In this document: positions 1-64,000 of the stretch, piece by piece | Layout: the number at the start of each line of letters is the position of its first letter | Numbering within the stretch: position 1 is the stretch's first letter | From: an uncultured archaeon | GTDB lineage: Archaea; Asgardarchaeota; Lokiarchaeia; Sigyniarchaeales; SOKP01 | Assembly (NCBI GenBank): GCA_964508365.1 | Contig: CAZDTP010000014.1 | Span: 1-64,000, forward strand | Length of the DNA stretch: 64,000 nt | Direction of reading: 5' to 3' | The notes under the pieces: model-generated | Told to the model about the DNA's origin: nothing | Database searches by the model: none | What the model saw: only the letters and a program-made list of their open reading frames with translations | Translations under genes and position numbers: made by a program

Positions 1-81
1 ATACTCTACCTGAAATAAACGCCCCTCTGGGCTAAAAACCGTTAAAGCTCGATCGTAAGTGCGAGCTCCTCCACCAAACAT
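1..81 (-). CDS. psmA: Proteasome alpha subunit, N-terminal 27 aa (runs off the window start; not in the ORF track)
   Basis: Reverse strand from ATG at 81 reads [27 protein letters not shown], the YDRxxTxFSPEGRLxQVEY signature of proteasome alpha subunits. Confidence 0.93.
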
Positions 82-161
82 AATTTTAACCAAATATTAT
101 TTGATATTTGTACTTAGAAAATTAAATAACCAATTTTAATTTATTGTTTATACCTTAAAAA

Positions 162-722
162 CTAAATTTTTCCAGAAGTTTTAAGGATTTCTAGCGTCAG
201 TATCTTAAAAATTTCGCCTATTGAATCGCCTTCTTTCGCACTTGTTTCAAAATATTTCATAGCATGCATTTCACTTTTTACAGCTTCTCCATCCTGTTCT
301 GCTACTTCCCTTTGACCTTGTTTTGCTAAATCAAGTTTATTGCCAACGACTAAACTCGGTTTTTGCCCAATAACTTTTTCAACTTCGTCTCGCCATTCTA
401 GTAAATCTGCGAACGAAGAACGTCTTGTCAGATCAAACACATAAATTATACCAGTAGCTCCACGATAGAATGGAGGTCTAACAAATGAAAAATGTTTTTG
501 GCCAGCGAGATCCCAAAGCTGAAGTTTAACTTGTAGTTGCGGGTGATCTGCCAATTCTACAGTTTTAGTGCTGAAATTTGACCCAATTGTCATTAAATAA
601 CTTTCTTTAAAAGAATTTTCGCAATATCTTAAAACCATGGAAGTCTTTCCGACGCCACCGTTTCCCACGACGCAGATTTTATAAATGAATGATTTTTGAT
701 ATTTTGTGTGATTTGAGAACAT
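162..722 (-). CDS. Rab-like small GTPase (Ras superfamily)
   Basis: G1 GNGGVGKTS, G2/RabF1-like TIGSNF, G3 WDLAGQ, RabF4-like FYRGA, G4 NKLD, G5 ETSAK. No C-terminal prenylation cysteine. Confidence 0.92.
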   Translation of the reverse strand: MFSNHTKYQKSFIYKICVVGNGGVGKTSMVLRYCENSFKESYLMTIGSNFSTKTVELADHPQLQVKLQLWDLAGQKHFSFVRPPFYRGATGIIYVFDLTRRSSFADLLEWRDEVEKVIGQKPSLVVGNKLDLAKQGQREVAEQDGEAVKSEMHAMKYFETSAKEGDSIGEIFKILTLEILKTSGKI

Positions 723-843
723 AGCGTTTCAATAATTAAAATAGTTATAATATTATATTATATTCAAATAATAAAAATAATCATATTAAATATTTTTTCT
801 ATTTTCATTGTAATTTTAAAATAAATTAGGAGAATTTAGCAGC

Positions 844-1623
844 ATGAATGAGATGAATACTAAAATCAAAAGATTCGCTCAACTAATTTTAGATGCTAAA
901 AACATTGTAGCTTTAACTGGGGCAGGAATGGGGACCGAGAGCGGAATTGCTGATTTTAGAAGTCCGGGAACTGGTTTATGGGAAAAGGTTAATCCCGACG
1001 AGTTTGCTAGTATTCATTCTTACGTATCAAATCCTAAGAAAAACTTGGATTTTATGCTTGAATTGGGTATGGCTATATTTGTAGCTAAGCCTAATAAGGG
1101 TCATAAAGCATTGACTAAATTGCAAAAACTTGATAAATTAAATGGAATTCTCACTCAAAATATAGATGGTTTGCATCAAAAGGCACATAGCAAGAATGTT
1201 GTAGAGCTACACGGAACTGCTTATGAAGCGATATGTATGGGATGTGGTAACATCTACCCAATTACAGTTATGATTGATCAGGTTAGAATTGGAAAATATA
1301 ATCCATCATGTGAAGCATGTAACGGTTTATTGAAACCAAATGCAATTTTCTTTGGAGAACCATTACGTTCGGAAACATTAATTCAAGCAGACAGATTAAT
1401 AGAAGAATGTGATTTGTTGATTGTTTTGGGTAGTTCGTTGTTAATATATCCCGTTGCGTTTTATCCAAGAAAAGCGCTTTCTTTAGGTGCGAAATTAGCT
1501 ATTATTAATATTCAAGAAACTGATGTAGATGCTTCAGCGGATTTGGTTATTCACGATAAGATTGGGGATGTCTTTCCTCGTATCGTTAGTATTGTAAAAA
1601 ATGAAATTGAAGAAGGACATTAA
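844..1623 (+). CDS. cobB: Sir2-family NAD-dependent protein deacylase
   Basis: TGAGMGTESGIADFR, TQNIDGLHQKA, ELHG, CxxC...CxxC zinc site, LGSSL and IIN motifs. Confidence 0.95.
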   Translation: MNEMNTKIKRFAQLILDAKNIVALTGAGMGTESGIADFRSPGTGLWEKVNPDEFASIHSYVSNPKKNLDFMLELGMAIFVAKPNKGHKALTKLQKLDKLNGILTQNIDGLHQKAHSKNVVELHGTAYEAICMGCGNIYPITVMIDQVRIGKYNPSCEACNGLLKPNAIFFGEPLRSETLIQADRLIEECDLLIVLGSSLLIYPVAFYPRKALSLGAKLAIINIQETDVDASADLVIHDKIGDVFPRIVSIVKNEIEEGH

Positions 1624-1722
1624 TGGAACATAATTTTACTTTTGTATTCTCAAGAATAATATAAATAAGGAATAATAAATAAAAAAAATTTAGTATTTAA
1701 GCTCTGGAAATCATCCAGAAAA

Positions 1723-3438
1723 TTATTTTCTCAAGCTCTTTTTATCAACTTTACCTACCGTAGTAAGCGGTAATTCTTCTGTTATTTCTATTATTTTTGG
1801 TACTTCATATGGAGAGCAATTCTCTTTAGCAAACGCTGTAATATCCTTCTTTAAAGCTTCCTCGTTTCCGTCGTAACTATAATCAGGATCTAATTGTATA
1901 ATTGCTTTAACGATTTCAGAGCCTGGTCTTTCAGGGTTATCAACACCTATCGTAGCAACCATCCCAATAGCTGGATGTTTAACTAAAGTATCTTCTAATT
2001 TTGCGGAAAATACCTTAAATCCACCGACAATTATCATATCTTTCGTTCTATCCACGATTTTAACGTATCCCGCTTCATCCATTAAACCTACATCTCCAGT
2101 GTGCATAAAACCATCTTTATCTATTGCTTGTTTAGTTTCTTCGGGTTTATTGAAGTATCCTTTCATAACTTGCGGACCTTTAACACAGATTTCACCAGCT
2201 TCTCCTAAGGGCACATCCTTACCTGTATTGGGATCTACCAACTTAAATTCCTCATTGGTTAGTGGTAAACCAATACTACCAAGTTTTTTAACTCCTACAG
2301 ATGGATTACTCGCTGTAAGAGGGGATGTTTCCGTCATACCATACGCTTCGATTAATTTACCTTTACCTACAATAGCTTCGAGTTCTCTTTGAGATACTTC
2401 TGGAAAAGGTGCAGCTGCAGAAACGCAAAAGTCTAGTTTCGAATGGTCTAGTACTTTAAATTTAGGATTTTTCATCAAAATTTGATATAGTGAAGGCACA
2501 TTTGCTAAAACTGATGGTTCATATTTAGCCATTTCTTTAATAATATGATCTGAATCTCTTGGGTTTGGTATTAAAATTTGACTCCAACTGAGGTAGATTA
2601 CATTTAAGGTTGTAAATGTCCCTGCGATGTGGAAGAATGGGAATCCTGAAAGCGCTACTCCTTTCCCTCTTTCCCAATTAAGCCATTTCTGAAATATAAC
2701 TATATCAGAGACTATGTTTTTATGGGTTAACATTGCTCCTTTTGGAGGTCCTGTGGTTCCACCAGTATATTGAATGAATGCTAAATCATCAGGTTTAAAA
2801 ACTGCTTTTGGTAACTCTTTAGAATAGGTAGTTAGCATGTCTTTGTGAAAATCCATTACTGTGACTCCTTCTAAAGGAGTAATCTTTCCTTTTGGAATTT
2901 TACCAATTAATTTTCCTAAAACTTGTTTTATTTTTGGAAGGTATCCTCCTACACTAGTAGCTATTGCTAATTTTAATTGCGGTATTTTTGAAGCGATTTT
3001 TGTCAATCTACCAGCAAAAATTGCATCTAAAGTTAATAGTGCGACTTTATTCCCTCCAGATCCCAAATCGTTCAGTTGATATTGCATTTGCATGTCTGAA
3101 AGAAGAGGTGAAACGCCTGAAACAATACAGCCTGCTTTTAAAGTACCAATGATTCCTATTAAATATTCTGGCATATTTGGTAAATTAATACCCACAACAT
3201 CTCCGGTTTTAAATCCGTTTTCAATTAACATGTTGGCAAATTGACTTGAAGCCTCATCTAAATCCTTGTATGTAAAAATTACCCCCAAATAATCAAAGGC
3301 CATTTTTTCCGGAAATTCTTCCATTGTTCGTCTAATAGCTTGGGGATAAGTCATTTCAAACTCCTTAGGGTCCAGATCTTTGACATGACTATCCCAAGAT
3401 TTTTTCCATATTTTATCTTTATACGACATTTTTAACAT
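1723..3438 (-). CDS. Long-chain fatty-acid-CoA ligase (AMP-binding family), copy 1
   Basis: QYTGGTTGPPKG, YGMTETSP, GEICVKGPQVMKGY, TGD, DRTKDMI and terminal GKVDKK motifs. Confidence 0.93.
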   Translation of the reverse strand: MLKMSYKDKIWKKSWDSHVKDLDPKEFEMTYPQAIRRTMEEFPEKMAFDYLGVIFTYKDLDEASSQFANMLIENGFKTGDVVGINLPNMPEYLIGIIGTLKAGCIVSGVSPLLSDMQMQYQLNDLGSGGNKVALLTLDAIFAGRLTKIASKIPQLKLAIATSVGGYLPKIKQVLGKLIGKIPKGKITPLEGVTVMDFHKDMLTTYSKELPKAVFKPDDLAFIQYTGGTTGPPKGAMLTHKNIVSDIVIFQKWLNWERGKGVALSGFPFFHIAGTFTTLNVIYLSWSQILIPNPRDSDHIIKEMAKYEPSVLANVPSLYQILMKNPKFKVLDHSKLDFCVSAAAPFPEVSQRELEAIVGKGKLIEAYGMTETSPLTASNPSVGVKKLGSIGLPLTNEEFKLVDPNTGKDVPLGEAGEICVKGPQVMKGYFNKPEETKQAIDKDGFMHTGDVGLMDEAGYVKIVDRTKDMIIVGGFKVFSAKLEDTLVKHPAIGMVATIGVDNPERPGSEIVKAIIQLDPDYSYDGNEEALKKDITAFAKENCSPYEVPKIIEITEELPLTTVGKVDKKSLRK

Positions 3439-3627
3439 CGATTTCTTATTATTTGATTTTTATTGTAAAAAAAGTGTTAAAAAATAGAAATGATTCTTTT
3501 CGATATAAAGTTTTAAGTTTTAAATTTCTCGTGAGAACCATGTAACAAAAGAATTCCAGAAGTAGTTTAGGTTATTAATTGTAATAATAAAAAACAAAAA
3601 AAAAAAGAAATTAGATTATAAAAAATC

Positions 3628-5355
3628 TTATTCACTTCTTAAAACTTTCTTATCTACCTTACCAACAACCGTTAGTGGAAGCTCTTCTGAGATTTCTACT
3701 AATTTTGGGACTTCATAGGGGGCGCAATTTTCTTTTGCAAAAGAAATTATATCCTCCTTTAATGCTTCTTTATTCCCATCAAATTCAAACTCGGGATCTA
3801 TCTGTACAAATGCTTTCACTATTTCAGATCCAGGTCTATCTGGATTTGGGATGCCCACTAACGCGACCATTCCGATTGCAGGATGTTTAGAAAGGTTATC
3901 TTCTACTTTTGCACTAAAAACCTTAAAACCTCCTACAATAATCATGTCTTTAGTTCGATCGACAATTCTGAGGTACCCATCCTCATCCATTATTCCTACA
4001 TCCCCACTATGCATATAACCGTCCTTGTCAATGGCTTTAGCCGTTTCTTCAGGTTTCATCCAGTATCCTTGCATTACAAGTGGACCTTTCACACAAATTT
4101 CTCCAGGTTCTCCGAGAGGTACCACTTCACCTGTATCGGGATCCACAAGTTTCAGATCGACATTTTGTATCGGCATACCTACTTTACCTAGTTGTTTTTC
4201 CCCAATAGATGGGTTCATAGTGGCTACAGGACTCAATTCTGTCATCCCATAAAGTTCTAGTAATTTTCCTAGACCCACTATCGCTTCTAGTTTTTCCTGA
4301 GATTCTTTTGGAAACGGAGAGGCTGCAGAAATGCACATTCGTAATTTGCTGTGATCCAAACGCTTAAACTTTTTAAAATTTATTAATATTTGATACAAAG
4401 ATGGTACATTTACTAGAACGGTCGGATTATATATTTTTATTTGATTACAGATATGAAGCGCATCTCTGGGATTAGCAATGAGGATTTGACCCCACCCTAA
4501 GGAAAGAGCACCTTCGCACACCGTTAACCCCGCAATGTGAAATATTGGGAAGCCAGATAATAACATTCCATCTCCTTCTTTCCATTGTAACCAAGCTCTA
4601 AGACTTAACAAATTAGATATACAATTTCGGTGACTCAGCATAGCACCCTTGGGTGGTCCCGTTGTTCCACCAGTGTATTGGATCCAGCCAATATCATCTG
4701 GTGAAATATCCACTTTTGGTAATTCATTAGAAAATTTTGCCAAAACATCGTCTTGGTAATTATACACGACCTTTCCTTCTATTGGAGTGACTTCTCCAGA
4801 AGGAATATCTTGAACCGCCTTAATTTTAGCCTGTGATTCTTTATCAAACGATCCGACAACACTCGTCCATACAACAACCTTTAATTTTGGTAATTTATCA
4901 GCAATTTTTTTCAATCTATGTTCAAATATTGCATCAAGTGTAACTAAGGCAACCTGTTTTTCTCCTTTACCAAGATCTTCTAATTGATACTGCATCTGAA
5001 TGTCAGACATTAAAGGGCTAACTCCCGACACGATACAACCTGCTTTAAGTGTGCCCACTACGGAATAGATATATTCTGGAATATTTGCTAAATTAATACC
5101 TACAGCGTCTCCTTTCTTAAACCCATTTTCAATTAACATATTAGCGAATTGATTGGAACGCTTGTCTACATCGTTGAAGGTCATTTCTAAGCCTTGATAA
5201 GAAAGAGCCATGACATTTGGATATTTATCGAATATCTCTCTCATAAACTCAGGATAAGTGGTTTCGAACTCTTTCGGATCGAGATCAGTAACGCCTGGGT
5301 CCCAATTCTTTCGCCAAAATCTACTTTCGTACGGACTTGACATTTTTTTTGTCAC
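3628..5355 (-). CDS. Long-chain fatty-acid-CoA ligase (AMP-binding family), copy 2
   Basis: QYTGGTTGPPKG, YGMTELSP, GEICVKGP, DRTKDMIIVGGFKV. Colinear paralog of 1723..3438. Confidence 0.93.
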   Translation of the reverse strand: MTKKMSSPYESRFWRKNWDPGVTDLDPKEFETTYPEFMREIFDKYPNVMALSYQGLEMTFNDVDKRSNQFANMLIENGFKKGDAVGINLANIPEYIYSVVGTLKAGCIVSGVSPLMSDIQMQYQLEDLGKGEKQVALVTLDAIFEHRLKKIADKLPKLKVVVWTSVVGSFDKESQAKIKAVQDIPSGEVTPIEGKVVYNYQDDVLAKFSNELPKVDISPDDIGWIQYTGGTTGPPKGAMLSHRNCISNLLSLRAWLQWKEGDGMLLSGFPIFHIAGLTVCEGALSLGWGQILIANPRDALHICNQIKIYNPTVLVNVPSLYQILINFKKFKRLDHSKLRMCISAASPFPKESQEKLEAIVGLGKLLELYGMTELSPVATMNPSIGEKQLGKVGMPIQNVDLKLVDPDTGEVVPLGEPGEICVKGPLVMQGYWMKPEETAKAIDKDGYMHSGDVGIMDEDGYLRIVDRTKDMIIVGGFKVFSAKVEDNLSKHPAIGMVALVGIPNPDRPGSEIVKAFVQIDPEFEFDGNKEALKEDIISFAKENCAPYEVPKLVEISEELPLTVVGKVDKKVLRSE

Positions 5356-5721
5356 ATATTTTCTGTTTTTGATTAAATAAAATTTGTTAATAATTAATAC
5401 TGACGATATTAGTTAAAAAGTTTTGAATTTTTGATCATTTATTTAGAATGTTTGGTTGAAAAAGTAGAACTCGATAATTTTAATTTCTATTAAATTGGTG
5501 CAATGATTTTTGTCGATACATTAAAAGCTCGAAATTACAAATCTTTTTTTATTTTTACTTTCACTTTCCTCTCTCTGTCTCCATGAAATGCTAATTCTTT
5601 TAAAGAGAATTACTCTTCTAGCTTAAATAATTATCTTACGAAATTTATTTATGCTTCTAGCAAATTTTAGAAAATTGTCGGAGTTACACAATTTTAGTTT
5701 GAGGTATACTTCACCTAGATA

Positions 5722-6477
5722 ATGTCTTTCAGATCGGGGTTAAAAGTGTATCGGAAAAACAAGAGAGTTCCCTTAGTTTCGAGCGGCGATTCAACGCTGG
5801 ACGAGCTATTGGGAGAGGGTGGTTTCCAAAAAGACTTGGTTTATCTTCTTTATGGAGACAAAAAAAAAACTTCGAACATTTTATTAACCACTTCTGTTAT
5901 TGCTCAGAAATCTTTTGCTAATGGCGGTCTTGGAGAGGAAATTAAGGTTGCGTATATTGACGCAAATAATCGCTTTAATCCATATAATGTAAGTAAATTT
6001 GCTGTTTCCCAAAATTTATCACCTCGAAAAGTGTTAGAAAACATCCTTATTGCTCGTGCGTTTACTTGGGATCAAATGGTAGAACTTCTAGAGAATAGAC
6101 TCTCCAAACTTGAAGACATAAAAGTTGTTCTAATCTCTGGCATCACTACGCTATTTCAAGGCTACGAAAAACAGACTTTTGAAGATTTACTAAGAGCTAT
6201 AAGTGGGATTAAAGCAATTCTGTACAAAACAAAACCTTTAATCCTCTTAACTGCTCCAATGAACGAATATTCTCTTTACAGGCCCAATGGAGGAAAAATT
6301 CTTTCCCACTTCGGAAGCGTATTAATAATGATAAACGAAGACGAGCGATACACCGAATATGTTCTTGTTCAACACCCTTACTTGCCAGAAAATCGCCTTC
6401 TAAAATGGAAGCCGCGCCTTCCTAAAAGAAATTTGGCAAATACTACGAAAAACATGACTTTAGATTGCTGGGTTTAG
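5722..6477 (+). CDS. RadA/RecA-fold protein with degenerate ATPase motifs (PolB2-associated, ImuA-like)
   Basis: GDSTLDELLGEGG, AYID and 'LENILIARAFTWDQ' match the RadA core. Walker A reads YGDKKKTS; the Walker B strand VVLISG lacks the Asp. Confidence 0.8.
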   Translation: MSFRSGLKVYRKNKRVPLVSSGDSTLDELLGEGGFQKDLVYLLYGDKKKTSNILLTTSVIAQKSFANGGLGEEIKVAYIDANNRFNPYNVSKFAVSQNLSPRKVLENILIARAFTWDQMVELLENRLSKLEDIKVVLISGITTLFQGYEKQTFEDLLRAISGIKAILYKTKPLILLTAPMNEYSLYRPNGGKILSHFGSVLIMINEDERYTEYVLVQHPYLPENRLLKWKPRLPKRNLANTTKNMTLDCWV

Positions 6478-6540
6478 CTTTAAGAAATGTTTAAATATTT
6501 ATAACATGAATCGAAATAAGAATAAAAGACATTTGAAAGT

Positions 6541-6951
6541 TTAATCTTTCTTTTTATAGAAGTTAGGATCCTTTTCTTCGAGGGTTAAAGGATCTCCACC
6601 ATATTGAACTTTCTTACCTCTATAGTAAAGCTCTGATTTCTCCTCACAAATCTCGTTCCATTTGTTAAGACCTAACTTCTCAATCATTAATAAGTTATAA
6701 ACCTTTGAGTTGTGTGGTGTAAAAATCTCGAAACTAACAATGGGCTGCAATTTCTCGCATGGGAAGTCTTTACATTCGTAACAGAACTCATAACCTTTAT
6801 TTGTGATGCATTGAAAGGTTTTACATACTGGAAATTTCGATATCTGGCCCTTAAGCGTTCGGCAACCCTTGCAATTAAAGGATTGAACTCCGGGACACCT
6901 TTTGCAGTAAATTCCACAAGGAGCGTGCCAGTTTTTTAATTCTTCATTCAC
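6541..6951 (-). CDS. DUF3795-like Cys-rich protein
   Basis: APCGIYCKRCP...CKGCR...CKTFQC...FCYECKDFPCEKL cysteine pattern. Confidence 0.75.
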   Translation of the reverse strand: MNEELKNWHAPCGIYCKRCPGVQSFNCKGCRTLKGQISKFPVCKTFQCITNKGYEFCYECKDFPCEKLQPIVSFEIFTPHNSKVYNLLMIEKLGLNKWNEICEEKSELYYRGKKVQYGGDPLTLEEKDPNFYKKKD

Positions 6952-7117
6952 AAAAAAAAATGTGAGGAATCATTTAAAAACATATTGAGAGCTAAGAAGA
7001 AGAGAACGACTATCTGAGTTATACCAAAAAAATTAGTAAATTTCAAAGGTATTTTTCTTTAAATTTCCTTAAAGACTTACTAGCGAGATACTTGAAATAA
7101 TACCGAACGTGTAAAAT

Positions 7118-7390
7118 ATGGGAAGGACAGTACCTGCTTTTAGACCCGCTTTAGAGCACGAAATAGAAAGTTGGAAAGAGTTCAAAAGAGCACTTAGGGC
7201 AGAGGACCAAACAATTTTTAATAAATTGATGAACTACGCTAGAATCCATGCTGATGCTGGAAGCCTAGGAGCTCGCCCAATGCTCTCCGAAATTCTCTTT
7301 ATTTCGTTTGCAATTGAACAAGAAAGGAAAATTGGGCAATTGGAGAAGAAAATCGAAGAATTAGAGGAATTAATAAAGGGAATAGAATAA
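7118..7390 (+). CDS. Small helical protein associated with PolB2 (arCOG07300-like)
   Basis: MGRTVPAFRPALEHEIESWKEFKRALRAEDQ N-terminus with a coiled-coil tail; ends 2 nt before polB2. Family assignment is from memory of PolB2 operons. Confidence 0.72.
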   Translation: MGRTVPAFRPALEHEIESWKEFKRALRAEDQTIFNKLMNYARIHADAGSLGARPMLSEILFISFAIEQERKIGQLEKKIEELEELIKGIE

Positions 7391-7392
7391 AG

Positions 7393-9855
7393 TTGGATTC
7401 GCAAACGACTTTTAATGGGTGGCTTCTAGATGTATCCACATATAGCGAAGGAGTTATCCTCTGGGTAAAAACCGCAAAAGAACAGAAAGTAATAAGAATA
7501 TATCACCAGTTCAATCCCGAATTTTTCGCTGCTCCTAAAGATGATGTTGGTAATGACCTAAAGAGAATGCAATATATTCTTACTCAAAATCAGAATGTAA
7601 AGAAAGTCCGTATCTGTGAAAAATATGTGAAACTAGAGGACCATGAAAAAACGAAAGTTCTTGGCGTCACTGTTGAAAAACCGTCGGTGTTTAAGAAAAC
7701 TATAAAAGAAATCAATAAAATAGGATTATTTACACTGTTTAATACGGATCTCCCAATTACTCAGATGTACTTCTATGTCAACGACCTTTTCCCTATGTCT
7801 TTTTGCTGCTTTAAGATTAAGGTCGAAAATAGCAGCGGGAAGAATGATAGATTTTTACGTCTTGTTTCTATAGATTTACAGGACGATAATGAAGAACTTT
7901 TCTACGATTTACCCCCACTAAGAGCCGTCTGGTTAGATGTAAAAATTAATTACCAAGGAATTAAGCCATATTATAACGATCCTATTTCTTATGCCGAAAT
8001 CAGTATAGTTCAGAATGATGAAGACAATGTTCCTCGGGCAGATGGGTACAAAAAACGGAAAATAGTAATTGACAAGAGAAATGAAGCTGAAATTTTAAGG
8101 ACTATCAGTAAAGAAATAGAACGCCTTAATCCCGATATTATCCTTACGCAAAATGGGGACGAATTCCTCTTCCCTTACTTGGTTGCCCGGGCTTCGGAGA
8201 ATCGAATAACAAGTGACCTCTACTTATCCCGAGATAAGAAACCATTGGCAAAGTGTATCTTCGATCTTTCGGGGGGTTCAGACCACTACATGTCCTATGG
8301 TATCATTAGGCGTCGTTCAAGAACTCAAGTGTACCTAACTGGTAGATTTCACTTAGACACAACCACTTACGCCAGTCTTCACTTTTCTGAAGGCAATATT
8401 CCCGGAGTTATTGAAGTTGCCCGCATATCGAGAATTACACTCCAAAGATTAAGTCGCGTGACCATCGGAGGAGCGCTCCAATCAATACAGTTTTATTACG
8501 CTTACAAGCTTGACCATCTGATTCCTCCATTCAAGAAAAATCCCGAAGGGTTCAGTACTGGAATGGATTTAATAAAAAGCGACCGTGGTGGTCATATCTT
8601 CGAACCAATCATTGGAGTATTTGACCAAGTGGTAGAACTAGATTTTTCCTCGATGTATCCTTCTTTAATGGCCAACTTTAACATCTCATCAGAGACTATA
8701 AATTGTAAGTGCTGCAAAGACGATGGCACTGGTATAAAAGTTCCGGGATTGGACTTTCATATTTGTTCAAAAAGGGAAGGTATTATATCAAAAGCTATAA
8801 GTTTGCCATTAAAAAAGAGATTGAAGTACAAAGAATATGTCCGCAAAACTGGAAATGTTCGCTATAACTTCACAGATATCGCTCTTAAATGGGTGCTTGT
8901 AGTAAGTTTTGGATATTTAGGCTTCAAAAATGCTCGATTTGGAAAGATAGAAGCGCATCAGACAGTTTGTGCTTTTGCTCGCGAGTTTCTCATGCGTTCT
9001 GCTGAGATCGCTGAAGAACACGGATGTAAAATTATACATGGAATTGTCGATTCAATATGGTTGAAAGACACAAAAAATCGGAGTCCTGAAGAATTCGAAC
9101 AAATCTCAATAGAAGTCTCAGAAGAAATCACTAAAAGCGTAGGTATTCCAATGAGCTGGGATGGAAGGTACAATGTAATTGTTTTTCTTCCCTCTCGTGC
9201 AGAACCAGACATCCCAGCGCTGAGTCACTATTGGGGTATTAAGATCGACGGAGAAATAAAAGTACGAGGCGTCGAAGTCCGACGTAGAGATGTACCAAAA
9301 ATCGTTAAAGACGCACAGTATGCGTTTATAGATGTGTTTCAGGGAGTAACTACGACCGAAGAATTCATGAGAAGAATCCCAAAAGCCAAGAGCATGCTCT
9401 ACCGTTACATAGACAAGATAGAGACTGGTAAAGTTTCGCGTGATGAACTTACAATTCGCCAAAGAATTTCTAGAAAACCTTCACAATACAAGGTAAACTC
9501 CTATCAAGCTGTTGCTGCAAGACAATTAGAAAGATCAGGTGTTGTGGTGACTCCTGGTAAAAATGTACGGTATATTATACTGAATGCCGAAGCTGATCCT
9601 GAATTTCCTGAGAAGAAGGTAATTCTATCAGACATCTACGACGATAAAAAGCATCAGTATGATAAGAAAAAATATGCCGAACTACTGAAAAGAGCTTTTG
9701 AAAGCATATTTCCTTTTGAGTTTCCTGAACTAGAAGAAATGGTGAAGTCAGATATCATGAGAAAATCTCATCAAATGGATATGTCTTGCTACATTAAGGA
9801 ATCCGATTTAAAAAGTACTCAGCGTAATCGAAGATACGGCAATGATAAAGACTAG
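7393..9855 (+). CDS. polB2: Family B DNA polymerase, PolB2 group (degenerate exonuclease, variant motif C)
   Basis: Motif A DFSSMYPS, motif B KWVLVVSFGYLG, motif C HGIVDS instead of YGDTDS, exonuclease acidic residues degenerate. TTG start. Confidence 0.88.
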   Translation: MDSQTTFNGWLLDVSTYSEGVILWVKTAKEQKVIRIYHQFNPEFFAAPKDDVGNDLKRMQYILTQNQNVKKVRICEKYVKLEDHEKTKVLGVTVEKPSVFKKTIKEINKIGLFTLFNTDLPITQMYFYVNDLFPMSFCCFKIKVENSSGKNDRFLRLVSIDLQDDNEELFYDLPPLRAVWLDVKINYQGIKPYYNDPISYAEISIVQNDEDNVPRADGYKKRKIVIDKRNEAEILRTISKEIERLNPDIILTQNGDEFLFPYLVARASENRITSDLYLSRDKKPLAKCIFDLSGGSDHYMSYGIIRRRSRTQVYLTGRFHLDTTTYASLHFSEGNIPGVIEVARISRITLQRLSRVTIGGALQSIQFYYAYKLDHLIPPFKKNPEGFSTGMDLIKSDRGGHIFEPIIGVFDQVVELDFSSMYPSLMANFNISSETINCKCCKDDGTGIKVPGLDFHICSKREGIISKAISLPLKKRLKYKEYVRKTGNVRYNFTDIALKWVLVVSFGYLGFKNARFGKIEAHQTVCAFAREFLMRSAEIAEEHGCKIIHGIVDSIWLKDTKNRSPEEFEQISIEVSEEITKSVGIPMSWDGRYNVIVFLPSRAEPDIPALSHYWGIKIDGEIKVRGVEVRRRDVPKIVKDAQYAFIDVFQGVTTTEEFMRRIPKAKSMLYRYIDKIETGKVSRDELTIRQRISRKPSQYKVNSYQAVAARQLERSGVVVTPGKNVRYIILNAEADPEFPEKKVILSDIYDDKKHQYDKKKYAELLKRAFESIFPFEFPELEEMVKSDIMRKSHQMDMSCYIKESDLKSTQRNRRYGNDKD

Positions 9856-9997
9856 AGATTTGAGTAAATCTTCTGGCATTGGTGGAAGTAAATTAAAGGA
9901 AATCTTAAATTTTCTGGTTAGAGAAGGGCTTATTAAAGAATATACTACTAATCAGGGTGTAGGGCGACCTGGAATTAATTATAGTATAGTAGAATAA
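9842..9997 (+). CDS. Uncalled winged helix-turn-helix ORF (51 aa), or frameshifted C-terminal domain of PolB2
   Basis: MIKTRDLSKSSGIGGSKLKEILNFLVREGLIKEYTTNQGVGRPGINYSIVE*. The frame is open from 9812 (KVLSVIEDTA) and overlaps the polB2 stop. Confidence 0.7.
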   Translation: MIKTRDLSKSSGIGGSKLKEILNFLVREGLIKEYTTNQGVGRPGINYSIVE

Positions 9998-10034
9998 AAA
10001 TATAAAAAAAAAAGAAAATAATTTTACGGTAAAA

Positions 10035-10589
10035 TTAGATAATAAAAGGAAACAGAAAGAAGTCTAAAAAGATAGCAACTAAACATATAAATTCCATTAT
10101 AACCCATAAATTTCTTTTTATGCTCCTTAAACCTTTGAGGGATTTCCCTGAATAACTAATTGTATTGTAGATTATAATCATTATCCATGCAACTACCAAA
10201 AAAACGATAGGGAGCAATAACGCGTATAATACTTGTCCGATAAAGTCTAATAAGTACACATAACCCAAAATTGAAAAACCGATTATAACTAAAGTAAAAC
10301 CCATACCAAAAGTATATTCTGCGAAGCTCACGAATCGATTAACTTTTATCTCATCAAAATCCTCTAATTTTAGCTCAAATTGCGCCCTTGAATTTGCAGA
10401 AACAGAATTTACAAACAGAATAAATGCTATCATTAGCAAGAAAGTAACTGTAACAATTCCTCTTGTTGGAGGTACCTGCCATACTAAAGCAAGAATCGTT
10501 AATACTGCTCCAATCATGACAGTGCTAAGAACAATCCAATCCCTTACGTTTAAAATTGTGTTTTGGCTTTTCTCTTCCATTTTACTCAC
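10035..10589 (-). CDS. Hypothetical membrane protein (about 5 TM)
   Basis: 184-aa ORF with several hydrophobic segments; no family recognised. Confidence 0.75.
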   Translation of the reverse strand: MSKMEEKSQNTILNVRDWIVLSTVMIGAVLTILALVWQVPPTRGIVTVTFLLMIAFILFVNSVSANSRAQFELKLEDFDEIKVNRFVSFAEYTFGMGFTLVIIGFSILGYVYLLDFIGQVLYALLLPIVFLVVAWIMIIIYNTISYSGKSLKGLRSIKRNLWVIMEFICLVAIFLDFFLFPFII

Positions 10590-10774
10590 GATAAATATTG
10601 TTTATATTTAATTTATTTTTTGAACTAATTATTATAAAATTTCTCTTTTTCATCAAAATTTAGTAATCAATTGAAGTTTTCGTATTTTTTTTGAATTTGT
10701 TCAGTTAATTGTTCAAAAAAATATTCAATATATTTATAAATGAATATTTCATATTAATGATATGAAGGTGGTTA

Positions 10775-11740
10775 ATGATGGAAATAATGAATGAAATGAA
10801 TAGAAAAAAATTGATTATCGAATCACAAAAATATGGAGCTATAAGCCTACGGCGTCAAAAGTTAAGGGTGCATAAAAATGGAGCAAAATTTCCTATAAGT
10901 AAAGCGTATATTGATGACGAACTCCTAGATCCTGAAATTTCTTATACTCTTATTTTAATACCTGAGATCAAGATTGCGAACCAAACAATTGTTTCCCTAA
11001 CTTTTTTTAATAGAAAAAGAGGACCACTTATCTACTATTATTTTCCTGAGAATTCTTTAAATATGACAGAAAAAGCTATCATAACCGATATAATGATGTC
11101 CGCATCTAATGAAAGATACTTTATTCAACAATCGAGTAATTTATCTTCATTAAATTATTATTTTGAAATTTACTCTGATTGGGCTCGCGGGAAGAAAGAG
11201 ATGTTAATGATTAGTGTTATCCTCAATACGAAAATAACTAAGTCAATTGAAGACGTGGTTCTTTCGATTTGTATCGATTTTCAAACAGAATTGACATCTA
11301 TTAAAGATATCTACAAGGCATTATATGATAAATTTTTAGATTCATTTTCCGATGAAGAACAATCTGATATAGAAAAAATCAGTAGAGATTTACATATGAA
11401 AATAAAAGAATTTTATAAAAAAATAAGAATGTTAAACAGTCAAAAATTTGCAAAGGTTATATTCAAAGGTTCAATGGAAATCGAAAAGAAATTAGACTTA
11501 ACTCAAATAGCTCAAGGAATTCAAGAGGCAGAGTTTAATCCAGAGAGATTTCCAGGATTAGTTATGAAAATTGAGAAACCAAGCGCCACAATTCTTTTAT
11601 TTTCTGATGGTAAATTAATGATAACCAATTTGAAAAATACATCTGAAGTAGATACATTGGTTGATATTTTTATGGAAAAACTTAAGAGTATAGGTATCAT
11701 AATACCTAAACCAGAAATTACATTAGAAAGTACCAAATAA
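10775..11740 (+). CDS. Multidomain protein: AbrB-like N-terminus, longin/uDENN-like domain, single TBP repeat
   Basis: C-terminal KLDLTQIAQGIQEAEFNPERFPGLVMKIEKPSATILLFSDGKLMIT is a TBP repeat. Central FFNRKRGPLIYYYFPE and SDWARGKKEMLMISVI resemble the FLCN/SMCR8 uDENN. Confidence 0.78.
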   Translation: MMEIMNEMNRKKLIIESQKYGAISLRRQKLRVHKNGAKFPISKAYIDDELLDPEISYTLILIPEIKIANQTIVSLTFFNRKRGPLIYYYFPENSLNMTEKAIITDIMMSASNERYFIQQSSNLSSLNYYFEIYSDWARGKKEMLMISVILNTKITKSIEDVVLSICIDFQTELTSIKDIYKALYDKFLDSFSDEEQSDIEKISRDLHMKIKEFYKKIRMLNSQKFAKVIFKGSMEIEKKLDLTQIAQGIQEAEFNPERFPGLVMKIEKPSATILLFSDGKLMITNLKNTSEVDTLVDIFMEKLKSIGIIIPKPEITLESTK

Positions 11741-11902
11741 TTAGCTATTATTAGTTTAAAATTAAATAATTAATCACTTTTTTCTCACCTTTATTTAAAG
11801 TTAAATTATGTTCTCACGCTTTCTAATATCATTTTAAATATGATTTTTTAGTAATTTAACAGTCTCTATAGCTTTATTTTTGTTTAATGTTGAATTAAAA
11901 TT

Positions 11903-12076
11903 ATGTCATCAAAAGTAGTCTCTTATTTCGATTGGTCCTTAGGATTTAGAAGTAATTCTCCTGTTAATTCTCCTAAATTTAAAAGTATGAAAAAATCCAG
12001 CTTGAATTCAATTGGAATATCAGATGATGAATTTAAGAACCATTTAAGTAAATGGAAGAAAAATAATCTTTCTTAA
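11903..12076 (+). CDS. Possible small protein (57 aa, below the track cut-off)
   Basis: MSSKVVSYFDWSLGFRSNSPVNSPKFKSMKKSSLNSIGISDDEFKNHLSKWKKNNLS* fills an otherwise empty intergenic gap. Confidence 0.4.
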   Translation: MSSKVVSYFDWSLGFRSNSPVNSPKFKSMKKSSLNSIGISDDEFKNHLSKWKKNNLS

Positions 12077-12175
12077 ACCTAATAATTCAACTACTTTTCG
12101 GATTTTCTTGTTTTATTTAATATATTTGTTCTTCATCTTAATTCTTAGAGTTCGAATAATAAAAACCAATTAAAA

Positions 12176-15100
12176 CTATATAACAATTTCAGCAAGATAA
12201 AGAACAACTAATAATATAGCCCAAATAACTGTTAGTACTATTAAAATTATAGTAGTATAAAACCTCCATTTTATTGAAATCTTCTGTTTCTTTTCAATTC
12301 TGTAAATATAAATCGCAAGTATTGCTCCTAATATAATTATTGAGGATAATATCAGAATTATTCCAAAAATAATTGAGGTTAGGTACGGTAATATTAAAGC
12401 AAATACGAATATGGTAAAACTTATCCAAAGTGTTATAAAACGTTGCATTCTTTGTTTAAAAGCTTGATCTAAATCATCTGTTTTCCCGGTAGGGAGCAAA
12501 GAGATTAAAATTCCTGAAGTCGCTATACCTAAAAGAGATGCGTGATCCCATCTCAACAGACCCAGAACAATGTTGGAAAAGAGCATCCCTACTATTATAC
12601 CTATAAACAGGCACAAAATTGTTCCTATTAATCTAAAGTGCTTTTTTAAGAAATTGAGAGTGGAATAATAAAAATTAAGAAGGATATTTTTGACTTTAAT
12701 AAGAACAAATCGTAAATTATCAATAATATTGTTTAAGAATTTTTTCAATTCTTCAAACATAAAAATAAACAAATATAACATCATTCCTATTAATAACCAA
12801 GAGAAACTCCATCCAGATGAAGATAAATTAAAAGTAATTAAGCTTAATAGCAAAAACATTAATCCGGAGTATAAAAAGGAAAATAATTTGCTTTGTTTAA
12901 AAGGTTTGAATAGAACTAAATTTATTATCATAAAAATGAATAATGCTATGCTCAAGTTTAAAATTAGATTCGGATTTATAAAAAATTCTAATGTTATAAA
13001 AAGATCTAACGATAGAAGGGTTTCAATACAGATAAAACTTGAAATCCGAAGAAAATTCCTAGCCTTATCACTTACAACCTTAATATAATTGTCGATGAAG
13101 GTCAAAATTAGTAAGATAATAAACGATAATATCGATAAATTAAACGAAATAAAATAATCTGGATTAATATAATATAAAGGCCATGTGATTAAATCGAAGT
13201 AGACGATTAGAATTAGGCACTTTTTAATTTTGGATATATTGGAACTGATATAATCCCATTCTGATATTAACCTAAATAAGTATGCGATTTGTATTATAAA
13301 GAATATTATAGTGATAGGGAAAAGGTGTGGGAAAAACAATGAATTCCAATCAATGTAGAATAAGATCGAGAAACCTATCATAACGATCCATGAAGTGATG
13401 ATAAAAAAATTCGAGGTTTTCTTTAAAAACTTTAAAATAAACTTATCCAACAAACTAATCAAATGTGTTAGAATACTTAAAATCAGGATAGCTATATGGA
13501 ATACTATACCAAATGCAGTCAACGAATTAAAGATGTTGATTATTAGAAAGGCATATAAACCTATCCCTAAGAAATTCTGCCTATTAGTTTTCCATTTTCC
13601 AAATATTTCTAGCTTTTCGGGATTAATTTTACGCCTAATATTGAAATATGAGATGTTAGTGTAAAAGTGCATTAATAAAAATATCAAAAATATATAGAAA
13701 AGTGAAGATATTGAAAAACCATATAAATATAATAAAATCAGAGAAAGAGTCCAGGAGATATTTAAGAAACTTAAACAGTGGACAACATCCATATATCCTG
13801 CTTTTAAACGCTTTATACCATATATTTCCAAAATACTAATTATGAATAGAATAATTTGAGAATAGAGTAGACTCTGGATTAAGCCCGTAAATAACACAAA
13901 GAGTCCGAGAAATAAGACCGAAATCTCTAAGTAAATTGTAAATACTAAAATTGAAAAGAGTTTCCTTGTTTTAGTAACCCATTCCTCGTTTTTTATGATA
14001 TCTTTCGATAGATGTACCGTGTAATTAGTTAATAAAGTTTCAGACAGTATAACTAATGCCATTCTTAAAAAATCGAGGATTGCGAATGTTGTAAAGAGGG
14101 CGAGCCAAAAAATACCAAAAAATATTTGGAACGCTATGAAAGTAGAGAAAAGAATAATTTTCTTATACTTATCTTCGATTGTGCGATTTAAAAAACCATT
14201 TAACAGAAACATTAGAAATGAAAAGACAGCAAGAACGAAGCTCAAGGAAGGAATTCCTAATAATAATGGGTTGTAGGCTATTAACAGGTCATTTAAAAAT
14301 AGAGAAAGGTATATACTAATCACAAGAAAAATAGTATTCAGTAGAATTGATTGAGATTGATTTTTAATTTCTTTTATTTTGCTAGCATCATATTTGGTAA
14401 CTTCTTCGATATAGTAAGAAAGGTAATGTAAAGTATAGAACTGTAAGACCAGAAATATTACTAAAGTTAACACAAATAATGTTGCATCCGTTCCTGTAAT
14501 TTGGATAAAGTATATTAATCCTCCAACCGAAATTACAAGAAATGCTACGATATTAAACAAATAAGCGATCTTTTCTAAAATTCTCTTTAAAACATGGATA
14601 TCTAATAAGGTGGAGAGGAAAAATATAGCAACGGATAATAATATCGCTCCATATAAGCTAATAGTTATTAATTCCTGAATCAATCCAAAACTTAACAAAC
14701 CAAGTTCAAAATGCGATAGTAGGGACATAATAGAATCGAATTTGGTCATACCATAATCCTTTTCAGACTCTTGTTCTTCGATTTTCTTCATAAAAATTAA
14801 TCTTGATATCGAAAAATAAGCAGAATAAATCAAAAGTGAAAGCAAAACAATATAATAGAGTGATTGAAATAATTCAATGAATAATATGAATTGTAGAGTT
14901 AATAGTGTTAATGCTAAAGGTGTAATATACCACAAGATAAAACTATATTCATATAATACCGACCTAAGAAAAAGCAAATTGACAAATATGAATATCGCAC
15001 TCAATAAAAAGATAGATCCTGGCAAGAAAACATAAACCAATGATGAAAGAGTAAGCGATGTTCCAATCGATAAAATAGATAATGGAAATATTTTTTTAAG

Positions 15101-18100
15101 GGGCATTATCATTCGAAATCTGTTAAATACAAGAATTGAGCCGCCAAAAACAGTAATTGCTAAAGATAAAGCGATGATTTCGATATTAGGAATTAATATA
15201 AACGTGTTGTAGGTGAAAAATGAGAAATTTACAACTAGTATCGACGAGATAATGATGTTAAAAAAAGTTCTGTTGAGTTTAAGGATCCTAGAAGAAAACA
15301 GACTGAAAGCGAGTATTATAAAAGAGAGGTTAATTGATATAAAGAAATTTAGAATTATTGAATTTATGATCAAGAAAAGTGTTAGGAAAATGCCAATTAG
15401 AGAAAGAAAATATGAACCTATCAGTATAATGTTCTTCAAATTTTTTAAATTTGGGAAAAATGATAAAATAACGAAAAAGAATCCCAATACGATTAGATTA
15501 ATTGATAAGTTAATTTCTAATGGTAATAATATTACTTGGAATAACATAAAAAGGAAGCTTATGTTTATGAAAATGTAGAATAACCATAAGAGAGTTATGA
15601 TCTTCCACATTTTCATTCTATAAATAACCGGCATAAGAAGAGATACTGCAAAAACAAAAAACACTATATTTGTAATCACGATATTTTCAGAAAAAACATT
15701 TTGACTAAACCAGTATAAGAAGAACAAGCTAAAACTCCAAACTATTATTAGAATTGAAGAGAAATGTCTTTTAATCCATGAGTACCAAAAAGGTAGAGAA
15801 AGCAAAACACAAATTGTAAAACTTATTATAAATGAACCACTAATGTTGATTCCAAAGAGATTTAACGCATTAGTGTTAATATTAATATCGGTAAAACTCT
15901 CGTTAATGATATAAAAATTTACGAAGGGAACAATAATCCATAACCTCCACCCTGTTTTCCATATCACCCAAGAGAATTTCCAGTAGTAAAAACCTATTGA
16001 TAGGTAGAATAGAAGAATGCCAATATTGATGGTTATAATAAGCAAGAAAGGATCCCATACAGGTAAATTAAAAGAGGCATTTAAGAAAAAATACATTAAA
16101 GTTGGAATAGAAATAATGTAGGATGAAAAAGCAATATAAAAAGAACGTCGTCTGAAATTCTCAGGAGCTTTATTATAGGTTCCCACATAAGAAATACTGG
16201 TAACGCTTAAAGTTAGAGTGAATGTCAGTATTGGATTAAAATCTATAAAAATGGGATTATTAAATAGAATATAATAAGACAAGAAACTTATTAGGTTAAA
16301 AACCATAAGCAAAACACAAGGTCGGATGAACCACTTATAAAGATCATTTTTTTGCTTGTAGTAGAAATTACCTGTTAATATTAAAAATAAGAACAGAGAG
16401 AAAGAAATGTTATAAATTAAAGGAATTACGGTATTGTAGAGTAGTAAACTAAAGGTTATAATCGATATTAATATATATAAAGCGAATTTTTCGATTACAT
16501 TAACATTCCGTATGTTTAACACAATAGAAAAGAACAAGACAATCATTAACGAAAAATTGAAATAAAAAAGATAAAAAGGGAAGTCGAATATATCGAATGA
16601 AGGAAGTAACATATAATAATTTAATGTTATAATCAATCTTACTAAAATTAACCAGCTGAGTGAGAAGTAGCTAATAATTCGAAATACAAAATTGCGATTC
16701 CTATTGGAAATAAAGAAGTAGATCATAATAATAAAAAATACATAAGCAAAATATTCGAAAACACTCGGAAAGATAGAAAAGAAAGAAAGCATAAGTAGAG
16801 ATGGACCTAGTAATATTTTTATTAGTTTGAATTCAGACACATTCTCAATTGTATCATTGTATTTAACCAGATAATAATTGAACAACAAATATATACCACA
16901 GAATAAAACAATAAGTCGTAATGGTTGATATATGCTGTAAAATGGAAAAATTTGACTGTAATTCCAATATAATTCACTGAATATAATAATTAAGACAAAG
17001 TAGAAAATATAATAGATGAGTCTTTTATAAAGTGTTTGAGAATCATCAGAGATAAAAAAGTTATTTCTTAAATAATAAATAGTAATAGGACTGATGAAGA
17101 GTACAATTACTAAAGGTAAACCAATCCTTTGTATCAGAGATAATTGAGCAGGAATAATAAGAATATAGAAACACAATAAAATTTTAATTATTACCCATGC
17201 GGATAAATCAAAAGCCCACCTGATTCTTGAAAATTCAATTTTGAATAATTTACGACTGACAGTTGATACTATTAGGTAAGTTAACAAAAATATTCCAACA
17301 TATGTAGTTAAAGTTAATAGTATAGACTCTTGAAGCTGAAATAATGAATAAATATTATGAAATGGAAACAGGAAAATAGTAAGCGAAGCTACCATAAATT
17401 CGATGAAAAAATAAAATATGTTCTTAGTATATTCGTATATTTTGTAGATTCTGTAATAATCAAATTTACTTTGTTCGTTTTCAAATATCCGCTGCTTGAG
17501 ATTTTCAATTGGAATTAAGATAATAAGATTCAAAACAAGAAATACTAATGAGGAACAACTGATATCGATTCCAACATTATGAGTTATGGAGTTTAATACC
17601 GCAAAAAACTTCGCAGAGATAATAAAAGATAAAATCACCCAGGTGATAACCTGGCAAGTTTTAATAGAAACGAAATAGGATTCTTTAAGTTTATATTTAT
17701 CAAAGAGAAATTCTAAAAAAACTAAGAATCCAAAAAATAAAGCAATTGCAGCACTATTGATTATATAATAATCTACAGCTACACCTAATCTATTAAAATC
17801 TAATCCTATTATATAAGGAAGCGAAATTACTAATCCAGATATGACTAAACTGTCTATTATTAACATTCTCTCCATAAATTTAATGAAAACATTCTTATTT
17901 AGGGAATAAAACAGAGGTAATAATAGAGATATGCCTAAGATCAGCAGAGGAATATTATATGCATAAACAGAAGTAGATAGAAACAAAAATAGATAAAAAG
18001 AGATGAGAATACTGGTGAAACACATAGTAACTATATTAAATCCATTCGAAATTTTTTCTGAAAACAAAATTCTCTTCTTTGATAAAAAATTGATAATCAA

Positions 18101-20311
18101 GCAAATAAGAACTATCGATATGTATGCTGAAAAAATTGGTTCAAATTGAAGTTGTTGGTTAAAGATGGCGAACATTATGAAGAAAGCTTCTAGCATTATT
18201 AAATAGCTGATAAACTTTTCAATTACCATAACTTTTTCCCGAGATATAATTTCTATCTTAACTCCCAATTTCAAAATGTAATAACACGCAATAGTTATAT
18301 AGAGAATATTAAGCACGATTAACGAATTTAAAATTGTAAAAAATAAAGTAGTAATTAGATAGAAATTAAATATAAAGACTGACAGAAATATGATGCTGGA
18401 GCAAAAGAAATGATATATTAGGAAGGATTTTCGATTCATAACATTTTTTTTGTGAAGATAATAAATGGGAATGTAAGAGAGCAAGCTAACTAAAATAAGA
18501 GGTACAAAAAATACTAAGAACGAGTCCTTAGTGTAAATTGTACTATAATAACCTACCATAAACAAACCTAGATATAACGTAAATGAGTTTAATATCAACG
18601 CTAGAGCCTGAGGAAAGATTTTGTATTTCTGTGAATCAAGATATATAATTAGACTTATTATCACCAATGAAAAAAATGAAGAAATAAGTAAGTCTAAATT
18701 CAAATAAATCATGAAAAATGATAGAAGCAAAACAAAAACTTCAATAGCAATGGGATAAGATATGATATTCAAAAGAGACCTAGATTTTGATTCTTTGAGC
18801 ATTCTTATTTTCTTTCCATAGTAAATTAGAATCACTAGACAAATGGATATAAACAATAGATTAAATATGGTACCAATAATTAGATGTGCGCTAAAGTAGA
18901 TTACAATTATAAACCAGTTCAAAACGAAAAACAAAACCATGAGCACCCATGAGGAAACATAAGTGTAAATTGCGATGATTTTAGGTTTTAATACCTTTTC
19001 GCCATACAGATAATAAATCGGAGCAAAACCCAAGAAAAAAAATATAATAGGGGCAATTAAATATACATAAAACTCATTTATATTTGCGTCTAAAAAGTAA
19101 AATCCAACGATACCAGTATTAAATATCAGGATAAATAATGTCAATGTTATTTTTACTTTTCTAGGAATAATTACCACATTCGAAGGAACTAGATTAAAAA
19201 CGATACCAATAATGCAACAAGAAAGGAACAAGGCAAGCAAGGCGTCCAAAAGGAATACAAGACTAAAAATCCCATAAAATAATAAGAAAATTTCAATTAA
19301 TAGAGCAAAACTGTCAACGCTAATTATTAAATTGAAGGTGGAATCTTTAACTTTTTTTAGAATCTGTCCAAATCTAAGGTTAATTAAAATAAAAACTGAA
19401 AGAAATACTAGATCTAGAAGCATAACTACAAAATTATTCCAAAAAATTATGAACATTATAAAAAAAATCGAGGACAGCAAAAACCAGCAGGCATAATAGC
19501 TATAATTTAAAGTGATTTCTCGAGAGAATATTCGAATGACATAGTTGAAAAGCACGAATAAAATGAAAACTATTGGAAGTAAAATTGAAGATAACATTAA
19601 TTCTCCTTGAAATACCTCAAGAATTCCCAATGCTACATTTTTAATAGTAACTAAAACAAACCAAGTAGTTTCTAATAGTAAAAAGAGGGCAGTAATACAA
19701 TAATTAAAAAGTTTCCAAGGTTTTTCGTATAATCGAATACGAACATAAGAAAAATAAAACGACAATAATGTTATTGCTAAGATAATAATAGTGTGAATTA
19801 ATATACTGGAGATTAAAAGTACATTTGGATCTACTGTGAACTGTAAATATACAAATTCGATTATTGGTAAGAATGAGTATAAAATTATTGTAAAACTAGC
19901 AACAACGAGCAGATTTTGAATAATTAATACCGTTTTTTCTTGAAAATATTTAAGCCTCTCAAAAAATTGAAATATTACATATAATGACAGTGTGAGTATA
20001 AGAAATTGAATATTTAAAAGCCCTATTCCCCAAAAAAATGGTAAGATCCAAAAGATAACAACGATTAACATCCCTAAGCTACTAAAAAGATATATATACC
20101 TGCCGTAAAGAATGGTAGTAAAGTTCGCTTTTTCTTCGTAATAGGTGAGAATAAAAATTATCGGTAATGTAATAGTACTGATTAAAGGATTATTATTCAA
20201 TACTGAAATTGAGAGGACTAGAAGAATTAAACTGACTGAGACAATAAAATTTAACTTTATAAAAGTGTTAATCTCACCAGTATCAACCTCTTCAGCATTG
20301 TTAGAACTCAT
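12176..20311 (-). CDS. Giant polytopic membrane repeat protein (2711 aa)
   Basis: 8.1-kb open frame in AT-rich DNA. Hydrophobic segments alternate with short basic loops along the whole length; ~184-aa internal repeats. Confidence 0.9.
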   Translation of the reverse strand: MSSNNAEEVDTGEINTFIKLNFIVSVSLILLVLSISVLNNNPLISTITLPIIFILTYYEEKANFTTILYGRYIYLFSSLGMLIVVIFWILPFFWGIGLLNIQFLILTLSLYVIFQFFERLKYFQEKTVLIIQNLLVVASFTIILYSFLPIIEFVYLQFTVDPNVLLISSILIHTIIILAITLLSFYFSYVRIRLYEKPWKLFNYCITALFLLLETTWFVLVTIKNVALGILEVFQGELMLSSILLPIVFILFVLFNYVIRIFSREITLNYSYYACWFLLSSIFFIMFIIFWNNFVVMLLDLVFLSVFILINLRFGQILKKVKDSTFNLIISVDSFALLIEIFLLFYGIFSLVFLLDALLALFLSCCIIGIVFNLVPSNVVIIPRKVKITLTLFILIFNTGIVGFYFLDANINEFYVYLIAPIIFFFLGFAPIYYLYGEKVLKPKIIAIYTYVSSWVLMVLFFVLNWFIIVIYFSAHLIIGTIFNLLFISICLVILIYYGKKIRMLKESKSRSLLNIISYPIAIEVFVLLLSFFMIYLNLDLLISSFFSLVIISLIIYLDSQKYKIFPQALALILNSFTLYLGLFMVGYYSTIYTKDSFLVFFVPLILVSLLSYIPIYYLHKKNVMNRKSFLIYHFFCSSIIFLSVFIFNFYLITTLFFTILNSLIVLNILYITIACYYILKLGVKIEIISREKVMVIEKFISYLIMLEAFFIMFAIFNQQLQFEPIFSAYISIVLICLIINFLSKKRILFSEKISNGFNIVTMCFTSILISFYLFLFLSTSVYAYNIPLLILGISLLLPLFYSLNKNVFIKFMERMLIIDSLVISGLVISLPYIIGLDFNRLGVAVDYYIINSAAIALFFGFLVFLEFLFDKYKLKESYFVSIKTCQVITWVILSFIISAKFFAVLNSITHNVGIDISCSSLVFLVLNLIILIPIENLKQRIFENEQSKFDYYRIYKIYEYTKNIFYFFIEFMVASLTIFLFPFHNIYSLFQLQESILLTLTTYVGIFLLTYLIVSTVSRKLFKIEFSRIRWAFDLSAWVIIKILLCFYILIIPAQLSLIQRIGLPLVIVLFISPITIYYLRNNFFISDDSQTLYKRLIYYIFYFVLIIIFSELYWNYSQIFPFYSIYQPLRLIVLFCGIYLLFNYYLVKYNDTIENVSEFKLIKILLGPSLLMLSFFSIFPSVFEYFAYVFFIIMIYFFISNRNRNFVFRIISYFSLSWLILVRLIITLNYYMLLPSFDIFDFPFYLFYFNFSLMIVLFFSIVLNIRNVNVIEKFALYILISIITFSLLLYNTVIPLIYNISFSLFLFLILTGNFYYKQKNDLYKWFIRPCVLLMVFNLISFLSYYILFNNPIFIDFNPILTFTLTLSVTSISYVGTYNKAPENFRRRSFYIAFSSYIISIPTLMYFFLNASFNLPVWDPFLLIITINIGILLFYLSIGFYYWKFSWVIWKTGWRLWIIVPFVNFYIINESFTDININTNALNLFGINISGSFIISFTICVLLSLPFWYSWIKRHFSSILIIVWSFSLFFLYWFSQNVFSENIVITNIVFFVFAVSLLMPVIYRMKMWKIITLLWLFYIFINISFLFMLFQVILLPLEINLSINLIVLGFFFVILSFFPNLKNLKNIILIGSYFLSLIGIFLTLFLIINSIILNFFISINLSFIILAFSLFSSRILKLNRTFFNIIISSILVVNFSFFTYNTFILIPNIEIIALSLAITVFGGSILVFNRFRMIMPLKKIFPLSILSIGTSLTLSSLVYVFLPGSIFLLSAIFIFVNLLFLRSVLYEYSFILWYITPLALTLLTLQFILFIELFQSLYYIVLLSLLIYSAYFSISRLIFMKKIEEQESEKDYGMTKFDSIMSLLSHFELGLLSFGLIQELITISLYGAILLSVAIFFLSTLLDIHVLKRILEKIAYLFNIVAFLVISVGGLIYFIQITGTDATLFVLTLVIFLVLQFYTLHYLSYYIEEVTKYDASKIKEIKNQSQSILLNTIFLVISIYLSLFLNDLLIAYNPLLLGIPSLSFVLAVFSFLMFLLNGFLNRTIEDKYKKIILFSTFIAFQIFFGIFWLALFTTFAILDFLRMALVILSETLLTNYTVHLSKDIIKNEEWVTKTRKLFSILVFTIYLEISVLFLGLFVLFTGLIQSLLYSQIILFIISILEIYGIKRLKAGYMDVVHCLSFLNISWTLSLILLYLYGFSISSLFYIFLIFLLMHFYTNISYFNIRRKINPEKLEIFGKWKTNRQNFLGIGLYAFLIINIFNSLTAFGIVFHIAILILSILTHLISLLDKFILKFLKKTSNFFIITSWIVMIGFSILFYIDWNSLFFPHLFPITIIFFIIQIAYLFRLISEWDYISSNISKIKKCLILIVYFDLITWPLYYINPDYFISFNLSILSFIILLILTFIDNYIKVVSDKARNFLRISSFICIETLLSLDLFITLEFFINPNLILNLSIALFIFMIINLVLFKPFKQSKLFSFLYSGLMFLLLSLITFNLSSSGWSFSWLLIGMMLYLFIFMFEELKKFLNNIIDNLRFVLIKVKNILLNFYYSTLNFLKKHFRLIGTILCLFIGIIVGMLFSNIVLGLLRWDHASLLGIATSGILISLLPTGKTDDLDQAFKQRMQRFITLWISFTIFVFALILPYLTSIIFGIILILSSIIILGAILAIYIYRIEKKQKISIKWRFYTTIILIVLTVIWAILLVVLYLAEIVI

Positions 20312-21239
20312 TGATTTTAATCCTCCTTAAGAATTTGCTGTAGAATGAACTTATATATAATCTGATTTTAAAGTAAAATGCTAAGAAAACGAGGGATAAT
20401 AACGAGATGTTTATAATTTCTATGAAGTCGTGATGAATACCAACTAATATATAGACGATTACTATAACGAAAGGCATTTGAATTAACAGTACAAATACTA
20501 GGCCTAATAAAGAATTTACAAATTTTTTCTTAAAAATTATTAAGTCTTCTAAGAACGGTTTCTTACTGTCAATCGAAATAGCAATATTTTTACAGATTTT
20601 TACACAGGAGAGTCGAGAAATAACATAAAATATGATGTTCCAAATGAGAGGAAATAACCAAGAGACTTTTGTATTAAAAGTATAAGAGAGGAATACTATA
20701 TGAACAATGTAGTTAACAGCTAACATGATATTATAAGGTTGCCTAATAATTTGAGAAGAAGAAATTGCATGATTGAATTTCTCTTCCGTAGGATCAAAAA
20801 AATCAATGGGCTGAAAATAATAATAATAATATACAATATTATACAAGATGCTAAAAGAAATTATAGGTAAAAGCTCAAAGTAGTTATCTCCTGGAGTAAA
20901 TAAAACAAAAATTGGGGTAACGATTAAAGCTAAGATCGTTATTAAAAAGACGATATTAATTCTTGCGGAAAGATTATTTAATTTGTTGGAAAAAAAGGGA
21001 TTTTTCCTGTATTTGTCAAATGCCTTATAAAAGAATAATAAAACAAACATAAAAGTTATAACAGACAACCCAACTGAAACAATAGGGTCTTTACCTATAA
21101 AAAAATAAATGAAAAATCCAACAACTGCTACTAATGACGGAACAATTATTAAATAAAAACTGAACCACCAAAATTTCCAAAGTAATTCGGTTGCCTTTGT
21201 GATCTTCTCATCAGAAGAGCTGATTTTATTAGATTTCAT
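20301..21239 (-). CDS. Hypothetical membrane protein (about 8 TM) overlapping the giant gene's start
   Basis: 312-aa hydrophobic ORF; its 3' end overlaps the start of 12176..20311 by 11 nt. Confidence 0.82.
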   Translation of the reverse strand: MKSNKISSSDEKITKATELLWKFWWFSFYLIIVPSLVAVVGFFIYFFIGKDPIVSVGLSVITFMFVLLFFYKAFDKYRKNPFFSNKLNNLSARINIVFLITILALIVTPIFVLFTPGDNYFELLPIISFSILYNIVYYYYYFQPIDFFDPTEEKFNHAISSSQIIRQPYNIMLAVNYIVHIVFLSYTFNTKVSWLFPLIWNIIFYVISRLSCVKICKNIAISIDSKKPFLEDLIIFKKKFVNSLLGLVFVLLIQMPFVIVIVYILVGIHHDFIEIINISLLSLVFLAFYFKIRLYISSFYSKFLRRIKINEF

Positions 21240-21389
21240 TTTAATAAAATAGTAACTGAATCTATTCTGAGTTATATAGATATATTCATTAAAAAATGTT
21301 TATACGAAGAAAGGTGTGAATTGAATCAAATATGGTAAAATTATAACTTGATTGATAAATTACGGTAAAATATTTTAAAAAAATAAAAT

Positions 21390-22712
21390 TTATTGAAATT
21401 TAGGTAAAAACTCACTTTGCAATTCTTTCATCTCGCTAAAAATTCTTTCAGCTATCTCAAAACTCCCTACATTAGGATCTATGGCTAATGCATTAATTGC
21501 TACTTCTTTAGATTTAGTAAGGATCGCTTCAACGCACAGATCTTGGATACTCGCCTCAATTCGAAGTAGGGCTGCTATATTTTTCGGTAAATTTCCCCAT
21601 TTAATTCCGCGTATACCAGCTTTACTAACTGTTACTGGACACTCAATAATCAAATCTTGTGGTAAATTATCTATGATTCCATTGTTTGGAATGTTGACAG
21701 CGCTCTCATAGGACGGTTGGTTAGTAACCATCGCTTCAATAATAGGAACTGCTCGTTCTCCTGATATTCCCTTTGAGAGCATACCTTTTTTAAGATACTT
21801 TCCCTCTTTAAGTCGCTTATAATTTCTCATAACCTTTCTATAGATATGTTCACCATGCTTTTCAGTTCTATTAATCCAATCTACCATATCTTGTGTTTCA
21901 GTAAATTCCTCACCAAACTGTAAATATTCACCTAGATGATTATCCCCTACATACGGAAAATAACCAAATCTCTTGAAAACTTCAAATGTTAACGAAGAAA
22001 ATTCGAACCTATCTTCATGTTGTTTAAAATACTCTGGAGCTATCTTGTTAAATTTCGGCATTAAATCCATTCCAGTAGAGATTTCCTCAAGCCCCATTAA
22101 AAATCCAAAATGATTTAATCCATAAGGTTTTAGTTTTAAATTCTCTAAATTTTTATTGAGCATTTGAGGTATATGGTAATTGAGAAACCCAATTTGATGG
22201 CATAACCCAATAAATTTAAGATTTGTTGTTGTTCTTTTGATAGCTAAGCATACTCTTGCCATTGGATTAGAAAAATTTATAAAAAAAGCGTTTGGACATA
22301 AATTATCGACATCTTTTACAATATCGATAATTGGAGGTATTATTCTAAAAGCATGCATAGTTCCCCCTGGACCACCACATTCGCCTAATATTTGTTTTGA
22401 GTTGTATTTTCGTGGAATTTCGTAATCTTCTCTCCACAATTTAAAGCGCTCTCCTACTTCAATGGAACTTATTATGAAATCTGCACCTCTTAATGCATCT
22501 CTACGGTTTGTAGTGTGTTCAATAATAAATTTGTCGTTATGGATTTTGTTTTCGGTTATAACTAATTCATAAATTATATTTAAATGTTCTTTATCGATGT
22601 CGTGTAATACTATCGTCGATCCATGCAAAAATTCACTTTGAAAGAGATCTAATAAAGTAGAAGGTCCAAAGGAGGTACTACCTGCCCCTATTAAAACTAT
22701 TTTACTTTTCAT
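21390..22712 (-). CDS. Glycoside hydrolase family 4 (alpha-galactosidase/MelA-like)
   Basis: NAD-binding IGAGSTSFG, GECGGPGG, NFSNP, GLCH, GLNH and IDNLP motifs. Confidence 0.9.
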   Translation of the reverse strand: MKSKIVLIGAGSTSFGPSTLLDLFQSEFLHGSTIVLHDIDKEHLNIIYELVITENKIHNDKFIIEHTTNRRDALRGADFIISSIEVGERFKLWREDYEIPRKYNSKQILGECGGPGGTMHAFRIIPPIIDIVKDVDNLCPNAFFINFSNPMARVCLAIKRTTTNLKFIGLCHQIGFLNYHIPQMLNKNLENLKLKPYGLNHFGFLMGLEEISTGMDLMPKFNKIAPEYFKQHEDRFEFSSLTFEVFKRFGYFPYVGDNHLGEYLQFGEEFTETQDMVDWINRTEKHGEHIYRKVMRNYKRLKEGKYLKKGMLSKGISGERAVPIIEAMVTNQPSYESAVNIPNNGIIDNLPQDLIIECPVTVSKAGIRGIKWGNLPKNIAALLRIEASIQDLCVEAILTKSKEVAINALAIDPNVGSFEIAERIFSEMKELQSEFLPKFQ

Positions 22713-22917
22713 TGTTCTCTAGTATTATTTAAGTAAATTGTATCTATTAGTGATACAATGTCTTTTGTAAAGTATAATGAGTTTAAAGAGTTATTAATTA
22801 AAAATTTGTAAAACTATTATGAAAGATTTTTCAATTAACAAAACAAATGGGAATTTACACCCATAATATTTATTAGTGTACACTTATTTCCTTTTTATAA
22901 TAATGAATTTTTCACGG

Positions 22918-23091
22918 CATAATACTGATTCATGGGTTGGCTGTAAGAGCGCCATTATTCCCTTAGTAACAGTATTATGAAGAGAATAAATCCTTTTTTC
23001 TCTCTTTTTCTTTTTAATTTTTGGATTTATTCTCTGAGTAAAATGACTTTCAATAATAAAAAAAAAAGAGGGATAAGGGCTTAATTCTTAC
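22918..23091 (+). promoter_or_regulatory. Structured leader 1 (several inverted repeats around a pyrimidine tract)
   Basis: CATAATACTG 22918-22927 / CAGTATTATG 22970-22979; GAGAATAAATCC 22982-22993 / GGATTTATTCTC 23023-23034; GTAAGA..GCC..TTATTCCCT 22943-22963 can pair with AGGGATAAGGGC..TCTTAC 23069-23091. Confidence 0.45.
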
Positions 23092-23111
23092 CGTAAATTC
23101 TAAATAAAAGA

Positions 23112-23306
23112 ATGGAGGTGAAAAAAGAATTGGCAGATAAAATTGATCCTGAATCAATATTGGAGTATTATAAAGATTGGAATTCTGATCTAGCCCCTAT
23201 AATGATGTGTTTTGATATCTCAGATGCCTATCCGGGTCAAATTGAAAGCGAGGATCAAAAAAAAATAGCTTATCTGAGACAAAAATACAAAAAACTGGCT
23301 AAATAA
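23112..23306 (+). CDS. Small hypothetical protein A (true start possibly TTG at 23130)
   Basis: GGAGGTGA Shine-Dalgarno at 23114-23121, 8 nt before an in-frame TTG. Contains YPGQIE; followed by a T run. Confidence 0.65.
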   Translation: MEVKKELADKIDPESILEYYKDWNSDLAPIMMCFDISDAYPGQIESEDQKKIAYLRQKYKKLAK

Positions 23307-23605
23307 TTTTTTTTTCAATTTATTCTTCTCTATTATTTATTAGCTCCTAAAGCTAAGATTTTGGAAATTTTACATTGATACAATTTCTAGGTTAATTAAA
23401 TTGATATATATTCATTTTTAGATGAATTTAAAAATTACTTTCCTAAATTCATTTTATTCAAATGATTTTTTATAAAATGGGAATAATAAGTGAAACATTT
23501 AAATAGCATCCTCGTTATATTTATTCTAATGATCTTAAATAATACTACTAAATACTCAATTGTAAGAGTTATAAGCCCTTTATTGGTTGTAGTATTAGTA
23601 TTATA

Positions 23606-23710
23606 GATGAGAGCCGATCCTTTTCGATCTTCTTTTTAATCTTTTCTTGGATTTACTCTCTCATCAAAGAATTTAAATATAATTAAATTGAGATCATAAA
23701 GGATTCCGGC
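23606..23710 (+). promoter_or_regulatory. Structured leader 2, related to leader 1
   Basis: GATGAGAG 23606-23613 / CTCTCATC 23658-23665; alternative pairing of GCCGATCCTTT..GATCT 23613-23630 with AGATC..AAAGGAT..CGGC 23691-23710. Shares the ATCCTTTT..CTTTTTAAT..TTGGATTTAyTCTC core with leader 1. Confidence 0.45.
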
Positions 23711-23745
23711 ACCTCAGGAGAAGTAAAAAAAAAGGAGGTGAAAAA

Positions 23746-23952
23746 ATGGAAAAAGAAGTTCTTGATAAAATTGAAAATCAGATTACCTTAGAAAATAATA
23801 TGACTCCTTTAAAGGAAAAAAACAAACACACAAACGAAAGTACCTTCTGGAAATATCTAGATCATTCAAACTGGATTCCAGGAGAAATTGAAGTTGAGGA
23901 AGAAATCAATAAAGATTATGATTGGTGGAAAAGAAAATCTATTAAGAAATAG
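23746..23952 (+). CDS. Small hypothetical protein B
   Basis: GGAGGTG SD at 23734-23740, 5 nt before ATG. Contains IPGEIE. Confidence 0.68.
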   Translation: MEKEVLDKIENQITLENNMTPLKEKNKHTNESTFWKYLDHSNWIPGEIEVEEEINKDYDWWKRKSIKK

Positions 23953-23969
23953 TCTAAAATTAAAGTGTC

Positions 23970-25145
23970 CTAATTGAGAGTTCTTTCTATTCTTTCTAAG
24001 GCTTCTTTTAATTTTTCAATTGGTTGGGTTAAAGCGAATCTAACAAAACCTTCTCCATAAGTGCCAAAGCCCGTACCGGGAGTTAAGATTACACCTTCGT
24101 TAATTAACTTTTTAATGAACTCCATGCTATTTGTTTCTCCTTTCGGTATGCGAGTCCAGACATAAAAAGTCGCTTTAGGCTTGTCCGTGTTCCAACCGAT
24201 ATCATTAAGACCCTTTACCAAAACATCGCGCCTTTCCTCATATATTTTTACATTATCTCTTACGATTTTAGGTTTTTCTTCTGATTTATATTCATTTAAA
24301 CCTTTTATCACAGCTTTTTGGATAAAAACTGGGCATCCCGAATCAATGTGAGACTTAACCTTCCTTAATCCACTAATAATATCCTTATCCCCCACTGCCC
24401 ATCCGCACCTAAATCCCGTCATGCAGAACATTTTTGACGAGCTATTAATTTCTATGTGATTCTGATCTATCTGCAAAAGCGTTGGAGCGATATAATCCTC
24501 GTAAGTGAATTCTGAATACGGATTGTCATAAACAATGATGAAATTATAATCCTCTGCGTTATCTGCGGCTTCTTTTAGAAACTCCTTCGTTGCTATTGCG
24601 CCAGTTGGATTATTTGGGTAATTTAAATACATCAATTTAGCTTTTTTTAAGATTTTACTTTCAATAACTTCAAAATCGGGTAAAAAATCATTTTCTCTTT
24701 TTAAAGGAATCGAATATATTTTTCCATCACATAATTTAGTGGCACCATTTTCATATACGGGATAACCGGGATTAGGACATAATACAATATCTCCGGGATT
24801 AACAAACACTCTAGCGATATTAGCTACTCCCTCCTTTCCTCCTATTACGTTAGTTACTTCATCATTAGCATCAAATTTTAAATTAAATCTGACCTCATAC
24901 CACTTCTGTACAGCCTCTCTAAAATCTTGTTCTCCCTTACTTGATGGGTAATTTTGATTTTCGGGGATTTTTACTTGATTAATTAGTTCATTAATAATCA
25001 TATCTGGAGTGGTTAAATCCGGGTCACCTATCCCTAAGGGGATGAAGTCTATTCCTTCCTTTTTCCTTTCATTGATTAGTTGCTCAATTTCTGCGAAAAT
25101 ATATCCTGGTAACTTATTAATCCTATTTGCATATTTTATTCTAAT
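23970..25145 (-). CDS. dapL: Class I/II PLP aminotransferase, LL-diaminopimelate aminotransferase-like (start extended to a probable ATT at 25145)
   Basis: YLNYPNNPTG, YDNPY, SSSKMFCMTGFRCG (PLP lysine), PGTGFG..GEGFVR. The frame stays open 48 codons above the called ATG and encodes the conserved YANRINKLPGYIFAEI..LGIGDPD segment. Confidence 0.85.
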   Translation of the reverse strand: MRIKYANRINKLPGYIFAEIEQLINERKKEGIDFIPLGIGDPDLTTPDMIINELINQVKIPENQNYPSSKGEQDFREAVQKWYEVRFNLKFDANDEVTNVIGGKEGVANIARVFVNPGDIVLCPNPGYPVYENGATKLCDGKIYSIPLKRENDFLPDFEVIESKILKKAKLMYLNYPNNPTGAIATKEFLKEAADNAEDYNFIIVYDNPYSEFTYEDYIAPTLLQIDQNHIEINSSSKMFCMTGFRCGWAVGDKDIISGLRKVKSHIDSGCPVFIQKAVIKGLNEYKSEEKPKIVRDNVKIYEERRDVLVKGLNDIGWNTDKPKATFYVWTRIPKGETNSMEFIKKLINEGVILTPGTGFGTYGEGFVRFALTQPIEKLKEALERIERTLN

Positions 25146-25380
25146 TTACAACACCAAGCAAATTTTAGTAAATAAAAAATTGTATTAACTCATTCACAAA
25201 TAGATAAAAATCTTATGAAATGGATTAAGTAAAAATAAATTTCCTTTTTGCAAAAAACGCGAAATCTTTTTCATAGAATTCAGCTTATTTTATATTATAT
25301 AACCAATTATTTAAAATCTAAATTTATTATTATTTACACTTAAAGAATAATTATTTGAAAATAGAGGTCGCATACACTAA

Positions 25381-25794
25381 ATGGGTCGTCACACGAGGTT
25401 TAGACAAGTTAAAGATCCTCCACAAAATTTCTATTTTCAATCTGAAAATGAAAACTCATCAGTCGGATTAAATATCGCAGAATTCGAAGCCTTAAGATTA
25501 AAACATTACATTTCCTTAACCCAAAAGAGTTCCGCTGATACCATGGGAGTGTCCCAACCTACTTTTTCGCGAATTTTAGAGAAAGCTCACGAAAAAATTA
25601 CGCAAGCCTTAATAGAAGGAAAAGACATCCGTGTTTATGGAGGGAAAGTTAATCTTAAGCAAGATTATAAGGGTTACGGATGTTTAGATTGTGATGAAGA
25701 ATGGGAAGATGAATTAGCTTCAAAAAATCGCAAAGTGAACTGCCCCAATTGTAACAGTAAAAAAGTCTATTTTTTAGTAAGAGAACCACTATAA
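25381..25794 (+). CDS. DUF134/UPF0251 HTH protein with C-terminal zinc ribbon
   Basis: EFEALRLKHYISLTQKSSADTMGVSQPTFSRILEKAHEKITQALIEGK followed by CxxC...CPNC. Confidence 0.85.
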   Translation: MGRHTRFRQVKDPPQNFYFQSENENSSVGLNIAEFEALRLKHYISLTQKSSADTMGVSQPTFSRILEKAHEKITQALIEGKDIRVYGGKVNLKQDYKGYGCLDCDEEWEDELASKNRKVNCPNCNSKKVYFLVREPL

Positions 25795-25924
25795 TAATAT
25801 ATGACTATGAAGCTGAAGCGTAAAAAAAAGCTTTACCTTCACTTAAACACAGAATTTTAATTAAATTAAACATTTATCAACCTATTTAATTTTAAAAGAA
25901 TTCATTTTCGGAAGATGATAATTA

Positions 25925-27034
25925 ATGGATAATGAACATGATAAAGTATGGTATAAAGCAGCGCGAACTATTGTCAAAGCAGGACAACTTCCTATGGTAG
26001 TTAATGATGATCTTATTGAACTATTGAAACTGATTATGACTGATGAACAAGCTGGGTTTATCACAGTTTTCAGAAAACCGTCGCTAAGTATTGATCAGTT
26101 AAAAGACAAGACTAATATGGATGAGGAAGCTTTAGCACAGATCTTAAATGCTCTAATGGACAACGGAATTATCGTTGGCGTTCCTAGTAAAAGATCAGGT
26201 ATTATGGTATATAGACTTCTTGGACCGTTCCCCGGTCTTTTTGAAATGCAGTTCATGAGAGGCGAAACGGGAGAAAAACAAAAGAAACTTGCTCAGATTT
26301 TCGATAAGATTTTTAAGGAATTGAGTAAAAAAACTCAAAAAAATTATGATAATATCGTAGAACTATATAAAAATTACCCTCCAATAACAAGAGTTGTTCC
26401 TGTTGAAGAAGAGATAGAAGATGTTCCTGTTGATAAGATATTACCTCATGAGGAAGCTTCAAAAATAGTAGATAAGTATGATGATATTGCTCTGGTTCAT
26501 TGTTACTGTAGACATGAAAAAGATTTGCTTGAACAACCGTGTACCGTAACAGAAGAGAGATTAAATTGCTTTTTATTAGGAAAAAGCGCTCAATTTGCTA
26601 TTAAACATAACTTTGGTAAGGCAATATCGAAAAAGAATGCAAAATCAATAATAAATAAAGCGTCTGATGAAGGACTCGTTCACAAGGCGTTCCATGTTCA
26701 CCTTAAACCAGAACTAGATGAAGAAGCTATTTGCAACTGCTGTAAATGCTGCTGTGGGATATTTTCACTTTTTTGGAAGGGTATTTCGCCTTACCATTGT
26801 TATACAAGTTATTTAGCAGAAGTTGATGAAGATTCTTGCGTAGGATGTGGTACATGTGTAGAGAAGTGTCCTATGGAAGCAATTGATTTGGTTGAAAATA
26901 TTGCGGTAATTAATGGTAGTAGATGTATTGGTTGTGGTATTTGTGTTCACCATTGTCCCGAAGAAGCAATGAAATTAAAACGAACAGGGAATCGAGAAGT
27001 TTTTGTGCCCCCTCCAAAATTAAAAATAACTTAA
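25925..27034 (+). CDS. Fe-S protein: wHTH-like N-terminus, Cys-rich core, 2x[4Fe-4S] ferredoxin domain (copy 1)
   Basis: CYCR, CNCCKCCCG, CVGCGTCVEKCP, CIGCGICVHHCP. Confidence 0.85.
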   Translation: MDNEHDKVWYKAARTIVKAGQLPMVVNDDLIELLKLIMTDEQAGFITVFRKPSLSIDQLKDKTNMDEEALAQILNALMDNGIIVGVPSKRSGIMVYRLLGPFPGLFEMQFMRGETGEKQKKLAQIFDKIFKELSKKTQKNYDNIVELYKNYPPITRVVPVEEEIEDVPVDKILPHEEASKIVDKYDDIALVHCYCRHEKDLLEQPCTVTEERLNCFLLGKSAQFAIKHNFGKAISKKNAKSIINKASDEGLVHKAFHVHLKPELDEEAICNCCKCCCGIFSLFWKGISPYHCYTSYLAEVDEDSCVGCGTCVEKCPMEAIDLVENIAVINGSRCIGCGICVHHCPEEAMKLKRTGNREVFVPPPKLKIT

Positions 27035-27051
27035 AATCTGAGGTTTAAAAA

Positions 27052-28146
27052 ATGACTGAAAAATCTTGGTATCAACTTGCTAGAACTATTCTTAAAGCAG
27101 GAGGACCTCCCGTCCCTATCAACGAAACGCTTGTGGATTTATTAAAGATGTTAATTAACGAAGAACAATTAAACTTCCTTTTAGATTTTAGAAAACCTAT
27201 GAGCTTCGACCAGATTAAAGCCAAAATCGATCTTGAGAATTCTGAATTAAATAAGATGCTTAACGATTTAATGGATATAGGGATGATAACAGGTATACCA
27301 AGTAGAAATACTGGTATAATGGTTTATAGATTAGTTGGTTTTCTACCAGGATTGCTGGAATTTACTCTTATGCGAGGTGAAACAGGACCAAAACAACGGA
27401 AAATTGCTGCTTTATGGGATAAATTGTTTAAGGAAGAAACAATTATAACTCAAAAAAATTACGAAGTCGTAATGAAGGCATTTAAAAATGCTCCACCAAT
27501 TGATAGGGTGATCCCTATTGAACGCCAAATTGACCCGCCTGAAGATATGGTAATACCTGAGGAAGATATAAAAAAAATTATAGAAAAATATGACATTATA
27601 GGCGTATCATATTGCTATTGTAGACATCTTAAAGATTTATTGGATGAACCATGTGAGATAAATGCTCCAAGGAAAAATTGCTTAAGTTTTGGTAGAACAG
27701 CAAAGTTTGCTATCGATCATCAATTTGCTGAACAAATCTCGAAAAAAGAAGCAACAAAAATAATTGAAGAGGCGGAGGAGTTAGGATTAATTCATAAGGC
27801 TTTTCATATAAAGGGAGATCCTATAAATGATGAACTAGCAATATGTAATTGTTGCAAATGCTGTTGCGGAAACCTTCAAGCGTTTTATTCTGGCACATCT
27901 CCGATTCATACATATACTTCTTATATCGCTAGCATAAACGAAAGCGATTGTGTTGGATGTGGTACATGTTTGGATGTTTGCCCAATGAATTCAATAGAAT
28001 TAGGAGATACAACCGCTTTAGTTAATGAGGAAAGATGTATTGGATGTGGAGTATGTGCTAACACATGTCCTGAGAACGCCATAGAATTACGAAAAACAGG
28101 ACTTAGGAAAGTTTTTATTGCTGCTCCTAAAGTTTCATTATCCTAA
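27052..28146 (+). CDS. Fe-S protein, same family (copy 2)
   Basis: CYCR, CNCCKCCCG, CVGCGTCLDVCP, CIGCGVCANTCP. Tandem paralog of copy 1. Confidence 0.85.
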   Translation: MTEKSWYQLARTILKAGGPPVPINETLVDLLKMLINEEQLNFLLDFRKPMSFDQIKAKIDLENSELNKMLNDLMDIGMITGIPSRNTGIMVYRLVGFLPGLLEFTLMRGETGPKQRKIAALWDKLFKEETIITQKNYEVVMKAFKNAPPIDRVIPIERQIDPPEDMVIPEEDIKKIIEKYDIIGVSYCYCRHLKDLLDEPCEINAPRKNCLSFGRTAKFAIDHQFAEQISKKEATKIIEEAEELGLIHKAFHIKGDPINDELAICNCCKCCCGNLQAFYSGTSPIHTYTSYIASINESDCVGCGTCLDVCPMNSIELGDTTALVNEERCIGCGVCANTCPENAIELRKTGLRKVFIAAPKVSLS

Positions 28147-28174
28147 AATTATTCCTTTCTGTTATTTAGATATT

Positions 28175-29767
28175 TCAGATTAAGCTTTCCCCAACAACAC
28201 TGGGATGTGGTTTTTTTCCTAACATTTTTAGCAGAGTTGGGACTATATCCGTTATTTTACAATATGAAACTTCTTTTACTGGTATATTTTTTGAACCACC
28301 AATAATAAGCGGAACAACCGTAGATTTTTTAAGCCCTATATCATGTGAATACAAATTTTTATTTTCTTTTTTTCCGTGTTTAATATTATATGCAACATCA
28401 CCGCAAGTGCTAACTATAATATCTGCCCTCCTGGGATTTTTAAAGTTCCGCGAAAGCAAATCTGGGTATAATGGAAAGTCAATGTGAAAAGTAGCATCTA
28501 ACCATTCATTTAAAGTGTGAAATTTGTTGTCTAATAACTTGCTCGCAATCTCATCGTTAATATAATTAAACACATCAGCATCATTAGTTTCTGTGGAGTA
28601 TTTAGTTTTAAATTCCTTACCATTTCCTGTATATTCTATAGAACTTTTTATAATTTTACCTGTGTTTTGATCTTTTCTTTTCAAATGGATTTTTCCCTTT
28701 TTAGATGTGTTCCCATCGTCACAGTAATACATTAATCGAATGCCATTAAGAGTAAATAGCTTTTCTAATAGATTAATTTGTTTTGGACCATAATTCTCCA
28801 TTTCTGAAATTGTTGGATGATTCCAATTTTGTTCATTAGTATTGCTGTTGGATTTAAAATTGAAAAACCCTACGCTGTTAAACCCACTTATATTCATATT
28901 GCCTTTAATATTCTTTCGCGGGTGGTAATGATTTAGATTATTTTCGTTAAAAAAACCTCCAAAATCCCCTAATGCGTTAGCTTTATAGTTTCCATGATCA
29001 GAGGATATAGCAATAGCGGTTTCATTCAAATAACCTAAATTATCTAATCCTTCAAGTAATATTCCAAGTACTTTATCTATGTGAAACAAATTTAGCTTAT
29101 ACAACTCTGAATCAAAGCCGTAAAGGTGCATCATTACATCTGAAGACACGAACAAGAGGTTAGAAGCAATTGGAACTTCTTTAGTATCGAAAAATTTCTT
29201 CGGTTTTTCAAAAGTTTTTAGCAATTTCTTCACGGCAATTAAGTTAGCTTTCATAATGTACTTGTTAATATTATGAGAATGTTTTATTAAGAGGTAATAC
29301 AAGATTAATTTAGTTTTTCTCTCGGGGAAAAGATAACTAACACCCCTGCTAATAAATTGACTAATACTTACTGTGTTTCCTTCTCCGACCATTTCGAATA
29401 AAGTTTTGCAGTTATTACCTAAGTCATCGTTTAATTTATAAATTTGAATTATTTCGTCCGATCCAATTGAATTATATGATCTTAAAAAAGGGGGAACCTT
29501 GTTTCGTCCCATCCAATGAAAAGAGGGCACTCCGTGGCATAATTCCTCCAAGTAATTTCCTGTATATGTGCCAGTCATCATTGATACTTGAGTCGGAAAT
29601 GTCAATGAAGGAAAATCTGTTATACAATTTTTTGAATAAACTCCATCATTCATTAACCGTTTCAAATTAGGAAGTGACCCTTCATCAATGAGTTTGAAAA
29701 AGTGATCAGATCGTATATCATCTATAATGCAAAAAATGATATTTTTTATCTGATTCATCAAATTCAT
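28175..29767 (-). CDS. Alkaline phosphatase superfamily protein (nucleotide pyrophosphatase/phosphodiesterase-like)
   Basis: IIDDIR, FPSLTFPTQVSMMTG (Thr nucleophile region), DVMMH, SSDHG, final HD motif. Confidence 0.82.
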   Translation of the reverse strand: MNLMNQIKNIIFCIIDDIRSDHFFKLIDEGSLPNLKRLMNDGVYSKNCITDFPSLTFPTQVSMMTGTYTGNYLEELCHGVPSFHWMGRNKVPPFLRSYNSIGSDEIIQIYKLNDDLGNNCKTLFEMVGEGNTVSISQFISRGVSYLFPERKTKLILYYLLIKHSHNINKYIMKANLIAVKKLLKTFEKPKKFFDTKEVPIASNLLFVSSDVMMHLYGFDSELYKLNLFHIDKVLGILLEGLDNLGYLNETAIAISSDHGNYKANALGDFGGFFNENNLNHYHPRKNIKGNMNISGFNSVGFFNFKSNSNTNEQNWNHPTISEMENYGPKQINLLEKLFTLNGIRLMYYCDDGNTSKKGKIHLKRKDQNTGKIIKSSIEYTGNGKEFKTKYSTETNDADVFNYINDEIASKLLDNKFHTLNEWLDATFHIDFPLYPDLLSRNFKNPRRADIIVSTCGDVAYNIKHGKKENKNLYSHDIGLKKSTVVPLIIGGSKNIPVKEVSYCKITDIVPTLLKMLGKKPHPSVVGESLI

Positions 29768-29856
29768 AAAACTAAAACTTTGGACTAAAATTAAATTTTA
29801 CCAAAAAATAGGTGCTTACTCAAAAGTTTTAAAAAACATCCCACATAAAATTTTTT

Positions 29857-31197
29857 ATGACTTCAGAAATAGAATATAGAAAAAGATATACTTACATTTT
29901 TGTTTTTTTCTATCTTTGTGAAGGCTTTTCTCAGGGAATTCCTTTTTTAGTTTGGCCTCAATATTTAGCGCAAATTTCAGGTGGTTCATACAATATCTCA
30001 CTGTGGTTAGTTGTTTATTCTATAGGAACTATGCCATGGACATTTAAGTTGATTGTTGGGTTATTTAATGATAGATGGGGCTCTAAAAAATACGGTCAGC
30101 GATTCCCTTGGATATTTAGTTTTGGCGTTTTTGGAGGAGTTTGGTGGATTATCATGGGTTTTTTTCTACCAACTAGCGGGATTTATTTCTGGTTAGCTTT
30201 ATATTACTTTATGACCCAACTTGGTATGGCGTTTGCTGACACAGCATTGGATGGTTTAATTCTAGATGTTACACCCAAAAAGAAATTAGCGCGTGTGCAA
30301 GGATATACTTGGACGGTAATGTTTTTAGGTTATGGTGCGGGAGGAATGCTTTTGGGTATAATATTCTTAGCTACTAACTTGATGCCCATACTATTTATTC
30401 TAACAGGTGTCCTAATGTTTATTTCCAGTATTCTCCCTTATTTTATAAAAGAAATTCCTCCAGAAAAAGTATCAAAGAAGGAGTATGGTAGTGATTTATT
30501 AACAATTGTTACGAAAAAACGGAACTGGAAAGTATTTTTATACACATTCCTAACAGGAATCCCAGCCGTCATGATTTTAAACTTCTTTATGTATGTGGTG
30601 TTGATTGCCATGGGCGTAATTGATGTAAGTGCTACATTATTAACTATTGTTGGCGGAGGTGCGGTCGACTTACAAGTATGGAGCTCGGTGTTTTATCTAG
30701 GTAGTGGTATAGGAACAATAATAGGGTCTCCAATATCAGGAATGTTTGGAGACAGGAGTCGTAAAAAAACTATTACTTACACCTATTTAGCATACATGCC
30801 TTTTTGTTTAATTTTAGTTATTCCTTTTGTGTTTCTAACTGGCGAAATTCTCCCATTAATCTTTGGCATGGTATTTCTTTTAGTATTAGGCGCAATTCAA
30901 AATGCACTAACCGTTGTTAATCAAACGGTACGCGGTGACTTAGCTAAAAATTATTATCCAAACCTTAAAAGCACATACTTTGCTATTTTAGTTTCACTAG
31001 CAAATTTGGGTCAAAATATGGGTACAATTATCGGTGCAGGTCTTTTTGCTCTTTTTGTACTATTCACTACCGAATTTTATCTAATATTTTTCTTGGTTTC
31101 CGTTTTCTGTGCTGTGAGTTTGTTAATAGGTTACTTAATTTTTAGGAAAATTGATCCAATTGATTACGAATTAAGTAATTCATCGAGTAAAAACTAA
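29857..31197 (+). CDS. MFS transporter (AmpG-like)
   Basis: About 12 TM; PWTFKLIVGLFNDRWG and AFADTALDGL, plus GMFGDRSRKK motif A in the second half. Confidence 0.85.
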   Translation: MTSEIEYRKRYTYIFVFFYLCEGFSQGIPFLVWPQYLAQISGGSYNISLWLVVYSIGTMPWTFKLIVGLFNDRWGSKKYGQRFPWIFSFGVFGGVWWIIMGFFLPTSGIYFWLALYYFMTQLGMAFADTALDGLILDVTPKKKLARVQGYTWTVMFLGYGAGGMLLGIIFLATNLMPILFILTGVLMFISSILPYFIKEIPPEKVSKKEYGSDLLTIVTKKRNWKVFLYTFLTGIPAVMILNFFMYVVLIAMGVIDVSATLLTIVGGGAVDLQVWSSVFYLGSGIGTIIGSPISGMFGDRSRKKTITYTYLAYMPFCLILVIPFVFLTGEILPLIFGMVFLLVLGAIQNALTVVNQTVRGDLAKNYYPNLKSTYFAILVSLANLGQNMGTIIGAGLFALFVLFTTEFYLIFFLVSVFCAVSLLIGYLIFRKIDPIDYELSNSSSKN

Positions 31198-31261
31198 AAT
31201 ACATCAATTTTCTTTTTTTTTTAATAATTAATAATATAAGAGAGAAAAAATAAAAAAAATA

Positions 31262-31362
31262 AGCCTCCGACGGGAATTGAACCCGTGACCTGCAGATTAC
31301 AAGTCTCAGCAATTAATAGAGGTTAATTAAATTCTGCCGCTATACCGCTAAGCCACGGAGGC
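31262..31362 (-). tRNA. tRNA-Thr(UGU) with a 29-nt noncanonical intron (31305-31333) at position 30/31
   Basis: Acceptor GCCTCCG/CGGAGGC, T-arm ACGGG-TTCAATT-CCCGT. Removing the intron gives anticodon arm GCAGA-CTTGTAA-TCTGC and a 72-nt tRNA. Confidence 0.92.
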
Positions 31363-31616
31363 TTAAATGTTATATTTAAAAATAATATTACTAGAATTTT
31401 TAATTTTTTGGATTTATTTAGCAATATTAGTTCTTTATTTCAATTTGAAATAAATTATTTCCTCCTTCTATCTTTTAGTGCTTCTTCTATTGAAGAGCCA
31501 TGAATAATTTTTTAATTTTGTGGTGTTAGTACGATTTAAAATTCAATGCAAATAATTAAATGGTAACTTTACTTTTTCTTTATTTAAATACTAATTATTC
31601 TGAGTTTTAATTTACT

Positions 31617-31964
31617 TTGTTTACTAAAGAAGATGTAGAGATTTTAGCATATCAACGCTATACGTCGGGAGAAGATTACGATAAATCAGTCTGGTACTTA
31701 GCTGAGCTTGTAGTTAAGATTTTAAAAAATACGAAAAATGGAGACGATATAAAACCACTTGAAACAGATAATTTGGTTTTATTACTAAATGAAAATGTTA
31801 ATGGGGAACTTATAGAACCAACTAAAGACGAAATTAAAGAAATAGCTGAAGTCATTTACCACAAACATCCGGAAAAGAGTAAACTTCACTTTTTTATTGC
31901 AGAAAAACAATTACTTCTTAATGAAATAAAAAAAGTCATTAAAGAAAATAGAACAAACCATTAA
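31617..31964 (+). CDS. Hypothetical protein with two DUF2934-like helical repeats
   Basis: KEDVEILAYQRY..SVWYLAE and KDEIKEIAEVIY..LHFFIAE. TTG start. Confidence 0.6.
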   Translation: MFTKEDVEILAYQRYTSGEDYDKSVWYLAELVVKILKNTKNGDDIKPLETDNLVLLLNENVNGELIEPTKDEIKEIAEVIYHKHPEKSKLHFFIAEKQLLLNEIKKVIKENRTNH

Positions 31965-31971
31965 TTTTTAC

Positions 31972-33348
31972 TTATTGTGTTGCGGCCGTTATTGTACAAT
32001 CCTTCACTTTTATTGTTGGTGTAAATGTAGGTGTTTGTACTTCCCACCAATAAATTTGTTTAACATTTTTTCCAATTGCAGAAATGTTCGAACAAATTCT
32101 TAATAGATTGTCAGATAAGCGAAGTCTTCTAACTGGTTCTTTAATTTCTCCATTCTCTATTAGAAACATACCATCTCGAGGTATTGTGGAAAAAATTCCC
32201 TCTGTCATATTTGTAAAACGTGTATACCAATTAGAGGTAATATATATCGTTGGTTTTTTACTTTCAGCAATGATTTCTTCTAAAGTATAATCTCCTCCAT
32301 TGATAGCAATATTGGAGGGACCAGGCGCTAGAAATTTGGATCCGATACCGAAATCAAAGAATGTAGAGTTTCCTGAATTTTCTACTTTATCCATTTTACT
32401 TGTAGATGTGTTTTGGAGCAATCCCTTAAGGATTCCTTCTGAAAAAATTGGGGTTTTACCTTTAGGGGTTCCTTCAACATCAAAGGGTCGACTCCCTAAT
32501 CCCTCAGCAAGGAGAGCGTTATCTGTAACCGTGAATTCTTCAGATGCTATTTGTTTTCCAATATGCTCATATTTTAGAGGGCTCATACCTACCATTATTT
32601 TGATAGGGTTTAAACCATCAAAAACTTGCCCCAATACATTGGCAGCAACAGTTGGACTCATTAATACATCGTATTTTCCGGGAGATCCTTGTGTTCCTCC
32701 ATTTGCCATTTTGGCGATTTCACCAGCATTATTACCAGCCTTAAGAAATTCGCTTTCAACTCCAGAAAGACTTCTGCTACAAGCAAGTCCTTGTCCGCTA
32801 CTATCAGGATCAACAAAAGATCTTATAGTAAATCTGTAATAGGAACCTAAAAATGAGCCTTCGTTTCCGTAACTTGTTGATAACTCTGTTTTAGAATAAC
32901 CAAAGTAAAGTACACCTGCCACTTTTTTAGCTCCACTTTCCAGTGATGTCTGAATTGCCGCATTAACAAGTTCAGGTGCTTTATCAGAAAAATCCAATAT
33001 TTTTGGGTCATATATTCCATCTAATTTTTCATATTTATGCTGATTACTTTCCATCCCATTGTAAAGGAAACTTTCAGGTAACCTTTCTAAAAATTTCGAT
33101 GCATCTTTAATACGACTTCTAATTTTCGCTTGAGTTGGAGCTTCAATTTCAAGGTATGTTGACTTTTTTCCTTTAGCAAGAAAAAGTTCTATATTATCAT
33201 TGCTCCAGATTTTAGAATTGTCTATCATCGAATTCGAAAACCTAATCTGATATCCTTTACCTTTTGTTCTTTGAGCAAGAATTTCATTAATTTTTTCATC
33301 CTGCGCTACATTAATCCCAAATTTAAGAAGATCGCTAGTCTCGGTCAT
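31972..33348 (-). CDS. tldE: TldE/PmbA-family protein
   Basis: RFSNSMID, GSRPFDVEGTPK, FSTIPRDGMFLIENGEI. Lacks HExxxH; overlaps tldD by 4 nt. Confidence 0.85.
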   Translation of the reverse strand: MTETSDLLKFGINVAQDEKINEILAQRTKGKGYQIRFSNSMIDNSKIWSNDNIELFLAKGKKSTYLEIEAPTQAKIRSRIKDASKFLERLPESFLYNGMESNQHKYEKLDGIYDPKILDFSDKAPELVNAAIQTSLESGAKKVAGVLYFGYSKTELSTSYGNEGSFLGSYYRFTIRSFVDPDSSGQGLACSRSLSGVESEFLKAGNNAGEIAKMANGGTQGSPGKYDVLMSPTVAANVLGQVFDGLNPIKIMVGMSPLKYEHIGKQIASEEFTVTDNALLAEGLGSRPFDVEGTPKGKTPIFSEGILKGLLQNTSTSKMDKVENSGNSTFFDFGIGSKFLAPGPSNIAINGGDYTLEEIIAESKKPTIYITSNWYTRFTNMTEGIFSTIPRDGMFLIENGEIKEPVRRLRLSDNLLRICSNISAIGKNVKQIYWWEVQTPTFTPTIKVKDCTITAATQ

Positions 33349-34793
33349 TTATTTCCCCCTCCTAATTTGATATTTTTCAGTCGGACATGTGGTCCCCCTA
33401 GCCATACAGGAGCAGCTTGCTGTGGTTCTCCCTTACCACAATATCCGTGAGGTGAACTAAAATCTTTAGAAACTCCATCAACACTACCCAATATACCATA
33501 TGTAGTTAATTCCAGAACGGGTCGACGAATCATAGTATCGGTTACTTCCCCATTTTCAATTAAGTACACTTCAAGCCCTACATACTTACTTTGAAAACGA
33601 CGGTCATCTATATTCCATTCAGTAAAGCTCTTCATGTATATTCCTTGTTTAACATCATCAATTAATTCTTCAAACGTAAAATCTCCAGGAGCAAAATAAG
33701 TATTAGCCATCCGAATAATGGGCTCTCTTGTATAAGCCACCGCCCTTGCCGCAGCATTGGATTGAGTGTTATATCTACTAGCATATTCACGGTTTAGAAA
33801 TAATTCATTTAACATGCCATTTTTTATTAAATAACGTGGACGAGCTTTTACACACTCATCATCATAGAGATAAAAACCAGAATTACCTTTTTGTGTTGGG
33901 TCATCTATTATTGTGACTTGCTCGCTACCCATTTTAATTTCTCCGAGCCTTTCGTTTTCCAGTAAATCTATATAAAAAGATTCTCCTGCTTGGGCTCCCT
34001 CTCGACCTAAAATTCGATCTGCTTCGCTAGGATGGCCTACATTTTCATGAGCCATTATTCCAGCAACCTCACCACTTACTACTACATCGATTTGGTTGAT
34101 ATCTTTTTCAATTGCATTTCGCGCTGCTTTAACTAAACTAATATTATCCTCTAAAATTCGTTCAACCACATTTTCTTCTTCAATCCATTCCCAACCCCCA
34201 GTTCCTCCTAAACTTAACATTCTTTGTTCTCCTCCCGCTTTACCTTTAGCCGTATTAAAAGTGTGAGCAGAAATTATTGAATTTTCTGATTCCACTTTCG
34301 AACCTTCATTTGTAACTATATATTTTTGATCAGAGTATAGATCCAATAATAGCGTTCTGGTAGGTAACTTAAATCGAAATTCTTTGTTCAAAACTTTATC
34401 TAAATCTATCAGAAAATTCTGTTTTTCTTCAATTGATATTTCCTCAAATTTTATTTTTACAGGAGATTTCCATTTTGTTTGAACTACTTCTTCTTCAGAA
34501 AATGTTATCGGGATTTTTCTTTTACTAGCTTTAGCTAATTTAATTGCTTCTTCTATCCCATTTTCAATTCCGGTCTTTGTTAAACTTGCGGTAGAACAAA
34601 ATCCCATACCTCCATTAGCTAGTACTCGAATCGCAATTCCATTTGAATAAGTAATTCCTCCACCTAGTATAACACCATTTCTTGCAGCATAACTTTCATT
34701 TCTTGAGGCAACGACTCTTGCTTCGATATAACTTGCTCCACGAGATGCACCATAATCTATAGCAAAATCTGCTAAATCTTTTCCATTCTTCAT
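33345..34793 (-). CDS. tldD: TldD-family metalloprotease
   Basis: HENVGHPSEAD, YDDECV, PIIRMANTY, CGKGEPQQAAPVWLGGPH. Confidence 0.9.
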   Translation of the reverse strand: MKNGKDLADFAIDYGASRGASYIEARVVASRNESYAARNGVILGGGITYSNGIAIRVLANGGMGFCSTASLTKTGIENGIEEAIKLAKASKRKIPITFSEEEVVQTKWKSPVKIKFEEISIEEKQNFLIDLDKVLNKEFRFKLPTRTLLLDLYSDQKYIVTNEGSKVESENSIISAHTFNTAKGKAGGEQRMLSLGGTGGWEWIEEENVVERILEDNISLVKAARNAIEKDINQIDVVVSGEVAGIMAHENVGHPSEADRILGREGAQAGESFYIDLLENERLGEIKMGSEQVTIIDDPTQKGNSGFYLYDDECVKARPRYLIKNGMLNELFLNREYASRYNTQSNAAARAVAYTREPIIRMANTYFAPGDFTFEELIDDVKQGIYMKSFTEWNIDDRRFQSKYVGLEVYLIENGEVTDTMIRRPVLELTTYGILGSVDGVSKDFSSPHGYCGKGEPQQAAPVWLGGPHVRLKNIKLGGGNK

Positions 34794-35050
34794 TATTAGA
34801 ATCCTAATTTCTCTAATATTTTTGATAAATCATATGATATTTATTTTAATAATATTAGCTTTTTTTAAACGATAAAGCCTAACAAATTAAGAGAATTTTC
34901 GAGCATACTATATTATAAAAAAAAGAAATAAACCTAATCTGTCTCCTTTTTTAAATTATCTTAATCACTTAACATATTAAACTCAGAATAGTTGAGATTA
35001 AAACCTCAAAAATAATTATATTAAATAGAAAGTAATTTGTATTACTAAAT

Positions 35051-38000
35051 TTGGTAAGTAAATTGCCTAGTCCAAAAAAAACCAAGAAAAAAACGCCTAT
35101 TGATGAAAAGCAAAGCTCTCTTTCTTCATTCGTAGAAAAAAAAGAAACTAAGAAGGAAGAAGAAAGCAGTAGGATATTAAAAGAAGAAATAAAGGAACCG
35201 ATAGACCAATTAAAAACCCAAATACCCCCTAAAACAAAGGATATAGACGAAAAAATAAAAGCAAAAGAAAAACCGGCGTTAAAAAAAGTTACAAAGAAGG
35301 TTTATTTCAAGAGTAATGGTACACCCTTTGGCTTAAAAGAAGATGGTATACAACTGCGAGATATTAAAAGAGAATCTGTAAGTTCGAAATATATTCGCTA
35401 TCTAATTGAAAGGGGAGAAATCGTAGAAGATTTGGAAAGAGGTTTGCTTTTAGATGTAGATTATGATGGTGGATTAAATAAAGCTTATTGTAAATTTTAC
35501 GATTTGGATACCAACGATATAAAAATATGGATTGATACAACCGACCACGAGCCTTATTGTTTGAGTAAAGAACCAATTTCAATACTTGAACAGCTAACTT
35601 ATAAAGATCAAGGGGGGAAGATAAATAAGCTTGTAAATTACGAGGGTTTTAAACGATTCGAAGAAATTAAGAAGTTTGATTTGCTTAGCGATAAAGAAAT
35701 ACCTATAACGAAGATATATGGAAAAACTCCTATAGATATAGGAGGATCTGGACTGAATATTAAAAATATCCTAGCTGAAAACGAGAAAAAAGCGTGGGAA
35801 GCAGATATTCGATACCATTTAAATTACATTTTAGATCGACAGTTAATCCCGGGACTCATTTATCGAATTAATAGTGGTAAACTTAAAAAAATTGATTTTA
35901 AAGAAAGTTCTGAAGAAACTAAGAAGTTAACAAACGAACTAAGAACTCTGTTTAAAGATGAAAAGCCAGAAATGCAAGAATTTTCTGAGAAGTTCATAGA
36001 TATTTTCCTTACACCCATTCCTGATGTGAAACGTTTAGCGATGGATATCGAAGTAAAAATAGGAGAACAGGATTATAGTATTCCCGATGCTCACCTTGCA
36101 AAACAAGAAATTATTTCCATATCATTTGTAGCTTCAGACGGTTTAAAATTGGTGTATATTTTAGAGCGCGAAGAATTTACTTTTGATAAACTCCATGCAG
36201 AATTCCCAAATGACGCAAAACTCTACTTCTTTAAATCTGAAAAGGAATTATTAATTGAATCCTTTAGAATTTTATGGGAATACCCTGTGATTATTACATT
36301 TAATGGAGACAATTTTGATTTAAATTATATGTTTCACAGAGCAGAAAGATTGAAAATAGACAAAGATTTGAATCCAATACATGTAAAAAGGGGTTTTGGA
36401 ATAATGGCGAAGTCAGAATGCGATTTAAGGAAAGGAATCCATATAGATATTTTTAACTTTTTCTTTAATCGAAGTATTTCAGGATACGCATTTGGTGGAT
36501 CCTATCAAAATGCTTCCTTAAATGCTATCAGCGAAGCGTTATTAGGTGAAAAAAAATACGAGCACGAAGAAGACATTCACGATATGGAATACGATGTTCT
36601 TTCTTGGTATAATCTTAAAGATTCAATATTAACTTTAGATTTAACTAAATTCAATAATTCCTTAGTATGGAATTTGATCATACTACTATGCAGGATAACA
36701 AAATTGCCGATTCACGATATGATACGCAGGCAAATTTCGACATGGATACAAAATATCTTCTACTTCGAGCATCGTAGAAAAGAAATTCTCATTCCGAGAA
36801 AATCCGAAATATCAGAGGCTAAGAAAGGCGGAGAATTAATGTCAAAATTTGACGATAAGAAATTTCAAGGTGCTTATGTTGTTGAACCTGTTCCTGGAAT
36901 TCATTACAATGTAGTTGTTATGGATTTTTCTTCCTTATATCCTTCTATCATAAAAGAATTTAATTTATCTTATGAAACTGTTCTCTGTCCTCACAAAGAT
37001 GACGAAGATAACCTAATAAAAGGAACTCCGTATCATATCTGTACTCATAAAATGGGGATCTTTGCTTATGTGGTTGGTTTTTTCCGGGATACAAGAGTAA
37101 AATACTTTAAACCGAAATCAAGCGATAAAACTCTAACTCAAAAACAGAGAAGCTATTATAATACTATCCAACAAGCGCTTAAAGTGTTCATTAACGCAAG
37201 TTATGGTGTATTTGGATCTCAAAATTTCCCCCTGTTTTGTTTACCTGTCGCAGAAAGTACAACAGGAATTGGTCAATACTCTATAAAACAGACGATACTG
37301 AAAGCAGAAGAACTTGGAGTTAAAGTGCTTTATGGGGATACAGATAGCGTTTTTCTTCTCAATCCATCTAGTTCTCAGATGAAAGAAATATCAGATTGGA
37401 GCAAAAAAGAACTAGATTTAGATTTAGAAGAAGAAAAAACGTACCAATTCTTAGCTCTTTCACAAAGAAAAAAAAATTATATAGGAATATACAAAGATAC
37501 TAAATTTGTTGATATTAAAGGATTGGTAGTAAAAAAGAAAAATACACCAGATTTTATTAAAAAAGTTTTCAGTCAACTGATAGAAATTCTTAAAAAAATT
37601 ACTAACGATGAAGAGTTTAAATTAGCGAAGAAGAATATTATAGAAATTGTGAAAAGTAATATGAAAAAAATAGGACAAGCTGACGCTTTCACATTAGAAG
37701 ATTACGCCATAAATATCGGTTTACAAAAAAGCCTTAGCAACTATACAAAAGTTATACCTCAGCATGTTAGAGCTGCTAACGCATTCATAGAGATGGAACT
37801 CAACCAAGCACAAGCTAACGCAAGCGATGCTGAAATTCATGCAGCTGAAATTCATGCAATTAAAAACAAGTATCAAAAAGGAGATACAATAAAATTCATA
37901 AAAAGCAAAGGATCCGTTGGAGCAAAAGTTATTGAGATGGCAAAACTTCAAGATATAGATTCCCAAAAGTATCGTGAGCTTTTAAAATCAGCATTAGAGC

Positions 38001-38071
38001 AAGTTTTAGACGCTCTTGATATATCATTCGAAGAAATTAAGGGTATTAAGAAAATGGATGCTTTTTTTTAA
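35051..38071 (+). CDS. polB1: Family B DNA polymerase, PolB1 group, exonuclease intact
   Basis: ExoI DIEV, ExoII FNGDNFD, ExoIII YNLKD; DFSSLYPSII..NLSYETV, KVFINASYG, YGDTDS. N-terminal LLDVDYDG...HEPY is typical of PolB1. Confidence 0.92.
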   Translation: MVSKLPSPKKTKKKTPIDEKQSSLSSFVEKKETKKEEESSRILKEEIKEPIDQLKTQIPPKTKDIDEKIKAKEKPALKKVTKKVYFKSNGTPFGLKEDGIQLRDIKRESVSSKYIRYLIERGEIVEDLERGLLLDVDYDGGLNKAYCKFYDLDTNDIKIWIDTTDHEPYCLSKEPISILEQLTYKDQGGKINKLVNYEGFKRFEEIKKFDLLSDKEIPITKIYGKTPIDIGGSGLNIKNILAENEKKAWEADIRYHLNYILDRQLIPGLIYRINSGKLKKIDFKESSEETKKLTNELRTLFKDEKPEMQEFSEKFIDIFLTPIPDVKRLAMDIEVKIGEQDYSIPDAHLAKQEIISISFVASDGLKLVYILEREEFTFDKLHAEFPNDAKLYFFKSEKELLIESFRILWEYPVIITFNGDNFDLNYMFHRAERLKIDKDLNPIHVKRGFGIMAKSECDLRKGIHIDIFNFFFNRSISGYAFGGSYQNASLNAISEALLGEKKYEHEEDIHDMEYDVLSWYNLKDSILTLDLTKFNNSLVWNLIILLCRITKLPIHDMIRRQISTWIQNIFYFEHRRKEILIPRKSEISEAKKGGELMSKFDDKKFQGAYVVEPVPGIHYNVVVMDFSSLYPSIIKEFNLSYETVLCPHKDDEDNLIKGTPYHICTHKMGIFAYVVGFFRDTRVKYFKPKSSDKTLTQKQRSYYNTIQQALKVFINASYGVFGSQNFPLFCLPVAESTTGIGQYSIKQTILKAEELGVKVLYGDTDSVFLLNPSSSQMKEISDWSKKELDLDLEEEKTYQFLALSQRKKNYIGIYKDTKFVDIKGLVVKKKNTPDFIKKVFSQLIEILKKITNDEEFKLAKKNIIEIVKSNMKKIGQADAFTLEDYAINIGLQKSLSNYTKVIPQHVRAANAFIEMELNQAQANASDAEIHAAEIHAIKNKYQKGDTIKFIKSKGSVGAKVIEMAKLQDIDSQKYRELLKSALEQVLDALDISFEEIKGIKKMDAFF
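37829..37858 (+). repeat. Perfect 15-bp tandem duplication inside polB1 (AEIHA x2)
   Basis: GCTGAAATTCATGCA repeated twice in frame. Confidence 0.9.
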
Positions 38072-38147
38072 ATAACTCAATTCGAGTTAATTTCTGCTTA
38101 ATGAATCTTTATAAATATTCAAGTTCAATAGATTTGATAGTACGCCC

Positions 38148-39230
38148 TTATAGAATAATGTAAAATACGGTCATAATTAAACCGCATAAGATTGGATTCA
38201 AAATATTGTCATCAATCTTTAAACTTAACAAATCAATTAGTAAAAATACTAGAGCGCCACTTAGTGACATTATAATAATTTTAAAGGGATTTAAATATGA
38301 TTCAAAGAGCCATAATGCAAATAAACTTGCTCCAAATGAAGCTAAAAATCCTGAGATATATCCAACTATCGTTTTACTACTTGTTTTCGGAAAATGGTGT
38401 CGTCCAAAACTAACTCCCATAATAGAAGCTACACCATCGCCAATACTTGTTATTAGCGCTGCCGCAGTAAAAATTCCAAAAGGAAGGAATAGTATTGGGA
38501 CCAGTGAGAGGACCAATACTACATTTTTGGTGAATTCGTAGTTTTCATTCCTTTTAAGAGTTTTAATTAATAAATTTGATAGACAATCGGGTAGAAGATG
38601 ATATAAATTTGAATTTTCGAAAATAAAAGATAAACGAACGAAATCTAAACCTGCAAATAATATCACTCCCGTATATCCAATTGTTAAGATCAAAAACATT
38701 CCATATTCATATCCTGATATACCATATATTTCGTCAGCATTCCACAATCCATCCCATATATCTATAGCGAAAATCCGTAATATTATTATAATTAAACCGG
38801 GGAGTAAATGAAAGATTTTCCTATGAAAATCAGTCCTTAACGAGTAGGATTTGTTATTTATTTGATTTCTATTCACCAGATTGTATTTTTCAAGGAATTT
38901 TTCAATAGTTCGGTTTTCTCTGAGCTCTGGTTTATCCTTTAAAACCACTTTATATTGGTATAATAAAATTAAGAACACTAATAACGGTGCGAAAATGCAT
39001 ATAATAGACATCGAAAAAGATTGGTGAAATTGGACGAATTTATTATCCAAAAGATAAAAATAAGGATATAAAACACCTGATATTATCCATAATAAAAAAA
39101 TTATAAACGAATTGATGAAAATATGGTCCTTTGGGAACTCCTTTTTCAATTTAATCGCAAAAAATAACTGACCAAATCCTATCGCAATAAATAATATCGT
39201 AATAGGTAAAGTAATTAAATTGAAAACCAT
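38148..39230 (-). CDS. CTP-dependent polyprenol/phytol/dolichol kinase-like membrane protein
   Basis: RKIFHL, SIGDGVASIMGVSFG, KTIVGYISG, DDNILNP. Confidence 0.78.
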   Translation of the reverse strand: MVFNLITLPITILFIAIGFGQLFFAIKLKKEFPKDHIFINSFIIFLLWIISGVLYPYFYLLDNKFVQFHQSFSMSIICIFAPLLVFLILLYQYKVVLKDKPELRENRTIEKFLEKYNLVNRNQINNKSYSLRTDFHRKIFHLLPGLIIIILRIFAIDIWDGLWNADEIYGISGYEYGMFLILTIGYTGVILFAGLDFVRLSFIFENSNLYHLLPDCLSNLLIKTLKRNENYEFTKNVVLVLSLVPILFLPFGIFTAAALITSIGDGVASIMGVSFGRHHFPKTSSKTIVGYISGFLASFGASLFALWLFESYLNPFKIIIMSLSGALVFLLIDLLSLKIDDNILNPILCGLIMTVFYIIL

Positions 39231-39280
39231 ATTCTAATTAAATTTCAATATAAAAAATAATTTGTGAAATTGTATTAAGC

Positions 39281-39553
39281 TTAATTTTTTATCTCGACAA
39301 ACATTAAAGCCATGTTTTTAGGGAATAACCCCACTCTATCACCATCTCTAACTTCCTTACCGATTCCACAGTATTTACCATTTATAAAAATGTGACTAAG
39401 TTCATTTTCATTAATTCCATACTTCTCAAGGATATCATATATATAATGAACGCTATTACTGTCAATACTATAGGTAGCAGGGAGCCCCTTTTCAAAGTTA
39501 AGATCCTTTAGATGCTCTCTTAATCTTCCATATAACTTAATTAGTAATGGCAT
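39281..39553 (-). CDS. MoaD/ThiS-type beta-grasp (ubiquitin-like) protein without C-terminal GG
   Basis: IKLYGRLRE...IFING...VRDGDRVGLFP; ends NMALMFVEIKN. Confidence 0.75.
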   Translation of the reverse strand: MPLLIKLYGRLREHLKDLNFEKGLPATYSIDSNSVHYIYDILEKYGINENELSHIFINGKYCGIGKEVRDGDRVGLFPKNMALMFVEIKN

Positions 39554-39655
39554 CTCTAAAACACATTCATTAAATCAACAAGAAAAATAAAATAAAAACA
39601 TCGGGTTTAATTTAATATTAAAAGAAAATAATAAAATATAATTATAAAATAATAT

Positions 39656-39943
39656 TTAAAGTCCAAATAATAAGACTCCATCTAAAAATTCGTGAACTTT
39701 TTTCAAATTTTCTTCGCCGAGGGCTTTGTCCACTTGGATTTTCACATCTAAAATAGTGCTTACTACTTGAACTATTCCATTCTGAATCGTGCTATTAAAT
39801 TGTGATTTTTTTTGATTTTTCTTTTTAAAATATTCTATGCGCTCCATCATTGCGTTTTGATATTCTTCAGCCGTGGATGTTTTGAGTTCTACGAGCTTTC
39901 GCAACTTCAATCCATCTTTGGTCTCGATTACTTCATCCACCAT
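39656..39943 (-). CDS. Hypothetical protein translationally coupled to tes
   Basis: ATG directly follows the tes stop (TGAATG). Confidence 0.65.
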   Translation of the reverse strand: MVDEVIETKDGLKLRKLVELKTSTAEEYQNAMMERIEYFKKKNQKKSQFNSTIQNGIVQVVSTILDVKIQVDKALGEENLKKVHEFLDGVLLFGL

Positions 39944-41686
39944 TCATTCTTCACCTAACTCCGTTTTTCTCATTCCTCCGTTCTGAGCGACTTCCTGTTG
40001 AATCTCTTCTCGCGTTTGACCCCTTGTAGTGTCGAACTCTTCTCTGATTTTTTGCGTAATTTTTTTAGCTACTTGTTTCTCGATACTCTCACGATGGATC
40101 GTGTTCATTGTGCAAAAACTTATCTCCTTAACAGAGCCATCGGGCATTGCTACGCCGAAATGAACGATACACCTTTTAACGCGCTCTATATCCAAGTTAT
40201 ATGCGTCTTGAAAGTGCATACTCGATAAAAGTAACGTACCGTGAGTGAATGAACTAATACTTTCCCAATCACCATTCAGTAATAATCTACTAAACATTTC
40301 CATGAGTTTTCCAGGTTTCTTGGTATATTGTATTATCCCTAATAAGAATCGGGCTCGAAGTTGTGTTTTATCTAAAAATTCAAGACCACTATCTAAAGTT
40401 TTACCTATGTCGCCTAACATTCCTTCAAAGAATTTAATTGGTTGTTTTTCTTTATGTTTCACTTTTTCCCAAAATCGGTTGGCAAAATCGATGACTTTCA
40501 GAGGATCGAAGTAATCCATAATAGGAACCATTTCTTTCGTGTCGGGATCTACAACCAAATAAGTCGCAAAACCACAGTCAGGCGAGCATGTAAATTCAAT
40601 GGATTCTACATTAGCGAGATAAGATATTAGTCTCCCAAATTCAACGATGGTTGATAAAGGATACCATGCTTCGTCCATTCTAATTTTACCGCCAGTCTGA
40701 TTTTCGATTTCCTGAATCACATCAGCGTTAGTAATTCGTAATTCGTTCATCTCTTCAGCTGCAATACGACCGCATAAGGACACAGGTTGGAAGGTAATCC
40801 CTCTTACAACATCAATATTATCAAGAGCAAACTGGATGATATTTCCAACTTCAATATCTGTAATCCCTTTGACAATAGTAGCTACTAAATTAATGGATGA
40901 TAATCCCACTTTTCTACAGTTTTCTACAACGCGCATCTTATATGGCATTAAATTCTTAATGCCTCGTGTCTTCTCGTAAGTTGCATTATTTATCCCATCA
41001 AACTGTAAATATAAAGTATCTAACCCCATTTCATATACTTTCTCAGTCCACTCAAGTCCACCGTCTTTTTTCTGGAATCCATACCCGTTTGTAGCGACTA
41101 TTACTTCTTTAAATCCATTATCTTTTGCCATTTTACAAATTTCAGGGAAATCCTTTCGAACTGTTGGTTCACCACCAGTAAACATAATAGCAACCGCAGG
41201 AATTGGTTTGCTTCTGAAGTGCTTCATTATTCTATCGATTTCTTCTAACGAAGGTTCAACTAAATATCCCGATTTTTGGACATTCGCATAACAGAAATTG
41301 CAATTAAAATTACAACGATTTGTTAAATCTATTAATGCCAAACTACAAGTTGATAAATGTTCACTACAAAGGCCACAATTATAGGGGCACCCTCTTTCGT
41401 CGTCTGCAGCACAGTCGGGAGGATTCGCTTCTCCATCTTTTTCGAATTGCCAAGCGATTGTGCCATCTTTATTTTTCATCTGGAAATGAGTCCATTTATA
41501 GTATTTCGCGTTGGAACTAATAATATCCTTAAAATCGCCGTGTTCGGGGCAATTTTTAACCATGAATATTTTTCCATCCTCTTCTTGAACAACAGCGGGT
41601 ATTCGTTCTAAGCATTCTGGACAGACCGATGCGGTCTTTCTATAGTATTTTTCGTCTAAAACATCTGTTCCATCTAAATGATACAT
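39944..41686 (-). CDS. tes: Radical SAM tetraether lipid synthase (Tes/GDGT-MAS, MJ0619 family)
   Basis: Rubredoxin-like CPEC..CPEHG, CPYNCGLC..H, CNFNCNFC, GGEPT, LQFDG, FQPVS, MHFQDAYN.D.ERV.RC and FC motifs, colinear with MJ0619 as recalled. Confidence 0.85.
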   Translation of the reverse strand: MYHLDGTDVLDEKYYRKTASVCPECLERIPAVVQEEDGKIFMVKNCPEHGDFKDIISSNAKYYKWTHFQMKNKDGTIAWQFEKDGEANPPDCAADDERGCPYNCGLCSEHLSTCSLALIDLTNRCNFNCNFCYANVQKSGYLVEPSLEEIDRIMKHFRSKPIPAVAIMFTGGEPTVRKDFPEICKMAKDNGFKEVIVATNGYGFQKKDGGLEWTEKVYEMGLDTLYLQFDGINNATYEKTRGIKNLMPYKMRVVENCRKVGLSSINLVATIVKGITDIEVGNIIQFALDNIDVVRGITFQPVSLCGRIAAEEMNELRITNADVIQEIENQTGGKIRMDEAWYPLSTIVEFGRLISYLANVESIEFTCSPDCGFATYLVVDPDTKEMVPIMDYFDPLKVIDFANRFWEKVKHKEKQPIKFFEGMLGDIGKTLDSGLEFLDKTQLRARFLLGIIQYTKKPGKLMEMFSRLLLNGDWESISSFTHGTLLLSSMHFQDAYNLDIERVKRCIVHFGVAMPDGSVKEISFCTMNTIHRESIEKQVAKKITQKIREEFDTTRGQTREEIQQEVAQNGGMRKTELGEE

Positions 41687-41960
41687 ATTTAAGTTTACAC
41701 CTTTATGTAAAATATTGATTTTAAGTTTAATTAAACAAAAATAGGTTTTAAGCTATTTAAATATAATCAGATATCTATTATTATTAATAATATTAAAGTT
41801 AGTAATAAGTTTTACATACTAAGATCGTAGCCCCTTCAGCTATTTTATTAGATATATTTAAAAATAAAATAATTATTCAAAGTTTAAACGTTTTAGTAGT
41901 ACTGTTATACTTATTTTGTATCTTTTTAACAGCGTATATTTTTCCCTCTGTTATTAGATA

Positions 41961-43028
41961 TTAAAATTCACTATTTCTTCTTTTAGCTTCAAGTATTGCT
42001 ACTCCCATATCAAACACTCTGTTAAATGGTTCCTCACCATCTTCTCTTAGTTTCAAGCTAATTGCTTCTTCTTGACAAACACTGGCACATAAACCGCATC
42101 CAAGGCATAAATCCCGATTCACTATTGCAATATCTTCTATAGTTATAGCTTTAACCGGACACCTTTCAAGGCAATTTCCGCAAGCAATACATGCTTCTTC
42201 ATCGATAATTGATTCAAACACCGCATTCATGAATTTTTGCTTATCTTGTCCAAATTGAGTTATACCTTTCATGGAGGCACAACAACAAGGGCAACAATTA
42301 CAGATATTAGAGAGGTGTTTTGAATTTGCTCCAGCATGAACTAAACCAGATTCATCTGCTTCTTTAATGATTTGAATTGCTTCTTCAGCTGTTATTTTTC
42401 TTCCTATATTGTTTTCTATATAATATTCAGCAGCAGTTCCAAAGCTTAAGCAAGTTTCCATAGGGTGATCACATCCTTCACCTAATAACTGCGATTCTTT
42501 TCTACAAATGCAGTCAGTTACAGCAATAACCCGCGCATTTCTTATTGATTCTTTAAGCATTAGATACGGAAAAAGCGTGGTATCAGTTTTAATAGTCTCT
42601 TCTAAGGGAATCACTTTAAAGCCAGGAATATTACTAGCACCTATCTCTTCAAGGCCCGCTGTATAGTAATATTCTTTAAAAAGTTGAGCTAGTTCTTTAT
42701 CAATTTTTTTGATAGAGTATTCATACAAGCCTATCATAAAAGGAGCAGCATTAAAGAGAGTTTTTTCATCTCGCCGTGATCGAAAAATAAGTCCTTTCTT
42801 TGCCATTACTTCAAGCTTGTCTTCTATTTCAACTAAAGCTTTACCTACTCTTTTTGCAATACTATGAGCTCCTTCGGGTCTTATAGTTAGGAATGTAGCC
42901 AATTCAGCTTCTTCTTCAGTAAAAAGACGCCTTAAGATTTCAATTTCAACTCCAGATTGCGTTTTACGAAAACCTATTGGAAATTGATCAAGGAACTTTC
43001 TTAATTTCTCATACGAATTTACAGTCAT
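41961..43028 (-). CDS. Fe-S protein, same family as 25925..28146 (copy 3)
   Basis: CICR, CNCCPCCC, CIACGNCLERCP, CLGCGLCASVC. Confidence 0.85.
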   Translation of the reverse strand: MTVNSYEKLRKFLDQFPIGFRKTQSGVEIEILRRLFTEEEAELATFLTIRPEGAHSIAKRVGKALVEIEDKLEVMAKKGLIFRSRRDEKTLFNAAPFMIGLYEYSIKKIDKELAQLFKEYYYTAGLEEIGASNIPGFKVIPLEETIKTDTTLFPYLMLKESIRNARVIAVTDCICRKESQLLGEGCDHPMETCLSFGTAAEYYIENNIGRKITAEEAIQIIKEADESGLVHAGANSKHLSNICNCCPCCCASMKGITQFGQDKQKFMNAVFESIIDEEACIACGNCLERCPVKAITIEDIAIVNRDLCLGCGLCASVCQEEAISLKLREDGEEPFNRVFDMGVAILEAKRRNSEF

Positions 43029-43088
43029 AGCACTAAAACTATTGTTTTCTTCTATTATCTAATATTTATTATAATTTAAAAATAAAGG

Positions 43089-44480
43089 TTAGGTAAATTT
43101 CTCTGTTAACGAGTTTGTGAGTTCACTTAATTTTTTAGAAATTCTAACTTTAAATACGTGATTCTCATCCAATTCTTTAAATTTATTTGGCAATTTTTCA
43201 ATATTTTCTTTATAATATTGTTGAATATTATTCAGTTCAGGTAATTCTGTTATTAGAATTCCTTCTTTCATCACAGGAATAAGAAGTGCTTCTGAATTTG
43301 GAGGTGCTGGTTCATTATCTAACATTAATATATCTTCTTTAAACCCTCCTTGCTTATTATAAATTCTGTAGATTTGCTTTTTACTAGGGTAAGTTAATTT
43401 GTCTTCACTTATTTTAATTTTAGGTTTATGGTTATATTCTATCAGCTTATAAACGCCCGCTATGGTTGGATCGTCGCGAGAAGTAGCTAATTCTGTTCCA
43501 ACTCCAAAAGCATCTATGGGGGCGTTACTCTCTAAGATTTTTTTAATTTTATATTCGTTCAGATCTGAGCTCGCAACGATTAGCACTTTTTCACATCCAT
43601 TTTCATCTAAAATTTTTCTCACTTTTTTGGCGTGCTCAATAAGATTACCTGAGTCAATTCTTACAGCTTTAATCGAGTTTTTAAACTTAGAAATCTTTTT
43701 AGCTGCTTGTTCTGTATCGTAGGTATCAATTAAGAGGATGGTATTATCTCCGTAAATATTCTTATAAACATCGAAACTCTCCAGTTCATTATCAAATCTT
43801 TGGATGAAACTATGAGCCATTGTCCCGCTTGAATTAATACCTAGTTCAATATCAGCGATTACATTACTAGTGCCGTTAAAACCAGCAATATAACTAGCTC
43901 TAGCAGCGTAAACGCCAGCAAGGGGACTGTGCGATCTTCGCGTACCAAACTCTAACAATGTCTTATCTTGGGCTACGTTTCTTATTCGAGAAGCTTTCGA
44001 CGCAACAAGAGTCTGATAATTAACAACATTTAAAATATAAGTTTCAACTAATTGTGCGTGGAACATCGGGCCCTGAATCTTCATAATAGGCTCGTTAGGA
44101 AAGAAGAAATTACCTTCCCTCATTGCCCACACATCTAATTTAATTTTAAAATTAGGTAAATAATCGTCAAAAAAACTAGAATCGATTTTTTTGAAAACTT
44201 CTTTTTTTCTTAGAAAATGTATCGTTTTTTCAGTAAATCTTGCATTCTGAAGATAATGAATCACCTGCTCTAAACCAGCAAAAATTAAGTAATTACGATT
44301 TTTTGGATATTTCCTAATAAAAAGATCAAAAACAGCAATATCATCCTCTTCTTTAATATTATTATCGAGATTATATTGATAATAAGCTGCGCCCATTGTT
44401 AGTTCGTAAAAATCGATGCTTAAGATTAAATTTTGGTCGTTGATGAATCCTGATTTTGAATTTTTCATTATTATCATCAA
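43089..44480 (-). CDS. pncB: Nicotinate phosphoribosyltransferase
   Basis: DFYELTM, EFGTRRSH, GTSNV, GTMAHSFI, LIDTYD, RIDSG, FGVGT, GVYKL. Confidence 0.93.
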   Translation of the reverse strand: MMIIMKNSKSGFINDQNLILSIDFYELTMGAAYYQYNLDNNIKEEDDIAVFDLFIRKYPKNRNYLIFAGLEQVIHYLQNARFTEKTIHFLRKKEVFKKIDSSFFDDYLPNFKIKLDVWAMREGNFFFPNEPIMKIQGPMFHAQLVETYILNVVNYQTLVASKASRIRNVAQDKTLLEFGTRRSHSPLAGVYAARASYIAGFNGTSNVIADIELGINSSGTMAHSFIQRFDNELESFDVYKNIYGDNTILLIDTYDTEQAAKKISKFKNSIKAVRIDSGNLIEHAKKVRKILDENGCEKVLIVASSDLNEYKIKKILESNAPIDAFGVGTELATSRDDPTIAGVYKLIEYNHKPKIKISEDKLTYPSKKQIYRIYNKQGGFKEDILMLDNEPAPPNSEALLIPVMKEGILITELPELNNIQQYYKENIEKLPNKFKELDENHVFKVRISKKLSELTNSLTEKFT

Positions 44481-44482
44481 TT

Positions 44483-45400
44483 TTATTTCTTTTTTAACCC
44501 AGTAACTCTCTTTAACATAAATCCTAAAAATCTATCCTTATTTACTCCGCCATTAAAGGTAATTTTATCTCCTAATTTAAAGTTGTCGCTCGTATAAAGT
44601 TTTTCACTTACTCTTATTTTTATCTCATCCACAGTTTCTATATCATCTTTTCGATAATCACTTTTCTTTTTCAATTGAGGTCCAAATTCAATATCCTTTA
44701 CAGTTATCAGATAATAGGTAGTTAAATTCCCTTGGAAGTCATCTTCTTTTTCTGCTATATCTGTGATTTCGGCTTCATAGATTGTAATCCTATTATGTTT
44801 CGCTAAAAGAGAACTTGGGGTACCCTCGTTATATAATTTACCATCCTTAATCAATATCTTTTCGACTTTCTTTTCAAAATCTTTTGGTAAGGCAGTAAAT
44901 TTCCAATCTGATAATTTAAAGTAATTATTCTTTAAGGAATAAATAAATCCGATCCAAAAATGATTGCATAACCCCATATTTGAGCCTATTCTACAATCGC
45001 AATCACGTTCAGGATCGTTCATGTTTTGTGTAGTTATCGATAAATATGAACTTACTTCCCAATTAAAACCTTTGAATTTTAACTCAATCTCATGGTCCTT
45101 ATCATTAATAACCTTTATTTCAGTAATAGATTCTCGGTCTTCGCCGTTTATTTTTGCAATTGCGGTCTGGATTTCTTTCGAAATAATTTCTACTTCCTTT
45201 TGTTTTAACAATTCTTTCAGTTCTTCCTCAGCCAAAGAATCTAGTATATAATCGATTAATTCTAATTTTTTAAATTTTGAAAATCCTTTAATACCAATAT
45301 CTCTACAGATGCTTTTTAAACCATCGGCATTTAAAGATTGGAGTAAATATTTCAAATATGTCTTATCGTCTAGTTTTTTGCTCAAATTTTTCACTCTCAA
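44483..45400 (-). CDS. HeH/SAP-like + SWIM zinc finger + probable OB-fold protein
   Basis: LNADGLKSICRDIGIKGFSKFKKLELIDYI (helix-extension-helix), CDCRIGSNMGLCNH (CxC-x7-CxH), beta-rich C-terminus ending FKLGDKITFNG. Confidence 0.7.
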   Translation of the reverse strand: MRVKNLSKKLDDKTYLKYLLQSLNADGLKSICRDIGIKGFSKFKKLELIDYILDSLAEEELKELLKQKEVEIISKEIQTAIAKINGEDRESITEIKVINDKDHEIELKFKGFNWEVSSYLSITTQNMNDPERDCDCRIGSNMGLCNHFWIGFIYSLKNNYFKLSDWKFTALPKDFEKKVEKILIKDGKLYNEGTPSSLLAKHNRITIYEAEITDIAEKEDDFQGNLTTYYLITVKDIEFGPQLKKKSDYRKDDIETVDEIKIRVSEKLYTSDNFKLGDKITFNGGVNKDRFLGFMLKRVTGLKKK

Positions 45401-45805
45401 TTTTTTAATTGTCTGTAAGTTATTTCTATGATGTTTACCAATAAATAAATTATCATTTCTTATTTAATTCTGATTGTCCTGAATCTTATGATTTTATATC
45501 TTTAAGCCTAACCTTTGTAGTAGATTCTGCAATTAAGATAGTGAAAAAAAATACTTATAAAGATTTATTAAAATATTTTTTATGTTCGAAATAGAAAAAT
45601 GAATTATCAAAATCTTATATTGGATTATTAAATTCTTGTAAAATTTTACAGATATATCAATGAGAATACTTTCGGAACGCGAATTTTACATACCTTTACT
45701 CTTAGGAATATGACCAATATATTTAAAAGTAAGACTTTCCATTTGTGATCTAATTAGACTAGATATATATTTAAGTAAAAATTTATAAGCATATAAGAAG
45801 TGTAA

Positions 45806-46021
45806 ATGAAAATGAGCTACAGTACACCAGAATATTTGAAATTCTTTGGTGAAATTAAATTCGCCGAACAAAAAAGTTTAAGTGTAAGTGATTTTGAAAA
45901 CTCCCTTAAAAAACATTTTTCGAAAGAGGAAAAGATACCAAAAGGGCGCTATAAATTTGCTGAACTTAATAATGACTGTATAAAGGATTTCGAAGATTCC
46001 TTTAACAGTTATTTTGAATAA
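45806..46021 (+). CDS. Small hypothetical protein
   Basis: 71-aa ORF with normal composition in an intergenic gap; no family recognised. Confidence 0.45.
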   Translation: MKMSYSTPEYLKFFGEIKFAEQKSLSVSDFENSLKKHFSKEEKIPKGRYKFAELNNDCIKDFEDSFNSYFE

Positions 46022-46232
46022 TTCTATAAAATTTTTTTTAAAAATCTCTTTATATTTTAATTTTTCTTTACTAATCTAATTTATAATATTTTTTAATTTC
46101 TATCATCTAAAATTTTGTATACTATTTGGCATTACCTACAGTCTATTATTTATGTTAGGATTTAATTTCTAGAAGTATAATTTATATTGGAGGAAAATCA
46201 ATAGAACTTAATTTAATCAGTAAATTATAAAA

Positions 46233-47090
46233 TTGGTAATAAAAATGGAATTGTTTGAAGAAATTGAAGAAAAATTAATTAAAACAAATGGGATAGAACT
46301 TCATACTGTTATGATAGGGGAAGGTCCGCCCTTAGTTTTACTTCATGGATTTCCAGATTTTTGGTATGGGTGGAAAAGTGTAATTTCTGGTCTCAAAAAC
46401 ATGTTTAAATTGATCATACCGGATATGCGTGGATATAATTTGTCTGACAAGCCTGAGGGCGTAGAAAAATATAAAATTGAAATTTTGGTGGAAGATATTA
46501 AAGGATTAATAGAGTCTTTAAGCTTAGGAAAGGTTTTCCTTGCCGGGCACGATTGGGGAGGGGTAGTGGCCTGGGCATTTGCCGAAAAATATCCCAAATT
46601 GTTGCAAAAGTTGGCGATATTGAACGCTCCTCACATGAAAATATTCCAACAAAAATTGCGAACAGATAAAAAACAGCAGAAAGCGAGTTTTTACATTTTC
46701 GAATTTCTTAAACCCGACGGAGAAAAATTTCTTTTTAAGGACGACTATAAGTGGTTAAAATTCGCCGTTTTCGAAGGGATGAAAAACAAGAGCAATCTTA
46801 CTGATTTCGATAAGGAGCAGTATTTAAGTGCGTGGACACGACCAGGAGCAATTTTAGGAGGAGTAAATTATTACAGGGCGAATGTTAGTTTTAATGATTG
46901 GACAGGAAAAATTACGGTCCCAACTTTAGTTATCCATGGTATGAAAGATAGTGCCGTGTTATCTTCAGTTTTGGATGAATTATCTGATTATGTAGGCGAC
47001 TTAAAAATTGTTCGAGCTGAAAATTCATCACATTGGGTAATGCACGACCAACCAGAACTAGTTATTTCATCCTTTAAAGAATTTTTCTAA
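46233..47090 (+). CDS. Alpha/beta hydrolase, epoxide hydrolase-like
   Basis: LLHGFPDFWYGW, PDMRGYNLS, GHDWGG (Asp nucleophile), NYYRAN, SHW. Start may be the ATG 4 codons in. Confidence 0.9.
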   Translation: MVIKMELFEEIEEKLIKTNGIELHTVMIGEGPPLVLLHGFPDFWYGWKSVISGLKNMFKLIIPDMRGYNLSDKPEGVEKYKIEILVEDIKGLIESLSLGKVFLAGHDWGGVVAWAFAEKYPKLLQKLAILNAPHMKIFQQKLRTDKKQQKASFYIFEFLKPDGEKFLFKDDYKWLKFAVFEGMKNKSNLTDFDKEQYLSAWTRPGAILGGVNYYRANVSFNDWTGKITVPTLVIHGMKDSAVLSSVLDELSDYVGDLKIVRAENSSHWVMHDQPELVISSFKEFF

Positions 47091-47285
47091 TTTTTTGTCT
47101 AAATTTTCCCTCTCTTTAGCCTATCTATGGTTATTAATTATTTTATGTGATTTAATTAGCGTTATCTCTCTTTTTTTCGATTTAATATAACATAAAGCAT
47201 AGATTTATATGGTTACATTTTCTTGGAAAATCATAGGAAAATATTTAACTGTAATCCGAAATTACTTATATAGAAAAATTACTTT

Positions 47286-47738
47286 TTGAAAAATATGCCA
47301 GAAAAAGAAGCTTGGGCTTATCAACTTGATTGGTTAAATATTATAACAATCTTGGGATTAGATACAATTGACCAGATCCCCGAAGATAAAAAGAATGGAG
47401 TAATCAAGAAACTCTCTAAACTCTATAGTCCAGAATCTCTGCTATCGTTCATACCTCAAGAATTAGATGAATTAGTCGCAAGTGAATTAAAAAGCCTTAT
47501 GGAAAAAGAATTAAGGATACATGCAAAACAAAAAGAAAGAATGGAAAAACAAATGAGGAATAGAATGCCTACCATCAAACGACCAGGGGTAATAGGTATT
47601 GACATGAACGATTTAAAAGATTTACCTGACGATGTAAAAAAAATGTTTTCTAAGATGTTTATGCAGAATGAAGGGGATGACGATCAAGATGACGATAGCG
47701 ACGATTACGGCGAAGATAAGAACTCTTATTATATTTAA
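47286..47738 (+). CDS. Hypothetical protein with acidic C-terminus
   Basis: 150-aa ORF, helical, Asp-rich tail; no family recognised. Confidence 0.7.
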   Translation: MKNMPEKEAWAYQLDWLNIITILGLDTIDQIPEDKKNGVIKKLSKLYSPESLLSFIPQELDELVASELKSLMEKELRIHAKQKERMEKQMRNRMPTIKRPGVIGIDMNDLKDLPDDVKKMFSKMFMQNEGDDDQDDDSDDYGEDKNSYYI

Positions 47739-47765
47739 ACTAAGTTAATAAAATAAAAAAAAAAT

Positions 47766-49388
47766 TTAAGAGATTTTATATTTCAAGCGATTTATATCCG
47801 CTTTCTTTACTCTTTTATAGAATAAATACAATATTAGATATACACTTAATGACCATATCATCCAAGAGAGAGCTTGATATGTATCTATGTTTAAAAAATA
47901 GTTGATAAAATCTTCTAAAACATATAATCCTAAATCTGTTAACTCTTTTGGAAAATTAACAATATTAGGATAAAATTGAATGGCGATTGTTTCGTGTGTG
48001 TTGTTTTTTAAGTTCTTAAAAATATTTTCTAAGGTTTTATTGTTTGGGTCGTCCAATTTTAATTTAGTAAATGTATTTAAATCTTCATTTATATGAATAT
48101 CTGATCCTGCCATACATGTCAAATTATTATCTAAACAAAACTGGCGAATGGGTTCATATTTGGAATAGCTTCCTCCATTAATAATTTCAAAACCATCAAC
48201 ACCCCAATCTCTTAATTGTTCAAGGGTATACGGAGCCCCATATCCTCCTTCGGGATTCGCATTATAATTATAATGGTTTACTGTTATAAAACCGCTATTC
48301 GCTTTTACATAACTGATTAGTTCTGAGGCATTCATCACTTTTGGACCCCCAAGAGTGTAAGATTCAGGAGGAACGATTTCTTCCTCTAAACCAAAGTAAT
48401 TCATATGAATCTCTGGGGTAGGTTCATGGTTGGTCCATTCTTCTGCAATCCAAACTGTAAAATCCAGTCCATTTTTTTCAACGAATTCACGAGCAGCTAG
48501 AGCGCCTCTAATATTATCGTGATCGGAAAAAGCTGCTCCTGATATACCATGTTCGATATACCATAAAACTCTCTCCTCAGGAGTAAGCCACCCATCAGAA
48601 AAAGTTGTGTGCACATGAAAATCAAATAAAAATTCATCCTCCTCTAAAGGTGTGATAGGGATGATTCTATGGGTAGGGAACTGTATTGATAATAAAATCA
48701 CATTGGAACCAAGTAGTAAAAAGACAATTCCCGCAAAAAACACAAATTCTTTTTTCAAATTATAGGTAATTCTTGTCTTTTTTGACTTAGCCCGACGATC
48801 ATTATTCTCGATTTTTCCAGCAAGGTTAAGCTTAAGCCTAGGATGAACTAACTTTAAAAGTGTGTATCCTACCTTAATTCCAATTAAAATAAAGCAAAGA
48901 TGTATTCCAATTTGAATAGGAACCATAAAATAGCGGTTAACAAAATAGAATCCTTGAATTAAATAGCCTATAAGTATAATAAATAATATTACAACAAGCG
49001 TTATAGATAACACTTTAAAAGCGAAATAAATGATGTTTGCTATGACATGTCTAAGTTGATCATATTTTTTAGAAGCCATTTTACCTTTTTTTCTTAAAAA
49101 TACATAGATAACTCGGAGAATAGGATAAAATATTAAAAACAAAAAAAGCCATGTGAACTCGTATTCTAAAGTAGCAGCGATTACCATAAATGGTTCAACT
49201 ATATACCTTACTAATGGTAGTAGGCTAACATACTCCGAAGAAACGTCAATTTGACTAAGAGCATCGTAAAAAACAATCGTTCTTGGACCAAAAACTGCTA
49301 AAAGTATCAAAATCACAAACCAAAAAGAAAATATAAGCGTTAACAGTGAAAATACTTTGTTATTACAAATATACGATTTTAAACGCAT
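47766..49388 (-). CDS. Membrane-anchored PHP-domain phosphoesterase
   Basis: About 5 N-terminal TM, then DFHVHTTFSDG, SDHD, EEWT..H, AGSDIH, and a C-terminal TM. Confidence 0.82.
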   Translation of the reverse strand: MRLKSYICNNKVFSLLTLIFSFWFVILILLAVFGPRTIVFYDALSQIDVSSEYVSLLPLVRYIVEPFMVIAATLEYEFTWLFLFLIFYPILRVIYVFLRKKGKMASKKYDQLRHVIANIIYFAFKVLSITLVVILFIILIGYLIQGFYFVNRYFMVPIQIGIHLCFILIGIKVGYTLLKLVHPRLKLNLAGKIENNDRRAKSKKTRITYNLKKEFVFFAGIVFLLLGSNVILLSIQFPTHRIIPITPLEEDEFLFDFHVHTTFSDGWLTPEERVLWYIEHGISGAAFSDHDNIRGALAAREFVEKNGLDFTVWIAEEWTNHEPTPEIHMNYFGLEEEIVPPESYTLGGPKVMNASELISYVKANSGFITVNHYNYNANPEGGYGAPYTLEQLRDWGVDGFEIINGGSYSKYEPIRQFCLDNNLTCMAGSDIHINEDLNTFTKLKLDDPNNKTLENIFKNLKNNTHETIAIQFYPNIVNFPKELTDLGLYVLEDFINYFLNIDTYQALSWMIWSLSVYLILYLFYKRVKKADINRLKYKIS

Positions 49389-49449
49389 AATTATAACTTT
49401 GTTTTTATCCTTTAAAATAGTTTAAATTTAATTCAAACCACTCAACAAT

Positions 49450-50634
49450 TTATATAAAAGTGTCAATCGTTTTAAGGATATTAGAAAACTTTTGATAAAT
49501 TCTTGCGTCTACAACTGGAAGGTTCTTGATCAGTAAATCTGTTAATTCTTTCGTATTAATATTAGTTCTTTGGTATGGTTTCATACCCTTTAATACTAAA
49601 AAGAGCACAGGAATTTGCATGCTCCCCAAGCTTAACTCAGAGTTACTGATTGGATCGAAAATGTTTTTTAATTTTAGAATAACATAATTATACAGATTTT
49701 CTTTGCTCCGGAATTCTCGTTTTAAATATAGAGTTTCCCACCGGTATGTTCTATTCGCTAGTCGAATTTTTTTAACGCATTTAGTATATGTATCATTTTT
49801 GGTTATTGAAACTAAAAATATTCCTCTTATGAATGAAAAATCTGAGGAACAAGAGGCTTCAGAGGATCCCGGATTAAAAACCCAGTCGTCCATGATAAAT
49901 TGCAAGTGAAAATGACCGAGTGCTAAATAATTTACTCTATCCTTTAGTATTAGGATTCTTCGATAGTCAACACCAGGAACCTGTTCCATTTGGCCTTCAA
50001 TCCCAAAATGCTGAAGAAGAATGTGAAAAAGATCGTCGTCTTTTATGATTCCGTCCCTCAGTTTTAAAAGATATTTTTCTGGATTTTGCCCTAAGTAACT
50101 AGTGCCATAAATAATTACGTCTTTTATTCTGATCTTGCCACCTTTCCGCGTTTTAAAATCGTATTCTTTAAACATTTCATCTGGCGGTAATTCTACATCC
50201 GCATCCAACAAAATGATTAATCCTAAACTCGCTAATAACTTCAACCAAGACTGACCCCGCTGTTTGAACCTTTGTCCTCTTGAAAATTTGCGAATATCAT
50301 GATTTCCTTCAATTGCTACAATTAAAATTCGATTATCGGTCTCATCTTTAAAATTATTAAGTAAATTAACTACTCTAGTTAACTTTCCGGGCAACATTTC
50401 TAAAGAGGTAAAAACATCACCCCCTAACAGGATAAAGTCTACTTGATGGAGAACAGCGGTCGTCAGTATTTCTTCGAACGCACTTATAAAATCGTTCGCG
50501 CGATCTTCGTTTCGATATTGGTGGCTACCTAAATGAATATCGCTTGCATGTATAAACTTTATCAAACTTGTCCCTTCTTTTTGAGCTTTTATTATGGTGT
50601 CCGGTTGAATGTTTATTCCATTAGTGCTCGTCAT
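49450..50634 (-). CDS. Mre11/SbcD-like metallophosphoesterase nuclease
   Basis: SDIHLG, GGDVF, GNHD, LQHFG, ALGHFH, NPGS motifs. Confidence 0.85.
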   Translation of the reverse strand: MTSTNGINIQPDTIIKAQKEGTSLIKFIHASDIHLGSHQYRNEDRANDFISAFEEILTTAVLHQVDFILLGGDVFTSLEMLPGKLTRVVNLLNNFKDETDNRILIVAIEGNHDIRKFSRGQRFKQRGQSWLKLLASLGLIILLDADVELPPDEMFKEYDFKTRKGGKIRIKDVIIYGTSYLGQNPEKYLLKLRDGIIKDDDLFHILLQHFGIEGQMEQVPGVDYRRILILKDRVNYLALGHFHLQFIMDDWVFNPGSSEASCSSDFSFIRGIFLVSITKNDTYTKCVKKIRLANRTYRWETLYLKREFRSKENLYNYVILKLKNIFDPISNSELSLGSMQIPVLFLVLKGMKPYQRTNINTKELTDLLIKNLPVVDARIYQKFSNILKTIDTFI

Positions 50635-50839
50635 AACTATCTATCTTAAATTATCGTTTAGCAAAAGTAATAAATAAGATGTAATAACAATTTATAAATT
50701 GAAAAAGTCTAAAGAAGTAGTGAAACCAGAGAAAAGACAAATTTATTAACTTTATACGATATATTCGAATAATATTCTTGCAAAAAATAATTATTCTTTC
50801 AATCGAATATGTGAAAGATTTCTTAGAATTTAAATTAAC

Positions 50840-51421
50840 ATGCCAAAGAACAAATTTAAATATGATTTAGGCACGATTCATGGAAGATTTCAAATTCTCC
50901 ATAACGACCATATAAAATTTTTAATGGCCGGAAAAAAATTATGCAAACACTTAATAGTAGGAATTACTAATCCCGATCCCTCTCTAACGAAAGATCACGA
51001 CTCAAATTCTCATCGCAGTACGCCTATAGCTAACCCCTTAACATATTATGAGCGATATGTAATGATTAAAGAAGCTTTGCTAGAAGAGGGGCTCAAATTC
51101 TCAGAATTCTCAATAGTACCTTTTCCTATTAATGTTCCTGAGTTGCTAAAATATTATGTCCCCATGGATGCGGTGTTTTTCCTCTCGATTTATGATGATT
51201 GGGGAAGACAAAAGAAAGTGTATTTAGAGTCGCTAGGGTTGAAAGTTCATGTTCTATGGGAAGTACCGCTAGAGGAAAAGGGATTGAGTGGAATCGATAT
51301 TCGTCATTCAATGATAAAAGGAGAACCTTGGGAACATTTCTTGCCCACCGCTGTAGTCAAACTCGTAAAAAAATGGGACATCATAACACGCATTAGTGAA
51401 TTAAGCAAAAAAGAATTTTGA
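50840..51421 (+). CDS. Nucleotidyltransferase of the HIGH superfamily (NMN adenylyltransferase-like)
   Basis: HGRFQILHNDH, NPLTYYER, SGIDIR..M..GEPWEHFLP. Confidence 0.82.
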   Translation: MPKNKFKYDLGTIHGRFQILHNDHIKFLMAGKKLCKHLIVGITNPDPSLTKDHDSNSHRSTPIANPLTYYERYVMIKEALLEEGLKFSEFSIVPFPINVPELLKYYVPMDAVFFLSIYDDWGRQKKVYLESLGLKVHVLWEVPLEEKGLSGIDIRHSMIKGEPWEHFLPTAVVKLVKKWDIITRISELSKKEF

Positions 51422-51558
51422 TAAATCTATAATTTCATATTAACTATGCAACCTAAAGCTAGGAATTTACAAAAAATAGTAAAAATAAAATAATAATAGA
51501 TTAGTTATTTCTTTCGTTTGGCATTAAATAAATATTTAGTCTACTTCTCTATTATCAA

Positions 51559-52023
51559 ATGAAATTAATACAAAAGTTAAAAAAAAAGAAGGACACTATT
51601 AAGGAAAGTTTCTTTAAAAGCGTAATATATAGGATAATAACAATCTTTCTTGGAATGCTAGTTATTTTCATAGTTACAGGGAATCTGATTGCTGCCTTTT
51701 CCATTGGATTTGCCACAGAAACAATTCAATTTATTAATTATTTTTTCTATGAAGCAATATGGACTAATTATCACGACAAAAGATTAAGAAGCAAAATTGA
51801 AAGAACAAGGAAAGTCGATATTAATTTAGATTTTGATCAACTAAAAGATATTTCTTTTGAATTCTCTCAAACAGATACTTATGCCAAAGAAGCTTACGAG
51901 TCTATATTATCGTTTTTTAAGAATTTAATACAAAACGAGATTTTAACAGAAATACGCGAAGACATTCAAAGAGACAAGAATTATTTTGAATCAAGACATA
52001 AAGATAGGAGCTTTATGCGATAA
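51559..52023 (+). CDS. DUF2061 membrane domain with helical C-terminal extension
   Basis: KSVIYRII...TGNL..A..IG......YFFYEAIW. Confidence 0.72.
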   Translation: MKLIQKLKKKKDTIKESFFKSVIYRIITIFLGMLVIFIVTGNLIAAFSIGFATETIQFINYFFYEAIWTNYHDKRLRSKIERTRKVDINLDFDQLKDISFEFSQTDTYAKEAYESILSFFKNLIQNEILTEIREDIQRDKNYFESRHKDRSFMR

Positions 52024-52090
52024 TTACCTAATTTAAGCCTGAATTTTAATTCAACCAAAAAAAATCTTGTTTGCCAAAAATATTGATACT

Positions 52091-52146
52091 ATTACCACAC
52101 CAAATTGAGGTTGGTCTTTTAGCATTTTATCTCACATTACCACACC
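52091..52146. repeat. Direct repeat ATTACCACACC x2 (45-nt period)
   Basis: Exact 11-mers at 52091-52101 and 52136-52146 between convergent genes. Confidence 0.6.
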
Positions 52147-52218
52147 TAACGATGATTCGGTAAGATTTAAAAAGCTAATTATACAAAAAATAGTAAAAAT
52201 AAAATAGTATTAGATTAG

Positions 52219-53655
52219 TTATTTCTTCCGTTTGGCTTGAGGATTAATCTTTTTGACTATAATTGATTCTGCGTGGACCTTACAATTCTTTAAAATGATT
52301 TTGAATCCACCCGAGCCACCTACTCCAGGAATAGTAAAAGCTTGCGTTCCCATTGGAACCATTGCACCTTCAGCTTCCCATTCACCTTCTTCTTCTTCCT
52401 CTTCTTCACCTAACGCTTCTGCCCACGTCTTCACTATAGGATGATCCACTTCCTCTAACCACTTTTTTAAGTTGTTAATGTCGGGAACATCTTCTTCAGT
52501 CGCGATTTTGGATACCAAATCTTTTGGAAGTAATTCTGCAACTCTATCCTTTACTCCCTTGTTCATCCACACAACAGTTTCAATTCCTTTATCTAATCCT
52601 TGTACTAGTCCATCATATCTTTGGTATTTCGGGGATATGATGTATTGTATGCTGATTCCGTTGAAACCAGGCATCTGTTTACCGCCGCCAGTTTGATTGG
52701 CCATCGCGCTGAACGGAAGCCCGTTAATTGCTACATCGTTATAGTTTCGATCGACAATTCCGTGTCCATTTACTTCAGGAATATAGAAGTCAATAGCTTC
52801 AAAACAACCGCACGATGTGTGAGGGAATTCCATTCCTGAAAATAGATAAATTCTTTCAATTTCACCTAGCGATCGCTTTTTTATCATTTCGTTTACTCCA
52901 GCATATTCTCCAGCATCTAGGTTTAAGCATTCACCAGGAGGGATTTCGAATAAAGGTCCTTTTGGGTCGACTTTCGCAGCAGCTCTGGCATCAAACCAAT
53001 TAATTGAACCACATAAACTTGTTCGGTCAGGAGTGATACAACACGCGTGAGTAGGAGCGAAGGATTGACACAAAACGCATCCATAGAACATATCTACATC
53101 TTCATCATGAATCGTTCGAGCTCTTTCGTCTCTTTTGTCGTAAACGCCCATCGCAAATTCATATGGTTTCTCAATATCTTTCGGATCGGTGTATATAGTT
53201 ACTTGAGCTTTTTTAATTATAGGAAGTTCAGCTTTGTAGAGTCTAATTAGAATTGTACCTAACATTTGGAAAGAATTGAAACCTTTTTCGAAAGCGGAAG
53301 TAGAAATGCGCATCCAATTAGTATATCGTTGGTTGAGATGCATAATTCCATTAACAAAATTGCAGAATTCATGAATCCGTCGTTCGAAGACTGCTTCTAA
53401 ATCTTCTTCCAGCTCTGGTCCGGCAACTTCAACAAAAATTCCAATTGGATGAGTTGAACCCGGTTCCATGTCTTTGAGATCAGGACCATATAATGTTACC
53501 TCTTCATCTTTGATTTCCTTATCAGATTTCACTCGGACTAATTCAAAATGCTTTTCTATTTTGGGACCGCCTAATTCTACATACATTTGCTTAGCCCTGA
53601 TGCGTTCCCCTTCGTAAACGGGACCAACATCTACAGGCATGTCTGAAAAACTCAT
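52219..53655 (-). CDS. cdhC: Acetyl-CoA synthase (ACDS beta subunit)
   Basis: PVDVGPVYEGERIR, CVLCQSFAPTHAC, CGSINW, HTSCGCFE (A-cluster ligands), acidic linker. Confidence 0.95.
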   Translation of the reverse strand: MSFSDMPVDVGPVYEGERIRAKQMYVELGGPKIEKHFELVRVKSDKEIKDEEVTLYGPDLKDMEPGSTHPIGIFVEVAGPELEEDLEAVFERRIHEFCNFVNGIMHLNQRYTNWMRISTSAFEKGFNSFQMLGTILIRLYKAELPIIKKAQVTIYTDPKDIEKPYEFAMGVYDKRDERARTIHDEDVDMFYGCVLCQSFAPTHACCITPDRTSLCGSINWFDARAAAKVDPKGPLFEIPPGECLNLDAGEYAGVNEMIKKRSLGEIERIYLFSGMEFPHTSCGCFEAIDFYIPEVNGHGIVDRNYNDVAINGLPFSAMANQTGGGKQMPGFNGISIQYIISPKYQRYDGLVQGLDKGIETVVWMNKGVKDRVAELLPKDLVSKIATEEDVPDINNLKKWLEEVDHPIVKTWAEALGEEEEEEEGEWEAEGAMVPMGTQAFTIPGVGGSGGFKIILKNCKVHAESIIVKKINPQAKRKK

Positions 53656-53694
53656 ATATTTATTCTCCTCTTAGTTCTTATTAATAATTTATTT

Positions 53695-54264
53695 TTATAA
53701 ATTTTCAATTAATTTTTCTAAAAAATCTTTCCAATCGTCGTCACTCAAATTTGGTAGACTAAATCTGGCATTTGGATGGGAAAATTTATCCAACTCGACG
53801 AGTCGTAAGTGATTTTGAAAATTCTTTAATCTACTTAAGGTTTGACTCACATAATATACGGTATGTCCGCCAAAAATAGCCATACTATATTGTCCTTCGC
53901 CATCTAAACCTTTCCAATCTTTATCAACTAATCTACCGGTTATATTTATTAGCGACATATCCCATAATTTATCGTTAGGGATTTTATCTTTAAGGTACTT
54001 GTAAGCATGACCTGTAGATATGATGTGACAATTTAGTTTCTTAGCTACTTCAATGAAATAGTCGACTACTTTTTTTCCACCAAGTTCCCAAGTTAAAGAC
54101 TCTGAACCTATGACAAAAACCTTCTTTTTATCGTCCTTTATGAGGTTTGCCATGATCTTAGGATCGTAAACGCTGGTCCCTTGCTCAGGTCCTGGGATAT
54201 TTGCTTTTTGATATGGTCTTGCCATATTTTCATCAATTTCCTCTTTTAAAGATTTTATATGCAA
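53695..54264 (-). CDS. cdhB: CODH/ACDS epsilon subunit
   Basis: PYQKANIPGPE, WKGLDGEGQY, YYVSQTLSRLKNF, HPNARFS; directly upstream of cdhC. Confidence 0.88.
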   Translation of the reverse strand: MHIKSLKEEIDENMARPYQKANIPGPEQGTSVYDPKIMANLIKDDKKKVFVIGSESLTWELGGKKVVDYFIEVAKKLNCHIISTGHAYKYLKDKIPNDKLWDMSLINITGRLVDKDWKGLDGEGQYSMAIFGGHTVYYVSQTLSRLKNFQNHLRLVELDKFSHPNARFSLPNLSDDDWKDFLEKLIENL

Positions 54265-54379
54265 GTTTTTAAATAATTACTATATTTTAACATTATTAAG
54301 CGTATTTTAAAAAATTTGGTTTTATTTGATTTAACCAATTTTAAAGGCTTAAAAATAAATTTTGAGAGAAATTTTTAGT

Positions 54380-54682
54380 ATGTGTGAATTTAAGGTAATC
54401 AAGAAAAACGACGGCTCGCAGATATTAGAAGATATTGTAATTATATCGTATACAGAAGATAATGAATTATTGTTCAAAGATGTTATGGGTATGGGCGAGA
54501 TTTTAAAATCCGCTCTTATAGTTGACGTTAATACTATGAATCAAACTTGCATTGTTTTGGAGCATCCCCTAATACAAAATTTCGTTGGGATGATAGAGAA
54601 AATTAATTCTAAAACTATTTCAAAAGCCGATATTGAAAATTTTGAAAAGCAGCTTGTTAGCCTCAAAAATAATATTAACTAA
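54380..54682 (+). CDS. cooT: CooT-family nickel-binding CODH maturation protein with extension
   Basis: MCEFKV...ILEDIV...FKDVMG. Met-Cys2 start at 54380 is preferred over the TTG at 54362; divergent from cdhB. Confidence 0.72.
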   Translation: MCEFKVIKKNDGSQILEDIVIISYTEDNELLFKDVMGMGEILKSALIVDVNTMNQTCIVLEHPLIQNFVGMIEKINSKTISKADIENFEKQLVSLKNNIN

Positions 54683-54844
54683 GAAGTAAAAGAGATCTTT
54701 CATAATTCTTTATTTATGCATAAATCATCTTTTAAGAGCTTTCTTTTTACAGATCTGAGTAATCCAATTTCAAATAGCATATACCAAAAAATAGGATACA
54801 AACCGGTAATTGATGAAAACCATTATAAATTCGGGAAAAAGTAA
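54683..54844 (+). pseudogene. C-terminal remnant of a GNAT (FR47-like) acetyltransferase
   Basis: In frame after the cooT TAA: ...FLFTDLSNPISNSIYQKIGYKPV...*, the LFTDxxNxxSNxIYxKIGY GNAT motif, with no N-terminal half. Confidence 0.65.
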
Positions 54845-54914
54845 TTAAAAATAAAAAAAAGGTTCGAGAAATCTCCTGATTTTCTCCAGTAATTTATGCT
54901 ATAGTAAGGAACTA

Positions 54915-55196
54915 CTATTTTTTAGGTGGTAAAATTTCTATCTCTATTGAAGAGATATTAGTGTTAGTGCCATCAGTATTGTTAAGCGTTTCAGTGTTAA
55001 TAAGAATTTCTCCGTAATCACTTCCTTTGAGAAATTTATTCCTAAGAATTTCCGCAACATCTACCGCTCGGGAAATAGATCTTCCACGAGCGAGAAGTCT
55101 TACTGGTTTTTTGCTTAAAACAATCATAGCTGCCATTACATAATCCATTGCTTTCTTTTTACCAATAAACACTTTTGAGTCATTTTTTTCAACCAA
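54915..55196 (-). CDS. albA: Chromatin protein Alba
   Basis: VFIGKKKAMDYV, ARGRSISRAVDVAE, SSIEI. AGGTGA SD upstream of the TTG start. Confidence 0.93.
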   Translation of the reverse strand: MVEKNDSKVFIGKKKAMDYVMAAMIVLSKKPVRLLARGRSISRAVDVAEILRNKFLKGSDYGEILINTETLNNTDGTNTNISSIEIEILPPKK

Positions 55197-55552
55197 CCTT
55201 CTTCACCTTTCAATTTCATCTAATTTGTTCTCTACAAGATGTTTCTTGAATCGTAAAACATCTAAATTATGCTAAGGTTAATTAGCTTTAACGATGATTT
55301 AAAGATTGTGATATTTTTCTAGCTTTGTTTGATGAATCTTATGGTGATGATAATATAAAGTATAGTAGAAGATTATAGTGATCTATAGCATAAGCATTCA
55401 ACTTATGAGTTCTTCCGGATAGTTACATTTGAAACCGTTTTCAAACTGAAGAATTATTATGTCTTACAAAATCTAAGGTATTAAAATAACATGAATAAAA
55501 TTTATTTTCTCTTAATAAAAATTAATTATATTGAATTTGAAAAGATAAAAAA

Positions 55553-57640
55553 ATGCCTAAAACTTTAGAAGAATTTGCCCAAGAGAACAATAGCACACTT
55601 ATTAGAAAAAGAGATTTAAAACAGTCTCCAAATTTAAAAAAAACTTTTGTTTCTCTTAATAATCATTTATATGGAAAATTAAAATATGCTGATACAGACA
55701 CTCGAGCACGTTCAAAAGAAATAATCAATCTTTTATTGTGTAAATTAGTTGATGAAATAAATAAGTCCCCAGAAGATGAAATGGACATTTATATAAGAGA
55801 AGAAGAAACAGAACAAGAGCTACTTGAGCGGATTCAAACTTTTTTTCAACTAAATGTAAAGAAGAAATATCCTGATATAATGGGAGAAAACGAGCAAATC
55901 ACTTTGAATAAAGATTTATTATTCATAATCATTAAAGAACTGGAACATATTTCACTTCTTGAATCGTCTAAAGATATTTTAAGCGATGCATTTGAAATTT
56001 TTGTAAGTAAAATGTTAAAGGATGAAGGTGGGCAGTTCTTTACTCCTCCAAATATCGTAAAATTTATGGTAAATTATTTAGATCCCGATGAAGATTCAAA
56101 AGTGTTAGATCCTGCATGTGGACATGGTGGATTTCTTCTTGAAACAAAGGAGTTGCTATGGACCAAGATAGATAATGAGCAGAAAAAAGTAAAAATAATT
56201 TCTAACTTACATGGTATAGATAAAGATTTATTCTTAGCAAGAATTTGTAAATTATACTTAGAAATCTTAAGTAATGGCAAATCTAACGTATTCTGTGAAG
56301 ATTCGCTAGATATCAATAGTTATCGGGATAAAGCTAAAAAAATAATAAAAAACAATTATTTTGATTCTATACTAACTAATCCCCCATTTGGGGCAAAAAT
56401 CCCGATAAACAATAAAAAAATACTAAATGAATATGAATTCGGGCATTTATGGAAGAATATTGATGGAAATTGGCAAAAACAGGAGAAGATTCTAAAACAA
56501 CAACCTCCACAAATCCTATTTATTGAAAGATGTGTCCAGCTTCTTAAGGATGGTGGAAAATTAGGAATTGTTTTACCCGAAGGTATTTTTGGAAATCCCT
56601 CAGATAGCTATATATGGGATTTTCTTAAATCCAATGGTAAAATTTTAGGAATTATTTCATTAGACCAAAATACTTTTCAACCTTACACTTGTAATAAAAC
56701 AAGTATTCTTTTCTTTCAAAAATTAAAAAATAATCCCAAGAATTATAAAATTGATTTTGGAATTATTGACAATGTTGGCCACGACAAAGATGGAAAAACT
56801 CAATATATTTTGAATAAAGATGGAACTAAGAAATTAGATCAGGATAATAATCCTATTATAAATGATGATCTAATCGATCTTCATATGAAATTAAAGAATA
56901 TAGAAGATTTTGACTACCAAAAGGAACAAAAACTCTTTAAAATCAATTTTAGCCAGATTAAAAATAATATCTTTATTCCCTCTTATTATATTGGTGTAGA
57001 AAAACCTCTAAAGGCTCTTGAAAATAATATTGATTTTCAGTTAATTTCTATCGGCGATCTAGTTAATAAAAAAATAATATACACAAAAAATAAAGGATAC
57101 TTACCAAGAGGAGACGAAATTGGTTCACATGTTTATGGTTTAGGCGATATTCCGTTTATCCGTACTAGCGAAATTAATAATTGGGAAGTCGATCTAAATT
57201 CACATAAAAAAACTTCTTACGAGGTATACAACCAATTTAAAGATAAACAGAATATTGAAATTGGAGACGTTCTGTTAGTAAAGGATGGCGGTCCAAATCT
57301 AATTGGAAATACTGCATTTATTTCTGAGTTAGATACAAGAATTATTATCCAGAGCCACATATTTCAGATAAAAATTCTTAAAAATAACGAGAATATTGAT
57401 TCGTACCTATTATTATACCTTCTAAATCTTGACATTGTTCAAAAGCAAATAAAAGCAATAACATTCGTTCAAGGCACTATTGCTACAATTGGTAATAGAA
57501 TAATGGATGTTACTTTACCAATTCCATCTGAGATCAATAAAAGAAAGGAAATTTCAAACGATATTAAAGAAATTATTGATAATAAAACAGAAATAAGAAA
57601 GAAAATAAATAAACTCTCTATTAACTATTTTAGTGATTAA
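55553..57640 (+). CDS. N6-adenine DNA methyltransferase fused to one target-recognition (HsdS-like) domain
   Basis: GQFFTP, DPACGHGGFL (motif I), NPPFG (motif IV); C-terminal IPFIRTS..GDVLLVKDG TRD. No nuclease domain seen. Confidence 0.87.
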   Translation: MPKTLEEFAQENNSTLIRKRDLKQSPNLKKTFVSLNNHLYGKLKYADTDTRARSKEIINLLLCKLVDEINKSPEDEMDIYIREEETEQELLERIQTFFQLNVKKKYPDIMGENEQITLNKDLLFIIIKELEHISLLESSKDILSDAFEIFVSKMLKDEGGQFFTPPNIVKFMVNYLDPDEDSKVLDPACGHGGFLLETKELLWTKIDNEQKKVKIISNLHGIDKDLFLARICKLYLEILSNGKSNVFCEDSLDINSYRDKAKKIIKNNYFDSILTNPPFGAKIPINNKKILNEYEFGHLWKNIDGNWQKQEKILKQQPPQILFIERCVQLLKDGGKLGIVLPEGIFGNPSDSYIWDFLKSNGKILGIISLDQNTFQPYTCNKTSILFFQKLKNNPKNYKIDFGIIDNVGHDKDGKTQYILNKDGTKKLDQDNNPIINDDLIDLHMKLKNIEDFDYQKEQKLFKINFSQIKNNIFIPSYYIGVEKPLKALENNIDFQLISIGDLVNKKIIYTKNKGYLPRGDEIGSHVYGLGDIPFIRTSEINNWEVDLNSHKKTSYEVYNQFKDKQNIEIGDVLLVKDGGPNLIGNTAFISELDTRIIIQSHIFQIKILKNNENIDSYLLLYLLNLDIVQKQIKAITFVQGTIATIGNRIMDVTLPIPSEINKRKEISNDIKEIIDNKTEIRKKINKLSINYFSD

Positions 57641-58085
57641 AATGAAGATAGAACTTTTTACCATGCGATACTACCACGAAATTATTGATCTTTGGAAAAG
57701 ATCAGGATTAGAATTAAGCTCATCAGACACACGAGATGAGATAGCAAGGATGCTAAAACGAAACCCTGATTTATTTTTAATTGGTAAGGAAAACGAAAAA
57801 GTTATAGCAGTAGTAATAGGGGCTTTTGATGGAAGAAGGGGTTATGTGCACCATCTTGCGATAGATCCAGATTATCAAAAAAAGAAGTATGGCAAAATAA
57901 TGATGGACGAATTAATTAAGAAGTTTCACATAAAAAAAATTCACAAAGTTCACTTATTTATCGAGAAATATAATAAAGAAGTAGTAGATTTTTATAGGAA
58001 ATTAGGATGGGAAGTCAGAGATGATTTAATTATGATGAGCTTTGTCCCAGATAAAAGTTTATATAGAAGAGACATTGAAAATTAA
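57633..58085 (+). CDS. GNAT acetyltransferase (YpeA-like)
   Basis: GAFDGRRGYVHHLAIDPDYQKKKYG, FYRKLGW. Confidence 0.88.
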   Translation: MIKMKIELFTMRYYHEIIDLWKRSGLELSSSDTRDEIARMLKRNPDLFLIGKENEKVIAVVIGAFDGRRGYVHHLAIDPDYQKKKYGKIMMDELIKKFHIKKIHKVHLFIEKYNKEVVDFYRKLGWEVRDDLIMMSFVPDKSLYRRDIEN

Positions 58086-58155
58086 AAATCTATTTTTAAC
58101 CATCATCATACTTTTTTTTTGTTAATATTAAATAATAAAAAAAAAAGGTTAATTT

Positions 58156-59187
58156 TCAGACAGAAATTTCTCTTTTCTTCAGACTCAATATACCAAATAC
58201 TAAAAGTAAAGCAGCAATTAAAATCCAAAGTAATAATGAAACCACTGGCAAATAATAATTAGTTTTTTCTAAACCTCCAAGATTTATGTTCTGATCTGGA
58301 TCTGTCGTTGTTACAATACTATATACTCCTGTTATCGTTGCAAACCATGTTTGCCAACTTGCAGAAGGTGGAACGGCATTCAATGTTTCAACAAAGAAAA
58401 TAAATACATTTCCTAAATGGTAACCTAGATCAAAATGGTACAATTGAAATGTCCCATAGAATGGACCAGTTAATGTTCTAATTAGTAGAAATGCGATATA
58501 AGAAAGTAAAACAATTAAAATTATTAACATCGATGCTGATCTTGCTTTTTTGAATATTGAAGAAAATGCCATCGTAATACTAGTAAATAAAAACAATATA
58601 AATAAGCTATAGAGATAAAGAGCAGTTAAAAATGGTATTAGACTGAAAAAATGATCAATATTACCAGATTTTACTAATACTCCGATCCATCCTATCACAA
58701 AAATAGAAAAAAAACTTAAAAGCATTCCCCAGAGATATACTGCTATATATTTACCAATAAATATTTTTATTCGGCTGATAGGTTTACTTACTAGTAACAA
58801 CATTGTTCCTGATTTCACTTCTTCAGCAATAAGAGGTGCTCCAGAAGTTCCAATAATTATGGTGTAAACCAAACCTAAGGTCCAAAAAAATGCAGGGAAG
58901 ATTAATGCAAAACCGATTATCGTAGCAGCATGATTAGGAGATATCAGACCAAAATCTACCGATGTTGGTAATAAAACAACAATTAAAGGAAATATTACTA
59001 CTAGAATCAAAGTTATAATGGTCTTTTTAAAAGAAAAAATATCTTGAAAGGTCTTCTTTATTATTATTGCTGTTCTCTTGAAAATGTTCCTAGAAAGCCA
59101 ACCCTTCACAGGTTGTATCACCTTTGAATTCAAGTTCTTAGAATTAGACTTTATCTTTCCTTCTGTGTTTACTATTTTGCTTTTCAT
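58156..59187 (-). CDS. ABC-2 type permease
   Basis: IAEEVKSGTMLLLVSKPISRIKIFIGKY; about 6 TM. Confidence 0.88.
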   Translation of the reverse strand: MKSKIVNTEGKIKSNSKNLNSKVIQPVKGWLSRNIFKRTAIIIKKTFQDIFSFKKTIITLILVVIFPLIVVLLPTSVDFGLISPNHAATIIGFALIFPAFFWTLGLVYTIIIGTSGAPLIAEEVKSGTMLLLVSKPISRIKIFIGKYIAVYLWGMLLSFFSIFVIGWIGVLVKSGNIDHFFSLIPFLTALYLYSLFILFLFTSITMAFSSIFKKARSASMLIILIVLLSYIAFLLIRTLTGPFYGTFQLYHFDLGYHLGNVFIFFVETLNAVPPSASWQTWFATITGVYSIVTTTDPDQNINLGGLEKTNYYLPVVSLLLWILIAALLLVFGILSLKKREISV

Positions 59188-60149
59188 TCTTTGTTCCCCC
59201 TCTTTTTTGACATAATTTCCATAAAAATATCTTGTAATGATAATTCAGGTTGATGAAAATTATATAATTTAGCCTTATTCTCAAGTAGCATCTGAGGTAA
59301 GATATCTCTAAGCTTATCAGCATCTTTAGGAATAATATGAATTTTTCCATCTAAATCATCACTCCAAGCTTTTGAGATAAAATCCATATCTTTCAATTGA
59401 TCTACTAATTTCTCGTTCTTATCAGTATCTAAAAAATATAAATTACTTATAAAGCTCTTTTTAATATTACTGATAGAATCCGAAATTACAATCTTACCAT
59501 TATCTATCATTGTTACATCTTCACACATTTGCTCAATTTCAGATAAAATATGACTTGAAACAAATACACTTACTCTATTTGATAATTCTTTTATTTTTTG
59601 AACCACATCCGCTCTTCCTATTGGATCTAAGTTAGCTGTAGGCTCATCAAGGATTAGCACTTTAGGATCATGTATTAAAGATGCCGCAATACCGACTTTT
59701 TGTTTCATCCCTCCAGAATAGGTGTCTATCTCTCTATTTCTAGCATCAAACAGATCAAAAAAATCTAGAAGTTGTTGAGCCTTTAATCTAGCTTCTTTTT
59801 TTTGTAATCCTCCTAATTGTCCCATATATATTAAATATTCTTCTCCAGTCATATCTCCATAAAAAACAGGATCTTGGGGTAAAAAACCAATTAATTGCTT
59901 AGCTGCAACTGTACCTGCTTTTTTCTCTCTTATTTTAGCGTCCCCCTCTGTTATAGAAATAGCTCCAACCAACATATTAATAGTAGTAGTTTTTCCAGCT
60001 CCATTTGGACCTAAGAATCCATGAATTCCTGGTTTCACTCGTAGATCAATCCTTGATACAGCCTCTACTGCTTCATTTTTTTTCCCATAGATCTTTGTTA
60101 ATTCATTGCTCCAAATTTCAAGATTTGTTTTTGAATCTTTCGTGATCAT
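59184..60149 (-). CDS. ABC transporter ATP-binding protein (export type)
   Basis: GPNGAGKTT, YSGGMKQK, LILDEPT, SSH. Confidence 0.93.
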   Translation of the reverse strand: MITKDSKTNLEIWSNELTKIYGKKNEAVEAVSRIDLRVKPGIHGFLGPNGAGKTTTINMLVGAISITEGDAKIREKKAGTVAAKQLIGFLPQDPVFYGDMTGEEYLIYMGQLGGLQKKEARLKAQQLLDFFDLFDARNREIDTYSGGMKQKVGIAASLIHDPKVLILDEPTANLDPIGRADVVQKIKELSNRVSVFVSSHILSEIEQMCEDVTMIDNGKIVISDSISNIKKSFISNLYFLDTDKNEKLVDQLKDMDFISKAWSDDLDGKIHIIPKDADKLRDILPQMLLENKAKLYNFHQPELSLQDIFMEIMSKKRGNKE

Positions 60150-63100
60150 TTACTTTTTACCTCCTTCACTAATTTTTTTGTCAATTAAAATCAACTCTTT
60201 TTGTTTATTACGATGTCGTCGGTAATATATGGAAACTCCAATTAAAGCACCAAGAAGCACGAAAGTTAATATTAAATGAATTTGATTAGATGGTACTAAT
60301 ACTTTGATTGTAGTAATAGATAAAATTAAGCCGCTCTTATCGTGCATAATAACGCTAATATCTTTCCAACCTGCACTAAGAGAAACTTGTGCATTTTTAG
60401 CAGTAGTAGGCCCTTGACTAACCCCGTTTATTAATACTTCAAAGTAATCATATTGTGAATCAGTCTCCCACGCTATATTGAAATTATTAGAAACCATAGA
60501 TTCGCTATTTGTAGGATTTGATATCTGAATGCTAAATTTAGAATTTATGCAATATAATATATCATCACTAGCAATTAATAGTTCACTATTTCCATCTTCA
60601 TTTAAATCAACAATTGGATATATTGAATTAATATCCAGATTAAATCTATAAAGAATTTTCCGATTGAAAATATCCAGAATTTCTGTTGCCGGAATTGCTT
60701 CATAAGCCTCTAATCCCCATTCATCTGTTGTTTTTCTGTAATAATCATGTTCGATAAAAATCTCTTTAAGGCCGTCTCCAGTAATATCGTCAATTCTTTC
60801 AATGTTTAAGATAAATTCATAGTTATAATTAGTATAGTAAGATTGCACACAACTAGCAGGTTCTAATGTCCATTTATAATTAGTTAATTCGAGTGGTTCA
60901 TTTTCATTACTATTAAAAATATCATAGAAATTGATATAAGAATGTTTACATCCTGAGCCATAATTTATATCAGATTGTATTCCTATTATTGCTTCAGAGG
61001 TTCCATCACTATTAATATCTCCGATTGAAGTAAAAGGCATTTTAAGTTTATCTGAGGTATAAACTTCGTCGTTTATAGTAGTGTCCGCGAAATATTCTTT
61101 AAATAGAATATCAGGATTAGAATCACCAGAATTACCGCTAAATATTTTACATTCCCTTCCATACAAATATTCATATCCAGACGTTTCATATATGTAATAT
61201 ATACCGACATGATCAAGGAAATCATCGCCATTGAAATCTTCATGGGAAAATAGTAATAGATAGCCTGCACCTTCTACACCAAAGTCAATCTTTCCTACAT
61301 TACTCTCCGAATTATAGATAGCTGATTCCAAATTTTCTGTTGGGATTTTACATACTGTTGAACGGCTATTAATACCTATTATTCGAATATTGATCAAAGA
61401 AAAAGTGGACCACCCCCATTCATTTTCAATATTTCCATATTCTCCTACAATAATTCCTACTTTTCCATCTTTCGATATAATTGTTTTTCCAGGAAATTCA
61501 TAAGATTTAGGAATGGAATATTCTTCTCCTGGAAAGCTTAGGACGATTTGCCATGAATAATTAATTAATACTTTAGAGTCTGAATAACTTTCAAAATGAG
61601 ATAGTTGAGATCCCCAATAAGGATCACTTATTAATTTATGAGAACAATTAAAATTACTTCCGAATTGGAAAATTCCAGTTAATAACCAGTTATTAAGACT
61701 ATTATTTAGAGGTAAAACCCGTACATTTTGATATGGAATAAAGGTTTGATTAAGACTCCATTTAGTATAAGCCTCATTGTTTTTTAGATCAAAAAGGCGG
61801 ATTCTTGTACTCCATGTATTTGGTGTATCGTAGCTTTCAACACCAATTATAGCAATTAAATCCAAATATTGATCATCAGTTCCATTAACAACCTCAAAGT
61901 CTTGAATTTCTAAATTTAGGAGATTGCTAACATCAAATTGATCTTCGTCATATATATCAGTAGTATATTTCCATGTATAATATCTATCGTATTCATTGTT
62001 AAATAACCCCCAATAAAATGGTGCAAGACCAAAATCATTAATCGTCAAATTAAATGCACTATTACCGTTTGTTATATTTAACCGAATTTGAATATTTTTG
62101 TTCATATCTAAGAAATTCGATAATGTAGTTTTATTCTCATAATCAAATTCAATAAAGTCATCTGAGTCGTGAGTTCCACGCGTAATTACCCACATAAGAT
62201 CATCCTGAAAAGAGTTATCAAGTGAAGGATGTATATAATTACCTTTAAGATCAGGATAAGTGTGATTATTCCAAGTTGTAGTTCCTGAACTCCAGTTGCA
62301 TAAAACCCATTTGCTATTTGTTACATCAAACATTTCATAAGTAAAATTGTACCAACTAGAAGATGAAGTATTTACCATTAGACTAGTTTGCATTTTAAGA
62401 GCAGATAATCGTTCAGTTTGGGAAAGTGGACATTCCATAGCCCCCAATAAATGATCATCAAGTAAATCAACTGGAATTGTTAGATTTACTATCGCTTTCC
62501 AAGAAGTTCCAACATTTTCAGCTTTAATTGTATAATTTCCTTCATCCTCCAATAAATCAGTTAAGCTATCGGAAGAAGTACCGCTAATAAGTTGAATGCT
62601 ACTTGCTTGCGCTAACGATAAGGGATTCCATGATTCTCCCCACCGAATATTAAAATTAGTATAAATCCAGGAATCATCTATTTCATCATTAATTCTATTA
62701 TATATATGATTTCCAGAGGATTGTGTTTCAATTGGATCTAAATAAGACCCATTGTATTCATATTGGCGATAAAATTTATATGGAAAATCTATCATAGGGG
62801 AATCCCAAATTATAGTCCCGTTAGAACCATCAATAGCTAAAACTTTAGTATAATTAGTTAAGAGAGACCTATATATCATTTCTACTTCACTTGAATCAAT
62901 TGATCCATTCCCTATTAGATTTGTTATAATTTCCGAAATATCAGAAGGTATTATTGAAGGAATAATCCATGCTCCATAATCATCAATATCATCATCAGTA
63001 ATATCCCCCACATTTTTTAAGTCCCTTATCCCTTTATAATATTCTGGTAGAGGAATATTTAAGGACCAAATAATATTTCCCGTTCTTGCATCAATTGTAT

Positions 63101-64000
63101 ATAATTCAACTATAATGGTTGCTATTTCTGTAATTTCTGAAGAGCTTTCAGATGGAATCCAATCTGGATCAAAATTGCTTTTTTGAATTACGAGAAAATC
63201 GTTCAATCCATCATCGTTTAAATCATTAGTTTCACTTATCTCTATTTCAGACGCTTCTTGAGTTCTTACCCAAAGGATATCATTATTTTTACAATCGATA
63301 CATAAATAGCGACCATTTGCAGTAATGGCAAATAAATCATCCACACCATCACTATTAAGATCACCAACATTCAAGAAATAATGTCCTTTCTCACTTCCAC
63401 TATAAACCGATACACGTTCATATTGACCAGGATCTGTATACACAACCTCTGGATTTAGAGATCTATCGTCATCAATGTGATATCGATTAATTAATGCTGT
63501 GGTAGTTGAACCATAATAACTACTAGTATCATATGAATAATAATAAATATAAACATCAGAATCTACTTTAATTATTTCTGGATAAGAACTAAGGAAAAAG
63601 CTATTATAAGTCCAGTTTTGACTATGGGTGATGTTTATCTCATTTATAACGGATAAAGGATTTATATTAAATATTTTACCTTGAATTATTTTATTTTGGG
63701 TTGAAGCATAACTAGAATAATCGAGATCAGTTGCGATTGAGATGTATTCTTTAACCCCATCATTATTAATATCCGGAATTTCGTAAATTTTTATTCCAGA
63801 TTTCATAAATATTCTTTGTACTGATGAATATGGTGATGTTGGGTAAGTACCATAATATTGTTCTGTAGTACTACTTAAATTATAACAAATATGATTATCA
63901 AGAAGATTGCCATACCTTCCAGAAATTAATCGTAAATACCCATCATCAGAAGCTATTAAAATATCATTAATCTCATCATTATTAACATCTCCAACAACTT
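60150..64000 (-). CDS. Large membrane-anchored surface protein with FG-GAP-like Ca-binding repeats (5' end beyond the window)
   Basis: The frame is open from 63998 (GDVNNDEINDILIA) through the called Met. DxNxDG-type repeats include DLNSDG, DLNDDG, DFNGDD, DINSDG, DITGDG and DLNEDG; Ig-like C-terminal domain, TM helix and RRHRNK stop-transfer. Confidence 0.85.
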   Translation of the reverse strand, partial: VVGDVNNDEINDILIASDDGYLRLISGRYGNLLDNHICYNLSSTTEQYYGTYPTSPYSSVQRIFMKSGIKIYEIPDINNDGVKEYISIATDLDYSSYASTQNKIIQGKIFNINPLSVINEINITHSQNWTYNSFFLSSYPEIIKVDSDVYIYYYSYDTSSYYGSTTTALINRYHIDDDRSLNPEVVYTDPGQYERVSVYSGSEKGHYFLNVGDLNSDGVDDLFAITANGRYLCIDCKNNDILWVRTQEASEIEISETNDLNDDGLNDFLVIQKSNFDPDWIPSESSSEITEIATIIVELYTIDARTGNIIWSLNIPLPEYYKGIRDLKNVGDITDDDIDDYGAWIIPSIIPSDISEIITNLIGNGSIDSSEVEMIYRSLLTNYTKVLAIDGSNGTIIWDSPMIDFPYKFYRQYEYNGSYLDPIETQSSGNHIYNRINDEIDDSWIYTNFNIRWGESWNPLSLAQASSIQLISGTSSDSLTDLLEDEGNYTIKAENVGTSWKAIVNLTIPVDLLDDHLLGAMECPLSQTERLSALKMQTSLMVNTSSSSWYNFTYEMFDVTNSKWVLCNWSSGTTTWNNHTYPDLKGNYIHPSLDNSFQDDLMWVITRGTHDSDDFIEFDYENKTTLSNFLDMNKNIQIRLNITNGNSAFNLTINDFGLAPFYWGLFNNEYDRYYTWKYTTDIYDEDQFDVSNLLNLEIQDFEVVNGTDDQYLDLIAIIGVESYDTPNTWSTRIRLFDLKNNEAYTKWSLNQTFIPYQNVRVLPLNNSLNNWLLTGIFQFGSNFNCSHKLISDPYWGSQLSHFESYSDSKVLINYSWQIVLSFPGEEYSIPKSYEFPGKTIISKDGKVGIIVGEYGNIENEWGWSTFSLINIRIIGINSRSTVCKIPTENLESAIYNSESNVGKIDFGVEGAGYLLLFSHEDFNGDDFLDHVGIYYIYETSGYEYLYGRECKIFSGNSGDSNPDILFKEYFADTTINDEVYTSDKLKMPFTSIGDINSDGTSEAIIGIQSDINYGSGCKHSYINFYDIFNSNENEPLELTNYKWTLEPASCVQSYYTNYNYEFILNIERIDDITGDGLKEIFIEHDYYRKTTDEWGLEAYEAIPATEILDIFNRKILYRFNLDINSIYPIVDLNEDGNSELLIASDDILYCINSKFSIQISNPTNSESMVSNNFNIAWETDSQYDYFEVLINGVSQGPTTAKNAQVSLSAGWKDISVIMHDKSGLILSITTIKVLVPSNQIHLILTFVLLGALIGVSIYYRRHRNKQKELILIDKKISEGGKK

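What the first reader, a model, noticed from the sequence alone, without database searches (positions are those of the whole stretch)
10775..11740. Single TBP repeat fused to a folliculin/SMCR8-type longin (uDENN) domain and an AbrB-like N-terminus
Seen: residues ~227-321 (from 11453) form one TBP repeat that keeps both DNA-intercalating phenylalanines (ERFPG, LLFSDGK) but has no second repeat. The middle domain has F..xxGP....P and SDWARGKKEMLMISVI, like the D-x-x-ARG motif of FLCN and SMCR8 longin domains. The N-terminal LRVHKNGAKFPISKAYID..YTLILIP looks like a swapped-hairpin (AbrB) module. Known: longin/uDENN domains bind small GTPases, and FLCN links Rag GTPases to transcription-factor control in eukaryotes. 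Inference: a dimerising half-TBP transcription regulator that reads GTPase state, which would be a direct archaeal link between signalling and basal transcription. I know no description of this architecture.
Basis: partly seen in the sequence, partly recalled or inferred. Interest (0 to 1): 0.82.

Follow-up and report, generated by a model that had tools for sequence, protein, structure and literature searches.

The report
Half-TBP fused to folliculin-type longin
A small group of Lokiarchaeia (Asgard archaea) carries a conserved protein in which one half of the basal transcription factor TBP has been welded onto a dimeric, folliculin-like "longin" domain of the kind that regulates small GTPases in eukaryotes; this undescribed architecture may link GTPase signalling to promoter DNA, but its function is untested.

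Summary

The AbrB label for the N-terminus is not supported (profile-profile probability 0.2-0.4%). Residues 1-68 are an uncharacterised autonomous module and the predicted homodimer interface (ipSAE 0.57, best control 0.00).

The fusion is not a chimera. It occurs in 9 of 41 species genomes of the window's genus and in 56 protein clusters, always in the same gene context. All parts are under purifying selection.

The TBP half derives from repeat 1 of the host's own TBP (47% vs 25% identity to repeat 2). It keeps both Phe and most DNA-facing residues, but has Lys for the strand-S1 Asn and a repeat-1-type stirrup.

The fusion arose once, inside an older family of ~220-aa proteins without TBP. 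Paralogs of the longin are fused to small GTPases and to putative winged-helix regions.

Most likely it is a dimeric DNA-binding regulator coupled to a small GTPase. The mechanism is inferred, and re-formation of a TBP saddle was not shown. I found no published description. The scan had noted this same stretch once more in an overlapping window, not on other DNA.

The parts
10775..11740 (+). Whole ORF, 321 aa including stop. The conserved start is probably the second ATG at 10778 (320 aa).
   Evidence: orthologs have ATA/ATT before the conserved ATGGAAAT
10775..10978 (+). N-terminal module, residues 1-68. It is a basic, very conserved autonomous domain (signature ...VHxNGAKFxIsKxY(V/I)DD...YT.I.IPE) and the predicted homodimer interface. 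It is not a detectable AbrB relative.
   Evidence: 78% mean column identity; dimer interface residues 2-65, ipSAE 0.57 vs best control 0.00; dN/dS 0-0.08; 44 representatives in varied architectures; hhalign vs AbrB 0.2-0.4%
10979..11308 (+). FLCN/Nprl2/SMCR8-type longin domain, residues 69-178 (topology beta-beta-alpha-beta-beta-beta-alpha). GP motif G83-P84 at 11021-11026; candidate arginine finger R138 at 11186-11188.
11309..11449 (+). Helical hairpin, residues 179-225. It completes the longin module and links it to the TBP half.
   Evidence: helices 179-190 and 193-222 in both models; included in the structural alignments to FLCN
11450..11737 (+). Single TBP repeat, residues 226-321, derived from repeat 1 of the canonical TBP. 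It ends exactly at the repeat 1/2 boundary. F259 (11549-11551) and F276 (11600-11602) are kept; K227 (11453-11455) replaces the strand-S1 Asn.
   Evidence: Pfam E 2.4e-19; PDB TBPs E 5e-26, repeat 1 52.7 bits vs repeat 2 39.8 bits; Foldseek rmsd 1.3-1.9 A; 47% vs 25% identity to own TBP repeat 1 vs repeat 2, with residue table; dN/dS 0.08-0.26
10698..10727 (+). Three phased direct repeats, TGTTCA-N6-TGTTCA-N6-TATTCA, abutting the promoter. Candidate operator.
   Evidence: conserved in orthologous loci including the TBP-less ortholog; 4 matches in the window vs 0.48 expected; only 5 exact pairs genome-wide
10733..10741 (+). TATA-like box TTTATAAAT of the gene's own promoter, followed by the Shine-Dalgarno AGGTG at 10766-10770.
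   Evidence: conserved across orthologous loci
10035..10589 (-). 184-aa membrane protein with no Pfam family, transcribed divergently. Conserved neighbour.
   Evidence: present next to the gene in all 9 orthologous loci examined of the genus, at 64-91% identity, and in GCA_013375495.1
12176..20311 (-). 2711-aa polytopic membrane protein, convergent. Conserved neighbour.
   Evidence: its C-terminus is found next to the gene in every locus that reaches far enough; a 2712-aa ortholog in GCA_013375495.1

Best explanation
The gene encodes a homodimeric, three-module protein made when a copy of repeat 1 of the host's own TBP was fused, once, onto the C-terminus of an older ~220-aa protein (N-terminal dimerisation module plus FLCN-type longin). 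Shown or strongly supported: the domain identities, the origin of the TBP half from repeat 1, the single origin of the fusion, purifying selection on every part, and a predicted N-terminal homodimer. Inferred: the dimer holds two TBP halves close together, so that they bind AT-rich or TATA-like DNA, either as a symmetric repeat-1/repeat-1 pseudo-saddle or as two half-sites. Because the stirrup is of the repeat-1 type, the protein would occupy promoter DNA without recruiting TFB, so it would act as a competitor or repressor rather than as a TBP substitute. The longin domain, with its GP motif and arginine finger, would bind and possibly act as a GAP on one of the genome's 69 small GTPases, making DNA occupancy depend on GTPase state. 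Its own promoter and the divergent membrane-protein gene are the most likely first targets.
For: Architecture. Origin from repeat 1, with retention of F259, K265 (55/56), L/I274, F276 (53/56), K280 (54/56), V/M282 and T284 (53/56). Purifying selection on the TBP half (dN/dS 0.08-0.26), similar to the longin (0.10-0.23). Homodimer prediction: ipSAE 0.57/0.59/0.52 against best control 0.00, runs agreeing in at least 89% of contacts, partner pLDDT at least 77; the mark was reached by 20 of 30 proteins solved as pairs of one chain and 1 of 23 solved as single chains; own alignment used, so these counts hold only roughly. The genome has no other single TBP repeat that could pair with this one, only two canonical two-repeat TBPs. 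Longin-GTPase link: a 347-aa paralog fused to a small GTPase; P0165, a 672-aa form with Arf/Ras/Roc domains; an atlas cluster of 347-aa Arf/Ras proteins sharing the longin; Folliculin-like ORFs fused to or flanked by GTPases. GP motif plus arginine finger are specific to GAP-type longins and were already reported in Asgard longins: PMC12290439. The layout is typical of a local regulator: a divergent conserved neighbour and conserved phased repeats abutting its own TATA box. A sister paralog family joins the same longin to a C-terminus that some sources call ArsR/HxlR-type (names not verified here).
Against: No DNA, GTPase or TFB binding was tested. The strand-S1 Asn that makes minor-groove contacts in canonical TBP is Lys in 52 of 56 members, so TATA specificity may be changed or lost. 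The upstream repeats are also conserved in the ortholog that lacks the TBP half, so they are not a TBP-half site as such, and they do not define a regulon (5 exact matches genome-wide vs 1 in the control). No GTPase gene is a conserved neighbour of this gene. Pfam's Folliculin model does not match this protein. Eukaryotic GAP longins work as heterodimers of two different longins, and no such partner was identified. Nine TBP-less sequences nest inside the fused clade, so the TBP half is dispensable in some lineages.
Confidence: 0.45

Rival explanations
1. It is a GTPase regulator recruited to the transcription machinery by protein-protein contacts. The TBP half does not bind DNA; it mimics TBP repeat 1 to bind a TBP partner (a repeat-1-specific factor, canonical TBP itself, or another initiation factor). 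That would bring a longin-type GAP or effector, or its GTPase, to that partner or sequester the partner.
For: The half is a close copy of repeat 1, so any surface that a partner reads on repeat 1 is likely kept. The strand-S1 Asn to Lys change departs from the canonical DNA-reading set. The canonical TBP gene is preceded by a small-GTPase gene in 27 of 30 related loci, hinting that TBP and GTPases may be connected in this family.
Against: The conserved positions include the DNA-facing Phe, Lys and Thr set on the concave sheet. Helix H2 on the convex side is less conserved than strands S3-S5. No repeat-1-specific partner is known in archaea (my knowledge). The GTPase-TBP tandem is family-level synteny only.
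Confidence: 0.2
2. It belongs to a trafficking or membrane system and has nothing to do with transcription. The TBP fold serves as a peptide-binding platform, as in adaptin/COPG appendage domains. The protein acts with the conserved neighbouring membrane proteins.
For: Asgard proteins combining a longin with an adaptin-appendage region (Ig plus TBP fold) are described (PMC10936438). TBP-fold platform domains in adaptins are noted in PMC3597702. The 184-aa and 2711-aa membrane proteins are conserved neighbours.
Against: Appendage platforms share only the fold with TBP. This domain is 47-60% identical to the host's TBP repeat 1 and scores 69 bits on Pfam TBP. It has no Ig subdomain. Its DNA-contact residues are retained.
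Confidence: 0.12
3. The protein works as the ancestral TBP-less form does, and the TBP half is a tolerated, functionless appendage or an assembly or gene-calling artefact.
For: TBP-less orthologs exist at the same locus (G267) and nest within the fused clade.
Against: The fusion is present in 9 species genomes and 56 clusters from independent sources with an intact frame. dN/dS of the TBP half is 0.08-0.26. Key residues are nearly invariant.
Confidence: 0.04

Closest known systems
Asgard 'FLCN/SMCR8-type' longin proteins with GP motif and arginine finger (Traffic 2025, PMC12290439) and their eukaryotic counterparts FLCN, Nprl2 and SMCR8
   Different: No DENN or other C-terminal domain of FLCN/SMCR8. 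No identified second longin partner. Predicted to homodimerise through an extra N-terminal module. Not matched by Pfam Folliculin. Carries a TBP repeat, which no described member does.
Canonical archaeal TBP (two repeats), e.g. P. woesei 1AIS/1PCZ and this genome's own TBPs
   Same: Same fold and family (Pfam 69 bits; rmsd 1.3-1.9 A). 47% identical to repeat 1 of the host TBP. Both Phe and most DNA-facing residues are kept.
   Different: Only one repeat. Asn to Lys in strand S1. No repeat-2 stirrup (EPE(V/L)FPG), which is the TFB/TFIIB contact in canonical TBP (role from my knowledge of 1AIS and yeast TBP genetics). Tethered to a dimerisation module and a longin.
Monopartite TBP-domain proteins of Euryarchaea (Thermococcales ~95-aa proteins; halobacterial TbpA) and the RNase HIII N-terminal TBP-like domain (PMC3597702)
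   Same: A single TBP-fold domain maintained outside the two-repeat context. This is precedent that one repeat can be functional, and in RNase HIII that it can bind duplex nucleic acid.
   Different: Those are stand-alone small proteins or are fused to RNase H. The Thermococcales ones are very diverged from TBP. This one is a recent, closely TBP-like copy fused to a longin.
Asgard multidomain proteins with longin plus adaptin-appendage (Ig + TBP fold) plus Vps28-C (mBio 2024, PMC10936438)
   Same: Co-occurrence of a longin domain and a TBP-fold domain in one Asgard protein.
   Different: There the TBP fold is the appendage 'platform', with no sequence similarity to TBP and preceded by an Ig subdomain. 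Here it is a true TBP repeat with no Ig domain.
AbrB/MazE/SpoVT swapped-hairpin domains (PF04014)
   Same: Small, basic, N-terminal, predicted to form an intertwined symmetric dimer. Superficial pattern G-x-x-(F/I)-P-I-x-K.
   Different: No profile similarity (hhalign 0.2-0.4%; no Pfam or PDB hit). Only one strand follows the short helix, and the module ends at ...IPE.

Membership tests
TBP (PF00352) domain | Significant match to the family profile and the TBP alpha/beta fold | tested here: met
   69.4 bits vs cut-off 22.9; PDB TBPs E 5e-26; Foldseek E 1e-7, rmsd 1.3-1.9 A over 91 residues
Canonical TATA-binding protein (functional TBP) | Two tandem repeats in one chain forming the saddle | tested here: not met
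   One stretch only, and the ORF ends at the repeat 1/2 boundary
Canonical TATA-binding protein (functional TBP) | Pair of DNA-kinking Phe per repeat and DNA-facing Lys/Arg, Leu, Val, Thr | tested here: met
   F259, F276 (53/56), K265 (55/56), L/I274, K280 (54/56), V/M282, T284 (53/56). Their roles are taken from knowledge of TBP-DNA structures.
Canonical TATA-binding protein (functional TBP) | Strand-S1 Asn that reads the minor groove | tested here: not met
   Lys at residue 227 in 52 of 56 members; Asn in all four canonical repeats of the genome
Canonical TATA-binding protein (functional TBP) | Repeat-2 (C-terminal) stirrup that contacts TFB | tested here: not met
   The stirrup reads NPERFPG like repeat 1, not EPEVFPG like repeat 2
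Canonical TATA-binding protein (functional TBP) | Binds TATA DNA and nucleates TFB/RNAP | not testable with these tools
   Needs EMSA and in vitro transcription
FLCN/Nprl2/SMCR8-type GAP longin | Longin fold closest to the GAP-complex longins | tested here: met
FLCN/Nprl2/SMCR8-type GAP longin | GP motif in the loop before, or at the start of, strand 2 (PMC12290439) | tested here: met
   G83 invariant and P84 at least 90% conserved, between strands 72-79 and 83-90
FLCN/Nprl2/SMCR8-type GAP longin | Conserved catalytic arginine next to the GP motif | tested here: inconclusive
   R138 (WARG) is at least 90% conserved and sits in the strand 4-5 loop.
FLCN/Nprl2/SMCR8-type GAP longin | Match to the Pfam Folliculin profile (PF11704) | tested here: not met
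   Not listed at E up to 10. In the genome only other ORFs match, all below the cut-off (best 21.1 vs 23.3 bits).
FLCN/Nprl2/SMCR8-type GAP longin | Heterodimer with a second, non-catalytic longin; GAP activity on a Rag/Arf GTPase | not testable with these tools
   No partner identified; biochemical assay needed
DENN family (uDENN-DENN-dDENN) | Core DENN and dDENN domains after the longin (uDENN) | tested here: not met
AbrB/MazE/SpoVT swapped-hairpin (PF04014) | Profile similarity to the family | tested here: not met
   0 of 41 members hit PF04014; hhalign probability 0.4% and 0.2% against 7 genuine domains from the same genome
AbrB/MazE/SpoVT swapped-hairpin (PF04014) | Intertwined homodimeric beta-barrel fold | tested here: inconclusive
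   A symmetric intertwined dimer interface is predicted, but no coordinates were returned, so the fold could not be compared. The monomer model has pLDDT below 50 here.

The most novel reading that the evidence does not exclude
The protein is a natural homodimeric single-repeat TBP: two repeat-1 halves, held together by an unrelated dimerisation module, re-form a symmetric DNA-binding saddle. That would make it a living analogue of the hypothesised pre-duplication TBP. Its promoter occupancy would be switched by a small GTPase acting through a folliculin-type longin. Together with the conserved GTPase-TBP gene tandem in the same family, this would mean some Lokiarchaeia wire small-GTPase signalling directly into transcription initiation.
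Probability: 0.2. Interest if true: 0.85.

Novelty: new variant of a known kind. Interest (0 to 1): 0.62.

Why it matters
Three reasons.

1. TBP is thought to have arisen by duplication of a single-repeat protein that worked as a homodimer. A recently made, selectively maintained single repeat tethered in a dimer is a ready-made natural test of whether such a molecule binds DNA, and how.

2. Folliculin-, GATOR1- and C9orf72-type longins are GAPs for Rag/Arf GTPases in eukaryotic nutrient signalling. Their Asgard relatives have no known function. Fusions to a TBP repeat, to putative winged-helix regions and to GTPases give concrete, testable hypotheses about what they regulate.

3. The N-terminal module is an uncharacterised, very conserved dimerisation domain shared with other architectures.

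The main limit is that the fusion is confined to one Lokiarchaeial genus. It is therefore a lineage-specific invention, not an ancestral feature relevant to eukaryogenesis as such.

Tried and rejected
- **AbrB hypothesis.** Pfam scan of 41 N-terminal segments, a PDB profile search, an atlas embedding search (no usable hit) and two hhalign runs against genuine AbrB/MazE domains all gave nothing. Rejected as a family assignment; the fold is still unknown.
- **TBP saddle re-formation.** The full-length homodimer job named only residues 2-65 (and 121) as confident interface. The TBP halves were not among the confident contacts. By the tool's own caveat this is no evidence that they do not touch; it simply leaves the saddle untested. 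No further complex or fold jobs were available to send the TBP half alone.
- **Sequence-level link of the longin to FLCN.** A profile search against PDB sequences gave only chance-level hits. Pfam Folliculin does not match this protein.
- **Split-gene idea.** I looked for a separate half-TBP gene next to TBP-less orthologs. None was found in L027-L029.
- **Regulon for the upstream repeat.** Only 5 exact matches genome-wide against 1 in the control. Not pursued.
- **GTPase as conserved neighbour of this gene.** None within the conserved 20-kb synteny, other than an unrelated one 10 kb away. A Ras/Roc gene lies 2.6 kb from a TBP-less homolog in another genus, which I judged uninformative given about 69 GTPases per genome.
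- **Chimera or artefact.** Rejected.
- **Literature.** Searches for a TBP-longin fusion found none. PMC12962969 mentions neither longin nor TBP.

Full report
**1. What is there**

The window is AT-rich (GC about 0.27-0.39). At 10775-11740 on the + strand lies an intact 321-aa ORF.

Upstream are a TATA-like TTTATAAAT (10733-10741) and a Shine-Dalgarno AGGTG (10766-10770), both conserved in orthologous loci. Orthologs have only the second of the two adjacent ATGs. The conserved start is therefore probably 10778.

**2. The TBP half**

- Pfam TBP matches once, at residues 232-305 (E 2.4e-19, 69.4 bits, cut-off 22.9). NCBIfam TBP models match the same stretch only, far below their full-length cut-offs.
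- Solved archaeal TBPs match at E about 5e-26. Repeat 1 aligns better than repeat 2 (52.7 vs 39.8 bits).
- The AlphaFold model of this part is confident and superposes on TBP structures at 1.3-1.9 A.
- The genome holds two canonical two-repeat TBPs, on contigs 7 and 3, and no other single repeat.
- The half is 47% identical to repeat 1 of the contig-7 TBP and 25% identical to its repeat 2. The protein stops exactly where repeat 2 would begin.
- In 56 family members the positions that face DNA in canonical TBP are kept: F259, K265 (55/56), L/I274, F276 (53/56), K280 (54/56), V/M282 and T284 (53/56).
- The exception is the strand-S1 Asn, which is Lys in 52 of 56.
- The stirrup is the repeat-1 type (NPERFPG), not the repeat-2 type (EPEVFPG). 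From my knowledge of TBP-TFB/TFIIB structures and genetics, the repeat-2 stirrup is the TFB contact.

**3. The longin**

- Residues 72-175 fold as beta-beta-alpha-beta-beta-beta-alpha with pLDDT above 90, followed by a helical hairpin to residue 222.
- With the N-terminal 228 residues folded alone, Foldseek's best hits are FLCN, GATOR1/SEA Nprl2/3 and DENND1 (E 7e-4 to 4e-3).
- G83 is invariant and P84 at least 90% conserved, in the loop before strand 2. R138, in a WARG motif in the strand 4-5 loop, is also at least 90% conserved.
- A 2025 paper (PMC12290439) defines exactly this pair, the GP motif plus arginine finger, as the signature of GAP-type longins (FLCN, Nprl2, SMCR8, C9orf72). It reports the pair in a class of Asgard longins. 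The middle domain is therefore a member of a described Asgard class.
- From memory, human FLCN reads ...HGP... and ...DSLARG... at the corresponding places. I could not verify that with a tool.
- There is no sequence-profile support. Pfam Folliculin does not match this protein, and it matches other ORFs of the genome only below its cut-off.
- No DENN domain follows, so 'uDENN' is not apt.

**4. The N-terminus**

- Residues 1-68 are the most conserved part (78% mean column identity; dN/dS 0-0.08), yet they model at pLDDT below 50 in the monomer.
- In the homodimer job the complex passed: ipSAE 0.57, 0.59 and 0.52 against a best control of 0.00. The runs agreed in at least 89% of contacts and partner pLDDT was at least 77. 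The mark was reached by 20 of 30 proteins solved as pairs of one chain and 1 of 23 solved as single chains. My own alignment was used, so those counts hold only roughly.
- The confident interface is residues 2-65 of both copies. It includes symmetric contacts 60-60, 59-59, 39-39 and 38-38, and strand 22-29 lies against strand 56-62 of the other chain.
- This is what one expects of a domain that folds only as an intertwined dimer.
- It is not a detectable AbrB relative.
- An exhaustive profile search finds 44 representatives at E up to 0.001. The module occurs alone (58-134 aa), at the N-terminus of proteins of 200-410 aa, and at the C-terminus or middle of others. Partners include HTH domains, ADC-like domains and a membrane protein.
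- I treat it as an uncharacterised autonomous dimerisation (possibly ligand- or nucleic-acid-binding) module.

**5. Distribution and history**

- The protein database holds 56 clusters of 310-330 aa, at 54-85% identity to this protein, all with the TBP domain. It also holds about 60 clusters of ~220 aa that lack it.
- Among 399 species genomes of the phylum, the full fusion is found only in the window's genus: 9 of 41 genomes including this one.
- The TBP-less form is found in 13 other species of the genus, 8 of a sister genus and one more distant genome. Each genome has one form or the other.
- The longin-only paralog (380-440 aa) is spread across the order.
- Within the genus the context is fixed: the 184-aa membrane protein (divergent), this gene, then the 2711-aa membrane protein (convergent). 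The TBP-less ortholog in G267 occupies the same slot with no separate half-TBP gene.
- Synteny extends about 20 kb in GCA_013375495.1.
- In a tree of the shared 1-222 part, all 56 fused forms fall in one clade (support 0.91) nested among TBP-less forms, with 9 TBP-less sequences inside it. This fits one gain and a few losses (midpoint rooting).
- dN/dS in close pairs is 0.08-0.26 for the TBP half and 0.10-0.23 for the longin.
- The fusion is therefore real, young (genus-level) and maintained.

**6. Links to GTPases and DNA binding**

- The genome has 69 Arf/Ras-type GTPase domains.
- A 347-aa paralog on contig 3 joins the same longin (GP and YARG motifs kept) to a small GTPase. It scores Arf 20.8 and Ras 20.1 bits, just under the cut-offs, and also gives a faint Folliculin hit.
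- The 386-aa paralog family has a member fused to Arf/Ras/Roc domains. Some sources name the family ArsR/HxlR-type regulators; I did not verify those names.
- An atlas cluster of 347-aa Arf/Ras proteins shares the longin.
- The ORFs that best match Pfam Folliculin are fused to a GTPase (contig 31) or flanked by two GTPase genes (contig 104).
- Longin-GTPase fusions in Lokiarchaeia are already in the literature (PMC10933270).
- No GTPase is a conserved neighbour of the gene studied here.

**7. Mechanism**

I commit to this model: a homodimeric regulator whose two repeat-1 TBP halves bind AT-rich or TATA-like DNA without recruiting TFB, with occupancy coupled to a small GTPase through the longin.

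- Shown: domains, origin, selection, predicted dimer.
- Inferred: DNA binding, saddle formation, lack of TFB recruitment, GTPase coupling, targets.

Three phased repeats (TGTTCA-N6-TGTTCA-N6-TATTCA, 10698-10727) abut the gene's own TATA box and are conserved. They are also present in the TBP-less ortholog, so if the protein binds them it would be through another part.

The rivals are given separately: a TBP-repeat-1 mimic for protein contacts, an appendage-like platform in a membrane system, and a neutral appendage.

**8. Comparison and novelty**

Each domain class is known. The FLCN-type longin in Asgard archaea was described in 2025, and single TBP-fold domains were described in 2013 (PMC3597702). 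The combination, and the N-terminal module, are not described in any paper I could find. No large atlas cluster has the whole architecture.

I class it as a new variant of a known kind. Interest is moderate to high for archaeal transcription and Asgard cell biology, tempered by the narrow distribution and the absence of functional data.

The scan's notes show that the same stretch was flagged once more in an overlapping window of this genome, with the same reading.

Noticed in passing
L002:675-2082 (own genome, contig 7: 26014-27421): The canonical TBP gene is preceded on the same strand, 181 bp upstream, by a 174-aa Arf/Ras-type small GTPase gene. The tandem is kept in 27 of 30 related loci of the same taxonomic family (GTPase 65-78% identical). 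Beyond those loci, the tandem is also kept in genus g10 of the same family, it is inverted (convergent) in genus g2 of the same family, family f2 has TBP followed by two GTPase genes, and it is absent within 3 kb in most genomes of the other families. It may be plain synteny, or a hint of a TBP-GTPase connection.
   Followed up: partly
L008:1513-2556 (own genome, contig 3): A 347-aa paralog: the same GP/ARG-type longin fused to a small GTPase (P-loop GPTNAGKST, NKFQ). It scores Arf 20.8 and Ras 20.1 bits and gives a faint Pfam Folliculin hit.
   Followed up: partly
L007:1501-2661 (own genome, contig 45): A 386-aa paralog: longin plus a helical C-terminal region. Its family is very conserved (70-94% identity) across Lokiarchaeia. 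Some sources name it an ArsR/HxlR-family regulator, and one 672-aa member is fused to Arf/Ras/Roc domains.
   Followed up: partly
window 10775-10978, and proteins P0242-P0283: The N-terminal ~60-aa module (…VHxNGAKFxIsKxYVDD…YT.I.IPE) is an uncharacterised autonomous domain. It has 44 representatives and occurs alone, with longins, with HTH domains, with ADC-like domains and on a membrane protein. There is no Pfam family for it.
   Followed up: partly
window 10698-10727: Three phased direct repeats, TGTTCA-N6-TGTTCA-N6-TATTCA, lie immediately upstream of the TATA-like box. They are conserved in orthologous loci including the TBP-less one. Only 5 exact repeat pairs occur genome-wide.
   Followed up: partly
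own genome, contig 104: 3667-5635 and contig 31: 37551-38288: The ORFs that best match Pfam Folliculin (all below the cut-off) are flanked by two small-GTPase genes (contig 104) or lie in the same 488-aa ORF as a GTPase domain (contig 31).
   Followed up: no
window 10035-10589 (-) and 12176-20311 (-): The 184-aa membrane protein (no Pfam family) and the 2711-aa polytopic membrane protein are conserved neighbours of the gene across the genus and in GCA_013375495.1.
   Followed up: partly
window 162-722 (-): A 186-aa Arf/Ras-type small GTPase gene lies about 10 kb upstream of the finding.
   Followed up: no
window 1723-9855: Two AMP-binding enzymes, a RadA/Rad51-like protein, a DUF3795 protein and a family-B DNA polymerase. 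The same order is kept in GCA_013375495.1.
   Followed up: no

Follow-up and report, generated by a model that had tools for sequence, protein, structure and literature searches.

Piezo1 and Piezo2 possess 38 helices per chain, with nine 4-helix units in each blade, and form trimers in which the pore module is C-terminal and carries an extracellular cap. Arc3A (PA5114), from the DUF2339 group, has been described as a massive polytopic protein whose helices are packed densely and which has no residues suggestive of enzymatic activity; its homologues vary in helix number and its gene is adjacent to that of a small partner (Ting et al. 2022, eLife, PMC8926400). The 'Archaeovorins' of Omnitrophota exceed 10,000 aa and have numerous predicted transmembrane helices (bioRxiv 10.1101/2023.11.21.568195). 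The protein described here is encoded on the reverse strand of a window of 64,000 nucleotides, the whole stretch of DNA that was analysed. It is near certain that two translationally coupled genes encode it as one protein of ~3,020 residues and ~95 helices, consisting almost entirely of transmembrane hairpins (Table 1). As a whole, it is best explained as a split, all-membrane protein with a hub and extensible arms, acting as a structural or mechanical element, with a probability of roughly 0.35. Compared to the first, sequence-only reading of this DNA, the analysis adds the variability of the repeats, the conservation of the hub, the N-terminal piece encoded upstream and the distribution in a single order.

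Table 1. Features of the locus in window positions; residue numbers are those of the large piece.
Feature	Position	Strand	Basis
Small piece, the detached N-terminus, 312 aa, 8 helices	20301..21239	-	match to fused homologues
Coupling junction	20301..20326	-	read directly from sequence
Large piece of the giant membrane protein, 2711 aa, ~87 helices, N-terminus cytoplasmic	12176..20311	-	ORF and translation, segmentation, K/R asymmetry, homologues, dN/dS
Partial A unit, aa ~258-308	19388..19540	-	matches of 64-68 bits at offset 175-179; hhalign score 129.5
A repeat 1, aa 309-492, 6 helices	18836..19387	-	self-BLAST, hhalign, unit alignment, HMM
A repeat 2, aa 493-676, 6 helices	18284..18835	-	self-BLAST, hhalign, unit alignment, HMM
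A repeat 3, aa 677-860, 6 helices	17732..18283	-	self-BLAST, hhalign, unit alignment, HMM
Non-repetitive Trp/Pro-rich hub, aa ~1250-1800, ~21 helices	14912..16564	-	conservation, AlphaFold2, BLAST
Trp-rich hub signature, aa 1444-1469	15905..15982	-	conservation, AlphaFold2 model
B repeat 1, aa 1832-2093, 8 helices	14033..14818	-	hhalign score 141, P 99.5%; HMM domains
B repeat 2, aa 2094-2353, 8 helices	13253..14032	-	hhalign, unit alignment, HMM domains
Longest cytoplasmic segment, aa 2520-2560, amphipathic helix	12632..12754	-	hydrophobic moment 0.61
Final five helices and conserved cytoplasmic loop (E2673, S2679, K2681, R2683, F2684)	12179..12631	-	conservation, segmentation
184-aa, 5-helix membrane protein, same-strand downstream neighbour	10035..10589	-	recurrent within genus

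The large gene is real and conserved, and comes from a Lokiarchaeia-type Asgard archaeon. Its frame is intact from the ATG start, and the surrounding DNA has 26-28% GC (27%). The composition of the product is extreme (L+I+F make up 46% of the large piece) and a hydropathy rule finds ~90 'helices' in shuffled copies as well, as would be expected if the frame were non-functional or mis-called, a compositional artefact of T-rich DNA. However, that explanation has practically no chance of being correct and is refuted by four observations: the frame runs for 8.1 kb without stops despite the low GC content, 84 homologues can be aligned over the full length with identities down to 23%, dN/dS is far below 1, and the K/R pattern of the loops alternates strictly. 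The dN/dS values, from 0.13 to 0.28, indicate purifying selection, with lower values for the hub (0.13-0.19) than for the repeats (0.27-0.28), and the source genome holds one copy of the gene.

Regarding the split form, GGAGG (20326-20322) precedes the ATG of the large piece (20311-20309), and the stop codon of the small piece, TAA, lies at 20303-20301, giving an 11-nt overlap. The 312-aa product matches residues 1 to ~310 of more than 45 fused homologues at 40-55% identity and, when concatenated with the large piece, is collinear with residues 1-713 of the fused homologue P0058. It has eight transmembrane helices with both termini inside. Most homologues carry this N-terminal piece in the fused form, and one genus holds both split and fused forms; the protein tolerates a cut in a cytoplasmic loop.

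The by-eye estimate of 70-80 helices in the large piece was about right, as dynamic-programming hydropathy segmentation gives 82-88 and a strict non-overlapping 19-mer rule 75. The count is weak proof and was dropped as evidence in itself, because the same dynamic-programming rule yields 85-98 'helices' in shuffled chains. The segmentation score reaches 3799 in the real chain versus at most 3259 in shuffles, with 48 charged residues within helices versus 107 after shuffling. Moreover, K/R residues are distributed over alternate loops at 154:5 on the family-mean profile, in register across 87 segments, and at 138:17 in the query alone; in shuffles the split is ~56:55 and one side never holds more than 69%. 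The longest non-membrane stretches, of 41, 32 and 29 aa, all lie on the K/R-rich side, in agreement with the earlier claim that no large soluble domain exists. At the outside face, the longest loop has 19 aa and all loops sum to 232 aa, with no conserved acidic residue and no invariant one found. It is near certain that the protein combines short, almost uncharged outside loops with short, K/R-rich cytoplasmic ones.

An amphipathic helix had been predicted near the end of the chain, and it corresponds to the longest loop, with a hydrophobic moment of 0.61 over aa 2520-2537, an amphipathic character kept in the family consensus and five helices after it. Gly and Ala account for 6.0% of the helix residues of the large protein, compared to a median of 13.2% in the genome's other polytopic ORFs (n = 216; 1.9th percentile), as would suit a protein with much of its surface exposed to lipid. 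Across 87 helices, just 16 polar or charged positions are conserved, and the few conserved buried charges are E214, K1043, E2129 and D2436. A P-x-x-(Y/F/W)2 capping motif throughout the chain was considered and dropped, with seven matches versus up to seven in shuffles.

Tandem transmembrane modules make up much of the protein, as supported by self-BLAST, profile-profile comparison and HMM analysis. The three ~184-aa repeats starting at aa 309, 493 and 677, first seen in the sequence-only reading, have statistical support, with self-BLAST scores of 66-82 bits at offset 184 versus a best of 38-44 bits among 10 shuffles, and profile-profile scores of 120-180 (P 99-99.8%) versus a column-permuted null with a mean of 11.7 and a maximum of 19.8. 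The HMM sets the domain limits at 309-492, 493-676 and 677-860, and the motifs proposed for these A repeats (a G near the start, (I/L)E.F and P(I/L)(Y/F)Y) can be recognised when the units are aligned. The second set of repeats suspected in the C-terminal third resolves into two units of ~260 aa, the B repeats. AlphaFold2 models A units 1 and 2 as 12 long helices (pLDDT 73.9), from a shallow alignment. Two arms flank the hub, built of modules with an even number of helices, 6 in each 184-aa unit and 8 in each ~260-aa unit. Among the homologues, A units vary from 1 to 4 and B units from 1 to 5 per protein, and other genera amplify units with a different period. The A repeats are the least conserved part of the protein and are missing from 45-70% of the distant homologues. 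These patterns show that repeat modules are gained and lost by tandem duplication, differing by lineage.

The constrained part of the protein is the hub, not the repeats. It has the highest conservation, is gap-free among distant homologues and is the sole part that BLAST aligns to the homologues of cultured species, apart from a C-terminal similarity to a protein of L. ossiferum. In all of its 14 invariant columns the residue is W, P, F, N or S, never D, E, H, K or R. With these uncharged invariants and sparse conserved intramembrane polar positions, the protein bears no enzyme-like signature. In the hub signature, W1451, W1458, P1462 and N1465 are invariant and G1454 nearly so. AlphaFold2 models the 591-aa core as ~21 long helices (pLDDT 84.5), with the signature as short, broken helices that lead into a small beta-hairpin on the outside (model residues 209-251). 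A scaffold and a channel or transporter site would be equally compatible with such a broken helix and its invariant Pro and Asn.

The hub could be, perhaps as an oligomer, the conduit of a channel whose arms would sense tension or curvature, following a Piezo- or MscS-paddle-like logic without homology. A fixed hub with a discontinuous helix and invariant W, P and N, variable arms and a long amphipathic helix of in-plane type ahead of the last five helices would all suit such a channel, as would the top two four-helix rows that VIA-align returned for the A-repeat model, both of them peripheral helices of MscS-family channels. Four consecutive A-repeat helices superpose on YnaI (9e62; Z 9.1, 116 aa, rmsd 5.0) and on Flycatcher1 (7n5d; Z 8.2, 112 aa), but these values are within the chance range, as VIA-align deems helical bundles meaningful at Z ~13. 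Unlike MscS-family channels, the protein has no MscS beta-domain, no sequence similarity to them and no MS_channel Pfam match; Piezo domains are likewise unmatched, an extracellular cap and a cytoplasmic vestibule domain are both missing, and no polar pore-lining pattern was identified among the sparse conserved intramembrane polar residues. A channel of this kind is unlikely.

The earlier statement that no family is recognised held in all searches. Pfam (E <= 1) and NCBIfam gave no family for the large protein, nor did Pfam for two longer homologues (E <= 0.1); the hub profile had no match among PDB sequences at E <= 10, and the hub HMM, searched against 1.84 billion representative proteins, returned 58 matches, all from the same family or fragments of it. 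Foldseek against the PDB, with the hub and repeat models, gave best E values of 0.39 and 0.73 and TM-scores of at most 0.28; the rows were weak, mostly TPR/HEAT-like soluble or designed repeats, with no compact transporter fold. The wide VIA-align search found just helix-bundle matches of 60-116 residues (Z up to 10.4), and recognition in the ESM Atlas was below threshold, with generic matches. No outside relative was found for this family, either by sequence or by the folds of the two modelled fragments.

Another explanation is related to lipid handling or membrane protection, where the helices would sequester, buffer or turn over damaged or unusual lipids, or scramble them. The design matches that of Arc3A as described (PMC8926400), a small membrane partner adjoins the large gene, and a composition poor in Gly+Ala and rich in aromatics is compatible with broad contact between protein and lipid. 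However, no partner of the Arc3B type (PF13163, per PMC8926400) was found among the neighbours scanned with Pfam. Identity with DUF2339/Arc3A was rejected, as PF10101 has no match in the genome even at E <= 10; it exceeds its curated cut-off (33.6 bits) in none of the 399 genomes of the phylum, with weak matches never on the large gene. Pfam scans of three family members were empty, and the DUF2339-containing cluster of the ESM Atlas came at rank 21 with a score of 0.84, which is at chance level. To our knowledge, the phospholipases that Arc3A defends against do not act on archaeal ether lipids, which also counts against a lipid-handling role, making it rather improbable.

The family is present in 114 of the 399 genomes of the phylum, all from one order, with total lengths between 2,522 and 4,905 aa. 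Both P. syntrophicum MK-D1 (DSAG12_00898) and L. ossiferum (NEF87_003094 and NEF87_002906) belong to that order, in line with the relevance to cultured Lokiarchaeia proposed earlier. The versions of these cultured relatives are distant from the query; the C-terminal similarity mentioned above is to a 4905-aa protein of L. ossiferum (E 1e-5). A literature search found no paper on the family or on these three locus tags. No S-layer protein was seen in the proteome of MK-D1 (PMC11284389), which carries a homologue.

Upstream of the large gene are genes for a GH4-type glycosidase and a class I/II aminotransferase, and the order aminotransferase - GH4 - giant gene, on one strand, recurs in most of the examined loci of two genera. 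This recurrence could point to a transporter or membrane enzyme tied to both, for example an exporter or flippase of an envelope component derived from sugars or amino sugars. However, the synteny is limited to one taxonomic family and is missing at the loci of cultured species, and may therefore be inherited gene order. As there is also no transporter or glycosyltransferase Pfam domain, no conserved acidic residue in the outside loops and no invariant charged residue in the hub, a role of this type is very doubtful. Downstream, the 184-aa membrane gene lies directly 3' of the giant gene in four other loci of the genus, with no Pfam match and no similarity to the giant family. As its product resembles no family member, it was rejected as a detached C-terminal piece, and a functional link to the giant protein is unproven.

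Returning to the structural or mechanical element, the protein may tentatively be placed at work within the bilayer, with its hairpins lined up in a long row or plate that would occupy ~100 nm2 of membrane per molecule. Its arms would contribute by their extent and not by specific chemistry, while assembly, or any specific activity, would fall to the hub. The extensible arms, the tolerated cut, the lack of an enzyme signature, the repeat-like Foldseek rows and the lack of an S-layer protein in the MK-D1 proteome argue for this role, as does, indirectly, the low Gly+Ala; against it stand the broken hub helix, with its invariant Pro and Asn, and the buried charges, both typical of channels and transporters. 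A more specific and quite unlikely version would be a membrane-intrinsic skeleton of ~95 to 150 hairpin helices, able to stiffen, partition or bend membranes in Lokiarchaeia that lack an S-layer and thereby to aid their long protrusions, with the arm length tuned by module gain and loss.

A chain with near-zero mass outside the bilayer challenges ideas on chain insertion and on what all-membrane proteins can do. The host order is that of the cultured Asgard archaea, whose membrane architecture bears on eukaryogenesis, and, as homologues occur in those cultures, localisation, expression and structure are directly testable. In addition, the natural split form and the series of module copy numbers are ready-made constructs to dissect the hub from the arms.

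Compared to known systems, features of GT-C glycosyltransferases are missing: there is no Pfam or NCBIfam match, no invariant acidic residue was found where those enzymes have an acidic motif in the first outside loop, and the outside loops, at 232 aa in all, form no sizeable domain. Small subunits of Mrp and complex I (MrpF, NuoK/ND4L) gave the best VIA-align row (Z 10.4), covering 79 of the 591 model residues, with no sequence match to the giant in PDB or Pfam. Similar to the Archaeovorins, the protein is a prokaryotic giant with many transmembrane helices; unlike them, with their mostly extramembrane enzymatic and binding domains, it has almost nothing outside the membrane. As in Arc3A, there are many helices, no soluble or catalytic domain, a variable helix number and a small adjacent gene. 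However, Arc3A is bacterial, with ~35 helices, whereas the giant has ~95 and belongs to one archaeal order, and its adjacent gene encodes a piece of its own chain, not an Arc3B-type lipoprotein. The analogy with Piezo, raised by the sequence-only reading, stands as a likeness of design and not in the 4-helix units, the cap or any Pfam or fold match: Piezo Pfam domains were unmatched in the giant (E <= 1) and in two longer homologues (E <= 0.1), and Piezo was absent from the Foldseek and VIA-align rows for both modelled fragments. Like Piezo, the protein is very large and repeat-built, joining a conserved non-repeat module to arms of helix units; unlike Piezo, these units have 6 and 8 helices and differ in copy number, the conserved module sits in the middle of the chain and not at its C-terminus, and there is no extracellular cap. 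With ~2.5 times more helices than Piezo, it would rank, if the helix count holds, near the top of known single membrane proteins by number of helices.

The giant gene is single-copy in its own genome assembly (4.07 Mb, 100% complete), the DNA around its frame has 26-28% GC, and leucine, isoleucine and phenylalanine make up 46% of the residues of the protein. Segmentation of the hydropathy by dynamic programming, with the query or the family-mean profile, gives 82-88 helices, whereas counting non-overlapping 19-mers by a strict rule leaves 75, with 20 in the runner-up ORF of the genome. The helix count is not evidence by itself, because 100 shuffled copies of the protein yield 85-98 'helices' by the same segmentation; the segmentation score, however, is 3799 against at most 3259 in the shuffles, with 48 charged residues within segments against 107. 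On the family profile, Lys and Arg alternate strictly, with 154 in even-numbered and 5 in odd-numbered loops (138:17 for the query alone), compared to about 56:55 in shuffles, where one side never held more than 69%. As this register is held through all 87 segments, very few crossings can have been missed or be spurious. The outside loops sum to 232 aa (longest 19 aa) and the cytoplasmic loops to 690 aa (longest 41 aa). The genome has another very long polytopic ORF (2,310 aa, at least 6 hydrophobic segments), which showed no relation to the giant protein in the own-genome search.

The centre of the protein is a unique hub; aa 1250-1800 are nearly gap-free among distant homologues and have the highest conservation. 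In a 47-sequence hub alignment extending down to 18% identity, 14 columns are invariant, each with one of the uncharged residues W, P, F, N or S. AlphaFold2 independently modelled 591 central residues with approximately 21 long helices (pLDDT 84.5); the signature around W1451-N1465 is predicted to form short, broken helices, after which comes a small hairpin on the outside. The conserved broken helix would fit a channel with the hub as its core and the repeat-built flanks as arms, as would a few buried conserved charges, though this reading is unlikely.

Both flanks are built from repeats. The three repeats of about 184 aa proposed from the sequence alone (A units, from aa 309, 493 and 677) were confirmed, since offset-184 matches at aa ~243-835 reach 66-82 bits in segment-wise self-BLAST, versus 38-44 bits for the best off-diagonal match in ten shuffles. 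Comparing 200-column profile windows of a 75-sequence family alignment, the A unit scores 120-180 (P 99-99.8%), and a B unit of about 260 aa (1832-2093 versus 2094-2353) scores 141 (P 99.5%), relative to a column-permuted null with a mean of 11.7 and a maximum of 19.8. Residues 844-1061 are linked to 1882-2080, and the A unit to the B unit, at 41-45, while scores of 20-35 are uninterpretable, because any helix-loop-helix profile pair reaches them. A partial A copy lies at aa ~258-308. The sequence-only reading also described repeat motifs, which are present as stated, and an amphipathic helix near the end, found at aa 2520-2560 (moment 0.61) and followed by five helices. A and B units contain 6 and 8 helices, respectively, even numbers that preserve the topology upon duplication; two repeat units were modelled with 12 long helices (AlphaFold2, pLDDT 73.9, from a shallow alignment). 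HMMs of both units count 1-4 A and 1-5 B units per protein, aa 450-750 are gapped in 43-69% of distant homologues, and each genome of another genus has 3-7 partial matches, spaced at a period of their own. The repeats are thus the variable part of the family. Across orthologous pieces from congeneric genomes, the 184-aa repeats have a dN/dS of 0.27-0.28 and the central region one of 0.13-0.19, indicating purifying selection on both, stronger on the centre.

With the hub as query, the giant gene was found in 114 of the 399 genomes searched across the phylum. Every one belongs to the order of the window (families f1, 100/134; f2, 1/1; f3, 10/13; f4, 2/4), against 0/245 genomes outside it, absence from incomplete genomes being uninformative. 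Family f3 includes closed genomes, where exact look-up identified the homologues of Promethearchaeum syntrophicum (DSAG12_00898, 3,940 aa), Lokiarchaeum ossiferum (NEF87_003094, 4,905 aa, and NEF87_002906, 3,146 aa) and 'Ca. Harpocratesius repetitus' (4,296 aa). BLAST aligns the giant protein with them at the hub only (26-30% identity, E 1e-23 to 1e-29), and with one of them also at the C-terminus. L. ossiferum thus carries two paralogues, most genomes having one. A 1892-aa homologue, P0010, is 91% identical to the giant protein and labelled 'Candidatus Nanopelagicaceae bacterium' at NCBI; as the protein is otherwise confined to Lokiarchaeia, its contig is probably mis-binned.

Directly upstream lies an 8-helix partner gene, which runs 11 nt into the start of the giant gene; GGAGG stands eight bases ahead of the giant ATG. 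The partner matches more than 45 homologues over their first ~310 residues, and the concatenate of both proteins (3,023 residues, about 95 helices) is collinear with a fused homologue across 712 residues, the cut falling in a cytoplasmic loop. The genus contains both split and fused forms, and the giant gene is thus almost certainly one piece of a split protein. Besides, residue 5 of the divergent member P0129 (1,497 aa, 6.2-kb contig, E 1.4e-16) aligns to hub position 40, which may mean that the gene call is truncated or that a further split form begins with the hub.

Regarding the neighbourhood, the one-strand order aminotransferase, GH4 glycosidase and giant gene recurs in the taxonomic family of the window, at most loci of two genera. 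Downstream lies a membrane protein of 181 aa (184 aa in the window) in the genus of the window, and a LIV-type ABC transporter in another genus. The membrane protein gene immediately follows the giant one in four further genomes of the genus; in the window, a TBP-longin gene intervenes. The loci of the cultured species showed none of these neighbours. This arrangement would reflect inherited gene order and offer at most a weak functional lead, and a transporter or enzyme linked to the neighbour genes is highly improbable.

Coordinates of the giant gene, its neighbours and loci in other genomes
Feature	Position	Strand	Remark
Giant gene	12176-20311	-	2711 codons open from ATG
Partner gene	20301-21239	-	312 aa, 8 helices; directly upstream of giant gene
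GH4-family glycosidase	21390-22712	-	upstream of giant gene
Class I/II aminotransferase	23970-25001	-	upstream of giant gene
TBP-longin gene	10775-11740	+	between giant gene and 184-aa membrane gene
184-aa membrane protein	10035-10589	-	5 helices; no Pfam match
L. ossiferum (G138) giant paralogue, L049	4743-19502	+	
L. ossiferum (G138) giant paralogue, L050	3312-12764	+	
Frame with sub-threshold DUF2339 match, L094	G157:C198:4661-6241	+	975-aa open frame

The family is without known relative. No Pfam or NCBIfam family matched the giant protein, the hub profile found no PDB sequence at E <= 10, and when 1.84 billion representatives were searched exhaustively with the hub HMM, the 58 proteins hit were without exception giants of the family or their fragments. 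The lowest Foldseek E values were 0.39 (hub) and 0.73 (repeats), the rows being mostly soluble helical-repeat proteins with TM-scores of 0.1-0.28. With VIA-align (48,161 chains), the best hub match is a three-helix motif (Z 10.4 over 79 residues), and the repeats match YnaI (Z 9.1 over 116 residues) and Flycatcher1 (Z 8.2 over 112 residues), all under the significance level of the tool for helical proteins.

The lack of extramembrane mass, the invariant residues being aromatic, Pro or Asn and not charged, the arm length varying freely in even-helix steps, the tolerated cut in the chain and helices unusually poor in Gly and Ala (6.0% versus a genome median of 13.2% in polytopic ORFs, 1.9th percentile) suggest a role that would scale with the extent of the protein in the membrane, disfavouring an ordinary enzyme or solute transporter. 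P. syntrophicum MK-D1 showed no S-layer protein in its proteome (PMC11284389), a plausible setting for such a role. A structural or mechanical function is thus a candidate reading, with a probability of about 0.3; the broken helix and the buried charges speak against it, and the probability left over by all the readings named is unassigned.

PF10101 (DUF2339) has 0 matches in the genome of the giant gene and none above the cut-off across the phylum. In another genome of the same taxonomic family, L094, a gene distinct from the giant one, has a sub-threshold DUF2339 match (28.3 versus a cut-off of 33.6 bits). The bacterial DUF2339 protein Arc3A has 35 helices, bears no sign of catalytic activity and guards against a phospholipase toxin (PMC8926400). 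Lipid handling of this kind is quite improbable for the giant protein, and its likeness to Arc3A is one of design only.
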